Of a stretch of DNA of 64,000 bases, positions 1-64,000 are shown one piece after another (positions within the stretch are counted from its first letter, which is position 1; each line of letters opens with the position of its first letter). The DNA lies in the NCBI GenBank assembly GCA_937863685.1, contig CALMGM010000009.1, positions 178,403 through 242,402 on the forward strand. Direction: 5' to 3'. The notes beneath the pieces were generated by a model, which saw only the letters and a list, made by a program, of their open reading frames with translations, had not been told where the DNA came from and searched no databases. Origin of the DNA: an uncultured bacterium. GTDB lineage: Bacteria; Edwardsbacteria; AC1; EtOH8. Made by a program: the position numbers and the translations under genes.

Positions 1-527
1 TCCACCGCACTTTTAGCCTCGGCATAATTCAGCCCTAGCGACATCAAAGCCTCTATGGCCGGGTCGCTGATCCCTGTCCCCTGCCCTTTGAGGGTCGGCA
101 GGCCCTCCACCACCGCCTCGGCTATCTTGCCCTTCAATTCCACCAGCAACCGCTCGGCGGTCTTCTTGCCCACTCCGGATATGGCTGTCAGCATGGTCAT
201 GTTCTGGTTGGCCACCGCCTGCTCCAAATCCTCCGGAGCCATGTGCGACAGCACCGTCAGCGCCAGCTTGGGCCCGATGCCGGAGACACCTATCAGGATC
301 TTGAAAACCTTCCGCTCCTTATCCGAGGCGAAGCCGAACAGCTGCAGGATGTCCTCCTTGACATGCAGATAGGTGAGCAGCTTGGCCTGGTTGCCGGCCT
401 CCGGCAGTTTCTCGAAGGTGTTCAGCGAAATGCTTATCTGATACCCCACCCCCCCGGCCTCGATCACCGCCTCGGCCGGATTTTTATGGATCAACGTTCC
501 CTTGATGTGATGATACATATATTTTAA
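1..527 (-). CDS. ruvA: Holliday junction DNA helicase RuvA (C-terminus runs off window edge; start codon at 525-527)
   Basis: Reverse-complement translation from 527 gives MYHHIKGTLIHKNPAEAVIEAGGVGYQISISL...GVSGIGPKLALTVLSHM...GVGKKTAERLLVELKGK. This matches the RuvA OB-fold plus helix-hairpin-helix architecture. The frame stays open to position 1. Confidence 0.8.
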
Positions 528-581
528 AAATTATTTTCTCATTTTCCCTCTCCAAATTTATTTGGAGAGGGTAGGGTTAGG

Positions 582-1073
582 TCAAACCTTTTTAACCATT
601 TGCGCCAATTGCCTTCTCTGCAGGTGGCATATCGCCACCGCCAAAGCGTCGGCCGCGTCCTCCGGCGGGCTGGCCCGCAGGCCCAGCATGGCCCGGATCA
701 TGAAGCCCACCTGTCCCTTGCCGGCCCGTCCCTGGCCCACCACCGACTTCTTCACCTCCAGCGGAGAATATTCGAACAGCTTGCACCCGGCCTGTTGAAC
801 CGCCAACAGACAAACCCCCCGGGCGTGTCCCATCACCAGTGCGCTGTGGACGTTCTTGCCGTAGAAAGTGGCCTCCACCGCCACTTCATCGGGCTGATAC
901 TGTTCCAGTATCCCCTGCAATCCGGAATAGATCACCCCCAGCCGGACGGAAAGAGAAACCCCCGGCCGTGCCTTTAGGCATCCGAGGGCTACCACTTTGC
1001 GATTTCGGCCGTCGCTTTCCAATACTCCATATCCGGTGGTCTGGCTTCCGGGATCTATTCCTAATATTATCAT
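582..1073 (-). CDS. ruvC: Crossover junction endodeoxyribonuclease RuvC (start placed at MIILGIDPG; the listed ORF extends to 1109)
   Basis: The ILGIDPGSQTTGYGVLE N-terminal RNase-H-fold motif is typical of RuvC. It lies immediately downstream of ruvA as usual. Confidence 0.85.
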   Translation of the reverse strand: MIILGIDPGSQTTGYGVLESDGRNRKVVALGCLKARPGVSLSVRLGVIYSGLQGILEQYQPDEVAVEATFYGKNVHSALVMGHARGVCLLAVQQAGCKLFEYSPLEVKKSVVGQGRAGKGQVGFMIRAMLGLRASPPEDAADALAVAICHLQRRQLAQMVKKV

Positions 1074-1164
1074 CTTTTTACCACCAAGACACCAAGGCAC
1101 CAACATCATTAACTATTAACGAATAACCATTAACAATTAACTGCATGTTGCCTTTGTGGTTCGG

Positions 1165-1914
1165 TTATTTATCAAGTTTGGCCAGGATCTCGGGAGAGAT
1201 GTCGAAGTTGGCGTAGGCCTTCTGGGTGTCGTCGAAATCCTCCACCATGTCCATCAGCTTCAACATACTCTCGGCGGTCCTTTCGTCCAGTTGGACGGTG
1301 TTCTGGGGCAGCTTGTTCATCTCGGCCGAGCTCACTGGGATCCCCTTGGCCTCGATGGCCGCTTTCACCGTTTCCATGCTGGCCGGCGCGGTGTACACCT
1401 CAAAGACGCCCTCCTCGGCCTTGACGTCGTCGGCCCCGGCCTCCAAGGCCACGTCCATCAAAGTATCCTCGTCGGTCTTGGATGAATCTATGGTGATGAC
1501 CCCCTTGGCCTCGAACATCCAGGCCACGCAGCCCTGGGCCCCCAGGTTCCCGCCGTATTTGGAGAACAGGTGCCGCAATTCGGAGGCGGTGCGGTTCTTG
1601 TTGTCCGTCACGCAGTCCACCATCAAGGCAACCCCGCCCGGGCCGTAGCCTTCGTAGGTGATCTCCTCGTAGGTCACGCCCTCCAGCTCACCGGTGCCCT
1701 TTTTGATGGCCCGCTCGATGTTGTCGGCTGGCATGTTGCTAGCCTTGGCGGTGGCGATGGCTGTTCGCAGACGCGGATTGCCGGTGGGGTCGCCTCCGCC
1801 CTGTCTGGCGGCGATGGAGATCTCCTTTATCACCCGGGTAAAGACGCGGCCCCTGGCGGCATCGATCCCGGCCTTTTTCCTTTTAATGGTAGCCCATTTT
1901 GAATGACCTGACAT
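1165..1914 (-). CDS. YebC/PmpR-family probable transcriptional regulator
   Basis: [22 protein letters not shown]...[14 protein letters not shown] is the hallmark N-terminus of the YebC (DUF28) family. Start placed at MSGHSKW, the third Met of the listed ORF. Confidence 0.85.
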
Positions 1915-2046
1915 GCAAAACCTCCTTGGCAAACGGACATGTTTTATTGAAACATGACGTATATTTGGGTTAATAGATTATCAGTTAAAACCTTAATATA
2001 TATGATTTTACCGTAAAAGGCCCGGACTTGTCAAGGAATAAGAAAG

Positions 2047-3246
2047 TCAGGCCGGGGCCAAATGGTCTGCCGCCAGCCGGGATATCGGTTCCTTTAAAAT
2101 ATCGGCGGTGATTATAGGCAGAAAAGCCCCGCCCTCGACGAACTTGGCCGACAGCAAGCCGAAGGTGATCTTTTCGATCCCGGCCGCCTTCAGCCCCGCC
2201 CGGTAGATCTGATAGGTCCGCTGAAAGGTCCCGTAATCCCGGGGGCCGGATTTCTGATAGGCCTCCTGCAGGGCATATTCCGCCGCTTCCTTCTCATCAC
2301 TATGTCGGATGATGAGATTCCGGAATTCTTTTTCCGTCAGATATTTATCCAGCCACAATGTGATGTCCTTGTCCTCGTTGTAGCCCAGGTGCAAGGTGGT
2401 CTGGCAGATTCCGCCGTATTCCAAGTGGTTTCGGACTCCTGACAGGATCTCCTCCACCAGCTCCCGCCCGCTGATGCCTCCCTCCCGATTCCAGGCTTTT
2501 ACCAAGCCCGGCGCCGAGGGCGGATTGGAGACGATTTTATCGAATTTTTGGCCGTTGACCGGTTGGTAAAGATCGCCGCAGATGAACTCCATGTTCCCGA
2601 TCCCGTTAAGCAGGGCATTGAACTTCGCCAGGTTTATCGCCCGGGGATTTATATCCACCCCTGTAACCTTTGCGGAATGGCGGGACATTATCAGTGACTG
2701 CAATCCCGAGCCGCAGCCCAGATCCAATGCAGTCTTGCATTTTTCCCTGACAAGCCCACGGGCCATAATGTACGAGGTCTTGTCCAGCCGCCAGACCAGA
2801 TTGTCGGACGATAGATATTGATCCCTGCCATATTCATCGACGTTCAGAAAGACCTTGTCGGTGGCTATCAGCAGATCCTCGAACGGCAGCAAGGTAAAGT
2901 TGGCGTGGACATCGCTCTGATCCATTGTACAGATCCCGATACTGCCTAGCAATTCCAGATCAGCGGTTCCCAAGGCTTGTTCGATAATATCCTTTTTGCC
3001 CGGCAGGCCTAAAACCAAAAAGCTTATGATATGACTTAAGGGAGTTGGATTATCCGCCAGCCTTTCGACAAACAACGGGAGATATTTGTATTCCAGCGGA
3101 TAAAGGTCGAAAATATTATCCAGGCCCAAAGCTTCTTTGACCTCCCCCACAGTCAACCCCAGACCTTTTAATTTAATCCCCAGTTGTTCAATCCGACCAT
3201 GGGTGATATTTTCATAGGATAACGGTTTTTCAAGGCTCATAGCCAT
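2047..3246 (-). CDS. Two-domain class I SAM-dependent methyltransferase (C-terminal MTS/RsmC-HemK-like domain with LDLGCGSG, VDIN and SNPP motifs; N-terminal ~190 aa domain of unknown function)
   Basis: Motif I LDLGCGSGLQ, an acidic DIN loop and an NPP motif IV were seen in the translation. An alternative upstream start at 3324 would overlap the preceding gene, so the start was placed at MAMSLEKP. Confidence 0.6.
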   Translation of the reverse strand: MAMSLEKPLSYENITHGRIEQLGIKLKGLGLTVGEVKEALGLDNIFDLYPLEYKYLPLFVERLADNPTPLSHIISFLVLGLPGKKDIIEQALGTADLELLGSIGICTMDQSDVHANFTLLPFEDLLIATDKVFLNVDEYGRDQYLSSDNLVWRLDKTSYIMARGLVREKCKTALDLGCGSGLQSLIMSRHSAKVTGVDINPRAINLAKFNALLNGIGNMEFICGDLYQPVNGQKFDKIVSNPPSAPGLVKAWNREGGISGRELVEEILSGVRNHLEYGGICQTTLHLGYNEDKDITLWLDKYLTEKEFRNLIIRHSDEKEAAEYALQEAYQKSGPRDYGTFQRTYQIYRAGLKAAGIEKITFGLLSAKFVEGGAFLPIITADILKEPISRLAADHLAPA

Positions 3247-3292
3247 ATCCTCTGATTTGCAAGACCTTTTGTCCTGGTTTCTTGAATTAACT

Positions 3293-4165
3293 TCAAATCC
3301 CAAACCTTTCTTTGAGCATTTCATAGCCCTGTTTGAAAGTGCAGGGCAGGCCGTCCAGGGAATCCAGCATCATGTACAGCGAGATTCTTTTATAATATAA
3401 TTCGGCCCGGTGAAGCAGTCCCTCATCCTTCCGGCACATATACAGATCATAGACCCTTTTAACAAAATCTCTCCCGTACTCCATGATGCCGGCGAAGTCC
3501 GCCGCTGGGTCGCTCCAGCAACGGTCGCTGAAATCTATTACGCCCATCCGTTTATTTTGACCGTCCCACAATATATGCTCGCCAGTCAGATCGTTATGCG
3601 CTAAAACCCGGCATCGTACCTTTTTTATCGAATCGTCCAGATCTTTCAAATATTCGTTGATGATTTCGATATGCCGGACGTTTAATTTTGGATAAATCTT
3701 TTTACGAACGCTTCGAATCAGGCTGGCATTGAGCTTTACTTCATCTTCCAAACGGACATGGAATCGCATGGCATTCCGCCTGGGCACAGAATGCAGTGAA
3801 GTGATGAACCCGGCAATTTGCTCGGCCGCTGCTTTCTTATCGGCAGGCTTAAGGCGCTTGAATAGCTTTCTATCCAATTCCTTCCCGGGCAGCATCTCAT
3901 AACCGGCCAGGGTTTTATCCCGGGAGACATACCTATAGCCGGGAATTTTGATCTTCACTTTGCCCTTCAAATACTTTAAAAGTCGGATCTCATCATGAAA
4001 CTCTCTGGGCACACCCCTGTCAAACCTTTTGGGCGTTCTGAAGACCAGCTTCTCGTCCAGGACTGCCACATGGTGGTCCCACCCATGATCAATAAAGCGA
4101 TGGCTTTCCCAGGTAATGTCCGGGAACTCGCTTTTTATCCGACGGAGGATCGTTTTTTTATCCAT
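3293..4165 (-). CDS. Aminoglycoside/macrolide phosphotransferase (APH/Mph)-family small-molecule kinase
   Basis: A Brenner-like catalytic loop VLAHNDLTGEHILWD and a metal-binding GVIDFSDRCWSDPAADFA segment resemble APH/Mph kinases (HGDLHPGHIL, IDWGDAGIGDPAYDLA). Confidence 0.65.
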   Translation of the reverse strand: MDKKTILRRIKSEFPDITWESHRFIDHGWDHHVAVLDEKLVFRTPKRFDRGVPREFHDEIRLLKYLKGKVKIKIPGYRYVSRDKTLAGYEMLPGKELDRKLFKRLKPADKKAAAEQIAGFITSLHSVPRRNAMRFHVRLEDEVKLNASLIRSVRKKIYPKLNVRHIEIINEYLKDLDDSIKKVRCRVLAHNDLTGEHILWDGQNKRMGVIDFSDRCWSDPAADFAGIMEYGRDFVKRVYDLYMCRKDEGLLHRAELYYKRISLYMMLDSLDGLPCTFKQGYEMLKERFGI

Positions 4166-5105
4166 CGTGATCCCGGCGTTTCAATGTCTTAAAAGAAAGC
4201 ATATGCCAGGTCACGCCGGCCGCGATCAGGAATAAAACAACTCTGACCATAAGAAGCTTAATGACACACAAGGCCGCAAAGGTTATGGTGATCCACAAAA
4301 CCGAGATCGACAGTATCTTTAATTTTAGCGGAATACCGCGGCGTTCCCGGTAATTCCTTATATAATTACCAATCCACCGATTATTTAAAAGCCAGCCATA
4401 GAACCTCTGCGAGCTTCTGGCATAAAGGAATGCCGCCAACAGCAGGAACGGCGTGGTGGGCAGCAGCGGCAGGAATATGCCCAAGATGCCCAGCCCGACA
4501 GAGACGGTGCCTGCAATCACCAAGATTATTCTCAAAATTTTGCTATCGGTTTTTTGTTTCATTACGGTGCTTTTTGAACCATATTTTTCGATTTCACTCA
4601 TCATTTTTTGGGCGATTTCTGCCGGCGAGTCCGCAGAGAATATCTTTATGTCGCCCAGTTCTTTGTATTTAGGATACCTACGATTGAATTTATTTATTTC
4701 CGTTTCCTCCGTATATCCCAGCCCTCGTTCAAGCTGACGTTTAACGACGATATCGGCGCTTTTCTCCAATGATTCCGAAGGAAGCAGTAAAATTGACACC
4801 CCCTGCTCTCTCACAGTTTTAATATGTTCTCCCGCCAAGCCTTCTCCGCTATCGTATGCAAAAAATCCCGAAGACAATACGAATACGCAATCCGGGTGGA
4901 TCTTTTCTAAAATTTCATAAAATAACCGGGAATTATCCAGGCAATATCTTTCATAGCCCTGTTCATTTATGTAATCATCGATATTGCCGAGTTTATTGAT
5001 GAATTCCTCATCCAGATCAATGGACTCGCATCCCAGCTTATTAGCCAATAGCCTGCCGCAGGTTGTTTTACCCACACCGCCAGGGCCAATGATAAATATT
5101 TTCAT
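4158..5105 (-). CDS. Fusion protein: N-terminal shikimate-kinase/CPT/TmrB-like P-loop kinase domain plus C-terminal DUF454 (YbaN-like) membrane domain
   Basis: The N-terminus MKIFIIGPGGVGKTTCGRLLANKLGCESIDLDEEF aligns by eye with AroK ([30 protein letters not shown]). The C-terminus ILRIILVIAGTVSVGLGILGIFLPLLPTTPFLLLAAFLYARSS...RERRGIP is DUF454-like with 3-4 TM helices. Confidence 0.55.
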   Translation of the reverse strand: MKIFIIGPGGVGKTTCGRLLANKLGCESIDLDEEFINKLGNIDDYINEQGYERYCLDNSRLFYEILEKIHPDCVFVLSSGFFAYDSGEGLAGEHIKTVREQGVSILLLPSESLEKSADIVVKRQLERGLGYTEETEINKFNRRYPKYKELGDIKIFSADSPAEIAQKMMSEIEKYGSKSTVMKQKTDSKILRIILVIAGTVSVGLGILGIFLPLLPTTPFLLLAAFLYARSSQRFYGWLLNNRWIGNYIRNYRERRGIPLKLKILSISVLWITITFAALCVIKLLMVRVVLFLIAAGVTWHMLSFKTLKRRDHDG

Positions 5106-5106
5106 T

Positions 5107-5697
5107 TTACCTGATGTGCCCCTTGGCTATCGTATCCTCAATCAGCCCTTTGGCATAATCCCACAGCGCTTTTGAACCGTTGCCGATCCGGCTGTTCAAT
5201 GCCAGAACTCTATCCGCCGAGACTTTGTTTTCCCGCCAAGCCTGTCCCTGATTGTTGTGATTTTGCATCACCGGACCCAAGCGATCCAACGCCATCGCGA
5301 ACTTCGCTTCCGATGTATCCTGCATTTCGTATTCTTCCCATAAAGAGATCATTTCATCCCGTTGCCCGGACGGCAGCAGGCCGAATATCCTTTCGGCGGC
5401 CGCTTTTTCGTTTTTACATTTGGCTTCCTTCAAACTGTCATCATATATAAAAGTATCCCCGGCGTCTATCTCCACAATATCGTGTATCAAACCGATTTTC
5501 ATGACCTTGAGTATATCAATATCCGGGTCATCGGCATGTTCCTTTAGGATCAAGGCCATCATGGCAAAGTGCCAGGAATGCTCGGCATCGTTTTCGTAGC
5601 GGGAATTGTCCAGTATTTTTGTGCGGCGAAAGATGGATTTGAGCTTGTCGATCTCTATTATGAATTCTATCTGCTGTTGTAATTTATTGTCTGCCAT
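5107..5697 (-). CDS. HD-domain phosphohydrolase (YfbR-like 5'-deoxynucleotidase family)
   Basis: The H...HD metal-binding motifs (EHSWHFAMMALIL, GLIHDIVEIDAGD) are present. The size (~196 aa) fits YfbR-like HD hydrolases. Confidence 0.7.
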   Translation of the reverse strand: MADNKLQQQIEFIIEIDKLKSIFRRTKILDNSRYENDAEHSWHFAMMALILKEHADDPDIDILKVMKIGLIHDIVEIDAGDTFIYDDSLKEAKCKNEKAAAERIFGLLPSGQRDEMISLWEEYEMQDTSEAKFAMALDRLGPVMQNHNNQGQAWRENKVSADRVLALNSRIGNGSKALWDYAKGLIEDTIAKGHIR

Positions 5698-5751
5698 TTT
5701 TCTCCTATAAAATTTAACAAACGACCCAGGCTTTCGCCTGGGTCATTAAAA

Positions 5752-7158
5752 TTATTCCCCGAATTTTTTAGGCCTCACTGTCTGTCCCTTTGGTCCATCC
5801 TCCACCATAAAGCTCAGTTTTGCTATCTCGTCCCTCAGCCGGTCGGATTCGGCCCAGTTCTTGGCCGTCCGGGCCTCCTGGCGCTTCTGTATCATATCCG
5901 CAATCTCTTTGGGAATGGCAGATTCACCGGCGGATTCGGTCAGTTTCAGCCCCAGAACCCGGTCGAAATCTTTTATCAGGCCCAGTTTCTGGGCTGCATC
6001 CAGGCTGTTATCTTTCAACAGATCCCAGACAATGGCCAGCACCTGCGGCATGTTCAGATCATCATTGATGGCTGCCAAAAATTTCTTTTTATATCCATCC
6101 TCCCCTTTCCCATCGGGGGAGGGATCCAGGGTGGGGTCCAGTTTCTTTACTTCCGCTCGCAGATTCTCCAGCGCCCGCTGGGCCGCGGTCAAAGATTCGT
6201 AGGTAAAACTTAATTGCGACCGATAGTGTCCGGTAAAGCAGAAATAGCGGTAGGCCAGCGGATCATATCCCTTGTCCATCAGGGTCTGCAGGATCAGGAA
6301 CTCACCGGATGATTTGGCCATCTTCTCCTGCCCCAATTGCAGAAAATATCCGTGCAGCCAGTAATTGGCCAGATTGGTGCCATGGCAGGCCTGGGTCTGG
6401 GCTATCTCATTTGTGTGATGCACCGCAATGGCATCCTCCCCGCCGCAGTGGATGTCGAACAGCGGGCCCAGGTATTTGGCGGCCATGGCCGAGCACTCTA
6501 TATGCCAGCCGGGAAAACCCTTGCCCCAGGGGCTTTCCCACTCCATCTGGCGCTGGGTCCCTTCGGGACTGAACTTCCACAGGGCGAAGTCGGTGGGATG
6601 CTTCTTCTCGCCCATCTCTATCCGGACTCCGGCCATCAGATCCTGCACTACGATCTTGGTGAGCACCCCGTATTTTTTCAGCTTGGCGGTATCGAAGTAG
6701 ATACCGTCCGAGGTCCGGTAGGTGTAGCCCTTCTCCTCTATGCACCGGATGGTCTCGACCTGCTCCTTTATGTGATCGGTGGCCTTGCACCAGATGTGCG
6801 GCTCCTGGATGTTCAGGTCCCGCAGGTCCTTCTTGAAGGCCTGGGTGTACTCCTCGGCGATCTCCCATGCGGTCTTGCCGGTGCGGCGGGAGCCCTTCTC
6901 CATCTTGTCCTCGCCGGAATCGGCGTCGGATTCCAGATGCCCCACGTCGGTGATATTCATCACCTGGTTGACCTGCAGGCCGTTGTATTCCAGGGCCCGG
7001 CGCAGAACGTCTTCGAAAATGTAGGTCCGCAGGTTGCCGATATGGGCGTAGTCGTAGACCGTCGGACCGCAGGTGTACATGCCCACCTGTCCGGTCTTTA
7101 AGGGTACGAACTCCTCCTTGGTGCGGCTCAATGTATTGTAAAGTTTGATAGCCATCAA
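5752..7158 (-). CDS. cysS: Cysteine--tRNA ligase
   Basis: YTCGPTVYDYAHIGNLRTY (HIGH region) and KMAKSSGEF (KMSKS) were seen. Overall class I aaRS, CysS-like. Confidence 0.9.
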   Translation of the reverse strand: MMAIKLYNTLSRTKEEFVPLKTGQVGMYTCGPTVYDYAHIGNLRTYIFEDVLRRALEYNGLQVNQVMNITDVGHLESDADSGEDKMEKGSRRTGKTAWEIAEEYTQAFKKDLRDLNIQEPHIWCKATDHIKEQVETIRCIEEKGYTYRTSDGIYFDTAKLKKYGVLTKIVVQDLMAGVRIEMGEKKHPTDFALWKFSPEGTQRQMEWESPWGKGFPGWHIECSAMAAKYLGPLFDIHCGGEDAIAVHHTNEIAQTQACHGTNLANYWLHGYFLQLGQEKMAKSSGEFLILQTLMDKGYDPLAYRYFCFTGHYRSQLSFTYESLTAAQRALENLRAEVKKLDPTLDPSPDGKGEDGYKKKFLAAINDDLNMPQVLAIVWDLLKDNSLDAAQKLGLIKDFDRVLGLKLTESAGESAIPKEIADMIQKRQEARTAKNWAESDRLRDEIAKLSFMVEDGPKGQTVRPKKFGE

Positions 7159-7543
7159 TTCCTCCTTGATTGGGATAATTATAGTTTCAAATCTTGCTCT
7201 TTGTCAACCATAAAGATTGGGAACATTTCACACAGATCACACAGATTAGTGCAGATTTTCTCGGATTTAATTATATGTTTTTGGTTAACCAGTAAAGTCA
7301 GTGTGAATCCGGCCCACTCCATGTTCAATCGTGTGCCATCCCCTGCTATCTAATTTTCAAACCCCATCCGTTTGAATCCGTAAAGATCCGCTCAATTCGT
7401 GTTCCATTCCCCTTGTCCGATTTTTTCCGATTTTGGTTGACTTGCCCTATTAAATATGATAATTTTTATAGATGTTATTAAACCCCTTCACCATTAGGGA
7501 AGGGGTGGGGATTAGGCCAGAATTCTAGATAAGGAGGCTTGCC

Positions 7544-8038
7544 ATGCCGGATGCCAGCGACAAAGTAAGAAATTTCATGGAAAAGCTGTTCCGGATAGTT
7601 CCGGGATACGGCGGCTATGCCGAGAAGGAGTCACGCCGCAACACCGATAAGATCCTGCGTCTGCACCTGGCCGGACAACTGGACGAGGCCAAGTCGGCCT
7701 TCGACCGTTTCATGTCCGATATGACCAAGCAAAAAGGCCACCTCGAGCTGATGACCGATGCCTCCTCGATCACCAAACTGCTGGAGAAGGTCATTGACCG
7801 GCTTAAATACGCCGAATACGGCTACTCCGGGTTCTTCGACAGCCCCAAGGTGCAGGAGCCGGAACTGCTGGCCCTATATGAGTTCGACACCAGCCTGGCG
7901 CAGAATATCATGGACCTGAAGAGCAAAATCTCGGTGATCAAGCCGGATGCCTCGATCTTGAAAGCGTTGCTGGAGGACTTGCGGAGATTCGACGACAGGT
8001 TGAATGCCCGGCACGAAGCGATAACTAAGCCTGTTTAA
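7544..8038 (+). CDS. Hypothetical helical protein, no recognised domain
   Basis: Clean ORF with an AGGAGG RBS, directly upstream of the SPFH gene. Confidence 0.5.
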   Translation: MPDASDKVRNFMEKLFRIVPGYGGYAEKESRRNTDKILRLHLAGQLDEAKSAFDRFMSDMTKQKGHLELMTDASSITKLLEKVIDRLKYAEYGYSGFFDSPKVQEPELLALYEFDTSLAQNIMDLKSKISVIKPDASILKALLEDLRRFDDRLNARHEAITKPV

Positions 8039-8041
8039 GCG

Positions 8042-8084
8042 GTTTAAACGTTTAAACAGTTTGAACTTGTTAAACCTTTTAAAC
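8042..8084 (+). repeat. Five tandem degenerate 8-9 bp units (GTTTAAAC GTTTAAAC AGTTTGAAC TTGTTAAAC CTTTTAAAC) just upstream of the SPFH gene
   Basis: Seen directly in the sequence. A related motif GTTAAAACTTGTTAAACTTTTATAAG occurs at 15746-15771, upstream of the PorV-like gene. Confidence 0.6.
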
Positions 8085-8097
8085 TTTAGGAGCAAAT

Positions 8098-9123
8098 ATG
8101 GCCAAGATAATGGAAGTCATAGAATATTTTGACAATACCGGCAATCAGCTGGTGCACCGGGTTCCCGAGGACGGCTCGGGCGAGACCAAGATCGGCTCCC
8201 AGCTGGTGGTCCGGGAAAGCCAGCAGGCAGTGTTCTTCCGGGACGGCAAGGCCATGGACGTCTTCGGGGCCGGCCGCCATACACTGACCACCATGAACCT
8301 GCCGATCCTGACCGGAATGCTGAAAGGGGTCTTCGATGGCAAGAGCCCCTTTAGGGTGGAGGTCTATTTCGTCAATTCCAAGGTCTTCACCGACATGAAA
8401 TGGGGCACATCGGAGCCCATCCCCTTCCGCGACAGCGAACTGCAGATGATCCGCCTGCGCTCCTTCGGCATCTACTCCACCAGGGTCAAGGATCCCCAGC
8501 TATTCGTCAACAAGATGGTGGGCACCCAGGGATTATACACCACCGAGCAGATCGACGGCTTTTTGAAGAACGTCATCGTGTCCCGGCTGGCCGATTATTT
8601 GGGCGAGAACTACAAGACCATCCTGGACGTGGCCCAGCACTACGATGAGCTGGGGACCGGTCTGAAAGCCAGACTGCAGGAGGATTTCGGCAAGTACGGA
8701 CTGGAGATGGTGGACCTGTATATCAGCGCCATCACCCCCCCGCCCGAGGTTCAGGCCCGGATGGACGAGCGGGCCGGGATGGCCGCGGTGGGGGACCTTA
8801 ACCAGTACATGAAGTTCAAGGCGGCCAATGCCATGGGCGATGCCGCCAAACAGGAGGGCGGAGCGGCCGGAGCCGGGGTGGGCATGGGCGCCGGGATAGG
8901 CATGGGCATGATGATGCCCGGCATGCTGCAGCAGGCCATGGCCAGCGGACCGATGGCCGCCTGCCCCAAGTGCGGCACCCAGAACCAGACCACCGCCAAG
9001 TTCTGCTCCAACTGCGGCGGACCGATGGCGGTGGCCCCGGCCACCACCCCCTGCCCCAAGTGCGGCAAACCGGTGGCGACGGGCAGCAAGTTCTGCAATG
9101 ACTGCGGGGCGAAACTGGGGTAA
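8098..9123 (+). CDS. SPFH/band-7 domain protein with two C-terminal zinc ribbons (COG4260-like)
   Basis: The N-terminal SPFH-like region is followed by a Gly/Met-rich linker and CPKCGTQ...CSNCGG and CPKCGKP...CNDCGAKLG double CxxC zinc ribbons. Confidence 0.75.
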   Translation: MAKIMEVIEYFDNTGNQLVHRVPEDGSGETKIGSQLVVRESQQAVFFRDGKAMDVFGAGRHTLTTMNLPILTGMLKGVFDGKSPFRVEVYFVNSKVFTDMKWGTSEPIPFRDSELQMIRLRSFGIYSTRVKDPQLFVNKMVGTQGLYTTEQIDGFLKNVIVSRLADYLGENYKTILDVAQHYDELGTGLKARLQEDFGKYGLEMVDLYISAITPPPEVQARMDERAGMAAVGDLNQYMKFKAANAMGDAAKQEGGAAGAGVGMGAGIGMGMMMPGMLQQAMASGPMAACPKCGTQNQTTAKFCSNCGGPMAVAPATTPCPKCGKPVATGSKFCNDCGAKLG

Positions 9124-9165
9124 TGCCTTGCCCACGAAACACACGAAAAGACACTAATGTTATTG

Positions 9166-9233
9166 CCCCGTGTCATTCCTGCGAAGGCAGGAATCCAGGT
9201 GCTATTGAGCCACAAAGACACAAAGACTTTTTC
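9166..9233. repeat. Intergenic repeat, type A (CCCCGTGTCATTCCTGCGAAGGCAGGAATCCAGGTGCT...CCACAAAGACA...CTTTTT), ~90% identical to 11436-11512
   Basis: The two copies align by eye and flank the T9SS cargo gene. Confidence 0.7.
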
Positions 9234-9317
9234 GTCATTGCGAGAAGGGCATCAAAGATTGACAAGAGCCTGCACTGAGCCCAACACCTTGAATGGTTAT
9301 CGAAGTGAAGCAATCCA
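9234..9317. repeat. Intergenic repeat, type B (GTCATTGCGAG...GAAGCAATCCA), related to 11656-11699
   Basis: Shared terminal motifs GTCATTGCGA and GAAGCAATCCA. Confidence 0.55.
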
Positions 9318-9322
9318 AGCTT

Positions 9323-9372
9323 GTCATTCCTGCACTTAATTGCATTCAGCATAAATTCCAACAGGAATCCAG
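9323..9372. repeat. Intergenic hairpin repeat GTCATTCCTGCAC...AACAGGAATCCAGG
   Basis: Terminal inverted repeat CATTCCTG/CAGGAATC, same family as type A. Confidence 0.55.
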
Positions 9373-9421
9373 GATTTACCAATTCATTCCTGCTCTTTTC
9401 TCTTTGAAAGGGACAGAATCC

Positions 9422-11371
9422 ATGGGCAAAAATATGGCCCTATCCACTCTGTTGTTGATTATATCTGTAGCAGTCAACTCAAGTTCCGCACCGCTGCAAA
9501 GCACCAGTGGGATCCCCGGGAATGCGTTGACCGCTGGGCATAGCGCAAAGTCCATCATATTCCTTAACGAAGGTTTTGAGTATTGGCCTCCCGAGGGGTG
9601 GACGATCAATCCCCCGTCGGGATATTTGGCTTGGGCCCAGGGAAAGCTTGATTGCAGCACCTATGGCCCCTGGGTTTCCGAGCCGGACAGCGGGGCAGAA
9701 CATACCATCTCTTTTGCAGCTTATTCCATGTTATATCCCGGTAGTTGCGGGGACCTGGAAACTCCTGCCATCACCCTGCCCAACCCGGCCTCTTCCTGCA
9801 GTCTGGGGTTTTATGTCTATAACCGGCCCGATACCTCGCATGGCAATAACGACAGCCTGATCGTATCCGTTACTTCCGACAGCGGGATGAGCTGGAGCAA
9901 ACTTGGCGAGGCCAGGGGAGATATAAACGACTGGACGTATTATGCCTTCTCGCTGTCAGCCTATGCCGGGCAGACCATCCGGATCCAGTTCAGCGGCTAC
10001 AGCGACATCAATGGATCGGACATTTGCCTTGACGAGGTATGGTTCGGACAAAGACCCGCCAACGATGCCGCCATTACGGCCCTTTATGCCCCGGCCAGAC
10101 AGCAATTGTCCCCCATCCCGCCGTCGGTGGCCGTCAAGAATTACGGCACAGATACCGTTGACTCTTTGACCGTCACCTGCCGGATAGATTCGGCCGATGT
10201 CCCGATATATCAAAACCACAGCGACGTCACGGCCCTGGGCCCGGGAGAGACCCGAAAGGTGGAATTGCCCCTGTGGACCCCGGCCGCGGCAAACGGATAT
10301 TCTGCTGCCTTATATCTTTCCTGTTTGGCCGATGCCAATCCGGCCAACGATACGGTGATCGTGCCGACCAATGCTTATATCGCGCCGCGCACCGTCCTGG
10401 CCATGGATTTTACCGCCACCTGGTGCTTTGACTGCCCTTATATGCAAAACGCCCTGCACCAGCTAAAACAGGAAGCAAGCGATTCCTTGTGCGTCATGGG
10501 GATCCATATTTGGGGCGGGGCGGATATTTTTTGCAACCAGCATTCTACCGATATCTTGAATTATTATAACAACGTGGACTGGATTCCAACTGTGATCTGG
10601 GATGGCGGAGACAAACAGGTCGGCGGGTTCGCGGGTGATTATGACGACTGCCGGAGAGAGTTCAACAAAAGGAAGGGTTTCAACGCCCCGTTCACGATGG
10701 ACCTTGCCGGTACGGTCTCCGGGGATACGGTCAGGGTAGATGCTTCCATGAATTATCTGGGAGGTGCGCCGCTGCCGGCGTTTGCCAAGCTGGCGGCTGT
10801 CGAGGATAGGGCTTACGTCTGGCCCAGCCTGTCGGCTCCGGTTCACTGCGACAGCCTTCTTTACATACTGCGCGATGTGGTCCCCACCTCGGCCGGCGAT
10901 TCGCTGATGATCTCCCAGGGGGTAACGGAAATATCATTCGATCTGCCCCTCGATCCAACCTGGGCGCCTGCCAAAATGAATTTTATCGTTTATGCGGAGA
11001 ACCGGACAACAAAGGAGGTCTGCCAGGCCGGCCAGATATCATATGCCGAACTGTCGGGCGTTGCGGGGGATCCCGGCCGGAAAAGCATGGATGACCGGCC
11101 GGTTCTCCAGCAGACCTGGCCAAACCCCGCCCACAGCAATGTTAAGATCTCATATGACCTGAATATAGGCCGGCACGTAGTCCTGGCCATATTCGATATC
11201 ACCGGGAGAAAAGTTTGCGACCTGGTTTCGGGGGACAAACCCGCGGGGCGGCACGAAACAACCTGGAACGGCTGTAATAATTCCGGCCATAAAGCGGCCT
11301 GCGGCATATACTTTTCCATCCTGAAGACGACATCCGGTTCAACGGTCAGGAAAATTACCCTGATCAAATGA
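9422..11371 (+). CDS. Secreted T9SS cargo protein: signal peptide, choice-of-anchor-J-like N-domain, thioredoxin-like CxxC domain, T9SS C-terminal sorting domain
   Basis: Signal peptide MGKNMALSTLLLIISVAVNSSSA. LNEGFEYWPPEGWT motif. ATWCFDCPYM, a thioredoxin-fold WCxxC. C-terminal WPNPAHSNVKISYDL...LAIFDITGRKV, typical of the Por sorting domain. The listed ORF begins at 9293, but no RBS or signal peptide sits there. Confidence 0.7.
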   Translation: MGKNMALSTLLLIISVAVNSSSAPLQSTSGIPGNALTAGHSAKSIIFLNEGFEYWPPEGWTINPPSGYLAWAQGKLDCSTYGPWVSEPDSGAEHTISFAAYSMLYPGSCGDLETPAITLPNPASSCSLGFYVYNRPDTSHGNNDSLIVSVTSDSGMSWSKLGEARGDINDWTYYAFSLSAYAGQTIRIQFSGYSDINGSDICLDEVWFGQRPANDAAITALYAPARQQLSPIPPSVAVKNYGTDTVDSLTVTCRIDSADVPIYQNHSDVTALGPGETRKVELPLWTPAAANGYSAALYLSCLADANPANDTVIVPTNAYIAPRTVLAMDFTATWCFDCPYMQNALHQLKQEASDSLCVMGIHIWGGADIFCNQHSTDILNYYNNVDWIPTVIWDGGDKQVGGFAGDYDDCRREFNKRKGFNAPFTMDLAGTVSGDTVRVDASMNYLGGAPLPAFAKLAAVEDRAYVWPSLSAPVHCDSLLYILRDVVPTSAGDSLMISQGVTEISFDLPLDPTWAPAKMNFIVYAENRTTKEVCQAGQISYAELSGVAGDPGRKSMDDRPVLQQTWPNPAHSNVKISYDLNIGRHVVLAIFDITGRKVCDLVSGDKPAGRHETTWNGCNNSGHKAACGIYFSILKTTSGSTVRKITLIK

Positions 11372-11435
11372 CCGGGGCTAAGCTGGGGTAGGGCACCAAA
11401 CCACAGAGACCCTGGGACACAGAAATAATATATAA

Positions 11436-11512
11436 CCCCGTGTCATTCCTGCGAAGGCAGGAATCCATGTGCTTTTGAACCACAAAGACACCAAGGCACA
11501 AAACTTTTTTCG
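11436..11512. repeat. Intergenic repeat, type A (second copy)
   Basis: ACCCCGTGTCATTCCTGCGAAGGCAGGAATCCATGTGCTTTTGAACCACAAAGACACCAAGGCACAAAACTTTTTT. Confidence 0.7.
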
Positions 11513-11655
11513 GCTTTCTATTCTTGTCTGGCCCACATCTCCCCTAAAAAGGGGAGAAACAGTGGGGTGCCCCCGGGATAAAAAACCGCCAAGTCGCTAA
11601 GAACGCAAAGACTTTTCTTCTTTCGTCTTTGAACCTTCCACTTTAAACTGTCACA

Positions 11656-11699
11656 GTCATTGCGAAAAAGTCAGCATATAAGGCATTCGAAGCAATCCA
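11656..11699. repeat. Intergenic repeat, type B (GTCATTGCGAAAAAG...CGAAGCAATCCA)
   Basis: Shares both termini with 9234-9317. Confidence 0.55.
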
Positions 11700-11715
11700 C
11701 TAATACTTGTATGTT

Positions 11716-12120
11716 ATGAAAAGGAACCCCACCGAAAAGGATTTTCTGGCCCTGATCGGCCCCAAAGCCGAGTTGTGGACTGAAATACGTACCTATCTTG
11801 CCTCGCATTATGACCATAAGCCGGAACTGAGCGTTGGCAAAAATGAATACGATTGGACCATCCGTTACCGCGAATCCGGCAAAACCCTGGTAACGCTGAT
11901 GCCCGAACAGGGCGGATTCTGCGTTCTGGTTGTCTTGGGCAAGGAGGAAATTGAAAAGGTTGGCCATGCCAAGCTCAATGCTTACGTACAAGGCATTTTT
12001 GAAAACGCCAAGCAATACCACGACGGCCGCTGGCTGTGGATAAGGCCGAGGCACAAAGGAGATCTGAATTCGATCATTGCTTTACTTTCTGTAAAAAAGA
12101 TGCCAGCACTGATGAAATAA
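11716..12120 (+). CDS. Small conserved hypothetical protein (possibly DUF3788-like)
   Basis: ORF of ~135 aa. The family assignment is from memory of a similar WTIRYR...GKTL...GGF.VLVVLGK pattern and carries low certainty. Confidence 0.4.
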   Translation: MKRNPTEKDFLALIGPKAELWTEIRTYLASHYDHKPELSVGKNEYDWTIRYRESGKTLVTLMPEQGGFCVLVVLGKEEIEKVGHAKLNAYVQGIFENAKQYHDGRWLWIRPRHKGDLNSIIALLSVKKMPALMK

Positions 12121-12159
12121 AAACGAAACTCGCTTTAATTATAGATAGGAGGATCAGCC

Positions 12160-13047
12160 ATGTTTTTCATATTCACACTGATAATCGCCGCCGTAGCCGG
12201 ATACATGTGGTTCTCGGCCGGCAAAAAGACCCAGCAGTTCAACGAGGCCTTTGCCAAGAACAAGGCCATCTCCGGCATCGTAGCCGTATTCTTCCTGGTG
12301 ATCGCGGTATTCCAGATGCTGACCGTCATCCCGGCCGGGCACGTAGGCGTGGTGGATTTCTTCGGACACGTGTCGCCGGGGACCCTCAAGGCCGGCATCA
12401 ACCTGCGCAACCCGCTGGCCCGGATCGTAAAAATGTCCATCAAGACCCAGGAGCTCACCGAGGACATGCCGGTGCCGTCCAAAGAGGGCTTGACCGTCCA
12501 GCTGGACGTCACCACCCTGTTCCACCTGGATCCGGAGAAGGCCGCCGAGATATACAAGACTGTGGGGGCCGATTACGCCAATATCATCCTGGTCCCCCAG
12601 TTCCGTTCGGTCTGCCGGGGGGTCACCGCCAATTATGAGGCCAAGGCCCTCTACACCGCCCAGCGGGAACTGCTGGCCAAGGCCATTCAGCAGGAGTTGA
12701 ACGGCCTGATCAACGCCCGGGGCATCATCATCGAAAGCGTTCCCCTTCGCCGGGTGGGCCTGCCCAAAAAGGTGACCGACGCCATCGAGGACAAGCTCAA
12801 GGCCGAACAGGAAAGCCAGCGGATGGAATGGGTGCTGACCAAGGAAAAACAGGAGGCCGAAAGGAAACGCATCGAGGCCAAGGGCATCTCCGACTTTCAG
12901 AACATCGTGGCCCAGGGCATCAGCCAGCCGTTGCTGAGGTGGAAAGGCATCGAGGCCACCGAGAAGCTGGCCAGCTCGCCCAACGCCAAGGTCATAGTCA
13001 TCGGCGCCGGCAAAGACGGCCTGCCGATAATCCTGGACACCCAGTAG
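12160..13047 (+). CDS. SPFH/band-7 (prohibitin/HflC-like) membrane protein
   Basis: An N-terminal TM helix is followed by an SPFH domain (PAGHVGVVDFFGHV...LTVQLDVTTLFHLDPEKAAEIYKTVGADY) and a C-terminal coiled coil. Confidence 0.75.
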   Translation: MFFIFTLIIAAVAGYMWFSAGKKTQQFNEAFAKNKAISGIVAVFFLVIAVFQMLTVIPAGHVGVVDFFGHVSPGTLKAGINLRNPLARIVKMSIKTQELTEDMPVPSKEGLTVQLDVTTLFHLDPEKAAEIYKTVGADYANIILVPQFRSVCRGVTANYEAKALYTAQRELLAKAIQQELNGLINARGIIIESVPLRRVGLPKKVTDAIEDKLKAEQESQRMEWVLTKEKQEAERKRIEAKGISDFQNIVAQGISQPLLRWKGIEATEKLASSPNAKVIVIGAGKDGLPIILDTQ

Positions 13048-13089
13048 GCTGGCTCATCCTGTCGCACTTAAAAGACCATACGCCACAGT

Positions 13090-13146
13090 GTCATGCCTGT
13101 GAAGAAAGGCATCCAGCCGTGGATTCCATCTTTCGATGGAATGACA
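13090..13146. repeat. Bipartite hairpin repeat (GTCATGCCTG..AGGCATCCAG + GATTCCATC..GATGGAATGAC), REP/BIME-like
   Basis: Same GTCAT...CCAG / GAT...ATGAC architecture as 52949-53013 and 63330-63384. Confidence 0.6.
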
Positions 13147-13177
13147 TTTCGAGCATTAACATCAACCGGAGAACATC

Positions 13178-13435
13178 GTGATCAAAATTCTTGGGCTGCT
13201 GGCCGGCTTCCTGACCACCCTCAGCTTTCTGCCTCAGGTGATAAAAAGCCTGAAGACCAAGCACATGGATGATTTCAACATCTGGTTTTTGATATTGATG
13301 ATAGTCGGCCTTTCCCTGTGGACCGTCTACGGGTTCATGATAAAACAGCTGCCCATCATCATCGCCAACCTGGCGACCATATCGCTGAACCTGATACTGC
13401 TGGGGCTCAAGATCAAATATCAAAAACAAAAATAA
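13178..13435 (+). CDS. SemiSWEET/PQ-loop sugar transporter (GTG start)
   Basis: An 85 aa three-TM protein with the PQ motif (LSFLPQVIKSLKTK). Its size is typical of bacterial SemiSWEETs. Confidence 0.65.
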   Translation: MIKILGLLAGFLTTLSFLPQVIKSLKTKHMDDFNIWFLILMIVGLSLWTVYGFMIKQLPIIIANLATISLNLILLGLKIKYQKQK

Positions 13436-13454
13436 GGACTGCAAGCCGAACAAC

Positions 13455-15722
13455 ATGCACAAGATCACCCTTTTCTCCTGCCTGGCCGCCATCACCATAC
13501 TGACCGCCGGCCTCGATAATGCCGGACCTAAAACGTCTTATCTTAAGACCGGCCAAGGCGAATATTTCCGCTACCAGATCGTCGACCTTAGCCTGAAACC
13601 GGATTCCCTGCTTAAGATCAACCCCGACTCCGCCTCTTTGCAGGTGACATTCCGCCACGGGGACAGCCTGATAGCCGGGGTCGGCAGTTGTGCCTCTATA
13701 AGCCTAAAATATGACAAGACCGACAGCACTTGGCGCGGGACCTGGGCCATGCCCTGGAACCCGCCGCTGGGCGTTTACCTGGCCGTTCTGGATGCTTATT
13801 CCGGCAACAACCTTAAGGACTCTGCAACTCTACTTCTTTCCGATTCCGTTACTTTCATTGTCAGATCCCGCACTCCTCAGGCGATCCCCGACGGTTTCTG
13901 CGCCATGACCATCGAGAGCGCCGGGAACCTGCTCAACGCCAAACTTCCTTCTCCGGTTAAGAACCAGAAACATTGGACCAATTTTACCGATTGGGCCAAA
14001 TACCTGGGGGCCGATGCCGTCTGGTACTCGGTGGGCTGGACCATTGAGGGATATCCCGGGACCAACGACAAGAACCCCTGGGTGAAAGAGAATTTCAAGG
14101 TGTTTCCCAAACTGGCCGAAGAGTGCCATAAACAGGGACTCAAATTCGGCGGGTACGTGGGCAGCTATCTTTTATGGGGCCCCACCCTGCGGAAACTGAA
14201 ATATGACTATTCGCTGGAGGCCAAGAACGGCCGGGTGTTCCCCAACCACCATGTCAGCCTGGACGATCCCAAGCGCCGGGCCGATATCGTAACGATACTG
14301 AAACTGCTGCAGGAAGACCCCAATGTGGACTTCATCGGGCTGGATTACATCCGGCCGGGCGCCGGCGGATACGAAACGGCGGACGAATTCGTGGAGCAGA
14401 TGAACATCGAGCGACCGTCCGGATGGGGCAAATGGAGCAAAAAGGACCGGATGCTGTGGGTATCCCGGCAGGTAAAACCGATGTCAGACAAGCCCATCCG
14501 GGCCCGCTGGCAGTGGTGGCAGGCCCACCGCTCGGCCACCGCGGTGGAAAGGCTGTTAGCCGAGGCTGGCGTAAGCAAACCGGTGTGGGGATTCACCCTG
14601 GGCTGGGACAAGGGCCACGAGCACGGCCAGGACCCGCCGATGATGAACGATGCCGGACTGGACCTGGATGCCATGATGATCTACGAATCCAACGCCCAGC
14701 AGTGTTTCGAGATGACCAATGCCTGGTCCAAATATCTCAAAGGCAACGAGGCTCAGATGATGGCCGGCCAGCAGATAGACTGGGTATTACTGCAGAAAAG
14801 CACCGTTCCTCCTGCCCCCGAAGAATTTTACTGGCGTCTGACCGACGCTATCAAGGGGACCTCCGACGGCGGGCGGGTAAAAGGTCTGTTCTGGCACGAC
14901 ATGTTCCGCGGCATCAAGGGACGCAAGGGTCCGCACACCAGCCAGGAATGGCTGATCGCGGGAGCCGCGGCCTTCTCCAAGCTCAGGCAGGAGCTGGGCA
15001 CCCTGCCAATGGACACCAGGATGATCTCCCAGGGTGATAAAACCGCCCTGGCTATAAAATTCCACCGGCCATTGGAAAAGATCCGCATAGAGCCGCTGAC
15101 CGCCGCCACTCCCGGCAGGATCAGGGACATTCAGATCCCTGCCGGCACCACCGATACCATCATCACTTTGGGGAGATTCCCGGTCAACGGGCTGGCGGCC
15201 TGCCGCCTCACCTGGGGCAGCACTGATCACCGGGACCAGCTGGTGGTCTTCAGCTATTACCCCCGCCCCTACTCCGATAATCCCTTCCGCCCCCTCCAAT
15301 CCTTCCGGGCCGGCGGCGATCTTTTGATCGCCGTTCAACCGGGGAGAAATAATCTGGCAAAAGCAATATACGCCGGAAGGATAGCCCGAAAGAGCGGTTT
15401 GGTGGTCAACAAAACAGCTTTGGACAGTCTTTATCCTTCCCTGGGACATAAATACTCCAAATTATTGATAATCGCCGGAGACAGCATGTCCGCCTCCGAA
15501 AGAACGGCTTTGAAAAATTTTCTCCTGGCATTCCCCGATTTCCCCACAGCCCTGTCTGTCAACCGGGATAGTCTGGCCAGCTTTACAGCCATAAAAACCG
15601 TATTGTTGAAGGGCGATCTGACCGAAGATCCGGAGCTGCTTAGGTTTATCATGGGCATAGCTTATGCCCCTAAAAAGAACGGAGCGGCTGGGACAAAGCT
15701 GTCGTTATGTCTTGACAAATAG
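13455..15722 (+). CDS. Secreted large protein, possibly a glycoside-hydrolase-like TIM barrel (GHL10/YddW-like)
   Basis: Signal peptide present. The FIGLDYIRPG motif resembles the DUF187/GHL10 family. The assignment is tentative. Confidence 0.4.
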   Translation: MHKITLFSCLAAITILTAGLDNAGPKTSYLKTGQGEYFRYQIVDLSLKPDSLLKINPDSASLQVTFRHGDSLIAGVGSCASISLKYDKTDSTWRGTWAMPWNPPLGVYLAVLDAYSGNNLKDSATLLLSDSVTFIVRSRTPQAIPDGFCAMTIESAGNLLNAKLPSPVKNQKHWTNFTDWAKYLGADAVWYSVGWTIEGYPGTNDKNPWVKENFKVFPKLAEECHKQGLKFGGYVGSYLLWGPTLRKLKYDYSLEAKNGRVFPNHHVSLDDPKRRADIVTILKLLQEDPNVDFIGLDYIRPGAGGYETADEFVEQMNIERPSGWGKWSKKDRMLWVSRQVKPMSDKPIRARWQWWQAHRSATAVERLLAEAGVSKPVWGFTLGWDKGHEHGQDPPMMNDAGLDLDAMMIYESNAQQCFEMTNAWSKYLKGNEAQMMAGQQIDWVLLQKSTVPPAPEEFYWRLTDAIKGTSDGGRVKGLFWHDMFRGIKGRKGPHTSQEWLIAGAAAFSKLRQELGTLPMDTRMISQGDKTALAIKFHRPLEKIRIEPLTAATPGRIRDIQIPAGTTDTIITLGRFPVNGLAACRLTWGSTDHRDQLVVFSYYPRPYSDNPFRPLQSFRAGGDLLIAVQPGRNNLAKAIYAGRIARKSGLVVNKTALDSLYPSLGHKYSKLLIIAGDSMSASERTALKNFLLAFPDFPTALSVNRDSLASFTAIKTVLLKGDLTEDPELLRFIMGIAYAPKKNGAAGTKLSLCLDK

Positions 15723-15778
15723 GCTTTTATGAATTATCATTAAATGTTAAAACTTGTTAAACTTTTATAAGATATCCA

Positions 15779-16762
15779 TTGTCTAAAGTCATGATACGGA
15801 AAATGATAAAATTCATAGTTATTTGCTTCTTATCCCTGCCCTTCCCGGCGATTGCCTCAAAATATGCCGGTGAATTTCTGAATGTCGGCCTGGGATCGGC
15901 CGCCATGGGCATGGGCGGAGCTTATGTATCTATCGCCAGTGATGCCTTTGCCGGTTACTGGAACCCGGCCGGGACCTTTTCGGCCGGCCATCAGATAATC
16001 TTTGCCCATTCCAGTAATTTCGGTTCGCTGGTGGCCCATGATGCCCTGGGATATACTCGCCCGATGGGAACCTATGCCCTGGGGCTGATTTACCTGCGCC
16101 TGGCGGTAAAGGACATCCCCTACACCAACGATGCCCTGATAGACCTGAATAACAACGGGATCATGGATGCCGGGGAAAGGCTGGATGAATCCAGGATCGT
16201 CTACAACGACGATGTGGAATCGGCATTGCTGCTGAATTACAGCCGCAAATACGGCCGGAATACCCGTTGGGGGCTGAACCTGAAAATGGTCAATAAATCA
16301 GTAGGGCCCAGCTCGGCCTGGGGACTGGGGTTGGATGCCGGATGGATGACCAATTGGCAGGAAAATGTCAGATTCGGCATAAACCTGCAGGATATGACAA
16401 CCACCTATCTGGCCTGGGACAACGGCACCAAGGAAATGATCTCTCCCACTATCAGGATTGGAACATCCTACCACCCCTCCATAGCCGGAGAAAGGCCGCT
16501 GGCTCTGGCCATGGGCGGGGACTTTAGATTTGAAGGCCGGCAGTCGGCTTCCAATTATCATCTAGGGAGCACCAGTTTAGACCTTCATTTTGGGCTGGAA
16601 TATTTGCTGAAGAAACGGATCGCTCTGAGACTGGGCGGCGATCAGGGCCGGTTCACCGCCGGGGTCGGCCTGAAAATAGGGCGCTTCAATTTCGATTACG
16701 CTTATTTGGCACATAAATATCTGGAAAGTTCCACCCGTCTCTCCGGCTCCTTCACATTTTGA
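15779..16762 (+). CDS. PorV/PorQ-family (T9SS-associated) outer-membrane beta-barrel protein
   Basis: Signal peptide, then GLGSAAMGMGGAYVSIASDAFAGYWNPAG, the family's Gly-rich N-terminal motif, then an amphipathic beta-strand pattern ending in an aromatic residue. Confidence 0.5.
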   Translation: MSKVMIRKMIKFIVICFLSLPFPAIASKYAGEFLNVGLGSAAMGMGGAYVSIASDAFAGYWNPAGTFSAGHQIIFAHSSNFGSLVAHDALGYTRPMGTYALGLIYLRLAVKDIPYTNDALIDLNNNGIMDAGERLDESRIVYNDDVESALLLNYSRKYGRNTRWGLNLKMVNKSVGPSSAWGLGLDAGWMTNWQENVRFGINLQDMTTTYLAWDNGTKEMISPTIRIGTSYHPSIAGERPLALAMGGDFRFEGRQSASNYHLGSTSLDLHFGLEYLLKKRIALRLGGDQGRFTAGVGLKIGRFNFDYAYLAHKYLESSTRLSGSFTF

Positions 16763-16787
16763 CAATTTTTTAATCTATAACCGCCTG

Positions 16788-17387
16788 ATGATAATTCAAC
16801 GCGAAATACGACGGAAGGCATTCCACATACTGGCTGGCCTATCGCTTCCGGCGCTTTATTATGTATTCATGCTGTTCCACCAGACCACCCTGGCCAAATG
16901 GATAATCTTTGCCGCCACCGCGGCCATTCTGGTGATAGATATCATCCGCCTTAAGCACCTGTTCATTAAAATCATTTTCCTGGATATCTTCGGCCCCCTT
17001 TTGCGGAAACATGAGATCTCGGCCCTCACCGGCGCCACCTATCTGATGATCGCTTCCCTGGCATGTTTTGCGCTTTTCAGGGACTCCATCGCAATATTGG
17101 CCATCTCCTACCTGATAGTCGGGGATTCCCTGGCGGCCCTGGTGGGCCGAAGCGTCGGCCGGACCAAATTCTTCGAAAAATCGTTCGAAGGCGCCGGGGC
17201 CGGCCTGGCTGGATGCCTGGCCGTCGGGCTGATAATAATGCACCTGCCCGGGACCGACCTTGCTTTCTGGGAAATGGCCGCCGGAGCGGCCACCGCGGCG
17301 ATCGTAGAGATCATGCCCATACCGCTGGATGACAACATCAGGATACCATTGGCCTCGGGAGCGGTGATGCACCTGTTCTTCCATTGA
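16788..17387 (+). CDS. CTP-dependent polyprenol/dolichol-kinase or CdsA-family (CTP_transf_1-like) membrane protein
   Basis: Multi-TM protein with C-terminal IVGDSLAALVGRSVGRTK...KSFEGAGAGL. This matches the GD..A...G...K / KSxEG signature of that family. Confidence 0.45.
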   Translation: MIIQREIRRKAFHILAGLSLPALYYVFMLFHQTTLAKWIIFAATAAILVIDIIRLKHLFIKIIFLDIFGPLLRKHEISALTGATYLMIASLACFALFRDSIAILAISYLIVGDSLAALVGRSVGRTKFFEKSFEGAGAGLAGCLAVGLIIMHLPGTDLAFWEMAAGAATAAIVEIMPIPLDDNIRIPLASGAVMHLFFH

Positions 17388-17444
17388 TCATTTAACAAAT
17401 CAATATTAACTAAATCAAATTTAAACCTAACGAAGGAGCAGACT

Positions 17445-18941
17445 ATGGTCTTTAAGAAAATCTTTGCGCTTATCTTGGTCCTGGCCTTAACCGCGGCAGT
17501 TTCCCTTGCCGCCAAGGATAAAGCTGCCAAAGAAGACCCCGAGATGCTGTTATCACAGATGGCCCAGCTGAGCCTGAAGTATCAGGATTACCCCCAGGCC
17601 ATATCCACATATCAAAAACTGCTGGAGAACTACCCCAAGGCTAAACTGGCCAAGGATTATACCTACTACCTGGCCCTGGCCCTCGAACGTTCCAATAATT
17701 TCCAGACTGCCGCCGAGAACTACCAGAGAGTGGTCACCGACTATAAGAATGCTAAATCCGATATCCCCGGCATAGACAGCCTTTCTCTGGACGGGGTCGG
17801 CCGCTGCTTCAACAAGAACTTCAAGGAATATGCCGCCGTCATCAACGGACAGCCCATGACCAAGCTGGAGCTGGATGCCGAACTGGAGAAGGTCCCCTCC
17901 TATTACCGGCCCCAATTTGAGGGCGACGCCGGGCGGAAGAAATTTCTGGACCAGATCATCGAACGCAAACTGCTGTATGCCGAGGCCCAAAAACAGGGTA
18001 TGATGAACAACCCCGAGACCTACCAGCGCATCCAGGACACCGAGCAGAACCTGCTCATCAGGGGGCTTTATGACCAGGAGGTGGTCAAAAAGTCCCAGCC
18101 CTCGGAAAAAGAGATCAAGGATTATTACAAAAAGAACATCAAGGAATACCAGACCCCGGAGCAGGTCAGGGCCAGCCAGATCGTGGTTGACAATTACGCC
18201 CGGGCCCAGATGATAGCCAAGGAATTGAGTTCCAAAAAAGGCCTGCCCTTTGATACGCTGGTAGCCAAGTATTCCACGGCCCCCAATGCCCGGAGCGGCG
18301 GCAGCCTGGGGTTGATCAACAAGGATCAAAAACCGGAACCGGAAGCGGTTCTGTTCAAGATCGCCAAAGGCAAATATTCTAAGGTGATTCCGACCGAGGC
18401 CCGCTTTGCGGTGGTCAAGCTGAACAAAAAGGAAGGCAAGAAACTGCACCTAAGCTGGATCGTTGCCGGGACCGAGGATGAGGCCAAAAAGATAATTGCC
18501 GAGATCAAGGCTTCCCCCGATTCATTCGGGGCCATAGCCGGCAAAAGATCCCTGGATGCCAGCAAGGACCAGGGAGGTGATCTGGGACTGGTGGCCAAGG
18601 ATGAAGTAGCGCCGGAGATTTTCAAGGCTGCCACCGGACTGAAAGCCGGAAAATTCACTGCCAAGCCGGTCAAGTACTATGCCAAATATACCATTTACCG
18701 GATTGACGACAAGATCAAGGCCGGGGTCAAGGATTTTGCCCAGGTCCAAGTCCAGATAACCGGACAACTCCAGAAGGATCGCCAGCAGGCACTTTATGAC
18801 GGTCTTTTAAAGCGGCTGAAGGACGAGGCCAAAATAGAATACTTCCTCGACGCCCCGGAAGCTGATAAAACGGAAGGCAAGCCCGTTGAGAATCCGGAGC
18901 CCGCAACCAAGCAAAAAAAGAAAGCTAAACCCAGAAAGTAA
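17445..18941 (+). CDS. SurA/PpiD-like periplasmic chaperone with two parvulin PPIase domains
   Basis: Signal peptide present. Two parvulin signatures were seen (ARSGGSLGLINKDQ and DQGGDLGLVAKDE), plus a Lys-rich C-terminal tail. Confidence 0.75.
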   Translation: MVFKKIFALILVLALTAAVSLAAKDKAAKEDPEMLLSQMAQLSLKYQDYPQAISTYQKLLENYPKAKLAKDYTYYLALALERSNNFQTAAENYQRVVTDYKNAKSDIPGIDSLSLDGVGRCFNKNFKEYAAVINGQPMTKLELDAELEKVPSYYRPQFEGDAGRKKFLDQIIERKLLYAEAQKQGMMNNPETYQRIQDTEQNLLIRGLYDQEVVKKSQPSEKEIKDYYKKNIKEYQTPEQVRASQIVVDNYARAQMIAKELSSKKGLPFDTLVAKYSTAPNARSGGSLGLINKDQKPEPEAVLFKIAKGKYSKVIPTEARFAVVKLNKKEGKKLHLSWIVAGTEDEAKKIIAEIKASPDSFGAIAGKRSLDASKDQGGDLGLVAKDEVAPEIFKAATGLKAGKFTAKPVKYYAKYTIYRIDDKIKAGVKDFAQVQVQITGQLQKDRQQALYDGLLKRLKDEAKIEYFLDAPEADKTEGKPVENPEPATKQKKKAKPRK

Positions 18942-18964
18942 CATTATTTCCCGGTGATATCGAT

Positions 18965-18997
18965 AAGAGGCTGGATATTTCCAGCCTCTTATTTATT
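18965..18997 (+). terminator. Rho-independent terminator after the surA-like gene
   Basis: AGAGGCTGG-ATATTT-CCAGCCTCT stem-loop followed by a TATTTATT run. Confidence 0.7.
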
Positions 18998-19025
18998 GAC
19001 TTTGGCAAAAGGATTAAGCTATAAT
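18996..19025 (+). promoter_or_regulatory. Near-consensus sigma70 promoter (TTGACT-N18-TATAAT) for galT-glgA(-mglA)
   Basis: The hexamers were read directly from the sequence, ~35 nt upstream of the galT start. Confidence 0.55.
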
Positions 19026-19058
19026 AACCATAAGACTTTCAGCAATAAATATATAATT

Positions 19059-20060
19059 ATGCCTGAATTAAGAAAAGACCCCATCATCGGCCGCTGGGTA
19101 ATCATCTCCACCGAAAGGGGCAAACGCCCGGTGGATTATGAAGTGATACCGGAGCCTACCCGGAAAGGCGGCTGCCCCTTCTGCTACGGAAATGAAGCGC
19201 TTACCCCTCCGGAGATCCTGGCCATCCGTCCGCCGGACTCCCCGCCCAACGGCCCTGGCTGGCAGCTACGGGTGGTGCCCAACAAGTTCCCGGCCCTCCG
19301 GGTCGAAGGGGATCTGGACAAATCCGGAGAAGGACTTTACGATAAAATGACCGGGATCGGGGCCCATGAGGTCTTCATCGAAAGCCCGGTTCACGATCTT
19401 CACTTGGCCGACATGGATGCGGCCCATATTACCGAATTGCTGCAGGCCTTTGCCTCACGGATGCAGGACCTGAAACGTGATATCCGGCTGAAGTACCTGA
19501 TGGTATTCAAGAATCAGGGCTTCCGGGCCGGGGCCACCATGGAACACAGCCATTCCCAGCTTATAGCCACCCCCATCGTACCCAAGACCATCAAGGAGGA
19601 GTTGGAGGGCTCCCTGGAATATTACAGATACAAAGAACGCTGCGTTTTTTGCGACATCATCAAGCAGGAGATCGAGGATACCCGACGGCTGGTTATCGAA
19701 AACCAGCGGTTCATCAGCATAGTCCCCTATGCCGCCCGGTTCCCTTTCGAGACCTGGATATTGCCCAGGGATCACATGTCAAGTTTTGAGGACAGCACGG
19801 CTCCGGATCTGAGAGTGCTGGCCGAGACCCTCAAGGGAACTTTGCTGCGTATGAACCGCTCGGTCAACCGCCCCCCCTATAACCTGGTTCTTCACACTGC
19901 CCCTTGCGACCGTCCCAGGATCGAGCATTACCACTGGCACATGGAGATCATGCCCCGCTTGACCAGGGTGGCCGGATTTGAAAGGGGCACCGGGTTTTAT
20001 ATAAATCCCACTCCGCCTGAGGAGGCGGCAGCTTTCTTGCGGGAGGTTGATCTAAGTTGA
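19059..20060 (+). CDS. galT: GalT-family (HIT-like) hexose-1-phosphate nucleotidyltransferase
   Basis: CPFCxG zinc motif (GCPFCYGNE) and the HSHSQL histidine triad active site. Start placed at MPELRKDPIIGRW rather than the upstream in-frame Met. Confidence 0.75.
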   Translation: MPELRKDPIIGRWVIISTERGKRPVDYEVIPEPTRKGGCPFCYGNEALTPPEILAIRPPDSPPNGPGWQLRVVPNKFPALRVEGDLDKSGEGLYDKMTGIGAHEVFIESPVHDLHLADMDAAHITELLQAFASRMQDLKRDIRLKYLMVFKNQGFRAGATMEHSHSQLIATPIVPKTIKEELEGSLEYYRYKERCVFCDIIKQEIEDTRRLVIENQRFISIVPYAARFPFETWILPRDHMSSFEDSTAPDLRVLAETLKGTLLRMNRSVNRPPYNLVLHTAPCDRPRIEHYHWHMEIMPRLTRVAGFERGTGFYINPTPPEEAAAFLREVDLS

Positions 20061-21511
20061 CCGGCAGGCCGTTGAACATCATAACCATCGCTTCCGAGAT
20101 GGTGCCTTTTGCCAAAACCGGGGGACTGGCTGACGTGGCCGGTTCCCTGGCCAAGCTGTACCATCAGGCGGGACACCGTTCTGTTGCCATCATACCGGCT
20201 TACCAGGCCATAGATAGAAATTTGATGCAGCTGGAGCCTGCCGGAATGGAGTTTGATGTTGCTTTGGGCCAGGGCGCCGAAAGATTGATGATATTCGTCT
20301 CCCGGGCTGTCCCCGGGATCACAACCTATCTCATAGACCATCCCTACTTCAACAGCCGGCCCGGGCTGTACGGCACGAACCAGGGCGATTACGGGGATAA
20401 TGCCCAGAGGTTCATACTGTTTGCCCGGGCCTCGCTGGAGCTGCTAATCCGGCTGGGACTCAAATCGGATGTCATTCACTGTCACGACTGGCAGACCGGC
20501 CTGGTCCCGGTATATCTCAAGAACATTTATGCCGGGGATCCCGCTTTTCAATCTGCCCGGACGGTATTCACCATTCACAATCTGGCCTTTCAGGGATTGT
20601 TCCCGCCCGAGACCATGCTGGCCGCCAGGCTGCCCTGGGCCCTCTTTCATATTGACGGTCTTGAGTTCTACGGCAAAATGAATTTTTTGAAAGGCGGCTT
20701 ATCATTCGCCGATCACATCACCACCGTCAGCCCCACCTATGCCCGGGAGATCCTGACGCCGGAATTCGGCTGCGGCCTGCACGGCCTGCTGGCTGTCAGA
20801 CAACACCAGCTTACCGGGATCATCAACGGCATAGACTATTCCGAATGGGACCCGGCAACCGACAGGTCCCTGCCGGCCAGGTACGATGTATCGAATTTTG
20901 ACAATAAACAGATCGCCAAAAGGCTTTTATGTAAAAGGGTTGGACTGGAATACGATCCGGGGAAGCCCCTGCTGGGAATGGTCTCCCGGCTGGCCGCCCA
21001 GAAAGGCCTGGATATTATTGTTGAAAGCCTGCCCCGAGTTTTCGAGCGCCAAACGAACCTGGTCGTTCTGGGCACCGGCGATATAGGCTATCACGAGCTT
21101 CTCCGCAGCAGCCAGCAGCAATATCCCGGACATTTCGGACTAGAACTGGCCTTTGACAACGAACTGGCCCACCTGATATACGCCGGTTCGGATATGTTCC
21201 TGATGCCCTCCCGGTATGAGCCCTGCGGGCTGGGACAGTTGATCGCCCTCAGATACGGAGCCATTCCCATAGTCCGAAACACCGGAGGCCTGGCCGATAC
21301 CATAGTAGATTACCACCGGGATCCCCGTAACGCCAATGGGTTCGCTTTCAATGAATATTCCCCGGCGGCCTTTTCCGGGGCCATTGACCGGGCCATAGGC
21401 CTGTATGAAGATAAGCCTTCCTGGCAACGGCTGACCGCCAGGGCCATGTCCTGCGATTATTCGTGGGAAGCTTCGGCCCGAAAATATCTAGAGCTTTTTT
21501 ACAAATTATAA
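20057..21511 (+). CDS. glgA: Glycogen synthase (ADP-glucose type), TTG start overlapping the galT stop
   Basis: The N-terminal EMVPFAKTGGLADVAGSL KTGGL motif is present. GT-B length ~480 aa. Confidence 0.85.
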   Translation: MTGRPLNIITIASEMVPFAKTGGLADVAGSLAKLYHQAGHRSVAIIPAYQAIDRNLMQLEPAGMEFDVALGQGAERLMIFVSRAVPGITTYLIDHPYFNSRPGLYGTNQGDYGDNAQRFILFARASLELLIRLGLKSDVIHCHDWQTGLVPVYLKNIYAGDPAFQSARTVFTIHNLAFQGLFPPETMLAARLPWALFHIDGLEFYGKMNFLKGGLSFADHITTVSPTYAREILTPEFGCGLHGLLAVRQHQLTGIINGIDYSEWDPATDRSLPARYDVSNFDNKQIAKRLLCKRVGLEYDPGKPLLGMVSRLAAQKGLDIIVESLPRVFERQTNLVVLGTGDIGYHELLRSSQQQYPGHFGLELAFDNELAHLIYAGSDMFLMPSRYEPCGLGQLIALRYGAIPIVRNTGGLADTIVDYHRDPRNANGFAFNEYSPAAFSGAIDRAIGLYEDKPSWQRLTARAMSCDYSWEASARKYLELFYKL

Positions 21512-21524
21512 TTGATATAAAATT

Positions 21525-22115
21525 ATGGCTCTCATTAACCGAGCTTTGCATGAAATAAGCTGCAAAATCGTCTATTACGGTCCCGGATTGGGGGGTAAAA
21601 CCACCAATTTACGGCAGATCTACCAAAAGGTCGATCCCCAGGCCAAAAGCCAGCTGATCTCTTTGGCCACCGAACTGGATCGCACCCTCTTCTTCGATTT
21701 CATGCCGCTGGACCTGGGGACCATTCAGGGCTACAAGACCAAGTTTCATCTTTACACCGTACCCGGCCAGGTGTTCTACAATGCCAGCCGCAAGCTGGTC
21801 CTAAGGGGGGTGGACGGGATCGTTTTCGTGGCCGATTCCCAGCGGGAGCGGTTTCAGGACACCCTGGCCAGTTTTGCCAATTTAAAAGAGAACCTGGCCG
21901 AGATGTCCCTTTCCATAGACACATTGCCGCTGGTGATCCAGTACAATAAACGGGACCTGCCCAGCATCGTATCCCTGGACGAATTGAAATCCCAGCTGAA
22001 CGCTAGTAATTTACCCGATTTCGAGGCGGTGGCCAGTCAGGGCATCGGGGTCTTCGAGACCCTGAAGGAGATCGCCCGCCAGGTGTTGGGCAATGTGGGA
22101 AGAAGGTCCCTGTAG
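21525..22115 (+). CDS. mglA: MglA-type small Ras-like GTPase
   Basis: Near-colinear with Myxococcus MglA (CKIVYYGPGLGGKTTNL...DRTLFFDF...FHLYTVPGQVFY...VDGIVFVADSQ...VIQYNKRDLP). Confidence 0.8.
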   Translation: MALINRALHEISCKIVYYGPGLGGKTTNLRQIYQKVDPQAKSQLISLATELDRTLFFDFMPLDLGTIQGYKTKFHLYTVPGQVFYNASRKLVLRGVDGIVFVADSQRERFQDTLASFANLKENLAEMSLSIDTLPLVIQYNKRDLPSIVSLDELKSQLNASNLPDFEAVASQGIGVFETLKEIARQVLGNVGRRSL

Positions 22116-22176
22116 AAATCAATATTAACCGCCTGGGCCAATCGAATCACCTTCGATTGGTCTTGTTTGTAAGAGG

Positions 22177-24240
22177 ATGCTGGAAACAAATATTCAATAT
22201 TTAAAAGGAGTGGGACCCAAGCGGGCCCTGCTTTTCAACAAGCTGGGCATAGCATCGGTAAGGGACCTGCTGTACTATCCTCCCCGGAGATATCTGGACC
22301 GCAGTCTGATAAAAAATATCCGAGATATCAGGACCGGCGATAATGTGACCTTGTTCGGACAGGTGGCCGACAAAGGATTGGTCCGCACCAGGCGTAATTT
22401 CACCATTCTCAATCTGCTGGTCAGCGACGACACCGGCTATCTGCTGTGCAAATGGTTCAATCAACCCTACCTGAAGGACCGCTTTCAACCCGGAGACCGT
22501 TTGGTGGTTTCCGGGCAGGTCCTTTCGGACCACGGCCTGTCCATGTCCAATCCGGAATACGAATTGCTGGATAACGAGGAGGCCGAGCTGATCCATACAG
22601 GAAGGATCGTCCCCTTTCACCCCGCCACCGCAGGGCTTTCAGCCAAGCAGATTCGGCAGGTGATGAAATCCGCCCTGGAAGGATATCTCCACATGATCGA
22701 AGAGCCCCTTCCTCCGGAGCTTATCGACTCAAAAGACCTGATGGATATACGACAGTCACTGGCCCAGCTGCATTTCCCGGATACAATGGAGTCCTTGTCC
22801 CAAGCCCGGCGCCGGCTGGCCTTTGAAGAATTGCTCTACCTGGAACTGATCCTTTTCCTTCAGAAGAACTCCCTGCAGAGACGCGAAGTGAGCACCATTA
22901 TCAAAGCATCGGATTGGAGGAATGATCTCTCCTCAATTCTCCCTTTTGCGCTCACCGGCGCCCAGCAAAGGGTGATCGGGGAGATATCAAATGACATCGG
23001 TCGGGCCAGGCCGATGCACCGCCTGCTTCAGGGCGATGTCGGCTCCGGGAAGACCATTGTGGCTTTGGCCGCCATAATACAGGCGGTAAAGGGCGGGACC
23101 CAGGCCAGTTTGATGGCCCCCACCGAACTTCTGGCCGAACAACATTACAATTCCCTGCGACCTTGGCTGAGCGGGTTGAACATTACCTCCGCCCTTCTGA
23201 CCAGCAAGACCAAAAATAAGCACCGATCTGAAATCTATCAGGGGCTAAGCGACGGCGGAGTGAGTGTCTGCATGGGCACCCAAGCATTGATCCAGGAATC
23301 CGTTGAATTTGCCAACCTGGGCCTGGCCATAATCGATGAACAGCACCGCTTCGGAGTAAAACAACGGGCGGCTTTTCGCTTCAAGGGCAGATATCCCCAC
23401 ACCCTGGTCATGACCGCCACACCCATACCCAGAACCCTGGCCATGACGGTATACGGGGATCTTGACGTCTCCACCATCGATCAGATGCCCCAAGGGAGGC
23501 AGAGCATAACCACCAAGTGGACCGCCGAGGCCAACCGTTCCAAAGTATATGATTTCATCGAACAGCAGATGGAGCAGGGAAGGCAAGCTTACGTGGTCTA
23601 CCCGGTCATCGAGGAGTCAGATAAAACTGAGCTTAAGGCCGCCATCAAGATGCACCGGGCCTTGGCCCAGGATGTTTTCAAGGACCGCCGGGTGGGCTTG
23701 ATGCATGGGCAGCTGCCGGCCGAGGAACGCCAGTCGGTGATGGAGGATTTCAGGAACCACCAGATCGATATCCTGGTATCCACCACTGTCATTGAGGTGG
23801 GCATAGACGTGCCCAACGCCAACATCATGTTCATCGAACATGCCGAAAGATTCGGCCTGTCGCAGCTACACCAATTAAGGGGCAGGGTTGGGAGAGGCAG
23901 CCATAAATCATATTGCATTTTGATGGCCGGACCAAAACTGACGCCCGAGGCCAGGCAAAGGCTGGACACCATGCAAAGCATGAGTGACGGCTTTAAAATC
24001 GCCGAAAAGGATCTGGAACTGCGGGGCCCGGGTGAGTTTTGGAGCACCAGACAGCATGGTCTACCTCAGCTAAAGATTGCCGATCTGACCAGGGATGCCG
24101 GGTTGATAGGCCCGGCCAGGGAGGAAGCCAAACGCATCCTGGCTGGCGATCTCGACCTGTCCCAAAAAAAGCACTTGGGAATCAAAACCGGGCTTCACGC
24201 TTTTCACCCCGAGGCGGACAAGTTCACCTCAACCGGATAA
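22177..24240 (+). CDS. recG: ATP-dependent DNA helicase RecG
   Basis: N-terminal wedge/OB domain. Helicase motifs LQGDVGSGKT, DEQHRFG and TATPIPRTL. Typical RecG C-terminal region. Confidence 0.9.
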   Translation: MLETNIQYLKGVGPKRALLFNKLGIASVRDLLYYPPRRYLDRSLIKNIRDIRTGDNVTLFGQVADKGLVRTRRNFTILNLLVSDDTGYLLCKWFNQPYLKDRFQPGDRLVVSGQVLSDHGLSMSNPEYELLDNEEAELIHTGRIVPFHPATAGLSAKQIRQVMKSALEGYLHMIEEPLPPELIDSKDLMDIRQSLAQLHFPDTMESLSQARRRLAFEELLYLELILFLQKNSLQRREVSTIIKASDWRNDLSSILPFALTGAQQRVIGEISNDIGRARPMHRLLQGDVGSGKTIVALAAIIQAVKGGTQASLMAPTELLAEQHYNSLRPWLSGLNITSALLTSKTKNKHRSEIYQGLSDGGVSVCMGTQALIQESVEFANLGLAIIDEQHRFGVKQRAAFRFKGRYPHTLVMTATPIPRTLAMTVYGDLDVSTIDQMPQGRQSITTKWTAEANRSKVYDFIEQQMEQGRQAYVVYPVIEESDKTELKAAIKMHRALAQDVFKDRRVGLMHGQLPAEERQSVMEDFRNHQIDILVSTTVIEVGIDVPNANIMFIEHAERFGLSQLHQLRGRVGRGSHKSYCILMAGPKLTPEARQRLDTMQSMSDGFKIAEKDLELRGPGEFWSTRQHGLPQLKIADLTRDAGLIGPAREEAKRILAGDLDLSQKKHLGIKTGLHAFHPEADKFTSTG

Positions 24241-24242
24241 AG

Positions 24243-24272
24243 AAAAGCCCCCGCCACCTGCGGGGGCTTTCA
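24243..24272 (+). terminator. Rho-independent terminator after recG
   Basis: GCCCCCGC-CACCT-GCGGGGGC followed by TTTC. Confidence 0.65.
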
Positions 24273-24462
24273 ATTCAAATATGGGAATATGGCTTTATAA
24301 TCCCTTCAATTCTATGGCCGCGCCAATGCTAATTTGGTGACTCTGGCCAAACAGATGGCCATGGAAACGATGCAGAAGCTCTTGACTACAGAGAAACAGG
24401 CCTTTCTGGATAATAATCTATAATTTCACTTTCGGATGCCCGGGAGTTGATCCAAAACGTAT

Positions 24463-24500
24463 AAAAAAGCCACCAGACAAATAGCAGGGTGGCTTTTTTT
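24463..24500. terminator. Bidirectional terminator hairpin (A-run, GCCACC...GGTGGC, T-run) downstream of the FG-GAP gene
   Basis: AAAAAAGCCACCAGACAAATAGCAGGGTGGCTTTTTTT. Confidence 0.65.
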
Positions 24501-24505
24501 GCGCA

Positions 24506-26836
24506 TTATTTTAGCTTGACGATCTTCCTGGTCTCATCCCCGTCCCTGCTTGATAATCTTACGAAATATATTCCGGCAGATACGGCCTGGCCCTTACTAC
24601 TTTTCCCGTCCCAATTCAAGGTGTATGTCCCAGGATCCAGGACTCCACTTTGTTCTATGCTGACCAGTCTGCCCAGAATGTCATATATCCGGAGTTCTGT
24701 TAAACCGCGGGATGCCACGTTATATCTTATGGTTGTTTTTTCCCTAAGGGGATTGGGCCAGACATCTAATCTTAAAGAAAGATTTTTAGGGTCTTCCCCT
24801 GCATTCTTGTCCTCCACTCCCAAGGCCGGGTTGGTCAGAAAACCCCTGATCAGCGAATCGCACTGAGGGCTGATCCCGGCGCCTCCGGTGTAATAAAGAC
24901 AATATCCGGAACCGCTGCCGCAATATACCCCAGCCAGGATTGTATTCACTGCCCCCAACCTAGCAACCCGCACCCCATTGGCCCCCAGCCCTGACAACCT
25001 CCCAAAGCCCGAAACCGCCGTTCCAATCGTATCATTCGTCTGGATGCCGCTAACTCCAAACGGTTGATCGTACGTCGCAACGATAGCTATGCCAGCGCCA
25101 GTATAACTACTATAACCAGTGGCCCCTACCCAGCCGCTGATGGGTGTGATATTAGTGGTCCCGCAAAGTTCATACGGTGTCTGGCGGGTCAGCAATACCC
25201 GCCCCCCGGCCTCAATATACTGACGAATCGATGCCGTATCTTCGGGGGTTGCCCCATGTTCTATAACCATTGTCTGGTAGGTTGTCCCGTTGATCGGGGG
25301 AACGCTCCACAAGCTGTCCACCGATTCCCAGACGCCTTTCACCAACTCCATCATAGAATGGTCGCCGCCAACCACTGCCGCCTGCCCCGAACCCAGGACC
25401 CATAATGTAACGGTGGAGTCGGCATTCAAGGTATCCACCGAATCTGCAGCTGTAACAGTAATAGCAAACTGCCCGGGGGCCATATCAATTGAAGCTACAA
25501 CCTGTAGCGAACAAGAACCACTGGGATTGATATAGGGGGGATTGAAAATAAAACTGACCTGTCCTGCTTCCGGTTCAGGATTGACAGCCGCGCTGAGTTT
25601 TACCGTGCCGTGATAGTCATTATGTGAATCGATTGAAACCAAAATATTTTCGGTTCCGCCAGGGACAAGGGAGATGGCAATGGGCGTCATGCGTGGCCTG
25701 AAGTCGGGCATATTCTCCCACAGGAAAAGATCCCCCAGATCCTCAGACCCGGAAACAATATCGAGATCCCCATCCAGGTCAATATCATCTGCCTCCAGCG
25801 CCCAGCCGCGTCCGAAATCGCTTCGAAGCACCATCGGGGTCCAGCTAAAACTGTCGTTCCGGAATACGGACAATTCTCCCGGGATCATCCCCACTGCCGC
25901 AATGTCCAGATCGCCGTCGCCGTCAAGATCGCCGCCCCGGACATTCACCGCCCCGCCCAGCTGGTCCGTGACGGTATGTTTTATCCATTGGTTCGCTGCC
26001 AGGTCCTGACAAAGCCAGTATGCTACCTCCTGACATTCGGCACCGGCGGCAATTATATCGAAGAGGCTGTCTCCGTCCATGAGCACCGGCATGGCTATCT
26101 GGGCCCCAGCGAAATCAGAGTTTATTACATGTTCCTCCCAATTTACCGGATCCCCGCCCAGGTTATTCCACCAACAGATCGTATTGGCAGTCTCGGCCGC
26201 CCCGATAACATCTAGATCTCCGTCCCGGTCAATATCGTGAATTGTCACTGTTTTGGCTCCGGCCAAGCTGTCGCATAATGAATACTCCGTCCAGCCCGGG
26301 GTCTCAGCACCGTCGTTATAGAATACCGAAATAGCACCGGGATATGAACTGACCCCTACTACGTCTGTGTGCCCGTCGGCGTTGATGTCAGCGCACATAG
26401 CATCGTGCGCGCCGTAGGGATATCCTATCACCCGTTTGGTCCAGCCTTCAGTTGGGTCGCCGCTGTTCTGCCACCACTCGATCTTGCCCTTATACAATTC
26501 CGTGGCGACGATATCGGGAAAGGTATCATTGTTGATATATGCGATTTCGACCGACATAGCATCATTTATTGCAACATCCACCGTAAACCGCGTCCATTTT
26601 ATGGGATGTCCGCCATCGTTTTTCCACCAGTAAATGCCTGTGCCCGGTATCTCAGTGCCGCCAATGATATCTTTGTCGCCGTCACGGTCAAGGTCAAAGA
26701 TTTTTATGCATGAGATACCCGGGACGTCAAGATCGATGGGCTGCTCAACCAAAGATATGGTTTGGGCCCCGGCAAAATGAAATGATAAAGCCAGGTAAAG
26801 CCAGCCCATTACTATGCTGGTTATGATTCTTTTCAT
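24506..26836 (-). CDS. Secreted FG-GAP/VCBS-repeat protein with T9SS C-terminal sorting domain
   Basis: Signal peptide MKRIITSIVMGWLYLALSFHFAGA. Repeated DxDxDGxxD Ca-binding FG-GAP units (DLDRDGDKDIIGG, DINADGHTDVVG, DIDRDGDLDVIG, GDLDGDGDLDIAAVG). C-terminal VWPNPLREKTTIRYNV...LRIYDILGRLV sorting domain. Confidence 0.7.
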   Translation of the reverse strand: MKRIITSIVMGWLYLALSFHFAGAQTISLVEQPIDLDVPGISCIKIFDLDRDGDKDIIGGTEIPGTGIYWWKNDGGHPIKWTRFTVDVAINDAMSVEIAYINNDTFPDIVATELYKGKIEWWQNSGDPTEGWTKRVIGYPYGAHDAMCADINADGHTDVVGVSSYPGAISVFYNDGAETPGWTEYSLCDSLAGAKTVTIHDIDRDGDLDVIGAAETANTICWWNNLGGDPVNWEEHVINSDFAGAQIAMPVLMDGDSLFDIIAAGAECQEVAYWLCQDLAANQWIKHTVTDQLGGAVNVRGGDLDGDGDLDIAAVGMIPGELSVFRNDSFSWTPMVLRSDFGRGWALEADDIDLDGDLDIVSGSEDLGDLFLWENMPDFRPRMTPIAISLVPGGTENILVSIDSHNDYHGTVKLSAAVNPEPEAGQVSFIFNPPYINPSGSCSLQVVASIDMAPGQFAITVTAADSVDTLNADSTVTLWVLGSGQAAVVGGDHSMMELVKGVWESVDSLWSVPPINGTTYQTMVIEHGATPEDTASIRQYIEAGGRVLLTRQTPYELCGTTNITPISGWVGATGYSSYTGAGIAIVATYDQPFGVSGIQTNDTIGTAVSGFGRLSGLGANGVRVARLGAVNTILAGVYCGSGSGYCLYYTGGAGISPQCDSLIRGFLTNPALGVEDKNAGEDPKNLSLRLDVWPNPLREKTTIRYNVASRGLTELRIYDILGRLVSIEQSGVLDPGTYTLNWDGKSSKGQAVSAGIYFVRLSSRDGDETRKIVKLK

Positions 26837-26966
26837 GATTCTCCTCTCTTTTAAATTTATTTTATTATAACAATGAAAAGGACAAACGTTTGTTTGTATT
26901 TTTATCTTAAAAATATGCCGTTTTATCGGCTTGATCAAGGATTTTATTAATGCACGGATACGCTCC

Positions 26967-27698
26967 CTATCCTCTACTTCCTGACTGCATTTTATCCCTG
27001 CTCAAAGTATCCTGTTTTACTTTCTTTAGCAAAGATCCGCCTTTTTGTATCGCCGATTTATCAATTGCCGGCGACATGCCCTGTATCAGAATGTCAACGA
27101 AAGTGAAGTATAGTTCCTCCCGTTTGGCCGCAGATAAACCATTTTTCATCATGATCTCATTTAAGTTAGCACGCAATGAAAGATAAATGTATGAAAGTGT
27201 CCACCATAGATCCAGGCCGCCACGCACCGTTCCCTCTTGCTGAGCCTGTTTTAGGACCGCTTGCATATATTTTTCGGTGCGGTCATAATACTCTTTATGT
27301 TCGGCATAAAGCTTTTTATAGATATCCGCAAAATACAATCCCCGGAAGTCTATATAGATCAGCAAATGGAGATCGGTGGGGTGGCCCGCAAAATAGCTAT
27401 AGTAGGAACGGGAGAACGCCCAGAGCTTGTCGATTCCGGTGGGCATGGCATCCATTTGTCCCTGATGGCTGCCCCAACGTTCCTGAAAACGCTCCAGGTA
27501 GATGGCCACCAGTAATTCATCCTTGCTCGAAAAGTATGAATAAACTGTCTGTTTGGTATATTCGGACTTACGGGCGATCTCATCCATGGTCACGTTCAGA
27601 ACGCCCTTGGACTCCATCAATTCCCACGCTGCTTTCATGATGTCACGCCGCCGGATGCCAGCAATATCCTGCCGTCTTTGCTTTACTCCCATATTCAT
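26967..27698 (-). CDS. TetR/AcrR-family transcriptional regulator
   Basis: N-terminal HTH TMDEIARKSEYTKQTVYSYFSSKDEL. Confidence 0.65.
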   Translation of the reverse strand: MNMGVKQRRQDIAGIRRRDIMKAAWELMESKGVLNVTMDEIARKSEYTKQTVYSYFSSKDELLVAIYLERFQERWGSHQGQMDAMPTGIDKLWAFSRSYYSYFAGHPTDLHLLIYIDFRGLYFADIYKKLYAEHKEYYDRTEKYMQAVLKQAQQEGTVRGGLDLWWTLSYIYLSLRANLNEIMMKNGLSAAKREELYFTFVDILIQGMSPAIDKSAIQKGGSLLKKVKQDTLSRDKMQSGSRG

Positions 27699-27787
27699 AC
27701 CCTCAGTATTATTATTTAGACTTATAGTATGATATTTTTATTATTTTGTCAAGTGTTTTTTAATTATTTTTTTCTATCGCACTATAA

Positions 27788-27820
27788 ATAAAAAAAGCCC
27801 CTCGCTGTCGAGAGGCTTTC
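27788..27820 (-). terminator. Rho-independent terminator (minus strand) downstream of the beta-barrel gene
   Basis: On the minus strand, GCCTCTCG-ACAG-CGAGGGGC is followed by TTTTTTT. Confidence 0.65.
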
Positions 27821-27840
27821 GGGTCATTAAGATGTAATCT

Positions 27841-28503
27841 TTAAAAACCTTTTAATTCTATGGCTGCACCAAGGCCGATGCCAGACATATCGAGTTCCCG
27901 CTCCCAGCCGCCGTCCTCTTCGCGGGCAACAGTGGTGCCATTATAAGAGGCCTCCAACAGCAATGCGCTGCGCAGCCCCAGCCCGATCCTGGCTCCTCCC
28001 CTGACCCGCCAGCCGAAGCCGGTGTAAAGGCCGTCATCCGGGCCCTGGGTGATCTTATCAACGGCGATGGTGGTATCCTTGTAATCATAGGACACTTTGG
28101 CTAATCCCCACCCCAGGTCGCCCCCCAGATAGGGTTTTATCGCACCGCCGGCGGGGATGGTAATATTCAGACTAGCCCACAAGGGCAGATAAGTGACCTT
28201 ATGTTCGTAAAGCACCTTGACCATAGTCGTAGTGGTTATCCCGGTGGTGCTGGAGGTGTCAGCTTCTTGCTTCTCCTCGAAGCTTTTGCCGAAGTATTCC
28301 AGCCCCAATGATAGGTTGACCATATCGTCCACCGCATTTCCGACCCCCAGGCCCAGCAGAAGCCCGCCGTTGCCCTTCACCCCGGAGGGGTTATAATATC
28401 CACCCTTCAGCATTAGAACGCTGTTGGCAAAAGGCAGCATCCCGGCCGAAGCGGTTGCCGCCATAGAGATAACCACCAGTAGAATTATCGCGATTTTTTT
28501 CAT
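27841..28503 (-). CDS. Small outer-membrane beta-barrel protein (OmpW/OmpA-barrel-like)
   Basis: Signal peptide MKKIAIILLVVISMAATASA. Alternating hydrophobic beta-strand pattern. C-terminal ...AAIELKGF with terminal Phe. Confidence 0.55.
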   Translation of the reverse strand: MKKIAIILLVVISMAATASAGMLPFANSVLMLKGGYYNPSGVKGNGGLLLGLGVGNAVDDMVNLSLGLEYFGKSFEEKQEADTSSTTGITTTTMVKVLYEHKVTYLPLWASLNITIPAGGAIKPYLGGDLGWGLAKVSYDYKDTTIAVDKITQGPDDGLYTGFGWRVRGGARIGLGLRSALLLEASYNGTTVAREEDGGWERELDMSGIGLGAAIELKGF

Positions 28504-28528
28504 AATATTCCCATCTGATCTTTTTTGA

Positions 28529-28729
28529 TTAAATATTCTGTTCGGCAAGTGCTAGGCAGGATACCGGGCAGGCATCTACGCAGGCCCCACATTCGGTACA
28601 GGCCGCGGCCTTGACCACTACCGCCTTGTCCGACGGCATCTCCAGCACGCTGGTGGGACAGGCCGAAACGCAGGCCCCGCAGCCGATGCAGGCCTCAATA
28701 TCAATCTTGGGATATGTTTTCTTGGGCAT
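28529..28729 (-). CDS. 2x[4Fe-4S] ferredoxin
   Basis: Two CxxCxxCxxxCP motifs (CIGCGACVSACP, CTECGACVDACP). Confidence 0.8.
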   Translation of the reverse strand: MPKKTYPKIDIEACIGCGACVSACPTSVLEMPSDKAVVVKAAACTECGACVDACPVSCLALAEQNI

Positions 28730-28746
28730 CTTTAACTCCTTGTAGT

Positions 28747-28977
28747 TTATTTCTTCTTTTCCAATTTGGTGATATCCTTGAGCACCAGATTCTTCTTTTG
28801 GGACAGTATCCTCTCATGTTTAAGTTCCTCGGAAACCAGCTGTTTGAATAGGCTCTTCACGTCGTATTCGTAAGAGTAGGTGGCTTCCCGGGCATATCTC
28901 TCCTGGGCCTGCCTTTCATACTTGATGGCCATGTCCAGGGCCTTGACCAGTTTTTTTGCCAGTTTGAGGTCTTCCAT
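28747..28977 (-). CDS. Small helical protein, possibly ferritin/rubrerythrin-like fragment
   Basis: ExxH-type motifs (YERQAQERYAREA, EELKHERIL). Very tentative. Confidence 0.35.
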   Translation of the reverse strand: MEDLKLAKKLVKALDMAIKYERQAQERYAREATYSYEYDVKSLFKQLVSEELKHERILSQKKNLVLKDITKLEKKK

Positions 28978-29061
28978 CGGTTCTCCTTAATCGTTTATTG
29001 CTATTATGCTCTTTAACTGCAGTAAATATTATCATAAGAAGCACATTTTGGCAAGGGGCAT

Positions 29062-30057
29062 TTAAAAAAGTTGAAGCTTGTCCGGGCCTCCTTCCTCCCG
29101 GGCCAGATAGATAAAACGATCTATCAGATTGACGTACTCGCTCCAGCGCCTATTGTCGCCCCCCTCCTTTCGGATGATCCTCTCGTAGGCAGCGGCATGG
29201 GCGTCCATGAGATCACAGTGATGCACCACCAGTGCCTCCAGGGTGGCCGGAACCACCGGAGAACCCTTCTCCTTCTCCCCGTGGTGGGAAAGTATGATAT
29301 GTCGTAGGCGTTTGATTGTCTCCTGGGGAAAATCCTTGATTTTTATTATCCTCTCCAACAGCATCTGATCGCCCAGCACCAAATGTCCCATTAACCGTCC
29401 ATCATCGGAATAATCCACAAAGGTGGTGACGGAAAATTCCCTGATCTTGCCTATATCATGCAGCAGACAACCGGTTATCAGGATGTCGGGATCAAGCAGC
29501 TGGTAATTTTTCAGGGCGGCTCTGGCCAATCGGCAGACCGAGGTTGTATGTTCGGCTAAGCCGCCGATCCAACCGTGATGCCATAGTTTGGCCGCCGGAG
29601 CCTCCAAAAATTCCCGCATGAAATCCGGATCGTCGAAGAACAGTTTCAGCAGTTTTCCCAAATGAGGATTTTTGACCCCTGCCATCTCGGTCCTGATGGA
29701 TGCCTCCAATTCCTTGTGTGAGAAGGCCGACGTCGCTAAAAAATCGGATAGATCATACTCGTTCCTTTCGCATTTACGGATATTATCTATCCTGAGCTGG
29801 ACATTGTCCTTATACTTACCCACCACAGCCTTGATCTGAACCACATCTCCCGGGGATATCTGCTTATATGCCGCATCGGCCTCATTCCACATTATGGCGT
29901 CGATCCTGCCGGTGGCATCGCCCACCTCTAAGGAAAGAAACGATTTTCCGTCGGACTCCTTGGTCTTGATCTCCACCTTTCGCAGAGCATAATTTTCTAC
30001 CAGATCCTGGCCCTGCATCTCTACATTTTTAAGCTGGTTTATGCTTATTCGACTCAT
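29062..30057 (-). CDS. YhaM/Cbf1-like 3'-5' exoribonuclease (OB-fold + HD domain)
   Basis: N-terminal OB fold (LEVGDATGRIDAIMWNE...VVQIKAVVGKY). HD domain (HHGWIGGLAEHT, GCLLHDIGK, HHCDLMD). Start placed at MSRISINQL, which has an AGGAGGTT RBS. Confidence 0.7.
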   Translation of the reverse strand: MSRISINQLKNVEMQGQDLVENYALRKVEIKTKESDGKSFLSLEVGDATGRIDAIMWNEADAAYKQISPGDVVQIKAVVGKYKDNVQLRIDNIRKCERNEYDLSDFLATSAFSHKELEASIRTEMAGVKNPHLGKLLKLFFDDPDFMREFLEAPAAKLWHHGWIGGLAEHTTSVCRLARAALKNYQLLDPDILITGCLLHDIGKIREFSVTTFVDYSDDGRLMGHLVLGDQMLLERIIKIKDFPQETIKRLRHIILSHHGEKEKGSPVVPATLEALVVHHCDLMDAHAAAYERIIRKEGGDNRRWSEYVNLIDRFIYLAREEGGPDKLQLF

Positions 30058-30162
30058 ACTAACCTCCATACATTTGACATATTTTATCCGCAAAATCAAA
30101 TATTGTCAATAACATAAATAGCCCGTTCTATATGAACGGGCTATTTATAATCTGCGAAACTA

Positions 30163-33100
30163 TTATTTCCTCAGTCTTTCCTCAAATATAACATACAAAG
30201 TCGGCACGAAGATCAGTGTCAGCACCATGGATACCGCCAGCCCGCCGATCACTGAAGTGGCCATTGGCGCCATCATCTCCCCGCTCTCGCCCATTCCCAA
30301 GGCCATTGGAATCATTGCCAAGATGGTGACAACCGAGGTCATCAGGATCGGACGGAACCGGGTGCGACCGGCCGTGACCACGGCCTGGTGCAGTTCCATC
30401 CCGCCCTGCCGGAGCTGGTTGGTGCAGTCCACCAGCAGGATGGCGTTGGAGACCACGATGCCGATCATCATGATTATGCCGAGAAAGGCCGTGACGCTGA
30501 GGTTCATGCCAGCCAGAAACAGGGCCCAGATGACGCCCATGATGCCCAGGGGTACCGAAAACATTACTATGAATGGATCCAGCAGTGATTCGAATTGGGC
30601 CGCCAGAATCATGTACACCAGAAGCAAGGCCAGCAAAGCGGCAAAAAGCAGGCTGGTGAAGGATTCCTTCATGTCTTTGGCGGATCCTCCGATGGTAAGG
30701 GTGAAACCAGCGGGAACCGTCAAGCCCTTTATTTTTGCAGTGAGATCGTTCGTCACTGCATTGAGCGGACGTCCCGCTACGTAGCACGACACCGTGACGA
30801 TCCGGTTCTGGTTTTTCCGGATGATGTCAATGGGACCGAAGGCCTTCTGAACCCTGGCCACGTTGGACAATGCCACATTCTGGCCCATCGGCGAGGCCAT
30901 GGTGAGTCCATCTAAAGAGGCTTTATCCTGGCGGTCCTGCTTGGCCAGGCGGACCACCACGTTATACTCCTTGCCCCGCACGGCATCGCGGAACCGGGTG
31001 GCGGTCTTGCCCTTAAAGGCTGCCTCCACCGTGCTGGCAATTTGATAAACCGAGAATCCCAGGGAGCCGGCCTTTTCACGGTCCACCATCACCTGCAGTT
31101 CAGGGTATCCCGCCTGCAGACTGACGTTCACGTTCTTCGTGCCGGGGGTGGCCGCCATCAGTTCGCTGACCTGTTTGGCCAACCGCTCGGCGGTAACGAA
31201 ATCGTAACCGGCAATTTCAACTTGCAGATCTCCGGTGCTTCCGGTAAAACGACCTGCGATCGAGCCGCCGCCCATGGCGGACATATCGCCGCCGGAAAAG
31301 ACCAACTCTGCGTCCGGAATTTCCTTCAGTTTGGACCGCAGGTCGTCGCTGATCCTCGCGTCGCTACGATTGCGCTGGCTCCGGGAAGCAAGGCGGATGC
31401 GCACGTTCCCCTTGTGCGGCCCGGTGCCCCTGATTGCCGCCAGGCCCTCCTGATCCCCGTAATAAGCATAAACCGAGAGGGCTTCGGGCACGTCACTATG
31501 GATCAGTGAATCAATGTAGTTCATCACCTGGCCGGTCTTCTGGAAGCTCGTTCCCACCGGCATTTTCACTGCTATCTGAATCTCCCCGCTGTCGCTATTG
31601 GGAATGAATTCAGATCCGATGAATTTAAAAGGCCACAACAAGCTTAAGCTTACCAACCCGAACGCAAGGATGGCGATCACCACTTTCTTCTTGTGATGGA
31701 TTGCCCATTGCACGATCATTTGATAACGATCGGTAATGCCGCGGATCAGGCGGTCGAACCACGCCAGACTGCGATGAAACCAGTCACGGCGTTTCAGGCG
31801 ATCGTGTTCTACCTTCATGAACTTGGTGGTCAACAGCGGTACCAACATCATGGAAATGAAATAGGACGCTACCAGGGCGAACCCCACGGTCAGTGCCATC
31901 GGCTTGAACATTATCCCGGCCATGCCTTGGACGAACCCGATCGGCAGGAACACCACAATGGTGGTGATGGTGGTCGCCAAAACAGCCATAGCCACTTCGT
32001 TGCTGCCGGTGAGGGCGGCCTGGTTGGCCTCCATCCCGTCTTCGCGGTGCCGGAAGATGTTCTCTAGAACGACGATCGAATCATCCACCAGCCTTCCGAT
32101 GCCCAGCGATAGTCCACCCAGCGTGATGATGTTAAGGGTCATGTTGTTGAAATACATCAGGATGAAGGTGGCGACCAGGGAGAACGGTATGGCCAAACCT
32201 ATGATCATGGTGCTACTGAAGGAGTACAGAAAAAAGATGATCACGATCACCGCCAACAAGGCGCCCACCACCGCCTCCTGAACGACGTTGCTGATAGATT
32301 TCCGGATGGTGTCCGCGGTATCCATAGAGATCACCAATTTTACATCCGCCGGCATGTTTTTCTGTAGCTCGGCGACCTTTTTGAGCACTCGGTTGCTCAC
32401 CTGGACAGTATTGGCCGATGATTGTTTTTGTATCTGGAGGACCACCGACGGGCGGCCGTTCATTTTGACCTCGCTGTCCAAGTCGGAATAGCTATCCGAC
32501 ACATTTGCGACGTCCCGGAGGAAGACCTGCACTCCTCCTTTGTTGCCGACTACGGTCTGGCCTATCTCCCCAACGGTCTTGAACTCGCCGGGAGTCCGGA
32601 TTAGGAAATCCAACACACCGGTCTTAAGATGGCCGCCGGGCATGTTCATGTTCGCCAGTCGCAGCGCCATCATTACCTGGTCCAGCGACAGCCCTACGCC
32701 TTCCAGCCGGCTGCGATTCACCTCTACGTGGATCTCCCTCTCCCGGCCGCCGGTTACCGTGACCATGGCCACGCCCTCGACCTGGGATAACTGGTCCTTG
32801 ATTTTATCCTCGGCGAACTCCCGCAGTTCCCGCAGTTCCCTCTGCTCGCTGGTGACGCCCATGATTATCACCGGCATCATTGACGGGTCGAACTTGAACA
32901 CCATCGGTGACGTTACGTCGTCAGGAAGGTATCTCTTGACCATGTCCAGCTTCTCCCTGGTATCGATGGCCCGCGCGTCCACGTCCGTGCCCCAGTTAAA
33001 CTCACCGAGGACCAGGGACATACCTTCGCGCGATATGGAGAACACGTTCTTGATATCCTGAACCTGGGAAACCGCGCCCTCAAGTGTTCGGCTGACCGTA

Positions 33101-33282
33101 CCCTCGACCTCGGTCGGGCCGGCCCCAGAATACTCCGACATCACAGCCACGATCGGAATGTCGAAATTGGGCAACAAGTCCAATTTTAAGTTCATCAGGG
33201 CAATGATGCCCAATACCGTCACCGCGACGAAGATCATGATCATGGTGACGGGGCGTTTTAATGAGAATTCCGATAATATCAT
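30163..33282 (-). CDS. RND efflux transporter permease (AcrB/HAE1 family)
   Basis: 1039 aa with 12 TM helices and the periplasmic loop architecture typical of AcrB. Confidence 0.9.
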   Translation of the reverse strand: MILSEFSLKRPVTMIMIFVAVTVLGIIALMNLKLDLLPNFDIPIVAVMSEYSGAGPTEVEGTVSRTLEGAVSQVQDIKNVFSISREGMSLVLGEFNWGTDVDARAIDTREKLDMVKRYLPDDVTSPMVFKFDPSMMPVIIMGVTSEQRELRELREFAEDKIKDQLSQVEGVAMVTVTGGREREIHVEVNRSRLEGVGLSLDQVMMALRLANMNMPGGHLKTGVLDFLIRTPGEFKTVGEIGQTVVGNKGGVQVFLRDVANVSDSYSDLDSEVKMNGRPSVVLQIQKQSSANTVQVSNRVLKKVAELQKNMPADVKLVISMDTADTIRKSISNVVQEAVVGALLAVIVIIFFLYSFSSTMIIGLAIPFSLVATFILMYFNNMTLNIITLGGLSLGIGRLVDDSIVVLENIFRHREDGMEANQAALTGSNEVAMAVLATTITTIVVFLPIGFVQGMAGIMFKPMALTVGFALVASYFISMMLVPLLTTKFMKVEHDRLKRRDWFHRSLAWFDRLIRGITDRYQMIVQWAIHHKKKVVIAILAFGLVSLSLLWPFKFIGSEFIPNSDSGEIQIAVKMPVGTSFQKTGQVMNYIDSLIHSDVPEALSVYAYYGDQEGLAAIRGTGPHKGNVRIRLASRSQRNRSDARISDDLRSKLKEIPDAELVFSGGDMSAMGGGSIAGRFTGSTGDLQVEIAGYDFVTAERLAKQVSELMAATPGTKNVNVSLQAGYPELQVMVDREKAGSLGFSVYQIASTVEAAFKGKTATRFRDAVRGKEYNVVVRLAKQDRQDKASLDGLTMASPMGQNVALSNVARVQKAFGPIDIIRKNQNRIVTVSCYVAGRPLNAVTNDLTAKIKGLTVPAGFTLTIGGSAKDMKESFTSLLFAALLALLLVYMILAAQFESLLDPFIVMFSVPLGIMGVIWALFLAGMNLSVTAFLGIIMMIGIVVSNAILLVDCTNQLRQGGMELHQAVVTAGRTRFRPILMTSVVTILAMIPMALGMGESGEMMAPMATSVIGGLAVSMVLTLIFVPTLYVIFEERLRK

Positions 33283-33283
33283 T

Positions 33284-34180
33284 CTACTTTCCCCCGATCA
33301 CTTTCACGACGGAACCGTTGGACAAGGAATGATGGCCGGCCACGATCAACTGCTCGCCGAGGGCCAGTCCCGACTTGATGGAACTGGTTTCACCCAAGTC
33401 GATATCTACTGTTACCGCACGCGCCACGGCGTTACCACCCTCCACCACGAATATTTGTGTTGCACCCTCACGCTGAAGTATGGCTGTGGTGGGAATTACG
33501 ATCCCCTTGAGATGGCGTTTGATATTGACGGTAGCCCGGGCATACATCCCGGGACGGATCTTAAGTCCGGGATTTCTGATAGCGATCTCGGCTTTGGCGG
33601 TCCGGCTTAGGTTGTCCACCGTGGGCGAGAGTTTTGATACCCAGCCGGTGAATTGCTGGTCCGGCCAGGCATCTATGGAAACCTTGGCCACCGCCCCCTT
33701 CTTTACTCTGGAGATTTCGACCTCGGGAACCTGCACCATCAATTTGACTTGGTGGTAGTCGGCGATCTGGAACAGAGGCTGGCCCGGGTTCACATGGGTG
33801 CCAGTGTCGAAGTACTTCTTGGTCATCCAGCCGGCAATTGGGGCGTCCAGGACGGCTTCTTTGAATTCCACCCCTATCTCGTCCCGGTCTATGGTGACCA
33901 CATTTTGCCCTTTATTTACCCAGTCGCCTTCTTCAAACAAGTATTTAATGATCTTGCCTGGGACCTTGGCCGGAACCTCGGTCTGGTTCTCAGCCAGTAT
34001 AGTGCCGGTGAGGTTCAGCGTCTCGTCATAGTCAGTGGGGGTAATTATCACTACCTCTACCGGTAATATAGCGACCTCGCCCTTGGTATTTTTCTTATTA
34101 AGTGTCACCTTTGTAATGCGATACCCGACCAGTATCACGAAAAGCGATAAAATTATAATTAAAAGTTTCTTGCCCTTCAT
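33284..34180 (-). CDS. RND periplasmic adaptor (membrane fusion protein, HlyD family)
   Basis: N-terminal TM anchor, biotinyl/lipoyl-like hairpin and beta-barrel segments. It sits directly adjacent to the RND pump gene. Confidence 0.85.
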   Translation of the reverse strand: MKGKKLLIIILSLFVILVGYRITKVTLNKKNTKGEVAILPVEVVIITPTDYDETLNLTGTILAENQTEVPAKVPGKIIKYLFEEGDWVNKGQNVVTIDRDEIGVEFKEAVLDAPIAGWMTKKYFDTGTHVNPGQPLFQIADYHQVKLMVQVPEVEISRVKKGAVAKVSIDAWPDQQFTGWVSKLSPTVDNLSRTAKAEIAIRNPGLKIRPGMYARATVNIKRHLKGIVIPTTAILQREGATQIFVVEGGNAVARAVTVDIDLGETSSIKSGLALGEQLIVAGHHSLSNGSVVKVIGGK

Positions 34181-34241
34181 GGCGTAATCTCTGCTCCTTA
34201 ATTTATTATATATTGTTTTGTTTTCCGGATCTGATTGATGA

Positions 34242-35588
34242 TTATTTAAGCGTGATTCCCGCTGCTTTTTCCAGCTTGGCCAGTGATACTAAATAATCGT
34301 GCACCGCCTGTATTCGGTTGGTCTGGGCCTGGGTCAGGGCCAGCTGGGCGTCCAGCACGTCCAGGTTGGTAGCCTGTCCGCTCTCGTAACGGGCCTGAGC
34401 TATCTTAAGGGCCTCCTGGGCCTGCTCCACCGATCTCTGTTGGGAGAATATTGTCTTTTCGCTGGCCTTCATGGTAAGGTATCCAGCCGTGACCTCCAGT
34501 TCTATCCAATCTTCCACCTGTTCCCTGGCCAAACGGATCTGATTCTGGTTGGCACGGGCCTCTCTTATCTTCCCTATGGAAGCACCACCATCAAACAGAC
34601 TCCAGCTGGCGGCAATCCCCACATCCCATGTCTTCTGCCATTTGTCAATATCCGTATAGCCCTGGCCCTTGTAGTAGGTATAATCTGCCAACAGACTTAT
34701 GGCAGGTTGATAGCCAGCAAAGGAGGTAAGCTTGGCTTTATCGACTATCTTTTGACGGAGTATGATCGATTTATATTCGGGCCTTGTTTCCAGTGCGGCT
34801 TTTTTCAAAGCGGCACTGTCCACTTCCACTGGCAGGTATTGCATGGAATCGGTGGGGATGATATCGCCGTTAAGATCCCGGTTCAAGTTCATGTTCAAGG
34901 CCTGCTTGGCCAAAGCCACCGCATTTTGAGTCTGGATCAGCCGGGGCTGCAGGTTTGATAGCTGTACTTCAGCCCGGAGCAGGTCATATTTAGAGACTAT
35001 GCCGTTCTGGTAAAGGGCTTTGACACGGTCCACGTGCTTTTGGATTGAGGTCACAGCCTCTTGAGTGACCTGGTTGAAACTTTGAGCCAGCAACAGGTCG
35101 TAATAGGCCTGCTTGACATCAAACACCACCTTGGCCTGGCAACTGTCGTAGGACTGTAGTGAGATGTCCCTGCTCAATTTGGTGATCTGATATCCCTGCC
35201 AGACCCTGCCTCCAGTATAAATCGGCCAGATGGCCGAAAGCTTTCCGGCATAGGCATTGCCCACCCTGTCAGCGCTGACGGACCCGGAAGGAACCACATC
35301 GCCGGTGGGGGCAAAGGTGGTTCCATCCAACACCGGCAGAAAGGAGACGCTGGTGTTATATAGGTTGCTCATACGCATGGCGCTGCCGGAAACGGAAAGC
35401 CCTGGCACCAAGCTCCCCCGGACCGTCGTCACTTGGGCCTGTGAGGCGGCTACCCTGTATTTTACACCCTGCAGTCCGGCATTCTGCTTCAGGGCCAAAT
35501 TTACTGCCTGCTGCAGCGAATATTCCTCGGCCATCAAACCGGCTGAACCAGCAAGGACAACCAAACAAATTGATAAAATTCTTTTCAT
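34242..35588 (-). CDS. TolC-family outer-membrane efflux channel
   Basis: Signal peptide and duplicated OEP repeats (LSLQQAVNLALKQNAGLQ...). Confidence 0.85.
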   Translation of the reverse strand: MKRILSICLVVLAGSAGLMAEEYSLQQAVNLALKQNAGLQGVKYRVAASQAQVTTVRGSLVPGLSVSGSAMRMSNLYNTSVSFLPVLDGTTFAPTGDVVPSGSVSADRVGNAYAGKLSAIWPIYTGGRVWQGYQITKLSRDISLQSYDSCQAKVVFDVKQAYYDLLLAQSFNQVTQEAVTSIQKHVDRVKALYQNGIVSKYDLLRAEVQLSNLQPRLIQTQNAVALAKQALNMNLNRDLNGDIIPTDSMQYLPVEVDSAALKKAALETRPEYKSIILRQKIVDKAKLTSFAGYQPAISLLADYTYYKGQGYTDIDKWQKTWDVGIAASWSLFDGGASIGKIREARANQNQIRLAREQVEDWIELEVTAGYLTMKASEKTIFSQQRSVEQAQEALKIAQARYESGQATNLDVLDAQLALTQAQTNRIQAVHDYLVSLAKLEKAAGITLK

Positions 35589-35605
35589 TTATATTCCCTT
35601 ATTTG

Positions 35606-36268
35606 TTAATTTCTAGTTTTAATACCGTCTAGTAACAGATTAGTTATTAATGTAATGTTGTCTGTGTTGTAGATTTTTTTCCTGTTCATGAATGAGTTGA
35701 TCGCAACGCCATGACAAAGGCTGAAAATTGCTATGGCTACCTGATTTGGATTCAACGCATGGAATTGGTTCAATTCAATCCCATGGGCAATATGCTCTGA
35801 TACCATATTTACCATCTTCTGATAATGTCGGCGGAACCGAGATTTAACAATACCATCAGCGCACGTGGTTACCGCCAATTGCTCCCGATTCATCAACCGA
35901 AGTAAATCAATGTTCTGGTCGAATATCTGTAGCATGGTCACCACCAGAAGGGCGATTGTCTGGTCGGGCGTTATATCTTGAATCAGCACGTCCTTTATCT
36001 TCTCTCTGAAATTGATCATTTCCTCCTCCACCACCGAGATGAACAAATTCTCCTTGCTCGAAAAATAACCGTAAAGCGTTCCCTTGGCAAACTCGGCCTT
36101 CTCGGCTATCTCGTCCAGGGTGGCTGCATGTAGACCTTTTTGGGCAAACACTTCCCGGGCAGCCTTAAGTATATCCTTTTTTTTAACTTGCCGTTCCCGT
36201 TCTTTACGGGATGCCACACCTGTTGTGTTTTTCACATTTGTCATACTTTTATCCTTGATGATTTTCAT
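35606..36268 (-). CDS. TetR-family regulator heading the efflux gene set
   Basis: HTH TLDEIAEKAEFAKGTLYGYFSSKENLF. Confidence 0.8.
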   Translation of the reverse strand: MKIIKDKSMTNVKNTTGVASRKERERQVKKKDILKAAREVFAQKGLHAATLDEIAEKAEFAKGTLYGYFSSKENLFISVVEEEMINFREKIKDVLIQDITPDQTIALLVVTMLQIFDQNIDLLRLMNREQLAVTTCADGIVKSRFRRHYQKMVNMVSEHIAHGIELNQFHALNPNQVAIAIFSLCHGVAINSFMNRKKIYNTDNITLITNLLLDGIKTRN

Positions 36269-36298
36269 GTGTCTCTCTACCTTTCATCATTTCCAAAC

Positions 36299-37276
36299 CT
36301 ATTTACATATTGTTTTTAGATTTAAACATTCTACCGCATTCTGTTTTTTTGCATCCCACGTTCTATTCCACCAGACTGCCAAAAGAATTGCAAACCCACC
36401 ATGTATGAAACCAGCCAATATGTCAACCAAATAATGATATGCTCCAAAAAGAGTTGACAATAAAAGCAAGACCGTAGTTATAATGAACGGAAGCGACCAC
36501 CATTTGATGTACCGCACCATGAATATACAAATGACCAGGGAACCTGCAGCATGACCGGAGGGGAAAGCACCTCCGCAATATGCCGTGCCAGATATGAAAG
36601 CGCTTATTTGATGTGTCACCCATCCACCGTTAAGTTTTAAATACCGCCACACCTCAAAACGCGGACTATGAGCAGGCAACAACATAAACCACAAATATGT
36701 GCCATACAAAGCCGCTATTATCCCCAAGCGCAGGTTGGCAAATGCCCTAAGAAGTTTCTTAAGATATAAAATAAGGCTGCTGCTGAAAATCATTACAAAA
36801 AATGAGCAGTAGGAAAGCTGCATAAGATCGGTAAACCTGACGGAGGCCCCTCTTTGCAGTATCCTTACCGGGTCGTCACCGATCAGCCAGACATCGAATT
36901 GGTTGAGTAATCCGTCCAGATTCCAGGCAAAAATAGCATGAATGAAATCGCCTGCCCAGTGATAGGTGACTGGCAAAGTGGCAATGGGGTACCAGTCGGA
37001 AGCTATGGCAAGGATCCTGCCGGGAAACCTTACGGTCAAATATCTTAAAATGATTATCGCTGCCAGCGCCGCAGTATGCCGCAACGCCACCACTTGGTAA
37101 GCGGAAATATTATGATGAAAGACCAGCGCCGAAAGGACCATCAGGAATTCGTAACCGGCGATAAACCAATCTACCGGCCTGAATATTTTTATGAATTTCC
37201 CTGATATTCCCGGAAAACATTTACCACTCGTCGTTAATCTCCTATTTGAAGCAAATCTGAATGGCATGCAGCCCAT
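36299..37276 (-). CDS. PAP2-superfamily membrane phosphatase/phosphotransferase
   Basis: PSGH (GAFPSGHAAGS) and SRxxxxxHxxxD-like (YHYLVDILAG) acid-phosphatase motifs in a multi-TM protein. Confidence 0.6.
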   Translation of the reverse strand: MGCMPFRFASNRRLTTSGKCFPGISGKFIKIFRPVDWFIAGYEFLMVLSALVFHHNISAYQVVALRHTAALAAIIILRYLTVRFPGRILAIASDWYPIATLPVTYHWAGDFIHAIFAWNLDGLLNQFDVWLIGDDPVRILQRGASVRFTDLMQLSYCSFFVMIFSSSLILYLKKLLRAFANLRLGIIAALYGTYLWFMLLPAHSPRFEVWRYLKLNGGWVTHQISAFISGTAYCGGAFPSGHAAGSLVICIFMVRYIKWWSLPFIITTVLLLLSTLFGAYHYLVDILAGFIHGGFAILLAVWWNRTWDAKKQNAVECLNLKTICK

Positions 37277-37301
37277 TAACTTTCATTAAATAAAGAGTTG
37301 T

Positions 37302-38261
37302 TTAGAACACGCTGACGTTTAGATATTTTTTGGGGTTCTGCCTTAGGTCCTTGATAAGCTGATTCAACTCATCGGACGATTCCTTCAGTTTTTTATACAT
37401 CTCTTCGTCCTTGGACAGTTTGCCCAATGTTCCCTCGCCTTTCTCCATGCGGGATAGAATGACGTCCAGCCGTTTTGAAGTTGAATCCAGCGTGTTATAA
37501 ACATCAGGTTCACGTAATAACTTGCCCAAAGTCCCCTGGCCCCGCTTGAGGCTGTCGGAGATGGTGTTGATGCTGGACATGGTCTGATTAAGATTATTAT
37601 ACAGTGAGGGATCGTTCATCAGCTTGCCGATGGTTCCCTTATTACCCTTGATCAGCAATATCAGATGGTTCATGCTGACCATGACCGAATCGAGGTTGGT
37701 ATACAGTCGGGGATCGTCGATCATTTTGCCCAGCGTGCCGGTGCCCTTTTCGATCTTCTTCATTACCGCGTTAAGCGACAGGGTGGTGGACCTTAGGGTG
37801 TCCGATATCTCGGCCACAACGGCCAGAATCTCCTCGGGAGGCATCACTTCCTTGGTCGTCAGTTGATCGCCGTTGTTCAGCAGGGGGTTGTTCTGGTCGG
37901 CCGGTGCTATCTCGATGAGCTTGTCGCCCAGCAGTCCCAGGCTGCTGACCCTGGCCACCGAGCCCTTTCTGATCTTGGCCTGCCAGCTTTTTTCTATCCG
38001 CAGGGTCACCTCCACCCTGGGCTTTCCGGCCGCTTCCACCAGATCGATGCTATTGACCACGCCCACCTGAAAGCCGGACACCCTTACCGGTGCGCCCTTC
38101 TGCAGACCGCCGGCATCGTCGAACTGGGCTTTCAGATAGTATCTTTGCTTGAGCAAACCCTGGCGTTCCCCCACCGAGAATATGGTTATCAAAGCAATGA
38201 TCAGCCCGGCCGTGATCAGAGCCCCCACCTTGAGCTCATGGGATATTCTACTGCCTGCCAT
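37302..38261 (-). CDS. mlaD: MlaD/MCE-family substrate-binding protein with extended helical C-terminal repeats
   Basis: N-terminal TM plus MCE domain (VRVSGFQVGVVNSIDL). Repeated GTLGKL-containing helical units follow. Confidence 0.75.
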   Translation of the reverse strand: MAGSRISHELKVGALITAGLIIALITIFSVGERQGLLKQRYYLKAQFDDAGGLQKGAPVRVSGFQVGVVNSIDLVEAAGKPRVEVTLRIEKSWQAKIRKGSVARVSSLGLLGDKLIEIAPADQNNPLLNNGDQLTTKEVMPPEEILAVVAEISDTLRSTTLSLNAVMKKIEKGTGTLGKMIDDPRLYTNLDSVMVSMNHLILLIKGNKGTIGKLMNDPSLYNNLNQTMSSINTISDSLKRGQGTLGKLLREPDVYNTLDSTSKRLDVILSRMEKGEGTLGKLSKDEEMYKKLKESSDELNQLIKDLRQNPKKYLNVSVF

Positions 38262-38991
38262 CGCTTATTACCCCTCCTTTTATAAAATCCTGGACAAATT
38301 TCAACTGAGAACCTTTGATCTCCGATGCGCTCCCGGTCAACAGGATCTCCCCGTCCTTGATGACCACGAACCGGTCGGCCACCTGAAAGGCATTGGCGAT
38401 CTCATGGGTGACCACGATCGAGGAGACCTTTCGTTCCGTTTGAAGTTTGCGGATCAGCTGGTTAATCTTCCTTGAGGTCAGCGGGTCCAGTCCGGTGGTG
38501 GGCTCATCGTAAAACATATAGACCGGATCCAGGGCCATGGCCCTGGCCAGAGCCACCCTTTTCTTCATCCCCCCGGAAAGTTCCGAAGGCATCAGCTGCT
38601 CGGTACCGGACAGCTCCACGAACTCCAGACACTCGGCCACTTTGCTCCTGATCCGGTCTTCGGAGAAACTGGTATGCTCCCTTAGAGCATAGGCCACATT
38701 CTCCCCGACATTGAAGGAATCGAACAGGGCCGCTCCCTGGAACAGCATCCCCATCCGTTTGCGGACAGGCATCATCTGTTCCTCGCGGTAATTGGTGGTG
38801 TCCTGGCTGTCGATGAGGATGGTGCCCTGATCCTGCTTCAGCAGGCGCAGAATGATCTTGAGCATCACGCTCTTGCCGCATCCCGAACGTCCCAGTATCA
38901 CTATGGTCTCCCCGTCGTGAAGCGCCAGGCTGACGCCCTTAAGCACCTGTTTCCCTTCGAAAGATTTATGGATATCAATTAATTCTATCAT
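38248..38991 (-). CDS. mlaF: ABC transporter ATP-binding protein MlaF
   Basis: Walker A GRSGCGKS, ABC signature LSGGMKKR and Walker B MFYDEPTTGLD. Confidence 0.9.
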   Translation of the reverse strand: MIELIDIHKSFEGKQVLKGVSLALHDGETIVILGRSGCGKSVMLKIILRLLKQDQGTILIDSQDTTNYREEQMMPVRKRMGMLFQGAALFDSFNVGENVAYALREHTSFSEDRIRSKVAECLEFVELSGTEQLMPSELSGGMKKRVALARAMALDPVYMFYDEPTTGLDPLTSRKINQLIRKLQTERKVSSIVVTHEIANAFQVADRFVVIKDGEILLTGSASEIKGSQLKFVQDFIKGGVISDGRQ

Positions 38992-39006
38992 AAGCTCCGA
39001 TTAATA

Positions 39007-39780
39007 TCATATTCCCAGCAGGAACAACAGCTTGGTGATAACCGCATCCAGCAGGAAAATCAGTACCGATGATACCACCACCGTCCTGGTCACAGCCTCC
39101 CCCACTCCCTTGGTCCCGCCCTTGGTGTTGAGCCCGTAATAGCAGGCCACCCCGGAGATCATGGCCCCGAACACCAGCGGTTTTATCAGGCCGCTGAACA
39201 AGTCGTTGAATACCAGGGAGTTTATCACCGAGCTTTTGTAGAACGAGGCCGTCAACCCCAGATTCATCACCCCCACCAGCATCCCCCCCAGGATCCCGAT
39301 CAGGTCCCCGATCACCACCAGCACCGGCAGCATCAGGGTGGAGGCCACGATCCGGGTAAGCACCAGCTTTCGCAGGGGATCGGTGGCCAGGGCCCTCATG
39401 GCGTCTATCTGCTCCGAAACCTGCATGGCGCCAAGCTCGGCGGTGATCCCGGCCCCCACCCGCCCGGCAAATACCATGGATATCAGCACCGGCCCCAGTT
39501 CGCGCACCAGAGAGACCGCCACGATGCCCCCCACGTATATCTTGGCGCCAAACCGCATCATGGCATAGCCTATCTGGAAAGCCAGCACAAATCCGGTGAA
39601 AAAGGCCACCAAAATGACAATGGACAGTGAATCCACCCCGATCCGGTCCATCTGCTCCCAGATGGTCTTGCCGTAATAAGGCGGACGGAACAGGCGCCTC
39701 AGCACTTCCCAGTGAAAGGCAAAAAAACGGTAGGTCTCCGAAAGAGCCCCGCTGATCTTGTTGTTGATGTACTTATTCAT
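39007..39780 (-). CDS. mlaE: ABC transporter permease MlaE
   Basis: Six-TM permease with the MlaE-typical conserved segments. It precedes mlaF and mlaD. Confidence 0.85.
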   Translation of the reverse strand: MNKYINNKISGALSETYRFFAFHWEVLRRLFRPPYYGKTIWEQMDRIGVDSLSIVILVAFFTGFVLAFQIGYAMMRFGAKIYVGGIVAVSLVRELGPVLISMVFAGRVGAGITAELGAMQVSEQIDAMRALATDPLRKLVLTRIVASTLMLPVLVVIGDLIGILGGMLVGVMNLGLTASFYKSSVINSLVFNDLFSGLIKPLVFGAMISGVACYYGLNTKGGTKGVGEAVTRTVVVSSVLIFLLDAVITKLLFLLGI

Positions 39781-39800
39781 TAAACTTGCCGTTCAATTTA

Positions 39801-39818
39801 TGACTGACCAGTCAGTCA
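39801..39818. promoter_or_regulatory. 18 bp palindrome TGACTGAC-CA-GTCAGTCA ~20 nt upstream of the mlaE start
   Basis: Perfect 8 bp arms read directly from the sequence. Confidence 0.5.
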
Positions 39819-39855
39819 ATTATATCAATAGACCAGGGTTTTGTCAAGAGGCCCA

Positions 39856-39883
39856 TAAAAAAACGCCCGGACGATGCGGGCGC
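39856..39883 (-). terminator. Rho-independent terminator downstream of the PorV-like gene
   Basis: On the minus strand, CGCCCGC-ATCGT-CCGGGCG is followed by TTTTTTT. Confidence 0.65.
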
Positions 39884-39898
39884 TTGGGCAATACTTGT

Positions 39899-40903
39899 CT
39901 ATTCCAGGAAAAGACTCAAAGAAGCCGTATAGGTCTTCTGGCGCGCTCCTTCGGCCGATCCCTTCTGGTCCAGGCTGGCAACATCTACCAGGATGCTTTT
40001 ATAGATGTATCCCAGTCCCATAGACCAGTCGTATTCATTGTCCGGGGCCTTACGATACTGGCTGGCCCCGGCCCGGAACATCACGGCACCGTATCCCGGT
40101 ATGGCGTATTTATACTCCCCGCCCAGCATATATTTCAGCTCCGGAACGCCCTTTCCCCAGAATTTCTCGGCCCCGGCGGTGATTCTGGGCAGCCGGCCGT
40201 TGTACCAGGAGATCCCGCCGGAGATCTTGGGTTTAAGCTTGTCGTCGCTGAAATCCTTCCAGTAGACCTTGCCCACCAAGTTCTGGACATTTATGCCTAT
40301 CATCAACGGATCGCTGCCGCCATGGAACCCCAGGTCCAGGCCGTAACCGATCCCGTTCTCATCGATGATATCGGCCGGGTCCCAAAGGGTATCGACCTTG
40401 ATCTGTTTGACTTCGGTCATTCTGGCGGTGATCAGTTTGGCCGACAATCCCAGAGACATTGACGGGTGCAATTCGTCCTTCTTGGCAAAAGCAAAGGCGA
40501 ACTCGTCCACCCCGTATTTCAGGTAGGTGTTCACCGAATCGGCCCCCTGTGCTTCAAACCGGGACTCCGCATGGCGGGCTAGGGAGCGCCAGGACAGACC
40601 GACGCCCTTCCCGGCCAATACCAGATAGCTGAGACGTTTGGGACCGGAGAAGACCGGATCGAACAGCAGCCCCATGGAATGAAGGTAGCTGCAGGAGGCC
40701 ATTGACCATTTGATGTTCGCCAGCCCGGCCGGGTTCCAAAAGGCCAGGTTGGGATCATTGTCATCGGCCACGATGCTGCCGGAGAGAGCCGCCGCCCTAG
40801 CCCCCACTGCCGGGCCCTGATAGGTCATCCAATCTATGGGAGAAGCTAGCAGCACTGACGAAACAGCCAGTGCCAGGCAAGATAAAATCATTTTCTTCGT
40901 CAT
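39899..40903 (-). CDS. PorV/PorQ-family or FadL-like outer-membrane beta-barrel
   Basis: Signal peptide present. N-terminal GARAAALSGSIVADDNDPNLAFWNPAGLA motif of that family. C-terminal LSLFLE. Confidence 0.5.
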   Translation of the reverse strand: MTKKMILSCLALAVSSVLLASPIDWMTYQGPAVGARAAALSGSIVADDNDPNLAFWNPAGLANIKWSMASCSYLHSMGLLFDPVFSGPKRLSYLVLAGKGVGLSWRSLARHAESRFEAQGADSVNTYLKYGVDEFAFAFAKKDELHPSMSLGLSAKLITARMTEVKQIKVDTLWDPADIIDENGIGYGLDLGFHGGSDPLMIGINVQNLVGKVYWKDFSDDKLKPKISGGISWYNGRLPRITAGAEKFWGKGVPELKYMLGGEYKYAIPGYGAVMFRAGASQYRKAPDNEYDWSMGLGYIYKSILVDVASLDQKGSAEGARQKTYTASLSLFLE

Positions 40904-40912
40904 AGACCTCTA

Positions 40913-43900
40913 TCAATATTTGAATTTCATTCTGATGCCCAGGTTTATCTTCTGCTCCTTGTTGGCCTCGTCCTTGGATCTCTGGACGAACAAAGCGCTC
41001 CTTTTCCCGAACAGGTATTCGGCCCGGAACTCGTCGCTCAGGTCGGCGGCAAACCCCCGGGTATAGCTGACAAAAACATTCCTGGTGACGTACTTGCCCA
41101 GCGTCACCTGGGCCCCCTTTTCCTGGCCGGTATAGGTCTTCATTTTAACCACATCCACCAGCCCGGTCTTTTTCTGGATCAGCCCCCCCAGCATATTGCT
41201 CAGATAATCAGCCCCCCGGTTTATGACCTGTTCCGTCAGGTCGCCGTTGCTTTCTCCCTCTAGCTTCATGCCCGCCGAAAGCATGGTCAGGATGTCCTGT
41301 TCGGGCATATAGGGCTCGGAGCTGAAGGACAGCTTGGGCTGCAGAGCCGAGCCCCCCACCTTCAGAAAGACCTTGGTCCGTGCTTCATCGCTCAGATCGG
41401 TCTGGGCCGACAGGTTCAACTCAGGATTGATGACCGCCGCATTGGTGAAGATCAGCTGGCCTTCGGTGATGTCGAATCTCCGGTCCAGAAAGCGGTACTC
41501 CCCCCGGATGGTCTCCAGCCGGCCCGAAAGGAAAAGTACGTTCTGCTGCATCCGGACGTTGAGGTTCTCTATCTTCAGCTCGATGTCGGCATCGGCGTTC
41601 CTGAGCCAGATCCCCTGGGAGCCGGTGATCGACAGGTCCAGGTCCATCGGCTTGGCCCCGCCCTCCGGCGGCGGGGGCTCCTCGGCCGGAGCGAAGGGCA
41701 GGGTGATCAGGGCCGAGTTGGCATAGACCTCCCCCTTGATCCTGGGGTAATTCACCGTCCCGCCGATCTCGATCCTGGCGTTGACATTTCCTTCGATGAA
41801 GGGGATGTTCCTGACCGGGGCCTTATCCACGACAATCAGGAAGTACATGGTGCTGGGGATGAATTTATTCAGGATGATCTCGCCGCGTTTTATCTCCACC
41901 TTGCCCTGGTTCTCGGTGCTGGCAGTGATGTTGTCTATCACCAGGCTGTCGGCATTGAAATGGGCGAAGGCCTGAACCTTATGGAGATACATGCCGAAGG
42001 GACGAAGCACCATCTTGGCGTTGGCAATGGTCATCTCGCCGTTCAACAGCGGCTTGAAAGGCGTGCCGGACAGCTTGACGCTCAGGTCCACCTTACCCTC
42101 GTAAACGCTCAAAAGTTCGGCCATCGGAAAAAAAGCCCAGGTCCCTATATCTCTTAGGATTATCTCTCCGGACATCGGCTGGTCCAGCAGCTTGCCCGCC
42201 CCGGGACCCATCCCCAGATCGATGGGAACGCTGAGGGCGATCTCCGACAACTGGCCATAGCGGGTGATAGCCAGCTTTTCCAGCACCACCGCCCGGTTGG
42301 TATAATTGCAATCGATTGCCACCCGATCCGCCGTGAACTGCTCAAACCTGACGTTGTTCAGGGCCAGGCTGGCCGCCATCTCCGGGAAATTAAGGCTGCC
42401 GGATATTTTTATGTCAAAATCCAGCTGGCCGTGCACCGTTTTCTTGAGATTGAGCAGCTCCACTATCTTGCGGCTGTCGATGGCATCTCCGTTAAGCTTG
42501 AGATAGATGCTTTTATCGCTGTGGTAGAAGCCTTCCAGGGTTACTGCGCCCCGCCCAGCTATTAACTTGGTGGGCTCCAGATTGATATTGGATCCTTCTA
42601 TCGAAAGTCTTATCGGCTGGCTGTTCACCACCGTTTGATCCCCGAAATTATAGAACAGCTTGCTGATGGCTAAATTTATCTGTTTTCCTTTCAATTCGAC
42701 CATCCCGGTGGCCAGGGCCTCGGTAATGGAATCCTTGACCACGTGCACCGAAAGCCCTCCCCAATCCAGGCCCCGCAGCTCGGTCAGCAGCTCCACCCGG
42801 TCAATGTTCTGACTGCCGATGGACAGCCCGGTGGCAATGAATTTGCCATCGCCCTGGGGTTTTGATACCACCTGTTTCAGGGACATGCTTCCGTCAAAGT
42901 AAAGACAGGCTAGGTTGGAGATCACCGCCTCCTTCAAACGGAAGGTGCCTATCACATCAGGATCCTTGGTCAGGCCGGAGATCAGGCCGGTAAAACGCAG
43001 TTTGCCCTGAAGATTATTCAATCCCAGCAATGCTCCGAACTGGGCCAGTTCTATTTCGTCGGTCTCCACATCCACGCTGAGAGCTTCCTTGAAGATGTCC
43101 CCTTTGACCTTCATTTTGGCCTGCCCGCTGGTGAGATCGAATTTCTCGATCGATACCGACTGATCGGCATACAGCAGGTTGCAGAGCAGCAGGTCCACCG
43201 GAACGGCATTTATCAGGCTTTCATTCAGGGACAGATCGACCGAAGCCCGGGCCTTTTTGGGGTCGAACCCCTCTCCCTTTATCCGCAGGGAGCCATTGAT
43301 CTCCGTTCTGAGCGGCGTGTCTCCCTTGGCCAAAGCGGCTCCGAAATCAGATCGGTTGAAGGACAGGTTCAATTCATATTGTTTGTTTTTAAGGTCCGCT
43401 CCCCCCCGTCCCTCTATATTTCCCTCCCCGGCGTTCAAAAATATCCTCTTCAGATCGATCCGGTCGCCCCCCATTCCCACTTTGATATCGAGGCCGGACA
43501 GCTGAAGGCCGTTTAGGTCCAGGTCGCGGGAAGTGACCGACACTTCACCCTGCGGCGAGGTTGCTTTGCCCTTGAGGTTGGCTGAAACGGCAACATGTCC
43601 CGACCAGTCCTGCCCCTCCAACTTCATGATCCGGGGGATTTCAGCCATCCCGATACTGATGTCCAGCTTGGTCAGATCGATCTCCTGGGTTTTCGAATTG
43701 AAATTAGCCGATACATTTACCCGGCTGCTTTCGGTGTTCAGCTCAATATTCTTCAGTTTGATGGTATCGCCGGATAATGCAAAATTTCCCGACCCTTTTG
43801 TCAAATATATATTCCGGCCCTTATCCTGGGCCTTTATTTTTTTGAGGGTGGCCGACAGCTTATCCCCGCCCATTTTCAGACCCACTTGAATATCGATGTC

Positions 43901-44419
43901 TTGGACCTGTTGCTTGTTTCCCGGGGCCTCGATGGAGACCGACAGATTCTTGAAAGAAACATCCTCCACCGACAGCGGGGGCAGGTTCATTTTGCCCTTG
44001 GGTTTGGTGGTGTCGGGTTTGAACAGGCCGTCAAAGTTCCAGACCCCGCTGCTGTCCTGGACCAGGCAGACTGCGGCATCGGTCAGCTCCACCTTTCCGA
44101 TGACCAACCGCCTCCTGGTGGCGGTGTACCAGGGATGGGCCTGGAGTTTTATGCCGGAGACATAAAAAAGCCGGCCCCGGGAAAGGGAATCGCGGGAGGC
44201 AATGGCCACATCCCTGATCACGATAGTAAAGGGGAAATGAAACTCGACCGCTCCCACGGAAAATTCCCGGCCCAGCACCCGGGACAGAGTGTTGTTGGCC
44301 TCCTGTTTGACCTCGGCGTTGAACCTAGAGCTGGGCAGGCCGATCGCTAAGACCAGGATGCCCAGTAAGGCGATACCGCCTGAGACGGCAATGAATATGT
44401 TGTTGTATCTGGTTTTCAT
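40913..44419 (-). CDS. tamB: TamB-like (AsmA/DUF490) translocation-and-assembly module protein
   Basis: N-terminal TM anchor, very long beta-rich body and a C-terminal DUF490-like segment. It sits immediately downstream of an Omp85 gene. Confidence 0.7.
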   Translation of the reverse strand: MKTRYNNIFIAVSGGIALLGILVLAIGLPSSRFNAEVKQEANNTLSRVLGREFSVGAVEFHFPFTIVIRDVAIASRDSLSRGRLFYVSGIKLQAHPWYTATRRRLVIGKVELTDAAVCLVQDSSGVWNFDGLFKPDTTKPKGKMNLPPLSVEDVSFKNLSVSIEAPGNKQQVQDIDIQVGLKMGGDKLSATLKKIKAQDKGRNIYLTKGSGNFALSGDTIKLKNIELNTESSRVNVSANFNSKTQEIDLTKLDISIGMAEIPRIMKLEGQDWSGHVAVSANLKGKATSPQGEVSVTSRDLDLNGLQLSGLDIKVGMGGDRIDLKRIFLNAGEGNIEGRGGADLKNKQYELNLSFNRSDFGAALAKGDTPLRTEINGSLRIKGEGFDPKKARASVDLSLNESLINAVPVDLLLCNLLYADQSVSIEKFDLTSGQAKMKVKGDIFKEALSVDVETDEIELAQFGALLGLNNLQGKLRFTGLISGLTKDPDVIGTFRLKEAVISNLACLYFDGSMSLKQVVSKPQGDGKFIATGLSIGSQNIDRVELLTELRGLDWGGLSVHVVKDSITEALATGMVELKGKQINLAISKLFYNFGDQTVVNSQPIRLSIEGSNINLEPTKLIAGRGAVTLEGFYHSDKSIYLKLNGDAIDSRKIVELLNLKKTVHGQLDFDIKISGSLNFPEMAASLALNNVRFEQFTADRVAIDCNYTNRAVVLEKLAITRYGQLSEIALSVPIDLGMGPGAGKLLDQPMSGEIILRDIGTWAFFPMAELLSVYEGKVDLSVKLSGTPFKPLLNGEMTIANAKMVLRPFGMYLHKVQAFAHFNADSLVIDNITASTENQGKVEIKRGEIILNKFIPSTMYFLIVVDKAPVRNIPFIEGNVNARIEIGGTVNYPRIKGEVYANSALITLPFAPAEEPPPPEGGAKPMDLDLSITGSQGIWLRNADADIELKIENLNVRMQQNVLFLSGRLETIRGEYRFLDRRFDITEGQLIFTNAAVINPELNLSAQTDLSDEARTKVFLKVGGSALQPKLSFSSEPYMPEQDILTMLSAGMKLEGESNGDLTEQVINRGADYLSNMLGGLIQKKTGLVDVVKMKTYTGQEKGAQVTLGKYVTRNVFVSYTRGFAADLSDEFRAEYLFGKRSALFVQRSKDEANKEQKINLGIRMKFKY

Positions 44420-46218
44420 CAGAACGCATGGCCCAGGTTGATATAAAAAAGACCTTCCTTGAAATCCACTGTCTCATCCGTTTTGACTGCATAGTCGACC
44501 CTGATGGGGCCCACCGGAGTGATGAACCTCAGACCCAAGCCGGTCCCTCCTTGGTATTGGCTCCACTTCACGTCCCCAAAACCGGACCAGACATTCCCGG
44601 CATCGACGAAGACAGCCGCCCCGAACATCCAGTAAATGGGGATCCTGATCTCAAAATTACCGTTGACCAGCATATTGATGCTGCTGGAGCTGTCGGTGGT
44701 GATCTCATCGGTCTTGTAGCCCCTCAGATTCATGCCCCCGCCCAGTTTCAGCCGCTCCTGGATGGGCACCGGTCCGTTGCGGTCGTAAGTGTATATGCCG
44801 GCAGCCCGGACCCGCCAGGCCATCACCACGCCCCGGCCGATGCCTTGGAACATGGAGAAGTCCCCGGAGCTCTTGCGGTAGTCATTGGAGCCGCCCAGCA
44901 CCGAGCCGGCGTTATCCACCCGGAAAGAGGAACTCACCCCGTTTTGGGGATTGAACATATCATCCCGGCTGTCGAAGCTGGCGGTCAGGAAGACGTCGCT
45001 GGTGGTGTTCTGGGTCTCCTCCAGGAACTCGTACTTGTAGCCGATGTAGGCCTGAAGGAATTTTACAAGGTTTTTACCGACCTTGGTCTCGCCTCCGATA
45101 CGGCTGAGTTGCTGCCAGAAGGAACTTTCCTGCCGCTCCCGTTTGTAGTATACCGAACCGCTGGCCTTGTAAGAGGTGCTTAAAAAGTAAGGCTCCAGGT
45201 AATCCAGGTAATAGTTATTGGTGTAGGCATGCATTCCGCTCTGGTCATTCTTCTGCAGGCCATACGATGCTTCGCTCTTTAAGGTCAACTTCTGCAAGTT
45301 CCCGAAGATGTTGTCGCTGCCCCACTCCAGACCGCCCTGGACCCGGTCGGGGGTCTCAAAACCGAAATTGAACCCCACCCAGTTGGTCCTGTCCTCCTTC
45401 ACCACCATCCGCAGATCCACCGTATCGCGTTTTTCCACCATCCCGTCCATTTCGAACTTGGCCTCGGTGAAGAGCCCCAGGGCGTAGACCCGCTGCTGGT
45501 TGTAATAGACCTTGGAGGGCATGAATATCTCGCCCGGCTTAAGGGTCAATTCCCTTTCGATCACCCTGTCCCGGACCTTCTTGTTGCCCTCTATCCTGAT
45601 CTGCCCCAGTCTGACCAGCGGCCCCTCGGTGATGTTGAACAGAATGTCAGAGGTATAGGGATCTTCGGTCTCCAGCACCGTATCCTTGACCGTGGTATAG
45701 ATATGGCCCCGCTCGGCGTACAGCGCCACTATGCCCGTAGAGGTCTGGTTTATGGCCGGCAGATTCAGCGGGTCTCCGGTCTTGACCTTCAGCAGTGATA
45801 TCAGCAGGGAATCGGACAGCACCTGGTTGCCGCTGAACCGGAGCTGCCCGATCTTCCTGATATTGCCCTCCTCTATGGTCAGCTGATAATCAATCTCCTG
45901 CTTCTCTGTATTGACCTGGCTATTCTTGCTCAGGAACTTCGCGTCCAAATAACCCTTCTTGCGGTACAGAAAGATGATCTTGCGCATGTCCTGCTGGAAG
46001 GTATAATCGTCAAACCTCTTGCCTGATTCGCTGGTCATTTTGGACCGCAGTTCCTTCTCGGAAAAGGCGGAGTTACCGATGAAAGTGACAACACCCAGCT
46101 TATACCGGGGACCGCCCTCATCGACCGGCTCAGCTATCTCATCGCCCGCCTTCTTTCCGCAGGCCCCGGTCAGCAACGCCAGGGACAGCAGCAATATATG
46201 GAATAGATTTCTTTTCAC
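44419..46218 (-). CDS. Omp85-family outer-membrane protein assembly factor (BamA/TamA)
   Basis: Lipoprotein-like signal, POTRA repeats and a C-terminal 16-strand barrel ending ...YINLGHAF. Confidence 0.8.
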   Translation of the reverse strand: MKRNLFHILLLSLALLTGACGKKAGDEIAEPVDEGGPRYKLGVVTFIGNSAFSEKELRSKMTSESGKRFDDYTFQQDMRKIIFLYRKKGYLDAKFLSKNSQVNTEKQEIDYQLTIEEGNIRKIGQLRFSGNQVLSDSLLISLLKVKTGDPLNLPAINQTSTGIVALYAERGHIYTTVKDTVLETEDPYTSDILFNITEGPLVRLGQIRIEGNKKVRDRVIERELTLKPGEIFMPSKVYYNQQRVYALGLFTEAKFEMDGMVEKRDTVDLRMVVKEDRTNWVGFNFGFETPDRVQGGLEWGSDNIFGNLQKLTLKSEASYGLQKNDQSGMHAYTNNYYLDYLEPYFLSTSYKASGSVYYKRERQESSFWQQLSRIGGETKVGKNLVKFLQAYIGYKYEFLEETQNTTSDVFLTASFDSRDDMFNPQNGVSSSFRVDNAGSVLGGSNDYRKSSGDFSMFQGIGRGVVMAWRVRAAGIYTYDRNGPVPIQERLKLGGGMNLRGYKTDEITTDSSSSINMLVNGNFEIRIPIYWMFGAAVFVDAGNVWSGFGDVKWSQYQGGTGLGLRFITPVGPIRVDYAVKTDETVDFKEGLFYINLGHAF

Positions 46219-46223
46219 AAAAA

Positions 46224-47177
46224 TTATATCTTCAATTTGCCTTTATTCATCAATTGTTTCCCGTCCACCCAGACGCTGGGATCACGAATAATGCCGTCCT
46301 GGTGGCTGGGCACACTTATCCTGCCTCCGAATCCGCTGTTGTCGCCGAAGGCTATGTGGATGGTGGTCAGGGCCTTTTCGTCCTCCAGGATATTCCCGGT
46401 GATTTCGGCCCGGGGGTTTATCCCGATGCCAAATTCGGCCACATTGAAAGCTAATTTCCCGTGGACGGAAAGTATATTCCACAGGTTTCTGGCTTCCCTT
46501 CCGCCCCTCATGCCCTCTGCAAAGCCATCAGAGATAGCTATCTCTATCGGCTTTTTTAATAGGCCGGTATCGCCGATGGAGCCGTCCACCACCAGACGGC
46601 CCCGGGCTGTGCCCTCCACCGGGGCCAGGTAGACCTCGCCGGCCGGCAGGTTGGTGAATCCCCCGGGATAGGGGATGATGCCGGTATCGGGTTCCGCCCG
46701 GCGCCCCCTGATGGAGAATGTCAGGTCGGTACCCAAAAATGTTTTTATACTGATTTCCGAAGCCCCGTTCAATATCTTGCAAAGCCGGCGCCCATCCGAT
46801 TCCATCCTCCCGTAATCGACATCCAGCGTCCTGGACATCATGTCCAAAGTTATCCCCGGCATGCTGGCGATCCTGGCCCCGGACTTTGAAGCATTTTTCC
46901 GGGCCCGGGTATGGGACAGCGACTTGGTGGTGGCCAGAAAGACGGCGTCGCTTTTCAGCATGGCCGCCGCCACTTCATCCGGGGGCTCCTGTCCGTTGTT
47001 CTCCCTTTCCGGCATGGTCATCAGCACCGCATCGTGACACAGCGGCCTGGCGGCACAGTATAAGACCCGGCCGGCTTCCAAATTGGCATCATCGGTGACC
47101 ACCAACACATTTTCGTTTCTTTTGACCGCCAGGCATTTTTCAAAGGCGACCTTGACCGCCCGATCTATTTTTTTCAT
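46224..47177 (-). CDS. M29-family (aminopeptidase T/PepS-like) aminopeptidase
   Basis: EFGIGINP and HIAFGDN motifs. Start placed at MKKIDRAV so that the gene does not overlap murA. Confidence 0.6.
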   Translation of the reverse strand: MKKIDRAVKVAFEKCLAVKRNENVLVVTDDANLEAGRVLYCAARPLCHDAVLMTMPERENNGQEPPDEVAAAMLKSDAVFLATTKSLSHTRARKNASKSGARIASMPGITLDMMSRTLDVDYGRMESDGRRLCKILNGASEISIKTFLGTDLTFSIRGRRAEPDTGIIPYPGGFTNLPAGEVYLAPVEGTARGRLVVDGSIGDTGLLKKPIEIAISDGFAEGMRGGREARNLWNILSVHGKLAFNVAEFGIGINPRAEITGNILEDEKALTTIHIAFGDNSGFGGRISVPSHQDGIIRDPSVWVDGKQLMNKGKLKI

Positions 47178-47209
47178 ATTATTCCCGAAAATATATTGCA
47201 AATAATTCT

Positions 47210-48484
47210 TTAGACCGCCATTTTCTCGTGCACCCGGCGGATCTTGGCCCCCAGCTTCTTCAGCTTCCGCTCCCATCTCTCGTAACCCCTGTCCAGGTGA
47301 TAGATGCGATTGACCTCGGTCCTTCCCTCGGCCTTGAGACCGGCAATGACCAGGGCCGCCGAAGCCCTGAGGTCGGAGCCCATCACCGGGGCCCCGGTCA
47401 GCTTTGGCACCCCCTTGATCACGGCGCTCTTGCCTTCTATCTTGATCTCGGCCCCCAATCGTTGCAGCTCCGAAACGTGCATGAAACGGTTCTCGAAAAT
47501 GGTCTCGGTTATCACCGAGATGCCCGAGGCCGCGACCATCAGGGTCATCATCTGGGGCTGCATATCGGTGGGGAACCCGGGATAGGGGGCGATGGTCAGC
47601 TCGGTCGGTTTCACCCGCCGGCGGGCCTCCACCGTTATCATCTCGTCACCGGCCGCCACTTTGGCCCCCATGGCCCTCAGCGCTTCGATGACCGCAGACA
47701 GATGGTCCGGCCGGCAGTCCTCGATGGTCACGCAGCCCCCGCTGATGGCGGCAGCTATCATCAACGAACCGGTCTCGATGCGGTCCGGGATCATCCTGGT
47801 CTCAACCGGCCTTAAGCTATCCACCCCGCTGATGGTCATTACCGGGGTGCCGGCGCCTTTGATATCGGCTCCCATCGATGCCAGCATCTCGGCGGTGGAC
47901 ACCACCTCGGGCTCCAAGGCAGCCGATTCGATGACCGTGACCCCCTTGGCCAGCGAGGCCGCCATCATCACATTGATGGTGGCCCCCACCGACACACCGT
48001 GGGAACCGGCCAACAGGATCCTGGCCCCTTTAAGCTGTCTGCCGTGAGCCTCGACATAGCCGTGCAGTATCTGAATTTTGGCCCCCAGGGACTCCATGCC
48101 TTTCAGATGCAGGTCAATGGGCCGGGCCCCTATGGAACATCCCCCGGGCAGGGATACCTTGGCCCTCCCGAACCTGGCCAGCAGAGGTCCCAGCACATAA
48201 TAGGAGGCCCGCATCTGCTTGACGATCTCGTATTCGGCCTCGCACTTGAGTTTCTCGGGAACATCGACGGCCATCCGGTTGTCCTCGAAGTCCACCTTGG
48301 CCCCCAGCCGGACAAGCAGGCGCCTCATGGTGCGCACGTCCATCACGTTGGGAACGTTGGTCAGGACCGATCTTCCCGGGGCCAGCAGGCAGGCCGCCAT
48401 GGCCGGCAGAACGGCATTCTTGGCGCCGGAGGCCCGGACCATCCCGGACAGCGGCCGCCCTCCTTCGATGACGAATTTATCCAC
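47210..48484 (-). CDS. murA: UDP-N-acetylglucosamine 1-carboxyvinyltransferase
   Basis: EPT-family fold with an active-site Cys-loop region. Full length, 424 aa. Confidence 0.9.
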   Translation of the reverse strand: MDKFVIEGGRPLSGMVRASGAKNAVLPAMAACLLAPGRSVLTNVPNVMDVRTMRRLLVRLGAKVDFEDNRMAVDVPEKLKCEAEYEIVKQMRASYYVLGPLLARFGRAKVSLPGGCSIGARPIDLHLKGMESLGAKIQILHGYVEAHGRQLKGARILLAGSHGVSVGATINVMMAASLAKGVTVIESAALEPEVVSTAEMLASMGADIKGAGTPVMTISGVDSLRPVETRMIPDRIETGSLMIAAAISGGCVTIEDCRPDHLSAVIEALRAMGAKVAAGDEMITVEARRRVKPTELTIAPYPGFPTDMQPQMMTLMVAASGISVITETIFENRFMHVSELQRLGAEIKIEGKSAVIKGVPKLTGAPVMGSDLRASAALVIAGLKAEGRTEVNRIYHLDRGYERWERKLKKLGAKIRRVHEKMAV

Positions 48485-48583
48485 TTCGCTCCTAGCAATC
48501 TAGTTTAACAGATCTAGGCCCCCTGCCGGGCATTTCAAACATTGTCAGACAGCATAGTCCGACATCTCAAACCATGGTCAGTC

Positions 48584-48762
48584 CTATTTTTTGCTGCCGC
48601 TGATCGGTTCGGCCTCATCGATCAGCATCACCGGAATATCGTCCTTGATGTTATAGCCCAGCTTGCAGGACCAGCACAGCAATTTCTGTTCTTTGGGCCG
48701 GTATTCCAGCTCTCCCTTGCATTTGGGGCAGGCCAGGATATCCAGTAATTTTTGATCCAGCA
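48584..48762 (-). CDS. Trm112/YcaR (UPF0434) family small zinc-ribbon protein (59 aa, absent from the ORF track because <60 aa)
   Basis: Manual translation gives MLDQKLLDILACPKCKGELEYRPKEQKLLCWSCKLGYNIKDDIPVMLIDEAEPISGSKK, with an AAGAGG RBS upstream. Confidence 0.65.
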
Positions 48763-48827
48763 TGATCGATACCTCTTTTTATATTTTAAAATATATTAAT
48801 TTATTATACCCTTATTTATTTGGCAAG

Positions 48828-49310
48828 TCAATTACTATGACCGGTTTGGGGGCCGGACCGGACCTTGTCCAAAATAGCCCGGTGCAGGAACCGGGAGATG
48901 GTTTTGACGCTCTCCGCCACCGGACGGCTCATGGGCACCTCCAGCTGGATCTGGCCGGCCTGGATTCCCAGGGCGATGATCCTGGCCCCGGTTATCTTCT
49001 CCAGGTAATTTCCCAGAAAGGACAACGGCATGGTGTGGGTGGAGTGCATCATGGAGTGCATGTTCTTATGGTCCAGAAAGGCCGTCTCCCCCACCGGCCG
49101 GCCCATGTCGGCGGCGTCGATAAACAGCACCAGGTCGGGCTTTTTATTCCGGACCAGGCCGGAGAAATTCTCGGGATTGGTGCCGGCCACCAGCACTTCG
49201 ACGAACCAGCCGTGATCGCAGCCCTGCAGCAGCATCCTCAGCTCCCGGGCGACCAGGGAGCCCGCCGCATCGTCTCCCATCATCTCGTTTCCGATGCCGA
49301 AGATCATCAT
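48828..49310 (-). CDS. hycI: [NiFe]-hydrogenase maturation endopeptidase (HycI/HyaD family)
   Basis: MMIFGIGNEMMGDDAAG matches the IGNxxxxDDGxG signature. Downstream of the hydrogenase operon. Confidence 0.75.
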   Translation of the reverse strand: MMIFGIGNEMMGDDAAGSLVARELRMLLQGCDHGWFVEVLVAGTNPENFSGLVRNKKPDLVLFIDAADMGRPVGETAFLDHKNMHSMMHSTHTMPLSFLGNYLEKITGARIIALGIQAGQIQLEVPMSRPVAESVKTISRFLHRAILDKVRSGPQTGHSN

Positions 49311-49429
49311 TTTGTCCGCCGCCTCGATGGCCGAAGCCACCGGGTCGCTCCATTCCATATATCCCCCTTTGATCATGCATAAAATGGTCGGACACATAAT
49401 GCCCGACCATCATTGAACCGCCGCCGGAA

Positions 49430-49810
49430 TTATTTATAGACTATCTTCAGCGCTCCGCGGTCGAAGGCGGCATCCTCGAACTCGGAATTCATATGAATAG
49501 CCTTCTTGGGGCATATTTCGGCGCACTGGGCGCAGTGCGAACAGCGGTCCAGATAGAAGGTCATGGAGAATTTCTTGGAGACCTTGCCGGCCTCGTCGGT
49601 GGCCTCGGATTCCTTGTGGATCTCCAGGGCCTCGGACGGGCAGTCCTTGACGCACATCTGGCAGCCGATGCACAAATTGGGATCCATCACCGGGCGGCCA
49701 CGGAATCCCTTGGGAACGCCTATCTTTTCGAATGGATATTGGACGGTGGCCGGCTTTTTGAACAGGTGCTTTAGCACCTCGGGCAGCATCGCTCCTAATC
49801 TTAAACTCAT
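49430..49810 (-). CDS. NuoI/HycF-like 2x[4Fe-4S] ferredoxin subunit
   Basis: CIGCQMCVKDCP and CSHCAQCAEICP motifs. Only the C-terminal 127 codons of the listed 352 aa ORF are real. The start overlaps the nuoH-like stop (ATGA). Confidence 0.8.
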   Translation of the reverse strand: MSLRLGAMLPEVLKHLFKKPATVQYPFEKIGVPKGFRGRPVMDPNLCIGCQMCVKDCPSEALEIHKESEATDEAGKVSKKFSMTFYLDRCSHCAQCAEICPKKAIHMNSEFEDAAFDRGALKIVYK

Positions 49811-50778
49811 TGCAGATACCCCTTCAAGAATATTACGATTACCAGCTGCAGCAGGGCCAGCGGGGCCAGCCATTTCCAGCTGAAGGAAACCATCTGGTCT
49901 ATCCTGAGACGGGCGGTCACCGAACGCATGGCGGCCAGGATGAACACCACTATCAGGGTCTTGACGACGAACCAGATGAACCCGGGGATCAGCCCGCCCG
50001 GAAATCCGCCCAGGAACAAAGCAGCGATCATTCCGGCGCCCACCACCATCTGAATGTCGGCCAGCAGGCGGAACATGGCCAGCTTGCGGCCGGAATATTC
50101 GGTGAAGGCTCCGCCCACCACTTCGGTCTCGGCGTGGGGGATATCGAACGGCACCCTCTCCAGCTTGGCCTGCAGGGCCACCACCGCCACTGCGAAGGCA
50201 AAGACGTTGATCAGCAGGTACCAGGGATTGGCCTGGTAGTACGCGGCGATCTCGGCCATTCTCCAGCTGCCGGCCATCACCGCCGGGGACAGGATGGCCA
50301 GGAACATCGGGACCTCGTAGGCGAACAGCAGGGTCAGCACCCGGACCCCGCCGATGGCGGAATACATGCTGGCCGAGGCCCAGCCGGCCAGGAAATAGGC
50401 GAAACTGGGAAGCGCCAGCAGGTAGGCGATGACGATAAGGTCCCCCTGGAATGAGGTGGCCGATTGAAAGGCGTCGCTGAAGTGCCATACCGGCAGCAGC
50501 AGACCGGCGGTCAGCACCGAGGTCAGGGCCAGGATGGGAACGGCATTGAACAGCTTTTTATCGGCCTTGTCCGGAACGATATCCTCCTTGGCCATCAATT
50601 TGACGAAATCGGCGATGGGCTGCAGGATGCCGTGACTGCCGGTGTACATGGGGCCCATCCGGTTCTGGAATTTGGCATACAGCTTCCGATCGATCCATTC
50701 CACGAAAGTGGAGTAGACGAACAGGAACAGCAGGCCCGGATAGACCAGCAGATAGAGAAAAATTTTCAATATATCCAT
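49807..50778 (-). CDS. NuoH/ND1-like membrane subunit (HycD/EchB family)
   Basis: Eight-TM protein with the conserved NuoH loop YAKFQNRMGP. Confidence 0.85.
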   Translation of the reverse strand: MDILKIFLYLLVYPGLLFLFVYSTFVEWIDRKLYAKFQNRMGPMYTGSHGILQPIADFVKLMAKEDIVPDKADKKLFNAVPILALTSVLTAGLLLPVWHFSDAFQSATSFQGDLIVIAYLLALPSFAYFLAGWASASMYSAIGGVRVLTLLFAYEVPMFLAILSPAVMAGSWRMAEIAAYYQANPWYLLINVFAFAVAVVALQAKLERVPFDIPHAETEVVGGAFTEYSGRKLAMFRLLADIQMVVGAGMIAALFLGGFPGGLIPGFIWFVVKTLIVVFILAAMRSVTARLRIDQMVSFSWKWLAPLALLQLVIVIFLKGYLQ

Positions 50779-50792
50779 CTTTACCTCTTATA

Positions 50793-51980
50793 TTATAGCT
50801 TGATTCCGCGTTTGCGATAGAAATCGATCCCGTACTGGCGCAGGGTCTCCCAGTTCCAGACCTTCTCGTTGCCCTTGGGATCGGTGATGATGGCCATCCG
50901 GTCGGTGCATGACAGGCAGGGATCGATAGCCGCCATCACGATGGGAATATCCGCCACATATCCGCCCCGGAGCATGTACAAAGTGGCCGGCCAATTGGCC
51001 AAAGTAGGGGCCCTGACCTTCACCCGATCCGGTTTGTCGGTGCCGTTAGAGCGGATGTAGTGAATACACTCGCCCCGCTGGGCCTCGGCCCGGCTGACCA
51101 CCTCGCCCTCGGGAACCTTGCGGGGAGCCTTGACCCGGATATCGCCCGCCGGCAGATTTTTGAGGATATATTCGCAGATATTATACGATTCCATCAGTTC
51201 CTTGGCCCGAACCACCACCCTGGCCAGAACATCTCCACCCTCGTCGGTGACTATGTTGAACGGTATATGCTCGCCGAAGCCGGCGTAGGGATCGTCCTTG
51301 CGAACGTCGAAATCAACCCCGGAAGCCCTGGTGGTTGGGCCGGCGGCGTTAAGTTCCAATGCCTTGGCCTTGGGCAATACGCCGACTCCGGCGATCCTGG
51401 CCACTAATGTCGGCTCGGAGGCTCCGATGTTCAGGTAATACGGAGTCCGGGCCTTGAGGGCGGCGATGCCGTCCAGGGCTTTTTTGATCTGCATCTCGTC
51501 CAGATCGCGCCGCACCCCGCCGAAGGTCTGCATGCCGTAATTGACCCGGTTGCCGGAGATCATCTCCAGAATATCCTCGACGATTTCGCGGTCCCGCCAG
51601 GTGTACATGAAGAAAGTATCGAAGCCGACCTCGTGCCCGGCCACCCCCAGCCATAGAAGGTGGGAATGAACCCGTTCCAACTCGCCCATCAAACAGCGGA
51701 TGAACAGGCCCCGCTTGGGAGGCTCGATGCCCATCAATTTTTCTACCCCTTGAGCGAAAACGGTCATATGAACGTTGGAGCAGATGCCGCAGACCCTTTC
51801 CAGCAAATAAAGGTCCTGTATATAGGTCCGTTCCTCACAGCCCTTCTCTATTCCCCGGTGATTATAGCCTAACCGAAGATCGGCATCCACCACCGTTTCG
51901 CCGTCCACCATGAAGCGGAAAGAAGTGGGCTCTTTTAAAGCCGGATGCTGCGGGCCTACCGGTAATATGAACGTGCTCAT
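50793..51980 (-). CDS. Group-4 [NiFe]-hydrogenase large subunit (NuoD position)
   Basis: L1 motif ERVCGICSNVH (RxCGxCxxxH). L2 motif DPCLSCTDR (as in HycE DPCYSCTDR). These are followed by a ~34 aa C-terminal extension, consistent with protease processing. Confidence 0.85.
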   Translation of the reverse strand: MSTFILPVGPQHPALKEPTSFRFMVDGETVVDADLRLGYNHRGIEKGCEERTYIQDLYLLERVCGICSNVHMTVFAQGVEKLMGIEPPKRGLFIRCLMGELERVHSHLLWLGVAGHEVGFDTFFMYTWRDREIVEDILEMISGNRVNYGMQTFGGVRRDLDEMQIKKALDGIAALKARTPYYLNIGASEPTLVARIAGVGVLPKAKALELNAAGPTTRASGVDFDVRKDDPYAGFGEHIPFNIVTDEGGDVLARVVVRAKELMESYNICEYILKNLPAGDIRVKAPRKVPEGEVVSRAEAQRGECIHYIRSNGTDKPDRVKVRAPTLANWPATLYMLRGGYVADIPIVMAAIDPCLSCTDRMAIITDPKGNEKVWNWETLRQYGIDFYRKRGIKL

Positions 51981-52438
51981 TCTATGGCTCCTTTCTCCCG
52001 GTTATAATGCCAGTCCTTGCGCAAGGGGTACACGCCCTGGGGCCAGTCCTCGGGCAGTACCAGCGGACGCATATCGGGATGGCCCTCAAAGTTGATGCCC
52101 ACCAGATCATGGACCTCCCTCTCGTAGAATATCGCTCCGGGATAGACCGCGATGGTGGTGGAAAGCGTCGGGTTGCTCTTGTCGGTCTGGAGGCGCAGGG
52201 TCAGAGACATGCCGTTTTGGGCAAAATGATACAGCGCCTCCAGCTTGTCCCCGGTGTCGCGCCCGGTAATGGTGGAAAGGTGATAGAAGCCGGCTTTCTC
52301 CTTGAGAACCTTGCAGGTCTCCAGGGCATCGGCCTTATCCACCCACAAGGTCATCCGGCGAGGAAAGGGATTGATCAACTCCTTGATCTTGCCCTTTAGA
52401 TTATCCTCCAGGATCTTTTTTATTTCCTCAAAGGTCAT
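51977..52438 (-). CDS. NuoC-like (30 kDa) subunit
   Basis: Size and the conserved segment FEREVHDLVGINFEGHPD. Confidence 0.75.
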   Translation of the reverse strand: MTFEEIKKILEDNLKGKIKELINPFPRRMTLWVDKADALETCKVLKEKAGFYHLSTITGRDTGDKLEALYHFAQNGMSLTLRLQTDKSNPTLSTTIAVYPGAIFYEREVHDLVGINFEGHPDMRPLVLPEDWPQGVYPLRKDWHYNREKGAIE

Positions 52439-52485
52439 TTTGATCTCCTGTATTCTTTATTCTGTATTCTATATTCGCCTGATCG

Positions 52486-52917
52486 TTATCCGTTTTTCAA
52501 AGCGCCCAGCAGTTTAGCCACTCCGTCGATGATGGCATCCGGTTTGGCCGCGCATCCGGGAATATAGGCATTGACCGGGATCACCTGATCGACCCCCTCC
52601 AGCACGCTGTAGCAGCCCCGGAAGACGTTTCCGGAGCAGGCGCAGGCTCCCACCGCCACCACGAACTTGGGCTCGGCCATCTGCTCGTAGATCCTCTTCA
52701 AGCGCGCAGCCTGCTGGCGGGTCACCGCTCCGGTGCACACCAGCACGTCGGCATGGCGGGGGGTTGATTTTAGCAGCACCCCGAAGCGCTCCAGGTCGAA
52801 CCGGGGCATCAGGGCGGCCAGGGTTTCGATGTCGCATCCGTTGCAGGCTCCGCTGTTGAAATGGAGCAACCACGGCGAGGACACTCGGGACCATTTGACG
52901 AGTTTTTCTAAAGCCAT
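52486..52917 (-). CDS. NuoB-like hydrogenase small subunit ([4Fe-4S] N2-type)
   Basis: Motifs GACNGCDIE, GACACSG and PGCAAKPD. Start placed at MALEKL because the upstream repeat element occupies 52949-53013. Confidence 0.8.
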   Translation of the reverse strand: MALEKLVKWSRVSSPWLLHFNSGACNGCDIETLAALMPRFDLERFGVLLKSTPRHADVLVCTGAVTRQQAARLKRIYEQMAEPKFVVAVGACACSGNVFRGCYSVLEGVDQVIPVNAYIPGCAAKPDAIIDGVAKLLGALKNG

Positions 52918-52948
52918 AATTGTATCCTTAATTATTATATACTCTGGG

Positions 52949-53013
52949 GTCATTCCCGCAAAAGCGGGAATCCAGTTCTTTTATCTGGATACCTGCCTTC
53001 GCAGGTATGACAT
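52949..53013. repeat. Bipartite hairpin repeat (GTCATTCCCGCAAAAGCGGGAATCCAG + GGATACCTGCCTTCGCAGGTATGACAT), REP/BIME-like, operon-internal
   Basis: Two adjacent perfect 8-9 bp stem hairpins. Same architecture as 63330-63384. Confidence 0.75.
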
Positions 53014-53024
53014 ATTAATACAAT

Positions 53025-53369
53025 TTATTTCAGGATCAACGCGATGATGGAGAACCAGATCATCAGCAGGTAGAAGATCCCCAGGATGGCAAAGGCCAGT
53101 GAACCGCCGGGTATGGTGGCGATCACCAGGGCCGCCACGTGCATCATGGTGAAGAACAGGGCAGCATAAAAGAACTGGCGGTAGCCCACCTGGATCTTGC
53201 GGGCGGGAAAGTCCTCGCCGCAGGCGTACTGGGCCAGCTTGGCGCCGTCAGCCTTGAGCTTGGGGGCCATCACATCGCCCATCTTATAGATAAGATAGGA
53301 GATCAGGGCGAAGAGGCCGAACCCGATGAACGGGGTGATCAGTATATTCCACTGGCTGAAAATTGACAT
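53025..53369 (-). CDS. NuoA/ND3-like membrane subunit
   Basis: KLAQYACGEDFP matches the ND3 K.SPYECGFDP motif. Three TM helices. Confidence 0.7.
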   Translation of the reverse strand: MSIFSQWNILITPFIGFGLFALISYLIYKMGDVMAPKLKADGAKLAQYACGEDFPARKIQVGYRQFFYAALFFTMMHVAALVIATIPGGSLAFAILGIFYLLMIWFSIIALILK

Positions 53370-53509
53370 GTTGATATCCTCGTTTATTTTTTGCTTTTTA
53401 TTTTGGTGCCTTTCCCGCGGAGAACATGAAATTACATTTTTAGTTCATTTCGCGGATTTCCCGCCATTATCAGGATAGCCCATATAGGCGGGCAGGAGCG
53501 GGTAAGTTC

Positions 53510-53809
53510 CTATCCCTTCAGCTTGGTCAGGCTGCGGACGTCCAGACTGCCGGTGTTGCGGTAGGCGTTGATCACCAAGGCCAGGGCCACCGCCACGATG
53601 GAGACCTCGATCACGATGAAGGTGATCACCAGGCTCTGCGAGAAGAAGGTCTCCCCCCGGGCGTATCCGGCGGTAATGAATGATAGTACCGCCGATTTGG
53701 CCATGATCTCCAGGCCTATCAGCAGCTTGATCATGTTACGGCTGGTCAGCAGGCAGTACAGCCCGATGAAGAACAGCAGACCGACGAATATCAGATTGGT
53801 CACTACCAT
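53510..53809 (-). CDS. NuoK/MnhC-like membrane subunit
   Basis: 99 aa with three TM helices and a conserved mid-membrane Glu (GLEIMAKSA). Confidence 0.7.
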   Translation of the reverse strand: MVVTNLIFVGLLFFIGLYCLLTSRNMIKLLIGLEIMAKSAVLSFITAGYARGETFFSQSLVITFIVIEVSIVAVALALVINAYRNTGSLDVRSLTKLKG

Positions 53810-54336
53810 AGCTTGTGCCCTCCATCCTTGGCTTTTTCAGCGTCTATCTTATCCTGGGCGGTGAGCGGCTTCTCCCGGAACAGGGCCAGCACCCCGAACA
53901 CGCCTCCAAAGATCACCGCTATCTGGCCGATCAGATCCATGGAGCGGATGCCCCACAGGGTGGCCCCGAAGCTGGAGGTGGCATTGCCGTATCCGGCCGG
54001 GGTGTTGGAGAACAATCCCTTCATCACCAGCAGGTCGATGATCCCGAACAACACCAGGAACAGCGGAAACAGGTACAGCGGCCAGCGGGATTCCTTGACC
54101 GGCTCCTCGTCCTTGGTCAGGGCGATGGTGGAAACGAACAGCACCGTGATCAGCCCGGCCACCACCGACAGTTCGAACACCGCGGCATAGGGCGAATCCA
54201 TCCGGTACAGCACCACCGCCAGCACGGCGCTCATGAAGGCCAGGCTCAGGGCCGCCCGCAGCAGGTCCTTGAAGAACACCGCCATGCAGGCGAAACCGGC
54301 CAGCATCAATAGCAGTATAAGGTTTATTATGTCCAT
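53803..54336 (-). CDS. NuoJ-like (MnhB-related) membrane subunit
   Basis: The AAVFELSVVAGLITVLFV segment resembles the NuoJ Y.GA..VLF motif. Confidence 0.6.
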   Translation of the reverse strand: MDIINLILLLMLAGFACMAVFFKDLLRAALSLAFMSAVLAVVLYRMDSPYAAVFELSVVAGLITVLFVSTIALTKDEEPVKESRWPLYLFPLFLVLFGIIDLLVMKGLFSNTPAGYGNATSSFGATLWGIRSMDLIGQIAVIFGGVFGVLALFREKPLTAQDKIDAEKAKDGGHKLW

Positions 54337-54396
54337 TTTGACTCCAGTATGTATATTTGAAGTTTACGATGTTATGAAGTTGTGAGGTTCAGATTA

Positions 54397-54774
54397 TTAA
54401 AAGCAGAACTTATCAGCCTTAAAATCCATAGCGTTCAACATGCCGATAATATTTTCGTATTCACGGTCAAGTTTATTAAAAAAGTCCTCAGAAATATAGT
54501 TGCACGACAAACAAAACTCAAGCCAAGTCTGGGTTTCAGCAGCTTCCTGCATGCTGTCTGACAATTTGTTGATAAATACTTTCTTGTATTTTCTTTTACG
54601 CCAAGCTTCAGATAGATTGGAGCATACCGAACGGGAAGACCTTCTGATTTGATCCGTCAACTAATATTTTTCGTCTGAGGGAAAAGTCTTACTTATCTCA
54701 AATATCTCCATGGCACAGCAAAATGCCGCTTTGTAAACCTTTCAGTCTCTTACCGTACGTATCCTATCGCTCAT
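54397..54774 (-). pseudogene. Four-helix-bundle protein (TIGR02436 / 23S rRNA intervening-sequence-type) gene disrupted by two in-frame stops (TGA at 54742-54744, TAG at 54661-54663, + strand coordinates)
   Basis: Manual minus-strand translation gives MSDRIRTVRD*KVYKAAFCCAMEIFEISKTFPSDEKY*LTDQIRRSSRSVCSNLSEAWRKRKY...EDFFNKLDREYENIIGMLN. It is colinear with canonical family members (..[43 protein letters not shown]..). It is embedded in an AT-rich ~500 bp spacer. Confidence 0.7.
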
Positions 54775-54832
54775 CGCTACTCTCGATCCGATCGTCTTAT
54801 CTTCTCAACATCAGATCTTCAATCAGCCAACA

Positions 54833-56314
54833 TCATTGTCCGAACATTGAAAAACCGTTGGCTCCGATGGCATTGCTCAGAGCGGTCATCCCCGGCTGGA
54901 TCAGCTTGGCAGTCACCCAGGGATAGAACAGGCCCACCAGCAGGCACAGGGTCGCCAGACAGAAAGTGGCCAGGGCCATGTAGAACGGCACTTCCTTGAC
55001 CTTCTCTAAGCCCACCGCCAGTTTACCGAAGAAGGCCTTCCTCTGCATCAGCAGGAAGTACCACAGGGTCAGGATGCTGGTGCCGATGGCGATGGCCGCC
55101 ACTCCGACATGATTGGCCTCCACCAGGGCAACGATGATCAGCAGTTTGCTCCAGAACCCGTTGAAGGGCGGTATCCCGGCGATGGAGAAGGTGCCGATGG
55201 TGGTGGTCAGGCTGGTGATGGGCAGCTTGTGGCCCACCCCGCCGAGTTTGGAAAGGTCCCTGGTGCCGGTGGCATACTCGGTGGCCCCGGCGTCAAGGAA
55301 CAGCAGGCTCTTGAAGGTGGCGTGGTTGAACAGGTGGAACAGGGCTCCCATGATCCCCAGCGGTGTTCCCAGGCCCAGGCCCACCACTATATACCCGATC
55401 TGGCTGATGGATGAGTAGGCCAGCATTCGTTTGAAATCGTTCTGCCCCAGGGCGATCACCGCGCCGATGACCATCGAGGCCACCCCCAGCCAGATCATGG
55501 CCTGGGAGACCGAGGCCGGCAGGCCGAAGATGTCGTAGACCACCCGGGTCAGGGCGTAGATGCCGGAGACCTTGATCAGCACTCCGGACAGCATGGCCGA
55601 AATGGGAGCCGGGGCCGAGGGATGGGCGTCCGGCAGCCAGGCATGGAACGGCACCATGGCCGCCTTCAGTCCGAAGCCCATCAGGAACAGGGCCAGGCAC
55701 AGGCCGATCAGCTTGACATTCATGCCGGTTCCCACCATCGAAGCCAGCTCCTTGAAGTTCATGGTGCCGGTCATCAGATAGATGAATGACATGGCCAGCA
55801 GGATGCCGGTAGTGGCGACCACCGACAGCATCAGGTACTTGAAGGCCGCCTCCACCTCATCGTGCTTCTGGCCGAAGGCCACCAAAGCGTACGAGGCCAC
55901 CGCCGCCACTTCCAGGAAGACGTACATGTTGAACAGGTCGACGGTCAGCACCAGCCCGTTCATCCCGGCCACCATCAGCAGGAACAGGGCGTAGTAAGAT
56001 CCCTTGGCCCCGTAATGTTCCATGTAGTTGATGGAATAGATGCAGGCAAACAGCGAGATCAGGCTGATGGTGATCAGCAGCAACAGCGAGAAGCCGTCCA
56101 GCATCAGTCCGGCCTTGAGGGGCAGACCGATGGCCGCGGCATCCCACAGGATGCGGTGCCCGGCCGATATCAGGCGGATCTGGGACAGGCTCAAGGCCAG
56201 CATGGCCGCCATGGTGGCCACCCCCAGGATATCGGGCAGTCCTTTCCACAGCCTGGAGACCAGCGGCATCAGGGCTGCCATGGCCAGGGGTATGACTATG
56301 AATAAAAGCAACAT
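54833..56314 (-). CDS. NuoN/MnhD-like antiporter-type subunit
   Basis: 493 aa with ~14 TM helices and the conserved broken-helix Lys/Glu pattern of the Mrp/NuoLMN family. Confidence 0.75.
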   Translation of the reverse strand: MLLLFIVIPLAMAALMPLVSRLWKGLPDILGVATMAAMLALSLSQIRLISAGHRILWDAAAIGLPLKAGLMLDGFSLLLLITISLISLFACIYSINYMEHYGAKGSYYALFLLMVAGMNGLVLTVDLFNMYVFLEVAAVASYALVAFGQKHDEVEAAFKYLMLSVVATTGILLAMSFIYLMTGTMNFKELASMVGTGMNVKLIGLCLALFLMGFGLKAAMVPFHAWLPDAHPSAPAPISAMLSGVLIKVSGIYALTRVVYDIFGLPASVSQAMIWLGVASMVIGAVIALGQNDFKRMLAYSSISQIGYIVVGLGLGTPLGIMGALFHLFNHATFKSLLFLDAGATEYATGTRDLSKLGGVGHKLPITSLTTTIGTFSIAGIPPFNGFWSKLLIIVALVEANHVGVAAIAIGTSILTLWYFLLMQRKAFFGKLAVGLEKVKEVPFYMALATFCLATLCLLVGLFYPWVTAKLIQPGMTALSNAIGANGFSMFGQ

Positions 56315-56346
56315 GTTTATGCTCCGTTATATTTCGAAAATATGAA

Positions 56347-58227
56347 TTACTTTACCAGGACCGCCAGGTAGATAACCAGCAGGGCGAATCCCCCCACCAC
56401 CCAGGCCAGATAATTGGCGTAAAGCCCGTTGTGGTATTCCTTGAGCACCCCGGTGGCCACCCCGCCGACGAAGACGATCAGCCTTTCGTAGACGGCGTCT
56501 ATCCCCCGGTCCACCACCTTGAACACCGTCCAGGCGGCGCCCTTCAGCAGGCCGTTTACGAACCACTCGTAGATGTCGAAGGCCCGGGCCTCGGCCCAGT
56601 CATACAGGGTATGCATCACCGGCAGGTTATGGATGGGCTCGGAGGCCAGGTAGGCCTGGCCCTGGCCCTTCTTGACGCCGTACTGGTGGATCAGCCAGGC
56701 GATCACCAGGCAGGCCATGGAGACCCAGACTATCCAATTGAGATGGAATACCCAGAACTCCATATGCCCGGCGTGGCCCTCCAGGATGGCCCTTCCCTCC
56801 AGCACCGGCTGGATCAGGTATTTTAAGGGCAGTTTGCTGTAGACCCCGAACAGGATGCAGCCCAGGGCGATCACCAGCATGGGGATGGTCATGGCCAGGC
56901 CGGGATCCTTGGGAGCCTTGTTGGGCATCTCGGAACTCTGCTGTCCGAAGTAGGTGGCGTGGCCCAGCTTTAAAAACGAGGCGAAGGTGAAGATGGCGCC
57001 GATCCAGGCGGCTATGGGGAATATCATTTTGCCGGTCTCCACCGCCCCGTGGAACACCAGCTCCTTGGAGAAGAAGCCGTTGAAGGGCGGCACCCCGGAG
57101 ATGGCGAAGGCCGCCACCCAGAAGGCCACCCCGGTGATGGGCATCAGCTTGAACAGCCCGCCCAGTTTTTTAAGCTCGGTGGTGCCGGCCTGCTTCTCCA
57201 CCGCCCCGCCGGTCAGGAACAGGGTGCACTTGTACATGGCGTGGTTGAGCATGTGGAACAGGCCGCCCACGATCCCGGCCGGTACCCCGGTGCCGATGCC
57301 TAGGATCATGTAGCCCACCTGGCTGATGGCGTGGAACGACAGTAATTTTTTGTAATCCTTCTGGACCAGGGCCATCATCACCGCCAGAACTATGGTGATG
57401 GCGCCGATGGCCATCAAAAAGATGGACATGGAGCTGTTCATGTGGATGGTGAACATTTCAAGGGAGATCCGGCCCAGCATGTAGATGCCCAGCAGTTTCT
57501 CCAGGGCCGCCGGCAGGTAGGCCATGAACGGCAGCGGCGCGTCGATGGCGGCGTCCGGGATCCAGGTGTGGAAAGGCATGGCGCCGGCCTTGGCCATGGC
57601 CCCCAGGCCCATCAGCACGAAGGCGGCCGCCCCCAGACCCATCGGCTCCAGGTGGATCTCGGACATGGTCAGGGTGCCGGACAGATGCCAGGCGAAGATG
57701 ATGCCCAGTATCATGGCGAAATCGGCGATGCCGGAGATCACCAAAGCCTTGGTGGCGGTCTTGAAGGCCTCCTTGTTGCCTATTGAGATCATGCCGTAGA
57801 GGGTCGCTAATAGCGACTCCCAGAAGAACAGCATTAATACGAAATTATTTGAAAGGATGGCTCCGTTGGCCAGCCCGGCGGTCAGCAGGAAGTAGGCAAA
57901 ATATTCCTTGGAGCGTTCCTTGCCGTCCATGAAGGAGGCGGTGTAGAGGGCCAAGAGGATCTCGAAACCGGCCGCCGCCAGCAGGATGAACTTGGGAAAG
58001 TGGTAGGCCCATAGGTCAAAGTTTATCCCGAAGCTGGTCCAGGGCACGAATAATCTTAAACCCTCGCCCCCGGCCTTGAAGATGACCGCCGCATAGTACA
58101 TGGTGATGGCGGTGGCGATCAGGGCCAGGATCTCCTTGCCCCATTTGACGGATTTGGGCAGGATGAAGGTCAGCACCCCGGCGATGATGGGGACCAGGAT
58201 CGGTATCAGCAGAATGTTCGGATTCAT
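56347..58227 (-). CDS. NuoL/MnhA-like antiporter-type subunit (longest member)
   Basis: 626 aa. The NuoL-like length and TM pattern include a C-terminal extension. Confidence 0.75.
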   Translation of the reverse strand: MNPNILLIPILVPIIAGVLTFILPKSVKWGKEILALIATAITMYYAAVIFKAGGEGLRLFVPWTSFGINFDLWAYHFPKFILLAAAGFEILLALYTASFMDGKERSKEYFAYFLLTAGLANGAILSNNFVLMLFFWESLLATLYGMISIGNKEAFKTATKALVISGIADFAMILGIIFAWHLSGTLTMSEIHLEPMGLGAAAFVLMGLGAMAKAGAMPFHTWIPDAAIDAPLPFMAYLPAALEKLLGIYMLGRISLEMFTIHMNSSMSIFLMAIGAITIVLAVMMALVQKDYKKLLSFHAISQVGYMILGIGTGVPAGIVGGLFHMLNHAMYKCTLFLTGGAVEKQAGTTELKKLGGLFKLMPITGVAFWVAAFAISGVPPFNGFFSKELVFHGAVETGKMIFPIAAWIGAIFTFASFLKLGHATYFGQQSSEMPNKAPKDPGLAMTIPMLVIALGCILFGVYSKLPLKYLIQPVLEGRAILEGHAGHMEFWVFHLNWIVWVSMACLVIAWLIHQYGVKKGQGQAYLASEPIHNLPVMHTLYDWAEARAFDIYEWFVNGLLKGAAWTVFKVVDRGIDAVYERLIVFVGGVATGVLKEYHNGLYANYLAWVVGGFALLVIYLAVLVK

Positions 58228-59693
58228 CTCAATACCCCCAATATATCATGAATGGCAGGATTTCCCAGAACGTCGCGGACGGCGATATTGGCCAGGTCCA
58301 TGGGGTATTTCACCAGGATCCCGGCGGCCAGCGAAAGGACGGCCAGCGAGGCCACCACCCACACCATGGTCGGGGTGCCCTCCTTGTGGGCATGAATGCT
58401 GGTATCGCGGGCTTCGCCCAGAAAGACCAGGGTGAACAGCCGCATTAAATAGACCAAGGTCAGCAGGGCGGTGAAGATGGCCAGGGCGCCGATGGCGATG
58501 TGGTTGGACTTGATGATGCCCTGGATGACCATGAACTTGGAGAAGAAGCCTCCGAAGGGCGGCACGCCCACGATGGAGAAGACGCACATGATGAAGGCCA
58601 CCGCGGTGACGGGCATGGCCTTGATCAGCCCGCCCATCTTGGTGATGTCCTTGGTGCCGGTGCCGTGCTCGATGACCCCGGCGGCCAAAAAGAGTCCGCC
58701 CTTGGCCAGTCCGTGCATCAGGATGAAAAGCAGGGCTCCGGCCACCCCGATGGTGTTGAAGGCCGCCAGGCCCATGAAGATGTAGCCGATTTGGCTGACG
58801 GTGGACAGGGCCAAAATTCTCTTTATATTCGTTTCGATCAGGGCCGCGCTGGCCGAGACCATGGCCGAGATCAGGCCCAGTATCATCAGGTAGGTCTGCC
58901 AGTCGCCGGGGATGACGAAGGTGTAGTTGAATATCCGGGCGAAGGCGTAGACCCCGATCTTGACCAGCACCGCGGCGTGCAGCAGGGCGGTCACCGGGGT
59001 GGGCGCCACGCCGGCGTCAGGCAGCCAGGTGTGGAACGGCAAAGTGGCGCTCTTGGCGAAGATGCCCATGGTGATCAGGGCCACCGCCAGTCCGCCGATG
59101 GGGAAGCCGCGCATGTCCAGCATGTTGAAGGTGCCGGTCTTGGCATAGACCAGGGCGAAGCCCAGCAGCATGAACACCGCTCCCCCGGCCGTCACCAAAA
59201 AGGCCTTGTCGGCCTTGATCACCACTTCCTTGTCGCGGAAGAAGCCGATCAAACGCCAGGAACAGATGCCGGTGATCTCCCAGAAGACGTACATCAGGAT
59301 CAGGTTGGCCGAGAATACCAGCCCCATCATGGCTCCCAAAAACAAAACCACCATCAGAAAGTATTCCTGCTGATAGTGGTAATCCTTGATATAACCCAGG
59401 GAGTAGATGATGATCAGGGTGCTGATCAGGGCCGAGGCGATGGCCATGAAGACCGACAGCCCGTCCACCACGAAGGTGGCATCCACCCCCAGCCCGATGG
59501 CCCTCTGGAAGACGTGGGTCTCCCCCGAGAAGGCCGCCGGCAGAAGCGTGACGGCAAAAAAAGTAGTGGCCAGCCCCAGAATCACCGCCCAGGCGTTACG
59601 CCCTGGCTTGGAGGCCAGCCCTATCAAAGGCAAGGTAAAGGCCCCGATGATGGGGACCAGTATCGTTGCCAGCAAAGAGAATTCCCACCCCAT
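58224..59693 (-). CDS. NuoM/MnhD-like antiporter-type subunit, first gene of the operon
   Basis: 489 aa. Its 4-nt overlap with the next gene indicates translational coupling. Confidence 0.75.
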   Translation of the reverse strand: MGWEFSLLATILVPIIGAFTLPLIGLASKPGRNAWAVILGLATTFFAVTLLPAAFSGETHVFQRAIGLGVDATFVVDGLSVFMAIASALISTLIIIYSLGYIKDYHYQQEYFLMVVLFLGAMMGLVFSANLILMYVFWEITGICSWRLIGFFRDKEVVIKADKAFLVTAGGAVFMLLGFALVYAKTGTFNMLDMRGFPIGGLAVALITMGIFAKSATLPFHTWLPDAGVAPTPVTALLHAAVLVKIGVYAFARIFNYTFVIPGDWQTYLMILGLISAMVSASAALIETNIKRILALSTVSQIGYIFMGLAAFNTIGVAGALLFILMHGLAKGGLFLAAGVIEHGTGTKDITKMGGLIKAMPVTAVAFIMCVFSIVGVPPFGGFFSKFMVIQGIIKSNHIAIGALAIFTALLTLVYLMRLFTLVFLGEARDTSIHAHKEGTPTMVWVVASLAVLSLAAGILVKYPMDLANIAVRDVLGNPAIHDILGVLR

Positions 59694-59737
59694 AAAAACT
59701 CCTAATGCTGATGTATTAAATTAAATGGAAACAAGAT

Positions 59738-59766
59738 ATTTTACAATAAATGGCCCGGCATGTCAA
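59738..59766 (-). promoter_or_regulatory. Consensus sigma70 promoter (TTGACA-N17-TAAAAT, minus strand) ~40 nt upstream of the hydrogenase operon start
   Basis: The + strand shows ATTTTA (59738-59743) and TGTCAA (59761-59766). Confidence 0.6.
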
Positions 59767-59880
59767 GGGTAAATTATCCGGCGCATTTTAGGGGTGGGCA
59801 ACAATTAGTGGTATTAAAGAGTGCTTAATGGCACTATCTGTAGTGGCAAACTTGCTTAATTACAGTTGTACCTGCATTAA

Positions 59881-59900
59881 CCCAGGCCTTAAGGCCTGGG
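59881..59900. promoter_or_regulatory. Perfect 20 bp palindrome CCCAGGCCTTAAGGCCTGGG upstream of the hydrogenase promoter. Further palindromes at 59921-59932 and 59979-60005.
   Basis: Read directly from the sequence. Confidence 0.5.
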
Positions 59901-60026
59901 TTATAAAACAGACGAAACCTAGCCTTTCGGCTAACTCACCCCGGTCATTCCCCTTCGCCTTAATATATAGCCATGACCTTCCCCTCTCTTTTAAAGAGAG
60001 GGGAATAAAAGGGGTGAGTTAAATAT

Positions 60027-60050
60027 AAAACCCCGCCTTTCGGCGGGGTT
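60027..60050 (-). terminator. Hairpin AAAACCCCGCCTTTCGGCGGGGTT downstream of gene 60067-61050. The same hairpin recurs at 61131 and 61573.
   Basis: Perfect 8 bp GC-rich stem. The sequence is identical at three sites. Confidence 0.6.
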
Positions 60051-60066
60051 ACTGCGGAAGAATGCA

Positions 60067-61050
60067 CTATTTATCCCGTGTTTTGTAAAATTGTTCGAAC
60101 ATCTTTTTTGCGGTTTTCGATTTTACAAGAGGCACCTCTGTGACTAATGGTTTGATGGCTGAAAAAAATGTAACGAGACGATAGCCTATAAGTGGGGAAT
60201 CGGTGCCTTCTGTCCGCTTATACTTACCATTGTAATAAATGTCTAGTGAGTATTTCGGTCCGGTTGAATCGTAAGTATCTTTTTTAAAGCGCATCCTATC
60301 AAGAGAACTGGTTTTTAACAGGTCTATAAAACGCCTATACAGTGAATCGCTCAAACAACCCTGATAATATCCCTGTTTCAATGCGTTTTTGTTGCCATAC
60401 TTATAAAGGCCCCATAATTGCATTGCGAATTTATTTCCATATAAATACATGGTTTTAGTGCTGTCAATTATTATCCTTAGGTCCCTTTCTATGAGCTTGC
60501 CTTGGGGTAAATATATCCCCCCTGTGTTGCCGCTTCCTATCGTCCCACCAGTGCCCTGTAGCCTGTTATGTTCGCAAAATAATAATCGGTCGAAAGAAAA
60601 TAATGTATCTTTTAAAATAGAGTATAGGGTTATCGTACGAGTACTATCAAATAAGTACCCGTCCTCAACAGCATGTCTATATTGCTTCCACTTGCTGTTG
60701 CGATAGGGACGGAGAACAAGCGAATCTGGATTCTGGTGTTCGATGATAAAGCAAACACCTATAGTATCAGCCGGTTGAAGATTATCTTCCGACATCGTGT
60801 CTGACAGGGATTGTGCCAGGCTACCCCCTCGTATCAAACGGGGCGTGAATAATTCCAGGCTATCCTCCCTCAAGGTATAATTAAACACATTCCAGTCGGT
60901 GCTGAAATCAAAAAATGCTACCGTATCAACAATGCGAAGGCTTTCAGAACTATTGCCCACCCAAAACCCTAAAATCGTATTTGCGTCCCTGGCGCCTGTC
61001 GCAATAGAAGTCAGCGAGACGCATAACGCAATAGTAAGAAATATTTTCAT
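60067..61050 (-). CDS. Secreted hypothetical protein in a low-GC island
   Basis: Signal peptide MKIFLTIALCVSLTSIATGA. No recognisable domain. Visibly A+T-rich codon usage. Confidence 0.5.
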   Translation of the reverse strand: MKIFLTIALCVSLTSIATGARDANTILGFWVGNSSESLRIVDTVAFFDFSTDWNVFNYTLREDSLELFTPRLIRGGSLAQSLSDTMSEDNLQPADTIGVCFIIEHQNPDSLVLRPYRNSKWKQYRHAVEDGYLFDSTRTITLYSILKDTLFSFDRLLFCEHNRLQGTGGTIGSGNTGGIYLPQGKLIERDLRIIIDSTKTMYLYGNKFAMQLWGLYKYGNKNALKQGYYQGCLSDSLYRRFIDLLKTSSLDRMRFKKDTYDSTGPKYSLDIYYNGKYKRTEGTDSPLIGYRLVTFFSAIKPLVTEVPLVKSKTAKKMFEQFYKTRDK

Positions 61051-61098
61051 AAGGCCCCCTTGTGATCTAAATCATGCCGAATGGCATTGCTTAATTAG

Positions 61099-61160
61099 CA
61101 TACCAAAACCAACTTCCGTCTGTCAACCAGAAACCCCGCCTTACGGCGGGGTTTTGTTGC
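61099..61160. repeat. ~60 nt repeat module (CATACCAAAAC...TGTCAACCAGAAACCCCGCCTTACGGCGGGGTT) ending in the shared hairpin. Second copy at 61541-61598.
   Basis: The two copies are ~80% identical across ~55 nt. Confidence 0.65.
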
Positions 61161-61178
61161 TTATATTTAACTATCATT

Positions 61179-61445
61179 TCATTTACTACAATATAAATAA
61201 TATAACAAAAACATTTGGAATAAACCCAATAAAATCAAAATAACTCCACCTATTTTTTTAGATTTAAAATTACTGGCTTGCGCTTTCATGTGATTTTTCT
61301 CATACATATCAAACCACCACTTAGGAGTCCTGTTTTTTAATAATTTCCGTTGTCCCTCAAAATAACTATTAGGTATGAACATAAAGCCAATACCCAAAAC
61401 TATCATTATGATTGAATATATGAATAGCTTAATATTTACAGACAT
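61179..61445 (-). CDS. Small two-TM membrane protein, hypothetical, low GC
   Basis: 88 aa with two hydrophobic helices (IIMIVLGIGFMFI, GGVILILLGLFQMFLLYYL). Confidence 0.4.
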   Translation of the reverse strand: MSVNIKLFIYSIIMIVLGIGFMFIPNSYFEGQRKLLKNRTPKWWFDMYEKNHMKAQASNFKSKKIGGVILILLGLFQMFLLYYLYCSK

Positions 61446-61540
61446 ATTTAAAACACCTAAATAAGTTTATGGAGTGTCCACTGTCGTTACATATAACACG
61501 TTTCCAAGCGCAATAATTTTGATAGTTAAACATTTTGAAT

Positions 61541-61598
61541 CATACCAAAACAATCCTCTACCTGTCAACAAGAAACCCCGCCTTTCGGCGGGGTTTCT
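61541..61598. repeat. Second copy of the ~60 nt repeat/terminator module, also serving as the groEL terminator
   Basis: CATACCAAAACAATCCTCTACCTGTCAACAAGAAACCCCGCCTTTCGGCGGGGTTTCTTCTG. Confidence 0.65.
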
Positions 61599-61635
61599 TC
61601 TGAATTCAATATTCTAAATTCGGTATTCCCGGATA

Positions 61636-63285
<1,650 letters not shown>

Positions 63286-63329
63286 TTATTCCTCTATATG
63301 ATTTTTATTTTTTGGCTTTAAATTGCTCT

Positions 63330-63384
63330 GTCATTCCCGTGAAAACGGGAATCCAGACTGGATACCCGCCTGCGCGGGTATGAC
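63330..63384. repeat. Bipartite hairpin repeat (GTCATTCCCGTGAAAACGGGAATCCAG + GATACCCGCCTGCGCGGGTATGAC) between groES and groEL
   Basis: Same architecture as 52949-53013. The stems show compensatory changes. Confidence 0.75.
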
Positions 63385-63398
63385 GAAAAGCGTTCTAT

Positions 63399-63704
63399 TT
63401 ACTTTTCGTGGATGACGGCCATGACGTCGTCGGACGACATGATCAGGTATTCCACGTCGTCGATCTTGACCTCGGTGCCGGAGTATTTGCCGTAAAGGAC
63501 CTTGTCGCCCTTCTTGATGTCCATCTCCATCCTGGTCCCGGAATCGGAGATCTTGCCCGGGCCCACCGCCACCACCTCGCCCTCCATGGGCTTTTCCTTG
63601 GCGGTGTCGGGAATGATGATCCCGCCTTTTTTGGTTTCCTTGGCCTCTGCCGGCTTAACCAATACCCTGTCGCCTAATGGCTTGATTTTGGTGACCGTTG
63701 ACAT
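63399..63704 (-). CDS. groES: Co-chaperonin GroES
   Basis: MSTVTKIKPLGDRVLVKP...EKTKGGIIIPDTAKEKP. Confidence 0.95.
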   Translation of the reverse strand: MSTVTKIKPLGDRVLVKPAEAKETKKGGIIIPDTAKEKPMEGEVVAVGPGKISDSGTRMEMDIKKGDKVLYGKYSGTEVKIDDVEYLIMSSDDVMAVIHEK

Positions 63705-63764
63705 ACCGTTCCTCCTGAATAATTATGGTTTTATTGATATTTTTTAATATTTGAACAGCTTTTA

Positions 63765-63793
63765 ATTATAATCAAATTTTGACTAAATTTCAA
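63765..63793 (-). promoter_or_regulatory. Consensus sigma70 promoter TTGAAA-N17-TATAAT (minus strand) for groES-groEL
   Basis: The + strand shows ATTATA (63765-63770), a 17 nt spacer and TTTCAA (63788-63793). No CIRCE inverted repeat was seen. Confidence 0.6.
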
Positions 63794-63862
63794 GCCCTTT
63801 ATCCATAAAACAACCATCTTCTTGCTAATATTTGCCGATTTTCTTTGGTGACAAGATGGGTC

Positions 63863-64000
63863 TCAAACATCAGTAATCGATCTAGTCTTTTGATTTGCAA
63901 TGGAATACAGATCAATGCGTTCGATATTGGCCTGTCCTTTTTCAATATCCTGACCGATGAGGACGTTTACGATCTGCCCGATTTTGGCCCCGCTGACATT
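63863..64000 (-). CDS. 3' end of an unidentified gene entering from the window edge
   Basis: This is the only open frame. It ends ...GAKIGQIVNVLIGQDIEKGQANIERIDLYSIANQKTRSITDV*. Confidence 0.3.
   Translation of the reverse strand, partial: NVSGAKIGQIVNVLIGQDIEKGQANIERIDLYSIANQKTRSITDV

Follow-up and report, generated by a model that had tools for sequence, protein, structure and literature searches.

Four co-directional genes lie between cysS and yebC in the stretch of DNA that we analyzed, 64,000 nucleotides from an uncultured bacterium of the Candidatus Edwardsbacteria lineage (the window), and their combination raises the question of whether they were acquired horizontally as one unit, as a preliminary description had suggested, or have separate histories. 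The list of open reading frames (ORFs) confirms that all four are on the minus strand, and the genes are intact; in the order of transcription they are an HD phosphohydrolase (HD), a shikimate-kinase-like enzyme fused to a DUF454 domain (SK::DUF454), an APH(2'')-like kinase (APH) and a methyltransferase (MT) (Table 1).

Table 1. Features of the region from ruvC to the cysS promoter-like site, with window positions and supporting evidence.
Feature	Position	Strand	Evidence or remark
ruvC	582-1109	-	Pfam; downstream backbone gene
yebC	1165-1932	-	Pfam; downstream backbone gene
Promoter-like site TTGACA-18-TAAAAT, 11/12	2005..2034	-	just 3' of the MT stop
MT, two-domain N-methyltransferase, GenN/AerE type, 397 aa	2047..3240	-	Pfam MTS E 4e-18
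APH-MT spacer, 52 nt	3241..3292	-	position of gene X in relatives
APH(2'')-like small-molecule kinase	3293..4165	-	Pfam APH E 1e-22
DUF454 (YbaN-like) four-helix membrane domain, residues 182-315	4158..4562	-	Pfam DUF454 E 2e-38
Shikimate-kinase-like P-loop kinase domain (SK), residues 1-181	4563..5105	-	Pfam SKI E 1.5e-13
HD_3 metal-dependent phosphohydrolase (YfbR/HDDC2 5'-nucleotidase family)	5107..5697	-	Pfam HD_3 E 3e-50
cysS terminator/attenuator hairpin	5720..5747	-	12-bp stem, GAAA loop, T-rich tail
cysS (cysteinyl-tRNA synthetase)	5752..7158	-	Pfam tRNA-synt_1e E 1.5e-93; syntenic in 10/10 related loci; upstream backbone gene
Sigma-70-type promoter-like site TTGACA-18-TATAAT, 12/12	7178..7207	-	~20 nt 5' of the cysS start; consensus scan only

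Of the two overlaps of 8 and 1 nt originally described, the first stands (SK and APH share ATGGATAA), but HD and SK are separated by a 1-nt gap (TAA-A-ATG). The longest ORF of MT spans 2047-3324; its start is assigned to M29 at 3240, with AGAGGA 7 nt upstream, homologues of 395-397 aa and a publicly recorded product of 397 aa, and with this start APH and MT are therefore separated by the 52-nt spacer and do not overlap.

The history of the locus was studied by comparing gene neighborhoods in ten related Candidatus Edwardsbacteria loci, each recovered via MT or a neighboring gene and all from metagenome assemblies, in which some of the gene losses could be assembly or binning artefacts. The arrangement cysS...MT-yebC-ruvC is present in all ten, with yebC and ruvC sharing 92-98% protein identity with copies in relatives. 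Since MT is also retained down to 41% identity, it belongs to the backbone and is not cargo: it is a fixed lineage gene of this locus. Where MT identity is 41-48%, MT adjoins cysS, the gap in the deep lineages being ~57-180 nt, and in L002, L006 and L098 MT stands alone between cysS and yebC. Within one Edwardsbacteria subclade (MT identity 68-83%), the cysS-MT gap holds varying subsets of an array, HD, SK, DUF454, APH, X, MT, whose order is fixed; the seven subclade loci have six different gene sets (for example, HD+DUF454+MT or DUF454+APH+X+MT). Genes of this set are also found together outside the window, with unchanged order in L086 (HD, SK::DUF454, APH, X, MT), but only in this subclade, and patchily. 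Signs of erosion run across the array: deletions, an HD pseudogene, a stop-loss SK::DUF454 fusion and foreign insertions (a nucleotidyltransferase-like pair on the opposite strand in L004, CsgG-like and unknown genes in L087). HD, SK::DUF454 and APH are the remainder of this older six-gene array, which was lost piecemeal in the relatives. We consider it probable, if well short of certain, that the locus is a conserved backbone, cysS-MT-yebC-ruvC(-ruvA-ruvB), with an eroding accessory array in the cysS-MT gap. The comparison shows that the ancestor of the subclade carried the complete array in the order given above and that its descendants kept different subsets, this genome retaining HD, SK, DUF454 and APH and losing X.

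Two of these events can be followed at the junctions. SK and DUF454, which here share a single gene (4158-5105) with both Pfam domains in one protein, are separate in L087, where DUF454 overlaps the SK stop by ATGA; DUF454 also stands alone in L001, L003 and L004. A comparison of the junctions identifies Met182 of the fusion with the earlier start codon of the separate DUF454 gene, which shows that the two genes, once coupled by the ATGA overlap, fused through loss of the SK stop codon; of the matches, no more than three clusters at 90% identity have this architecture. Gene X, present in L086, L001, L087 and L093, encodes a 290-aa protein of GT6/GT8-like GT-A fold. The 52-nt spacer contains no recognizable remnant of it and gives no significant alignment, and X has been lost from this genome without a scar. 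The fixed order, the 8-nt overlap, the 1-nt gap and the fusion would be equally expected of an operon serving one pathway.

The base composition of the cluster is consistent with age rather than with recent arrival. A windowed check confirmed the reported A+T-richness, but the difference is modest: GC is 48.0%, against 53.6% for the window, within the lowest 4% of same-length windows. Third-position GC (GC3) is 0.58 in HD, 0.51 in SK::DUF454, 0.57 in APH and 0.63 in MT, the latter within 0.5 sd of the mean of the window's 53 long ORFs (0.69, sd 0.12); the extreme is the SK domain (GC 0.42, GC3 0.44), and equally low GC3 values occur elsewhere in the window, in TetR regulators and a PAP2 protein. 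The L086 orthologues have the same low GC3 at dS ~0.6, and therefore the composition does not reflect a recent acquisition. No integrase, tRNA, Rfam match or flanking repeat was found at the locus. Taken with the presence of MT in every relative, these observations contradict the horizontal acquisition of the four genes as one unit. Some horizontal movement does occur: in the comparison with L086 the dS of APH is ~2.0, against ~0.6 for neighboring genes, and its identity matrix among relatives is star-like, which points to allele replacement by recombination.

The hairpin said to separate the cluster from cysS is indeed present, and stronger than described (-22.5 kcal/mol, z = -4.9 versus shuffles, a single occurrence within the window), but it is not the border of an island: it follows immediately on the stop codon of cysS, its sequence is the same in L086, L003 and L004 whichever gene comes next, and it is therefore the terminator of cysS. 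The HD start is only 22 nt away, and thus the HD transcript must cross it. The promoter-like site upstream of cysS is the probable origin of the transcript reaching the cluster, while yebC-ruvC probably have their own promoter in the site next to the MT stop, which would mark the end of the unit; overall, the region has no more promoter-like and terminator-like sites than shuffled controls. Transcription of the cluster would start at the cysS promoter and pass through a leaky terminator, and the resulting low expression would fit the lower GC3 of the cluster genes. The promoters, like the passage through the hairpin, are assigned at the level of consensus.

We turn to what the proteins might do. 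In MT, the SAM-binding residues are kept, namely LDLGCGSG (2704-2727) and the acidic residue of VDINPRA (2638-2658); two further motifs are SNPPS (2515-2529) and NREGGISGRE (2461-2490). LDLGCGSG, the acidic residue and NPP are invariant across 19 homologues. The description of MT as a two-domain MTS-type enzyme with an NPP motif holds. GenN, the gentamicin 3''-N-methyltransferase of Micromonospora echinospora (PMC4340712, PMC5819394), provides the best profile match (PDB 5TYQ, 5U18, 5U4T; E 1e-32, 117 bits), in an alignment that begins in the N-domain and extends past motif IV, and also the best fold match to the predicted structure of MT (pLDDT 88; E 2e-22, TMt 0.80). The two proteins share a layout of helical N-domain and class I Rossmann methyltransferase and are near-identical at motifs I and II (LD(L/M)GCGSG, VD(I/V)NPRAV), but overall identity is ~20%, MT is ~80 residues longer (its N-terminus is extended and a beta/alpha segment is added at the C-terminus), GenN has NSP in place of NPP, and MT resides in a housekeeping neighborhood of a non-actinobacterial phylum, outside an aminoglycoside biosynthetic cluster. 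The best whole-length superposition is instead with AerE (AerE/PoyE-type proteusin asparagine N-methyltransferases, PDB 7RC2-7RC6; TMq 0.73, E 4e-19), which is of similar size (~375 aa) but matches weakly in sequence (32 bits, methyltransferase core only); the window ORFs include no gene for a RiPP precursor, a radical-SAM epimerase or another proteusin function. PrmC/HemK, the release-factor glutamine N5-methyltransferase, has the NPP motif, a GG-containing loop downstream of it (EPxxALxGG, comparable to NREGGxSG of MT) and the MTS domain match in common with MT, but reads NPPY rather than NPPS; MT reaches 63 bits against a cut-off of 199 for PrmC (TIGR03534), and its N-domain does not superpose on that of PrmC (TMq 0.34). 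GenN, AerE and PrmC are mutual structural neighbors (PMC9060474).

That relationship is one of several points that would suit a different reading, according to which MT is a protein or RNA N-methyltransferase serving translation (acting on a Gln/Asn amide or an exocyclic base amine) and for that reason co-expressed with cysS and placed beside yebC, the genes in between being incidental cargo. NPP is invariant, as in PrmC, AerE, RsmC and TrmM, AerE (a peptide Asn N-methyltransferase) superposes over the whole length, MT strictly adjoins cysS in deep lineages, and it is in every related locus, as recovered through MT or a neighbor. We nevertheless regard this reading as rather unlikely: in sequence MT is much closer to GenN than to HemK (54 bits) or AerE, the fourth motif residue is Ser where NPPY/F has an aromatic, MT is below the equivalog cut-offs of PrmC, PrmB and RsmC, and it evolves faster than its neighbors (48% versus 69-74% identity in the deep-lineage comparison; dN/dS 0.18 versus 0.08-0.10). 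In the eroding-array reading, MT would transfer a methyl group from SAM to a nitrogen; the amine of an aminosugar-bearing molecule is quite possibly the substrate, a protein amide is a more tentative candidate, and RNA an improbable one.

The designation of APH as an APH/Mph-like kinase is well founded. Its best solved relative, APH(2'')-IVa/Id (PDB; E 2e-20, ~25% identity), has the same size, aligns over the full length and shares the HNDxxxxH catalytic loop, with its catalytic Asp, and the IDF(G/S)D metal site, both intact here (HNDLTGEH, 3575-3598; IDFSD, 3524-3538). An antibiotic-resistance module, as initially proposed, is not supported: APH scores 69 bits against curated NCBIfam resistance cut-offs of 475-625, and a Pfam search gave no CPT or TmrB family match for the cluster proteins at E<=0.01. 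Among the homologues found, those most similar to APH are the syntenic copies in Edwardsbacteria (64-67% identity), followed at 48% by proteins of environmental bacteria in GNAT-NUDIX-GNAT arrays. The relatedness of MT to GenN and of APH to APH(2'') gives some support to an aminosugar flavor, so that the suggested theme of small-molecule modification survives in part, if not as a single acquired unit.

A stronger version, in which HD, SK::DUF454, APH, MT and, in relatives, X form one module acquired horizontally by an Edwardsbacteria ancestor, would have them modify an aminoglycoside-like or aminosugar compound by phosphorylation (APH, SK), N-methylation (MT), glycosyl transfer (X) and dephosphorylation (HD), for detoxification or self-resistance or to tailor an endogenous glycoconjugate. 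GenN is the best solved relative of MT by both sequence and fold, and the APH(2'') enzymes target the neighboring 2''-OH of the same ring; X has its GT-A fold, some MT-family members are fused to a NodU/CmcH-type carbamoyltransferase, gene order is fixed with coupled genes, and GC is lower from HD to APH. MT, however, is older than the array and alone beside cysS in deeper lineages, the relatives keep arbitrary subsets that are unexpected for an obligate pathway, APH and X homologues elsewhere are unlinked to the other families, and APH lies far under every curated resistance cut-off; moreover, GenN differs at NPP, X has no DxD motif, and core aminoglycoside biosynthesis genes were not found among the window ORFs. 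On balance such a module is unlikely. The kinship of APH, MT and X with APH(2''), GenN and GT-A proteins, respectively, could mean one shared aminosugar substrate instead of independent enzymes.

HD belongs to the right family as first described, with its H..HD..D ligands in AEHSWH (5569-5586), IHDIVEID (5464-5487) and ALDRL (5278-5292); orthologues are found in L086 (90%) and L003 (82%), the L087 copy being frameshifted. It matches the HD_3 family over its full length, PDB 3KH1 of Magnetospirillum, a protein without assigned function, near full-length with all metal-ligand motifs identical (E 4e-56), human HDDC2 at E 2e-17, and the E. coli 5'-deoxynucleotidase YfbR only weakly (E 5e-5). The description of its neighbor as a shikimate-kinase/CPT/TmrB-like kinase with a membrane domain is correct for SKI and DUF454, with no Pfam match to CPT or TmrB at E<=0.01. 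The SK domain exceeds the Pfam SKI gathering score and has the P-loop kinase fold of AroK/AroL, with Walker A (GPGGVGKTT, 5061-5087), a DxD after strand 2 and LID arginines. Unlike AroK, it has C for the shikimate-binding R58 and (S)GFF for GGG (SSGF(F), 4860-4877), both conserved across its family, and it reaches 35 bits against shikimate kinase equivalog cut-offs of 186-204; it also differs from AroK/AroL in being fused to a membrane domain and in its nearest outside relatives, ~180-aa Patescibacteria kinases of 50-59% identity. The DUF454 domain matches YbaN/DUF454 inner-membrane proteins over the full length (131 bits, two hydrophobic hairpins), but differs from YbaN in being fused behind a kinase domain, as the C-terminal half of the protein.

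These two proteins could also be seen as a nucleotide/nucleoside salvage system, with HD as 5'-(deoxy)nucleotidase and SK as a nucleoside/nucleotide kinase tethered to a DUF454 facilitator, together tuning a phosphorylated-metabolite pool next to unrelated APH and MT. Patescibacteria, in which the SK family is abundant, depend on salvage; SK-fold kinases have their fold in common with NMP kinases, the SK family is without shikimate-binding residues, and HD and SK are 1 nt apart here. HD_3 is the YfbR/HDDC2 5'-nucleotidase family (PMC5098729), but HD misses the YfbR equivalog cut-off (34 versus 122 bits). One Absconditabacteria locus has an HD-domain gene directly upstream of the SK homologue, but without detectable relation to HD_3, and the other Patescibacteria context examined (one protein, three overlapping contigs) has no adjacent HD gene. 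L003 has HD without SK, and in L087 the only HD accompanying SK is a pseudogene. For DUF454 a literature search found no functional study, and a role in transport is not known. We find this reading very doubtful.

Under the eroding-array reading that we prefer, the retained proteins would be catalytically competent and largely independent, rather than parts of one obligate pathway, because the homologues of APH at 48% identity, those examined of the at least 779 homologues of X, and the Patescibacteria SK homologues lie in unrelated neighborhoods. The target of APH may be a hydroxyl group on a sugar-like small molecule; the SK-like kinase, tethered to the membrane, may phosphorylate a metabolite other than shikimate on the inner side of that membrane, and HD would hydrolyze a phosphomonoester, nucleotides being the default guess. 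The retained cluster genes are under purifying selection, with dN/dS values relative to L086 of 0.07 for HD, 0.20 for SK::DUF454, 0.13 for APH and 0.18 for MT.

The four genes lying between cysS and yebC, all on the minus strand, encode, from cysS onwards, an HD_3 phosphohydrolase (HD), a shikimate-kinase-like P-loop kinase (SK) fused to a DUF454 membrane domain (SK::DUF454), an APH(2'')-like kinase (APH) and a methyltransferase with an NPP motif (MT). Each of the family names given to these genes in a preliminary description of the sequence was matched in Pfam; none of the four proteins reaches any curated cut-off in NCBIfam.

Features of the cysS-ruvC region of the window and of gene X of related loci, with dN/dS relative to the orthologues in the related metagenome locus L086
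Feature	Position	Strand	Basis or location	dN/dS
cysS	5752-7158	-	ORF	0.08
HD	5107-5697	-	HD_3 E 3e-50, also weaker YfbR-like and HD matches (Pfam)	0.07
SK::DUF454, 315 aa	4158-5105	-	SKI E 1.5e-13, residues 10-172; DUF454 E 2e-38, residues 192-307 (Pfam)	0.20
APH-family kinase	3293-4165	-	APH E 1e-22 (Pfam)	0.13
MT	2047-3324 (longest ORF; start at Met29, 3240)	-	MTS E 4e-18 (Pfam)	0.18
yebC	1165-1932	-	ORF	0.10
ruvC	582-1109	-	ORF
Promoter-like site	7207-7178	-	before cysS; 12/12, consensus match only
Promoter-like site	2034-2005	-	past MT stop, before yebC; 11/12, consensus match only
X, 290 aa	L086:8813-9694, L001:7106-7978, L087:8025-8900, L093:1032-1412		between APH and MT

The same-strand junctions from HD to MT measure +1, -8 and +52 nt. 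Two overlaps had been claimed: that of 8 nt between the fused kinase and APH (ATGGATAA) is real, while that of 1 nt between HD and the kinase is a 1-nt gap (TAA-A-ATG). The distance of 52 nt between APH and MT follows from placing the MT start at Met29; the homologues of MT are 395-397 aa long and align from this residue, a 397-aa product is present in public collections, and a Shine-Dalgarno-like AGAGGA is found 7 nt 5' of the start at 3240. Terminator-like sites within the cluster genes are weak ones only, and the counts from promoter and terminator scans of the cluster region were not above those of shuffles. A hairpin at 5720-5747 (12-bp stem, GAAA loop, -22.5 kcal/mol, z -4.9) begins 4 nt past the cysS stop codon and stops 22 nt short of the HD start. 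Three relatives have the 37-nt stem-loop without a single change, although their coding DNA has diverged to a dS of ~0.6; on its 3' side it is followed by HD in L086 and L003 and by DUF454 in L004; in more distant relatives other hairpins occupy the same place after cysS. The hairpin had been taken to set the cluster apart from cysS: it is indeed there, but a role as island border was rejected, as it stays with cysS regardless of the gene downstream, and judging from sequence and placement it is the terminator of cysS. A repeated REP-like element was also considered and rejected, the hairpin being present in single copy in the window. Because no promoter fits between the hairpin and HD, the genes that follow would be transcribed by read-through from cysS. 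Upstream of cysS lies a 385-nt A+T-rich intergenic region (GC about 0.43) with no Rfam match, and divergent from cysS a 164-aa Pfam-less ORF (7544-8038, plus strand), 5' of a Band_7/zinc-ribbon gene (8098-9123); Pfam-less ORFs of 164-165 aa, matched by size and position, are in the same place in L001, L003, L004, L086 and L087.

The A+T-richness of the cluster, on which its proposed horizontal acquisition was partly founded, is confirmed by a windowed calculation: GC is 48.0%, versus 53.6% for the window, within the lowest 4% among windows of equal length. GC3 is 0.58 for HD, 0.51 for SK::DUF454, 0.57 for APH and 0.63 for MT; against the mean of 53 long ORFs (0.69 +/- 0.12) the cluster is 1-1.5 sd low, with MT within 0.5 sd, and it is beyond 2 sd low only in the SK domain, which is a compositional outlier (GC 0.42, GC3 0.44). 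The value for MT is unremarkable, its N-domain being low and its catalytic half at 0.71. Low GC3 elsewhere in the window is found in two TetR regulators, two orphans and a PAP2 protein, and so it also accompanies accessory or weakly expressed genes here. Furthermore, the L086 orthologues have the same GC3 values at a dS of about 0.6, and therefore the origin of the cluster composition is older than the split between the window and L086. A recent island insertion was rejected: there is no tRNA within 12 kb of the cluster, no Rfam element was found, direct repeats flanking the cluster are missing, and the ORFs of 1-9000 include no integrase or transposase. With no mobility signature, with MT in every recovered locus and with a low GC3 that predates the L086 split, the notion of one recently acquired unit does not hold; the lesson is that odd composition and tight gene spacing did not signal either recent transfer or a single pathway. 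Elsewhere in the window, a TetR regulator and a PAP2-family protein (35606-37276, minus strand) have GC3 of 0.51 and 0.48, and a 327-aa orphan with no Pfam match (60067-61050, minus strand) has the lowest GC3 of all (0.42).

At least ten related loci were recovered, all of them from metagenome assemblies. A search of genome contigs with the MT profile returned mostly generic methyltransferases and, among the matches listed, one further Edwardsbacteria locus; a search of metagenomes with the APH profile returned three loci only. The MT homologues are annotated as Candidatus Edwardsbacteria, which fits the T9SS sorting domains found elsewhere in the window. All ten loci show the arrangement cysS...MT-yebC-ruvC, save that L006 ends at MT.

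Content of the interval between cysS and MT in the window and in related loci
Locus	MT identity	Genes between cysS and MT
L002, L006, L098/L099	41-48%	none
L086	78-79%	HD, SK::DUF454, APH, X
Window		HD, SK::DUF454, APH
L003	83%	HD, DUF454
L004/L005	76%	DUF454, then two opposite-strand ORFs
L001	68%	DUF454, APH, X
L087/L088	68%	CsgG-like, unknown gene, frameshifted HD, SK, DUF454, X

The gene order between cysS and MT is constant across the loci recovered. Identity matrices define two clades, one with the window, L086, L003 and L004, the other with L001 and L087; each holds every family between its members, and therefore their common ancestor had HD, SK, DUF454, APH, X and MT. On this reconstruction at least seven losses followed the six-gene ancestor. 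The seven subclade loci retain six different subsets of these genes, which were not gained or lost together: DUF454 is present in 7/7, and HD, SK and APH are each patchy. As regards the idea of a co-occurring set, it can be seen that a fixed order is shared within the subclade, but joint gain and loss is contradicted by the six subsets in seven loci. To judge from gene content, MT is the backbone gene of the lineage and each of HD, SK, APH and X can be dispensed with on its own. A remnant of X was sought in the 52-nt spacer between APH and MT of the window, with no significant alignment. In L087/L088 a frameshift splits HD into two reading frames, and the gene is therefore a pseudogene. The dN/dS values indicate that the genes kept in the array are under purifying selection in the comparison with L086.

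Some of these loci have peculiarities of their own. The cysS of L001 (4415-5806) is only 54-56% identical to that of the window, versus 83-92% for the other relatives and 92-94% for the flanking yebC; no terminator hairpin follows it and the DUF454 start is 4 nt past its stop codon, so that this cysS looks like a replacement by a distant allele. In L004 and L005 (7034-7902, minus strand) DUF454 and MT are separated by two inserted ORFs of 180 and 109 aa; the former is weakly nucleotidyltransferase/AbiEii-like, the latter weakly HTH-like, and they are possibly a toxin-antitoxin pair. In L087 (4753-7052) and L088 (3026-5325) an insertion directly after cysS comprises a gene for a CsgG/LpoB-like lipoprotein and a 301-aa orphan.

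With a profile of 19 MT sequences the best match in the PDB is GenN, the gentamicin 3''-N-methyltransferase (E 1e-32, 116.8 bits); the alignment runs from query 76-312 to chain 39-263 and includes part of the N-domain. HemK (54 bits) and AerE, a peptide asparagine N-methyltransferase (32 bits), score far below. An AlphaFold model of MT (pLDDT 88, pTM 0.89) matches over its whole length the folds of GenN (Foldseek E 2e-22, TMt 0.77-0.81) and AerE (E 4e-19, TMq 0.73), and all other structures in the Rossmann core only. By sequence as well as fold, MT and GenN share a two-domain layout, a helical N-domain followed by a class I methyltransferase, and LDMGCGSG and VDVN of GenN align to LDLGCGSG and VDIN of MT. 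The SAM-binding residues are intact, the latter two motifs being invariant in 19 homologues. Motif IV is NPPS, with NPP invariant and one distant homologue having NPPY, the PrmC/HemK form, whereas GenN has NSP where the MT family has NPP and then Ser. As for PrmC/HemK, MT scores 62.9 bits versus the 199.1 cut-off of TIGR03534, and the match to 2B3T (Foldseek TMq 0.34) covers the methyltransferase core, not the PrmC-type N-domain. GenN, AerE and PrmC are already known to be close to one another in structure (PMC9060474). MT is not encoded in an aminoglycoside biosynthetic cluster: its neighbours are cysS, yebC, ruvC and accessory genes, among which an ORF/Pfam survey found no 2-deoxy-scyllo-inosose synthase, aminotransferase and glycosyltransferase set.

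An exhaustive profile search places 1,871 representative clusters in the MT family at E<=1e-30; many members are about 500 aa long, with DUF7059 and DUF7782. Six (P0342, P0347, P0351, P0363, P0384, P0393) reach about 880-1,280 aa, and the two that were scanned, P0342 and P0393, combine a NodU/CmcH-type carbamoyltransferase with a GenN-like methyltransferase in one protein; a DUF7059 N-domain is detected in P0342, and P0307 and P0341 each contain two tandem methyltransferase modules. The fusion is reminiscent of the pairing of NodS and NodU, which act on one aminosugar. This family of GenN/AerE-like N-methyltransferases (DUF7059 plus MTS), some of them fused to carbamoyltransferases, is a lead in its own right; our literature search found no functional studies of DUF454, DUF7059 or DUF7782.

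APH exceeds the PF01636 cut-off (81.5 versus 23.2 bits) and its PDB alignment with APH(2'')-Id/IVa spans the whole protein (residues 8-252 of APH(2'')-Id, E 2e-20). The catalytic Asp is kept: HNDLTGEH (aa 190-197) and IDFSD (aa 210-214) align to HNDFSSDH and IDFGD of APH(2'')-Id and are invariant in three orthologues. Nonetheless, APH reaches at best 68.8 bits versus 600 in the curated APH(2'') subfamilies (APH_2pp_Ie_IVa, NCBIfam) and 20-41 bits versus 500-650 in the Mph families. APH falls far short of each curated resistance threshold, and the proposal of an antibiotic modification and self-resistance module is, on these scores, not warranted. The dS of APH between the window (3293-4165) and L086 (7941-8810) is ~2.0, versus 0.33-0.81 for the neighboring genes, and the four orthologues are equidistant (59-67% identity, a star-like matrix), which suggests either allele replacement by recombination or diversifying evolution of APH alone.

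HD covers all of PF13023 (170.7 bits, profile positions 1-165 of 165) and, at near full length, PDB entry 3KH1 (E 4e-56), with which it shares identical metal ligands (AEHSWH, IHDIVEID, ALDRL); 3KH1 is a structural-genomics protein without an assigned function. HDDC2 is related to HD and YfbR weakly so, with 34.1 bits versus 122 for the NF003009 equivalog. The HD_3 family is regarded as 5'-nucleotidases (PMC5098729). A route from phosphoethanolamine to phosphocholine, in which APH would be the ethanolamine kinase, MT the PMT and HD the phosphatase, was rejected as unsupported: the choline-kinase match of APH is 23 versus a 29-bit cut-off, and PMT structures match MT only in the generic methyltransferase core (TMq about 0.3).

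X, which the window lacks, has no match in Pfam or NCBIfam, and its family numbers at least 779 proteins. Its model (pLDDT 96) is a confidently predicted GT-A glycosyltransferase fold of the GT6/GT8 kind, and the family has WxxPxxL in place of the DxD motif; this Pfam-less GT-A-fold family is another lead. Three of the six ancestral proteins (APH, MT, X) have sugar or aminoglycoside enzymes (APH(2''), GenN, GT-A) as their nearest characterized relatives, which is suggestive of a coherent pathway of aminosugar modification. We consider such a pathway unlikely: relatives retain only subsets of the genes, MT has a history independent of the others, and the homologues of APH and X occur in unlinked contexts, those of X in unrelated ones and the 48%-identical ones of APH in GNAT-NUDIX-GNAT-APH arrays without other families of the cluster, all of which speaks against an obligate pathway. 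The best-supported reading is that of a conserved backbone gene, MT, next to an old accessory array that would now be eroding between cysS and MT, expressed at low level behind the cysS terminator, and whose products would be small-molecule enzymes acting independently; this independence, like all their substrates, we infer. The significance of this reading is mostly corrective, as what looked like an imported resistance operon would in fact be a backbone gene of the lineage accompanied by what is left of an older accessory array.

The SK domain scores 51.7 bits with PF01202 (cut-off 22.1) and has a Walker A motif, GPGGVGKTT, at aa 7-15. A likeness to chloramphenicol phosphotransferase or TmrB had been put forward; the Pfam/NCBIfam matches at E<=0.01 are to SKI and generic AAA families and include neither. 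Among solved structures E. coli AroK comes closest (E 1.6e-7), but the shikimate-binding Arg58 of AroK (1KAG) is Cys in SK, the GGG loop is GFF, and the best score with the shikimate kinase equivalog of NCBIfam is 34.6 bits versus 186. The signature of the family is SSGF and RQLxRGxG, with SSGF invariant in an alignment of 24 members. In L087 the end of SK and the start of DUF454 overlap as ATGA; in the window and L086 the frame continues (..EKYGSKSTV-M182-KQK..), Met182 being the old start codon of DUF454. Among the hits, only three clusters at 90% identity have SK and DUF454 in one protein. A basic stretch precedes the first hydrophobic hairpin, therefore the fused kinase would be placed in the cytoplasm. 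As for a role in anti-phage defence, which was considered, PADLOC gives SK a weak match to 'VakA' (27 bits over the full profile), for which we found no literature, and MT a match to the methyltransferase core of MADS mad2 only (87 bits), with none for HD, APH and X; no other defence genes are near SK and MT of the window.

This rare fusion provides an experimental way into the YbaN/DUF454 family, which is uncharacterised. It also enters a bolder proposal, that the six-gene ancestral array was an undescribed pathway of an uncultured phylum, working at the inner membrane to make or disarm a phosphorylated and N-methylated metabolite of aminosugar type, which we regard as very unlikely. If it were true, SK::DUF454 would be a Rosetta-stone clue, with DUF454 passing a substrate to, or taking it from, a dedicated kinase, and it would yield the first functions for DUF454/YbaN and for the 'shikimate kinases' of Patescibacteria. 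The nearest relatives of SK outside Edwardsbacteria are proteins of about 180 aa with 50-59% identity, from Absconditabacteria, SR1, Pacebacteria and other Patescibacteria, in differing neighborhoods. A pairing of HD with SK in Patescibacteria was considered and rejected, as the one locus with an HD gene before SK has one unrelated to HD_3; in another context (one protein, three overlapping contigs) no HD gene is adjacent. These 'shikimate kinases' (P0072-P0186; for example L089:5001-5528 and L090:5001-5543) have SSGF instead of GGG, and are probably not shikimate kinases. Shikimate synthesis is not expected in Patescibacteria. A large SK-like family without the shikimate-binding residues, common in Patescibacteria, is thereby a further lead; translation of the L089 member requires genetic code 25.

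Follow-up and report, generated by a model that had tools for sequence, protein, structure and literature searches.

Among described repeats, the closest to those analyzed here are the CGTC-1 REPs, a family that includes dRS3 of Neisseria (Di Nocera, De Gregorio, Rocco 2013, BMC Genomics 14:522; PMC3733652). Its members have an unpaired CGTC head (TGTC and CCTC are also accepted), an 8-bp stem whose first and second positions hold complementary A and T, a 4-nt loop and a short, unpaired CCA tail, and a dedicated transposase for CGTC REPs was not found in the 2013 survey (PMC3733652). A partner has been demonstrated experimentally, in four species, for the motifs represented in Neisseria by the NTS, CGTCATTCCCGCGMAVGCGGGAATCYRG; it is the small GIY-YIG ssDNA nuclease Ssn (Chenal et al. 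2025, Nat Commun 16:2388; PMC11893778). SsnA binds and cuts the NTS only as ssDNA and only on the forward strand, and a homolog is encoded in 81% of the genomes that have more than 200 motifs (PMC11893778). The ssn gene, a GIY-YIG gene of the cd10448 type, typically has the motifs on its flanks.

The REP/BIME/REPIN elements of E. coli and Pseudomonas, which are associated with RAYT, are likewise short, extragenic, imperfect palindromes that form inverted doublets, occur inside operons and are considered non-autonomous mobile units. However, these REPs have a GTAG head, a Y1 (HUH) transposase partner and a genus-specific sequence, whereas the unit described here has a YGTC head, is near-identical across many phyla and, in other organisms, has a link to a GIY-YIG nuclease. 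Bacterial MITEs (e.g., Correia/NEMIS of Neisseria) are also small and non-coding, with inverted ends, a position beside or between genes and a presence that varies by strain, but at 70-300 bp they are much longer than our doublets (55-65 nt), which have no visible target-site duplication and in which each end is itself a hairpin.

Canonical units in the window

The window, a stretch of 64,000 nucleotides of DNA from an uncultured member of Ca. Edwardsbacteria, contains exactly eight canonical units of 26-28 nt, each consisting of a YGTC head, a stem of AT plus 6 bp, a 4-nt loop, the second strand of the stem and a CCA(G) tail (Table 1). The pattern GTCATNCC-N(6-30)-GGNATCCA was matched eight times, against 0.04 matches expected from shuffles. 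A covariance model, as proposed in the first-pass annotation, was trained on units mostly from other phyla and recovered the same eight units and no others, at 35.8-47 bits. The next-best match in the window, at 14 bits, was to the reverse strand of a genuine unit, and the model scores the forward strand of the units at 36-47 bits and the reverse strand at 8-14 bits. The first-pass reading of the family as REP-like is correct: its members are true hairpin repeats of the REP class, and they are directional.

Alignment of the units identified the head as TGTC in six, CGTC in one and GGTC in one, so that GTC is invariant, and the loop as GAAG in four, GAAA in two, and AAAA and GCAG in one each (mostly G-N-A-N). 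All eight have an 8-bp stem that opens with A-T, a 3' CCA tail and the same directional flanks, with GTC 5' of the palindrome and C just 3' of it. Two units are single and six are paired into three inverted doublets, with the GTC heads outward, the CCA tails inward and spacers of 4, 11 and 3 nt. The bipartite arrangement described at first as BIME-like is that of BIMEs and REPINs, and what had been noted as a second hairpin ending in ATGAC is a second unit on the opposite strand. Every unit is intergenic (8/8). As to the two copies said to lie inside operons, there is indeed one doublet in the groES-groEL spacer and one in the spacer upstream of nuoB, and the identities of GroES, GroEL and NuoB were confirmed; the "nuoA-like" label of the 114-aa ORF upstream of nuoB reflects position only, because a Pfam search with this ORF gave no match.

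Table 1. Repeat units, derivatives and modules in the window.
Feature	Position (strand)	Pattern match	Score and fold	Setting
65-nt module, one unit plus CCACAAAGAC tail	9161-9225 (+)			left copy of direct repeat
Single canonical unit, TGTC-ATTCCTGC-GAAG-GCAGGAAT-CCAG	9171-9199 (+)	9172-9197	47 bits; DNA fold z -3.9	upstream neighbor Band7/zinc-ribbon gene, 8098-9123
Variant unit, GTCATTGCGAG...GAAGCAATCCA, 63-nt interior	9234-9317 (+)		fold z +1.1, no predicted hairpin
Long-interior derivative, GTCATTCCTGC, 29 nt, CAGGAATCCAGG	9323-9372 (+)		weak fold, z -1.6
65-nt module	11431-11495			right copy of direct repeat, 91% identical to 9161-9225
Single canonical unit	11441-11469 (+)	11442-11467	43.9 bits	within right 65-nt repeat copy
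Variant unit, GTCATTGCGAA...CGAAGCAATCCA	11656-11699 (+)		fold z +0.3	directly 5' of DUF3788 gene
Inverted doublet	13089-13146: 13089-13117 (+), 13118-13146 (-)	13090-13115 (+), 13120-13145 (-)	35.8, 37.4 bits; fold z -4.0	3' of SPFH gene
Inverted doublet	52948-53012: 52948-52976 (+), 52984-53012 (-)	52949-52974 (+), 52986-53011 (-)	42.9, 44.6 bits; fold z -6.8	between 114-aa ORF and nuoB, both minus strand
Inverted doublet	63329-63385: 63329-63357 (+), 63357-63385 (-)	63330-63355 (+), 63359-63384 (-)	45.3, 45.6 bits; fold z -6.4	between groES and groEL, both minus strand

The window units have all four CGTC-1 descriptors (head, AT-starting 8-bp stem, 4-nt loop and CCA tail) and, as in that family, they are repeated in excess of expectation, extragenic and mostly inverted dimers, often heterodimers, with no RAYT nearby. 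There are differences, in that Ca. Edwardsbacteria lies outside the five phyla listed for CGTC repeats, the doublet spacers are very short (3-11 nt) and ATTCCTGC and ATACC are frequent stem variants; the correspondence between our heads-outside geometry and the HH/TT terms used for the CGTC-1 family is uncertain. A genome scan for the unit, with a pattern that left four stem positions free, found at least 120 loci, and perfect 8-bp stems were present in 138/154 of the matches listed. The hosts among the matches listed included Chloroflexota, Nitrospirota, Bacteroidota, Planctomycetota, CPR and Proteobacteria including Neisseria, and the heads-outside doublet was the usual geometry (62/78 adjacent pairs). 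The window repeats appear to be CGTC-type REPs, and the suggestion that the family might be undescribed does not hold, since it matches the CGTC-1 REPs that include dRS3 (PMC3733652) and only the host lineage appears to be new.

Derivatives, folding and a possible RNA role

Several of the copies initially listed differ from the canonical unit. The sequence at 9323-9372 retains the head, half-stems and tail around a long interior, and the covariance model detected only its 3' half, at 9 bits. The GTCATTGCGA...GAAGCAATCCA variants at 9234-9317 and 11656-11699 are homologous to one another and to copies at orthologous sites in the related loci L134 (~5738-5782) and L139 (~3191-3237), and are genuine repeats as had been thought, but they are not predicted to fold as hairpins, and folding of the variant orthologues and of the compact form gave no hairpin either (z -1.25 to +1.15). 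The listed copy at 59943-59977 was rejected as a family member, being part of a different, nested hairpin element that is conserved in relatives.

Folded as DNA, the single units and doublets are well structured (z -3.9 to -6.8). Across the eight stems 63/64 cells pair, and the four of eight positions that vary do so by double changes only, to a degree that 0/500 shuffles reached, which upholds the compensatory stem changes claimed in the first-pass annotation. Covariation by itself is no proof of selection on RNA structure, as a DNA hairpin fits equally well.

An alternative is that the units are mainly RNA elements. Their transcribed hairpins, within operons and after genes, would keep 3' exonucleases from the mRNA upstream of them or determine the groES:groEL and nuo subunit ratios, and the stem changes would then reflect selection on RNA folding. 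Classic E. coli REPs have such roles in mRNA protection and subunit ratios. Two of the doublets lie between co-transcribed genes, and every single unit in the window, L134 and L139 runs in the same direction as its flanking genes, as an RNA role predicts. In relatives these spacers hold structured repeats of other kinds, and a hairpin of some sort may thus be wanted there. However, the 27-nt sequence recurs in many phyla and in unrelated gene contexts, which points to a shared sequence-specific partner rather than to local RNA needs. The RNA form is not bound by SsnA (PMC11893778), the common loops GAAG and GCAG are not GNRA, and the doublet is found either way round and is absent from close strains. 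Rfam gave no match at or above the gathering threshold across the whole window. Intrinsic termination was ruled out as the role of the units, as none within 9000-13400 was called as a terminator and no window unit has a T-run 3' of it. We consider a primarily RNA-level function to be unlikely.

Turnover between related strains

Comparison with related Edwardsbacteria loci revealed gain and loss of units between close strains and, at one site, an inversion. Between groES and groEL, the 55-nt GTCAT...ATGAC block (63330-63384) and its counterpart at that site in L001, L002, L129, L131 and L132 are exact reverse complements of each other, with 0/55 differences when reverse-complemented versus 13/55 when compared directly. 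The sequences flanking the inverted block are 305/319 and 347/355 identical, and GroEL of the comparison strain is 98% identical. The inversion was observed in a single assembly only, and in other close strains the site is occupied by unrelated repeats. The nuoB-upstream doublet is missing in L001, L006, L007, L008, L131 and L132, which have other repeats in its place, and the doublet downstream of the SPFH gene is missing at its site in L134, L137 and L139, where a different hairpin is found. The orthologue in L134 of the unit at 11441-11469 is set apart by a compensatory substitution, C-G to T-A.

Units also border a gene cassette that varies between strains. In the window the two 65-nt direct repeats, each with one unit, bracket the T9SS-tail gene cassette, and L134-L138 have a single 65-nt module and no such cassette. 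The exact groES-groEL inversion, the unrelated repeats at that site in close strains and the bracketing of a variable cassette by units are new.

These borders could also indicate that the units serve chiefly as sites at which other recombinases, for example those of the IS110 family or phage integrases, land or cross over, their spread being a by-product of recombination between strains. REPs have been reported as IS targets and Neisseria dRS3 as a phage recombinase target (PMC3733652, PMC11893778), and at least 120 predicted viral contigs (IMG/VR) carry the unit, although these contigs may include host flanks. Yet no IS or integrase gene adjoins any window unit, and conservation of the head and tail across phyla would be left unexplained. 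We judge this reading to be decidedly unlikely.

Ssn as a candidate partner

The window units resemble the NTS/SRM motifs of Chenal et al. (2025) in their core sequence, in their directional flanks (GTC head upstream, C just after the palindrome) and in being intergenic, clustered motifs that flank variable genes. No window unit (0/8) comes within one mismatch of the Neisseria NTS, and the four units counted by hand (u9172, u52949, u63330 and u63384rc) differ from it at 2-3 positions, mostly by paired stem changes. The SRM pattern HGTCWYN(0-2)YYVSBRHN(0-5)WNVSBRGN(0-2)RNCYNB is matched by 2/8 units, both in the groES-groEL spacer; on a partial reading of the units, at least some of the others hold a stem T where V is required. 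A difference from the described systems is that no Ssn/GIY-YIG gene was found for Edwardsbacteria, either in the window or in related DNA that amounts to 282 kb and is partly redundant. In other organisms GIY-YIG genes do adjoin such units, namely in Methylotenera L048 (PF01541, E 2.5e-13), Azospirillum, Novosphingobium, N. gonorrhoeae and three viral contigs; a protein search for Ssn-type GIY-YIG gave matches from Methylophilaceae only.

The first-pass annotation had looked instead to a RAYT/IS200-like partner, that is, to a REP/BIME or REPIN family of the classical kind, mobilized by a Y1 transposase whose gene lies outside the window. BIMEs and REPINs do typically consist of imperfect palindromes in inverted doublets, and the extragenic location of the units and their differing presence between strains would suit such a family. 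Against this, the head is YGTC in all units and not the GTAG that RAYTs recognize, none of 38 window ORFs scanned against Pfam matches a transposase family, no transposase gene was found in the window or the 282 kb of related DNA, and the gene adjoining such units, where there is one, is GIY-YIG. With the transposase-free result of the 2013 survey and the experimental evidence for Ssn, a RAYT partner seems very improbable.

The explanation we favor, with a probability of about 0.6, is that the units are CGTC-type REPs, in a superfamily with Neisseria dRS3/NTS and Ssn-related motifs, and that they are directional DNA hairpins whose turnover is driven by Ssn cutting and recombination. By homology with the tested species, the forward strand would fold when single-stranded, e.g., during replication, transcription or DNA uptake, and a small GIY-YIG Ssn encoded elsewhere in the genome would bind the unit and nick just upstream of its head. 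Such cutting and recombination between units could then lead to spread, loss, in-place inversion and cassette exchange, and the hairpin of a unit transcribed as part of an operon may, as a side effect, also influence how stable the mRNA is. That the units are mobile is what we infer; the activity shown for Ssn is DNA cleavage rather than movement or inversion.

A bolder proposal, possible but doubtful in our estimation, is that the heads-outside doublet is a miniature non-autonomous mobile or invertible element, the gene-less counterpart of "unit-ssn-unit" cassettes, with both outer heads cut in trans by Ssn. If this is true, the 55-nt in-place inversion would be the first trace found in nature of an in vivo rearrangement of Ssn-type motifs, and a single-domain GIY-YIG nuclease would be able to act like a transposase or invertase.

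For annotation of metagenome-assembled genomes, recognition of the units has value, as they give rise to short ORFs that are spurious and can pass for regulatory RNAs themselves. The locus adds a candidate phylum, Ca. Edwardsbacteria, to the host range of the family, and it is relevant both to the function of the motif outside Neisseria and a few other species and to its mode of multiplication. The contrasts between strains at fixed sites, where units are present, absent, replaced, exactly inverted or bracketing a cassette, can be used to test whether these repeats are mobile or are hot spots of recombination.

Architecture and inventory of the repeat unit

At positions 9000-13300 of the window and the other listed sites, the repeat resolves into a unit in which a GTC head is followed by AT and six nucleotides, a 4-nt loop, the complementary six nucleotides and AT, and a CCA(G) tail. 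The pattern of the first-pass annotation, which had described a REP-like family, has eight matches in the window versus 0.04 from dinucleotide shuffles, and a covariance model of 65 distinct units, most of them drawn from other phyla, run without filters, recovered exactly the same eight (35.8-47 bits), confirming that the family is real. The next match scored 14 bits and was a real unit read on its reverse strand, leading us to conclude that the inventory is complete and the unit strongly directional. In all three inverted doublets the CCA tails face each other and the GTC heads are outermost (heads-outside). The stem changes are compensatory, as had been proposed: 63 of 64 stem cells pair across the eight units, four of eight stem positions are variable, each time on both sides, and the observed values were reached by none of 500 shuffles. 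DNA folding of the units and doublets was good (z -3.9 to -6.8).

Every unit is intergenic. The window GroEL is 98-99% identical to Candidatus Edwardsbacteria MAG proteins; the identities of GroES (Cpn10), GroEL and NuoB (Oxidored_q6) were confirmed, and the 114-aa ORF before nuoB had no Pfam match. Searches of the window found no intrinsic terminator character among the units, no Rfam matches and no tRNA, ruling out intrinsic terminators, Rfam families and tRNA/tmRNA as their identity. A tRNA-like minihelix (7-bp stem, discriminator base, CCA) was considered and set aside, since DNA rather than RNA is the substrate of the tested partner.

The variant units also noted by the annotation are true repeats, and relatives have homologous copies of them at orthologous sites; the reading of these units as Watson-Crick hairpins was ruled out by folding tests, neither they nor their compact form from other phyla folding significantly. 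The supposed copy at 59943-59977 shares GTCATTCC with the family by chance only and forms part of another element, a nested hairpin that is also conserved in relatives upstream of the Proton_antipo operon. A hairpin resembling this element occurs elsewhere in the window, and three near-identical terminator-like hairpins, two of them preceded by a shared 56-nt sequence (86% identical), surround the variable genes that separate groEL from the Proton_antipo operon.

Table. Repeats, hairpins and associated features in the window and at other loci (L001-L008 and L129-L141, relatives; L048 and L145-L147, other bacteria)
Feature	Position	Strand	Sequence or basis
Single units	window 9172, 11442		pattern match
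Inverted doublets	window 13090/13120, 52949/52986, 63330/63359		pattern match
Variant units	window 9234-9317, 11656-11699		GTCATTGCGA...GAAGCAATCCA
Nested hairpin element	window 59940-60012	minus	CTCACCCC[...TTCCCCTCTCTTTTAAAGAGAGGGGAA...GGTCAT..ATGACC]GGGGTGAG
Nested element in relatives	L001 ~14401, L002 ~13385, L007 ~13087, L133 ~12913
Hairpin resembling nested element	window ~11540-11560		TCTCCCCTAAAAAGGGGAGA
Terminator-like hairpins	window 60028-60059, 61131-61162, 61573-61604		AAACCCCGCCTTTCGGCGGGGTTT
56-nt sequence	window 61099-61154, 61541-61596
Band7/zinc-ribbon to SPFH spacer	window 8098-13047; L134 5693-6000; L139 3095-6000
65-nt direct repeats	window 9161-9225, 11431-11495		unit plus tail
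groES-groEL repeat, ~90 nt	L006 9861-10000, L008 9861-10000, L133 9859-10000		CTGATGACGCAGATCGAC...GGTTCATCCG
nuoB-upstream hairpin repeats	L001 20995-21093, L006 20818-20916, L008 19584-19682, L007 19718-19860		CCACCAAGAC...GTCTT..GGCGG; in L007, long CGAAATACGAAAC...GTTTCGAATTTCG element
Words flanking single units	window ~9133-9160, 9207-9233		CACGAAA/CCACAAAGAC
Hairpin downstream of SPFH gene	L134 6889-7014, L139 6889-6991		CTGTCACCCTGAG...GGGTGACAG
Ssn-like GIY-YIG genes	L048 6116-6468, L145 473-981, L147 586-870

CGTC-1 REPs and Ssn-related motifs

The annotation suggested that the family may be undescribed for this lineage; the family as such is already published: CGTC-1 "CGTC-tagged REPs" have a CGTC head that is often TGTC, an 8-bp stem starting AT, a 4-nt loop and a CCA tail, and include Neisseria dRS3 (PMC3733652). 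The window units have every one of these features. Chenal et al. 2025 defined a 28-nt Neisseria motif, the NTS (CGTCATTCCCGCGMAVGCGGGAATCYRG), and broader "Ssn-related motifs" (PMC11893778). Relative to the NTS, each of the four window units counted has 2-3 differences, most of them paired changes in the stem, and only two of the eight conform to the degenerate pattern published for Ssn-related motifs. We therefore assign the window units firmly to the CGTC-1 REPs and only provisionally to the Ssn-related motifs.

A scan of species-representative genomes for GTCATNCC-N10-GGNATCCAG found at least 120 loci, with 154 matches listed, of which 138 have a perfect 8-bp stem, four stem positions being free in the scan pattern. 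The hosts among the matches listed include Dehalococcoidia, Nitrospirota, Bacteroidota, Zixibacteria, Latescibacterota and Planctomycetota, as well as Desulfobacterota, Bdellovibrionota, CPR groups and alpha-, beta- and gamma-Proteobacteria, including Neisseria lactamica. Adjacent pairs among these matches are heads-outside in 62 of 78 cases, and the window doublets thus have the usual geometry; their spacers lie at the short end of the range. The same pattern occurs at no fewer than 120 loci of predicted viral contigs (L149-L268, IMG/VR), four of which (L150, L202, L231 and L255, among those listed) also encode an Ssn homolog. IMG/VR contigs may include host flanks, and carriage of the unit by phages is therefore only putative.

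Inversion and turnover at orthologous sites

The groES-groEL spacer holds a doublet in one orientation in five assemblies (GroEL ~98% identical; flanks 305/319 and 347/355 identical), and the 55-nt GTCAT...ATGAC block of the window is its exact reverse complement, with no differences when inverted versus 13/55 when compared directly. The common orientation was also found in two relatives with diverged flanks (L007, L130). A metagenome scan on the conserved groEL leader, meant to sample many strains, recovered two loci, both with this orientation. Such an inversion would require the DNA to be broken at, or inside, the 5-nt GTCAT/ATGAC ends, a requirement that agrees more with cutting at the heads than with ordinary homologous recombination; template switching at the imperfect palindrome is a possible alternative origin. 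Three relatives, including one with 99% GroEL identity (L006), carry an unrelated ~90-nt repeat in this spacer, and L003-L005 have neither. This replacement of the doublet in close relatives suggests that the same operon spacers are contested by several families of palindromic repeats.

Upstream of nuoB the doublet is present in the window only, and relatives carry other palindromic repeats; words similar to those in these repeats flank the single units of the window. Downstream of the SPFH gene the doublet is again confined to the window. Relatives have at this site a hairpin that begins TGTCA, perhaps one more type of related motif.

The Band7/zinc-ribbon to SPFH spacer is a strain-variable cassette site. 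In L134-L138 it is 308 nt long and without genes, with one variant and one canonical unit; L139-L141 have four other genes there, and in the window 65-nt direct repeats bracket a cassette with genes for a T9SS-tail protein and a DUF3788 protein. The orthologous unit of L134 differs from that of the window by a compensatory C-G to T-A change.

Ssn genes and the likely partner of the family

Ssn proteins are small GIY-YIG nucleases (cd10448) that bind the hairpin and cut upstream, acting on single-stranded DNA only and on the forward strand only; the GTC head matters in cutting and the C after the palindrome in binding (PMC11893778). In N. meningitidis, Ssn and the NTS together lower transformation by NTS-bearing DNA, and 81% of genomes with >200 motifs encode an Ssn homolog (PMC11893778). 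No dedicated transposase was found for CGTC REPs in a published survey (PMC3733652).

We checked ssn neighbourhoods independently. In Methylotenera (L048), a 94-aa GIY-YIG gene (PF01541, E 2.5e-13) between glyQ and glyS, whose product matches an unannotated part of an N. gonorrhoeae record at 58.5% identity (tblastn), is directly enclosed by a heads-outside unit pair, as are the genes of viral contigs L202 and L231 and of Novosphingobium, where the units are of another CGTC type. The Azospirillum gene, between sufB and sufC, is flanked by two complete doublets, and that of N. gonorrhoeae sits among arrays of units; in both, the nearest units point inward. Viral locus L150 has units on the upstream side only and L255 none nearby. 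With direct heads-outside enclosure in four of eight ssn loci (L048, L146, L202, L231), an initial reading of the doublets as strict gene-less unit-ssn-unit cassettes was given up; that they are gene-less counterparts of such an arrangement is retained as a speculative idea. Ssn-like genes split conserved pairs in Methylotenera (glyQ/glyS), Azospirillum (sufB/sufC) and a Planktothrix plasmid (MmeI/DrmA), a placement that resembles selfish insertion.

No transposase or GIY-YIG family was detected by Pfam in 38 window ORFs, and neither the window nor 282 kb of partly redundant Edwardsbacteria DNA yielded a GIY-YIG gene in regex and tblastn searches. When homologs of the Methylotenera Ssn were sought, the best 120 matches were all from Methylophilaceae.

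The family consists of directional DNA hairpins whose stems change by compensation, whose sequence is shared across phyla and which turn over rapidly; the REP-like reading was right in kind. Transcribed hairpins may act on the mRNA, but such an effect leaves the cross-phylum conservation of sequence unexplained. By extension from the tested species, an Ssn-type nuclease would act on the folded forward strand, and the partner of the family is likely a GIY-YIG nuclease rather than a RAYT. The family itself having been described already, what is new is its host lineage and its strain-level inversion and turnover.

Follow-up and report, generated by a model that had tools for sequence, protein, structure and literature searches.

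An operon of an uncultured Candidatus Edwardsbacteria bacterium that probably encodes an 11-subunit group 4 [NiFe] hydrogenase with a complex I-type membrane arm

INTRODUCTION

The Mbh hydrogenase of Pyrococcus furiosus (HydDB group 4d; PDB 6CFW) is fed by ferredoxin and works without an NADH module. Mbh contains just one antiporter-like protein, MbhH, whose lateral helix is short, as well as an Mrp-derived Na+ module (MbhA, MbhB, MbhC, and MbhF), and its counterpart of NuoJ is split into MbhD and MbhE. Among the hydrogenase types described so far, only hydrogenase-4/formate hydrogenlyase-2 of Escherichia coli (Hyf, group 4a) combines three antiporter-like subunits (HyfB, HyfD, and HyfF) with a NuoH-like and a NuoK-like protein (PMC3144371). 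Hyf also includes HyfA and operates together with a formate dehydrogenase; NuoC and the large subunit form one fusion protein, and both NuoA and a separate NuoJ are missing. The 11-subunit forms of complex I (Nuo11, the cyanobacterial NDH-1 core, and Fpo without FpoF) contain the core subunits A, B, C, D, H, I, J, K, L, M, and N, including the NuoL lateral helix, lack NuoEFG, and presumably receive electrons from ferredoxin.

Further group 4 enzymes are known from sequence surveys. HydDB group 4g is loosely clustered, polyphyletic, and uncharacterised, and a role in ferredoxin-dependent H2 evolution linked to ion translocation has been proposed for it; one of its subclades has the nine-gene organisation of Thermoanaerobacter kivui Ech2. 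A "group 4g, Mrp-linked Mbh" has been reported in studies of metagenome-assembled genomes (MAGs) for Omnitrophota and Cloacimonadota. Groups 4j, 4m, 4p, and 4q of Heimdallarchaeia are predicted to be complex-I-like [NiFe] hydrogenases (bioRxiv 10.1101/2024.07.04.601786). The "hydrogenase-related" complexes Ehr, Mbx, and Hyq, which are defined by lost Ni-Fe ligands, have likewise been considered to connect the group 4 hydrogenases with complex I.

Here, we analysed an operon within a 64-kb stretch of DNA (the window) from an uncultured Candidatus Edwardsbacteria genome. It probably encodes a hydrogenase that combines a catalytic module resembling Mbh and Hyf with the full set of complex I membrane subunits. 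We found no published description of such an 11-subunit complex-I-like [NiFe] hydrogenase architecture in the literature, and no complete complex I subunit set was found described in the MAG studies on group 4g.

RESULTS

Gene organisation of the operon

Positions 48828 to 59766 on the minus strand of the window are occupied by a single operon of 11 subunit genes and one HycI protease gene, all of them located where the preliminary description of this DNA had placed them. That description had overlooked a twelfth feature, a decayed gene in a 496-nt gap. The features are listed below in the direction of transcription.

59738..59766, minus strand: sigma-70-like promoter (TTGACA, 17-nt spacer, TAAAAT), a consensus match only, at 11 of 12 positions
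58224..59693, minus strand: antiporter-like subunit 1, 489 aa (Pfam Proton_antipo_M, 7e-71)
56347..58227, minus strand: NuoL-like subunit (antiporter-like subunit 2), 626 aa, with predicted C-terminal lateral helix and final anchor helix (Proton_antipo_M, 1e-53)
54833..56314, minus strand: antiporter-like subunit 3, 493 aa (Pfam Proton_antipo_M, 1e-73)
54397..54760, minus strand: decayed four-helix-bundle gene (23S rRNA IVP, PF05635; Pfam 7.5e-22, TIGR02436 1e-21)
53803..54336, minus strand: NuoJ-like subunit, 177 aa (Pfam Oxidored_q3, 41 bits, cut-off 33.2; MbhD, 28.4 bits)
53510..53809, minus strand: NuoK-like subunit, 99 aa (Pfam Oxidored_q2, 3.6e-23)
53025..53369, minus strand: divergent NuoA-like subunit, 114 aa, with three predicted membrane helices and a YaCGE motif (family-profile matches)
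52486..52953, minus strand: NuoB-like small subunit, 155-aa open reading frame (Pfam Oxidored_q6, 6e-31)
51977..52438, minus strand: NuoC-like subunit, 153 aa (Pfam Complex1_30kDa, 1e-32)
50793..51980, minus strand: [NiFe] hydrogenase large subunit, 395 aa, with L1, L2, and a 34-aa C-terminal extension (Pfam Complex1_49kDa and NiFeSe_Hases)
49807..50778, minus strand: NuoH-like subunit of the complex I type, 323 aa (Pfam NADHdh, 1e-88)
49430..49810, minus strand: NuoI-like subunit, 126 aa, predicted to carry two [4Fe-4S] clusters (Fer4 dicluster Pfam matches)
48828..49397, minus strand: HycI-type maturation endopeptidase, longest open reading frame 189 aa (Pfam HycI, 2.4e-12)

The order is thus three antiporter-like genes, nuoJ, nuoK, nuoA, nuoB, nuoC, the large-subunit gene, nuoH, nuoI, and the HycI gene, which differs from the A-through-N order of the 11-subunit complex I. 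An AGGAG ribosome-binding site is positioned 7 nt upstream of the first ATG, and the terminator of the gene upstream of the operon lies at 60029-60050. The start of nuoI overlaps the stop of nuoH by 4 nt. Although the order had initially been called unusual, it proved to be the fixed order of the whole family: the identical arrangement, with the three antiporter-like genes directly 5' of nuoJ, was found in the 59 related loci long enough to be judged, and it recurs in about 60 loci from at least 10 phyla, Omnitrophota among them. The gap between the antiporter block and nuoJ has a median of 3 nt in these loci. Judged from gaps that overlap or are close to zero, the antiporter genes of the relatives are translationally coupled to the remaining genes.

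The family yielded at least 590 matches in species-representative genomes, the best 80 of which are all MAGs. Its members were earlier described as rarely characterised, which holds for experimental work but not for their abundance. Databases often label the enzyme NADH dehydrogenase, and public names of its proteins also include NuoD, NuoL, and NuoH; our guess is that MAG studies file the enzyme under HydDB group 4g or 4e. The organisation of the operon is unlike that of the Ech2-type subclade of group 4g.

A conserved Ni-Fe site in the large subunit

The large subunit contains the motifs RVCGICSNVH (residues 62-71) and DPCLSCTDR (residues 353-361). Both align residue for residue with the Ni-Fe ligands of P. 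furiosus MbhL (6cfw_L, E 6e-89, 43% identity), the best PDB match, and of E. coli HycE (7z0s_E, E 7e-87). The four cysteines are thus at the L1 and L2 positions, and all 85 of the 85 family members compared retain them. The nearest neighbours in sequence space, down to about 42% identity, keep both CxxC motifs in nearly all cases. Glu17, likewise invariant, corresponds in the alignment to the glutamate in the "LEEPEKF" stretch of MbhL, so that the L1 and L2 ligands and the glutamate before the first beta-hairpin are shared with Mbh. The C-terminal tail, previously estimated at about 34 aa, comprises exactly 34 aa after R361 and aligns with the cleaved tail of HycE; tails of 30 to 49 aa are present in every member. 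Foldseek ranked HycE first, followed by MbhL and then Nqo4. Together, these alignments indicate that the Ni-Fe site is intact and strictly conserved, unlike in Ehr, Mbx, and Hyq. In place of the quinone ligands His38 and Tyr87 of Thermus Nqo4, the aligned positions hold Lys16 and Gly65.

The NuoB-like subunit likely starts at Met13, which would give the 143 aa found in relatives. Its cysteines C37, C40, C103, and C134 are at least 95% conserved and form a CxxC...C...C pattern of the hydrogenase type, as in the small subunit of Mbh; the tandem CC of complex I cluster N2 is absent. All eight cysteines of the NuoI-like subunit are conserved in the family.

HycI and accessory genes

Three columns of HycI (Asp, Asp, and His), which match the metal-binding residues D16, D62, and H90 of E. 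coli HycI, are fully conserved in the window copy and its relatives. The HycI start likely lies near 49310-49358. The 120-nt distance to nuoI given earlier applies to the MMIFGIGNE start (119 nt), whereas the longest open reading frame begins 32 nt away. In 36 of the 59 loci with a whole operon, the HycI gene is located directly 3' of nuoI. Such an attached protease gene sets the operon apart from those of 11-subunit complex I. hypA-F genes adjoin the operon in eight relatives, and no hyp genes are present within the 64-kb window. Genes of the NuoE/F/G, HyfA, or HydN type were found neither in the window nor within 10 kb of the operon in 84 loci, and no NADH, formate, or CO input module was found in or near the operon.

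Three antiporter-like subunits

The first subunits encoded had been labelled M-, L-, and N-like. Three antiporter-like genes are indeed present, but the exact types were loose. The top NCBIfam models for subunit 1 are NuoL, MrpA, and HyfD, and its sequence corresponds to a NuoL/MrpA-type core predicted to lack the lateral helix. Subunit 3 is matched best by the MrpD subfamily model and by "NADH dehydrogenase subunit N", which assigns it by sequence to the MrpD/NuoM/NuoN type. The second gene is predicted to encode a full-length NuoL with lateral helix: NCBIfam NuoL models cover residues 5-623, Mycobacterium smegmatis NuoL matches residues 16-620, and the protein aligns end to end with E. coli NuoL, including the FD-x-Y lateral-helix motif. 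An AF2 model (pLDDT 78, but only 38-57 in the lateral-helix part) placed helices at residues 530-595 and a transmembrane segment at residues 601-625, and its full-length Foldseek matches were NuoL, ND5, NdhF, and MrpA.

The TM5 glutamate and the TM7, TM8, and TM12 lysines are conserved in all three subunits. The family-conserved residues are Glu139 (TM5), Lys213 (TM7), Lys245 (TM8), and Lys385 (TM12) in subunit 1 (at least 95%), E137, K213, K244, K333, and K387-E388 in the NuoL-like subunit, and E134, K217, K248, K335, and K389 in subunit 3. Energetically, three antiporter-like pumps look oversized for electron transfer from ferredoxin to protons, a puzzle that Hyf shares.

The remaining membrane subunits

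For the NuoH-like subunit, the first 23 PDB matches are all NuoH, ND1, or NdhA of complex I/NDH-1. Nqo8 scored 174 bits, far above MbhM (100), HycD (75), and MbsM (72), and HyfC scored 43 bits against NuoH, whereas the window protein scored 165. PDB matches of the NuoK-like subunit include MbhG, E. coli NuoK, and NdhE; the subunit scored 46 bits against E. coli NuoK, compared with 10 bits for HyfE when treated in the same manner. Its E34 and E68 are conserved in the family. The NuoJ-like subunit, a single protein unlike its divided Mbh counterpart, is MbhD-like in its N-terminal half, with MbhD as the top PDB match (9e-5). MbhD and MbhG are thus the best or near-best matches of the NuoJ- and NuoK-like subunits.

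The NuoA-like call holds at the level of the family profile: 23 of its 24 PDB matches were ND3, NuoA, or NdhC (best 7e-4, full length), and 27 of 28 family members touch the PF00507 model (best 1.7e-5). It fails for the single sequence, which gave no match against Pfam or PDB at default thresholds; the E-value of the window copy against PF00507 was 0.018, below cut-off. Given such weak scores, the NuoA and NuoJ assignments remain tentative.

By similarity, E. coli Hyc/Hyf outscore Nuo for the large subunit, NuoB, and NuoI, whereas NuoH and NuoK are nearer to complex I, whose type NuoA shares. In this sense of scores, though not by phylogeny, the complex is the intermediate between Mbh/Ech-type hydrogenases and complex I that had been suggested.

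A decayed insertion in the window copy

The PF05635 gene has two in-frame stops, a GC content of 36-42% (55-62% in the surrounding DNA), and no counterpart in the relatives. By these features, it is a foreign insertion and not a subunit of the complex, and it is the cause of the 496-nt interval that separates nuoJ from the third antiporter-like gene. Weak promoter-like sites lie inside the gap. In agreement with the preliminary description, which reported no internal terminator, it contains no terminator-like site. Given the insertion and these sites, co-transcription of the antiporter genes with the rest of the Edwardsbacteria operon is predicted but not proven.

DISCUSSION

We regard it as likely that the operon encodes one 11-subunit group 4 [NiFe] hydrogenase, in which a membrane arm made up of the complete complex I set of subunits carries the catalytic module. 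The catalytic module would consist of the large subunit, the NuoB-like subunit (one proximal [4Fe-4S] cluster), and the NuoC- and NuoI-like subunits (two [4Fe-4S] clusters in the latter); the arm would comprise NuoH, NuoA, NuoJ, NuoK, two further antiporter-like subunits, and, at the distal end, a NuoL whose lateral helix is long. HycI would cut the large subunit after Arg361 following cofactor insertion. Most probably, the enzyme evolves H2 with electrons from ferredoxin and couples this reaction to ion pumping. Reduced ferredoxin, proposed as the partner solely because no other input module is present, would donate electrons to the NuoI-like subunit. From there, they would travel via three [4Fe-4S] clusters to the Ni-Fe site and reduce protons to H2, and the free energy would drive export of protons, possibly Na+, by way of the NuoH/A/J/K channel and all three antiporter-like subunits. 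The Heimdallarchaeia enzymes resemble this complex in concept: an apparently active NiFe NuoD, complex-I-like architecture, ferredoxin as electron source, and no quinone access.

Calculated from standard potentials, a ferredoxin at about -450 to -500 mV and H2 near 1 Pa would yield approximately 35 to 45 kJ per two electrons, which covers about two to three ions at a membrane potential of 150 mV. A stoichiometry of 4 H+ per 2 e-, as in complex I, is therefore unlikely. The enzyme should have a lower ratio, require very low H2 to operate, or reverse readily.

Operation of the same complex in reverse appears unlikely. H2 would be oxidised, and the inflow of several protons per two electrons would push electrons uphill onto ferredoxin, the three antiporter-like subunits serving as a high-gear energy input and not as pumps. 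Ech-type group 4 enzymes are physiologically reversible according to the HydDB table, the calculated energetic mismatch vanishes if the ion gradient is consumed, and no sequence feature fixes the direction. However, MAG studies generally infer that the hosts (Aminicenantes, Omnitrophota, and Cloacimonadota-like bacteria) are fermenters disposing of reductant, no autotrophy genes were seen in the 64-kb window, and Mbh and FHL, the closest relatives of known structure, evolve H2 in vivo. In methanogens, Eha, Ehb, and Ech couple H2 oxidation and ion inflow to ferredoxin reduction.

It is highly improbable that the locus holds two adjacent independent systems, namely a cation/proton antiporter of three genes next to a small Ech-like hydrogenase of eight subunits. 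The 496-nt gap with its weak promoter-like sites does divide the blocks, and some MAG papers present "group 4g Mbh linked to Mrp" as two separate systems. Against this, the gap stems from a decayed foreign gene, the relatives keep a median of 3 nt and a fixed order across phyla, and the antiporter-like genes do not make up a separate Mrp operon: the gap holds no terminator-like site, genes of the MrpB/C/E/F/G type are absent, and the NuoL-type lateral and anchor helices are sensible only if they clamp neighbouring subunits.

A reading of the complex as ordinary 11-subunit complex I with vestigial cysteines, acting as a ferredoxin:quinone oxidoreductase like Nuo11, NDH-1, or Fpo, is barely credible: many public names (e.g., "NADH-quinone oxidoreductase subunit D"), the complex I-type NuoH, and NCBIfam scores of the large subunit for NuoD (311 bits) and FpoD (296 bits) point that way, but these scores fall under the curated cut-offs of 360 and 600 bits, the four cysteines are invariant, the tail is cleavable with HycI adjoining (and hyp genes in relatives), and the acceptor site is a Ni-Fe centre with Lys and Gly replacing the quinone ligands and a CxxC replacing CC in NuoB. 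Moparthi and Hagerhall found the C-terminal Cys pair to be missing from true 11-subunit complexes I (PMC3144371).

[quoted passage not shown]

Genomic organization of the hydrogenase operon

Analysis of open reading frames together with Pfam/NCBIfam assignment revealed 12 intact genes and one decayed gene on the minus strand between positions 59693 and 48828. A strong match to a sigma-70-like promoter (59766-59738, minus strand), followed by an AGGAG ribosome-binding site, is positioned 5' of the first gene, and the gene upstream of the operon has a separate terminator (60050-60029). All eleven complex I core subunits (A, B, C, D, H, I, J, K, L, M, and N) were accounted for, NuoA and NuoJ by weak scores. 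On the basis of these assignments and the placement of promoter and terminator, the coordinates and gene inventory given in the preliminary description proved correct.

Features of the operon, from 5' to 3' (assigned by Pfam/NCBIfam unless stated otherwise)
58224-59693, minus strand, antiporter-like subunit 1 (489 aa)
56347-58227, minus strand, NuoL-like subunit (626 aa)
54833-56314, minus strand, antiporter-like subunit 3 (493 aa)
54397-54760, minus strand, decayed gene of a four-helix-bundle / 23S rRNA intervening-sequence protein (PF05635, TIGR02436)
53803-54336, minus strand, NuoJ-like subunit
53510-53809, minus strand, NuoK-like subunit
53025-53369, minus strand, 114-aa membrane protein (NuoA-like; single sequence without Pfam/NCBIfam match)
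52486-52953, minus strand, NuoB-like subunit
51977-52438, minus strand, NuoC-like subunit
50793-51980, minus strand, large subunit (matches Complex1_49kDa and NiFeSe_Hases)
49807-50778, minus strand, NuoH-like subunit
49430-49810, minus strand, NuoI-like subunit
48828-49397, minus strand, HycI

Catalytic head and maturation

Searching all PDB sequences with the large subunit revealed MbhL from Pyrococcus furiosus (E 6e-89) as the best match, followed by HycE from Escherichia coli (7e-87) and Nqo4 from Thermus (5e-63). The nearest relatives of solved structure belong to groups 4d (Mbh) and 4a (HycE), with almost equal scores. The motifs RVCGICSNVH and DPCLSCTDR fall exactly on the motifs that ligate Ni-Fe in MbhL and HycE, and the four motif cysteines, as well as the motif arginine and histidine, are invariant in 85 of 85 family members. 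Past Arg361 follow 34 residues that align with the part of HycE cut off during maturation, and every one of the 85 members has a C-terminal tail of 30 to 49 residues. The HycI gene is located directly 3' of the eleven subunit genes, and its product has three fully conserved columns (Asp, Asp, and His), which match the metal-binding residues of E. coli HycI. The tail of the large subunit is a putative HycI substrate, in keeping with the C-terminal extension of group 4 hydrogenases. These data agree with the preliminary description, in which L1 and L2 motifs at the NuoD position, a tail of about 34 aa, and a downstream HycI-type endopeptidase gene had been noted.

At the positions of His38 and Tyr87, the quinone ligands of Thermus Nqo4, these alignments place Lys16 and Gly65 of the large subunit, and the invariant Glu17 aligns with the glutamate of the "LEEPEKF" segment of MbhL. 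The cysteines of the NuoB-like subunit (CxxC...C...C, with the motif GACNGC) are at least 95% conserved. In complex I, cluster N2 is ligated by two consecutive cysteines in NuoB (PMC4758237); these tandem cysteines are absent here, and the cluster ligation follows the hydrogenase pattern. For its two [4Fe-4S] clusters, the NuoI-like subunit has a full set of eight cysteines, with at least 95% conservation. With a moderate-confidence structural model of the large subunit (pLDDT 72.6, low around L1), the structures ranked highest by Foldseek were HycE, MbhL, and Nqo4, in that order. Judged by these residues, the catalytic site is predicted to be a hydrogenase site and not a quinone site.

Membrane arm

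The NuoL-like protein was matched by NuoL models over residues 5 to 623 and by mycobacterial NuoL over residues 16 to 620. Its alignment with E. coli NuoL extends down to the last residue and includes the FD-x-Y start of the lateral helix. In the AlphaFold model (pLDDT 78 overall), helices at residues 530 to 595 are followed by a transmembrane helix at residues 601 to 625; the low pLDDT of this C-terminal part is expected for an isolated clamp. Foldseek returned full-length matches to NuoL, ND5, NdhF, and MrpA. A long lateral helix and a C-terminal anchor helix of the NuoL type are therefore present as predicted helices, at low model confidence.

Each of the three antiporter-like subunits retains the glutamate in TM5 and the lysines in TM7, TM8, and TM12. 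Lys387-Glu388 of the NuoL-like protein aligns with the "SKD" segment of E. coli NuoL, presumably Lys399-Asp400, and both membrane glutamates are kept in the NuoK-like subunit. Comparison of scores revealed no clear differentiation of antiporter-like subunits 1 and 3 into M and N.

For the NuoH-like subunit, the best 23 PDB matches were all NuoH, ND1, or NdhA (Nqo8, 174 bits), compared to 100, 75, and 72 bits for MbhM, HycD, and MbsM, respectively. By these scores the subunit is clearly of the complex I kind. The single sequence of the 114-aa protein found no PDB match, even at E 10. A profile of 28 family members matched ND3, NuoA, or NdhC in 23 of 24 PDB hits, over the full length and with a best E value of 7e-4, and its YaCGE segment aligned to the Y/F-ECG motif. 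The Pfam family Oxidored_q4 was touched below threshold by 27 of the 28 members. This profile evidence argues that the 114-aa protein is a divergent NuoA. The NuoJ-like subunit scored above the Oxidored_q3 threshold (41 bits), and its N-terminal half also resembles MbhD. The membrane arm is thus predicted to carry the complex I subunit set.

Similarity to hydrogenases and to complex I

Pairwise HMMER scoring against PDB chains and the Nuo, Hyf, and Hyc proteins of E. coli, which measures similarity and not phylogeny, revealed a mosaic. The large subunit (296 bits to HycE versus 157 bits to NuoD), NuoB, and NuoI are nearer to Hyc/Hyf than to Nuo; NuoH (165 bits to E. coli NuoH versus 75 to 78 bits to HycD/HyfC) and NuoK are nearer to Nuo. 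Viewed from complex I, the large subunit, NuoB, NuoH, and NuoK of the window are nearer to Nuo than are the E. coli hydrogenase subunits. In a search of 1.8 billion cluster representatives, both CxxC motifs were kept by nearly all neighbors that share about 42% identity or more with the large subunit; NuoD-like proteins without the cysteines appear only at 41% identity and lower. An unusual closeness of the family to NuoD did not show in a ranking of 150 cluster representatives by E. coli NuoCD, a ranking confounded by NuoC fusions.

The scores point to a hydrogenase head joined to a complex I-like connector (NuoH, NuoK, and NuoA). The term "intermediate" between Mbh/Ech-type hydrogenases and complex I, used in the preliminary description, is supported as a statement of similarity rather than of phylogeny.

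Mbh has one antiporter-like subunit and an Mrp module, whereas the window operon has three antiporter-like subunits and no Mrp module. Hyf also carries three antiporter-like subunits, but together with a formate module and a distant NuoH, and it is without NuoA or a separate NuoJ. True 11-subunit complexes I and the Ehr complexes have lost the Ni-Fe cysteines, all four of which are present and invariant in this family. According to Moparthi and Hagerhall (2011), all 11-subunit complexes are without the C-terminal cysteine pair, and hydrogenases possess neither NuoA nor NuoJ; an 11-subunit ancestor bearing Ni-Fe was still proposed by these authors (PMC3144371). In a 2026 survey, NuoA had no relatives outside complex I (PMC13399641). 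A 2024 preprint predicted complex-I-like hydrogenases with a shortened arm in Heimdallarchaeia (bioRxiv 10.1101/2024.07.04.601786).

The "group 4g Mbh linked to Mrp" of Omnitrophota and Cloacimonadota MAGs may be this operon, HydDB group 4g being an admitted catch-all, and the "group 4e" of Riflemargulisbacteria is perhaps this operon as well. Literature searches, with most subscription journals outside their coverage, found no paper describing the full architecture. The operon is a group 4 [NiFe] hydrogenase with an architecture for which no earlier description or study was found, and its interpretation as a [NiFe] hydrogenase with a complex-I-type arm holds.

Distribution, gene order, and insertions

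Large-subunit proteins with 84 to 96% identity originate from Candidatus Edwardsbacteria MAGs. The exact proteins of the window were found in NCBI, ENA, and Logan, and Edwardsbacteria proteins from Rifle share their 90% clusters. Scanning a single genome for each GTDB species gave at least 590 matches. The best 80 of these were all from MAGs and were assigned to Edwardsbacteria/UBP2, WOR-3, TA06, Aminicenantes/Acidobacteriota, Omnitrophota, Phycisphaerae, Bacillota, Spirochaetota, Elusimicrobia, Margulisiibacteriota, Ratteibacteria, and others.

The gene order was constant in the 59 loci long enough to be judged (antiporter-like 1, L, antiporter-like 3, J, K, A, B, C, D, H, and I), with HycI directly after nuoI in 36 of them. 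Genes of the family overlap or are separated by a few bases; the median gap between antiporter-like 3 and nuoJ is 3 nt, compared to 496 nt in the window. This gap is explained by the decayed PF05635 gene, which has two in-frame stop codons and a GC content of 36 to 42% (55 to 62% around it) and is absent from all relatives examined. No terminator-like site was found in the gap. Together with the fixed order and the short median gap, this result upholds the placement of the antiporter genes in the same operon. The insertion could suggest that the operon is decaying; this possibility was rejected because all eleven genes are intact and every conserved residue checked is kept. These results indicate one conserved, widespread operon.

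Intergenic junctions of the operon seem to accept foreign genes. A different insertion, a 281-aa ORF without Pfam match, lies between the large subunit gene and nuoH in a 91%-identical relative (GCA_029216075.1; L001:11237-12082 and L002), in which PMT_2 and Trm112p genes also separate hycI from murA. Three further loci are variants of the architecture. An Actinomycetota MAG (L046) has a second B-C-D-H-I set directly 3' of hycI; a "Methanobacteriota archaeon" MAG (L037) has K, three antiporter-like genes, A, B, C, D, H, I, and HycI, with no J-type or NuoL-type match; and a third locus (L027) has an additional antiporter-like gene upstream.

Accessory modules and the remaining window

No hyp genes were found in the 64-kb window around the operon; of 84 related loci, 8 carry hypA-F homologues next to it. 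For HyfA, HydN, and NuoE/F/G, tblastn gave no match in the window or within 10 kb on either side in the 84 loci, apart from a single weak HydN match at about the nuoI position in related loci. The Mrp small-subunit module (MbhA/B/C/F, homologous to MrpE/F/G/B) is absent from the operon, in which every gene fits a Nuo-type family.

The remainder of the window holds housekeeping genes only, and an Rfam scan of the window gave no match. Two large secreted proteins (9293-11371, plus strand, and 24506-26938, minus strand) carry FlgD Ig-like domains and C-terminal sorting domains for type IX secretion, and FG-GAP repeats occur in one of the two; such proteins fit an organism of the FCB group. Between groEL and the operon, positions 60001-62000 have a low GC content (43% versus about 55% elsewhere) and contain ORFs at 60067-61050 and 61179-61445 (both minus strand), including a 327-aa ORF without Pfam match. 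Several short palindromes lie in the 370-nt region upstream of the operon. Three successive plus-strand ORFs of 755, 327, and 199 aa (13455-15722, 15779-16762, and 16788-17387) upstream of a SurA-like gene gave no match in a Pfam search at E 1e-4.

Proposed mechanism and energetics

The sequences show a conserved Ni-Fe site with all its ligands, a wire of three clusters, a maturation protease, and four potential ion paths that keep their charged residues; there is no quinone site, and none of the other electron-input modules searched for was found. Ferredoxin would donate electrons at the NuoI-like subunit, H2 would be the product, and ion export would be coupled to the H2-forming reaction. 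Calculation from standard potentials, with ferredoxin at -450 to -500 mV and H+/H2 at about -266 mV (1 Pa H2, pH 7), gave 35 to 45 kJ per electron pair. The calculated cost of moving four protons against 150 mV is 58 kJ. Because the yield is below this cost, the enzyme is, under ordinary conditions, unlikely to reach the pumping ratio of complex I. A smaller number of pumped ions or a reliance on H2-scavenging partners may account for this. Alternatively, the enzyme may run in reverse and spend the ion gradient to make low-potential ferredoxin from H2. H2 evolution is probably the main direction. E. coli Hyf presents the same energetic puzzle.

Implications for complex I and for genome annotation

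The window operon represents a present-day enzyme with the composition predicted for an 11-subunit Ni-Fe ancestor. We consider it unlikely, if conceivable, that the family preserves an ancestral state in which an 11-subunit complex combined the full complex I membrane arm with a Ni-Fe site on NuoD. If the family were sister to all complex I and its hydrogenase head not a later graft, the three-pump arm and the lateral helix would predate the switch from proton to quinone reduction. The coupling machinery of complex I could then be driven without quinone chemistry, and the complex would offer a natural test of current coupling models. Public MAGs already contain these genes in abundance, and there is a recent archaeal precedent for the concept.

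Names in source databases disagree even among identical or 90%-identical proteins in the clusters of 50793-51980, 56347-58227, and 49807-50778. They include "NADH dehydrogenase," "NADH-quinone oxidoreductase subunit D/L/H," "nickel-dependent hydrogenase large subunit," "membrane-bound hydrogenase subunit alpha," and "formate hydrogenlyase subunit 3," and Mrp is also used for parts of the operon. Because of this inconsistent naming, metabolic reconstructions may score a respiratory complex I where an H2-evolving enzyme stands.

The operon is present in many uncultured anaerobic phyla. In current models, proton pumping by complex I is tied to quinone reduction. A complex in which the NuoH/A/J/K connector and three pumps are combined with a Ni-Fe site instead of a quinone pocket would reveal what is required for driving the pumps and how many ions can be moved by a reaction of about 0.2 V.
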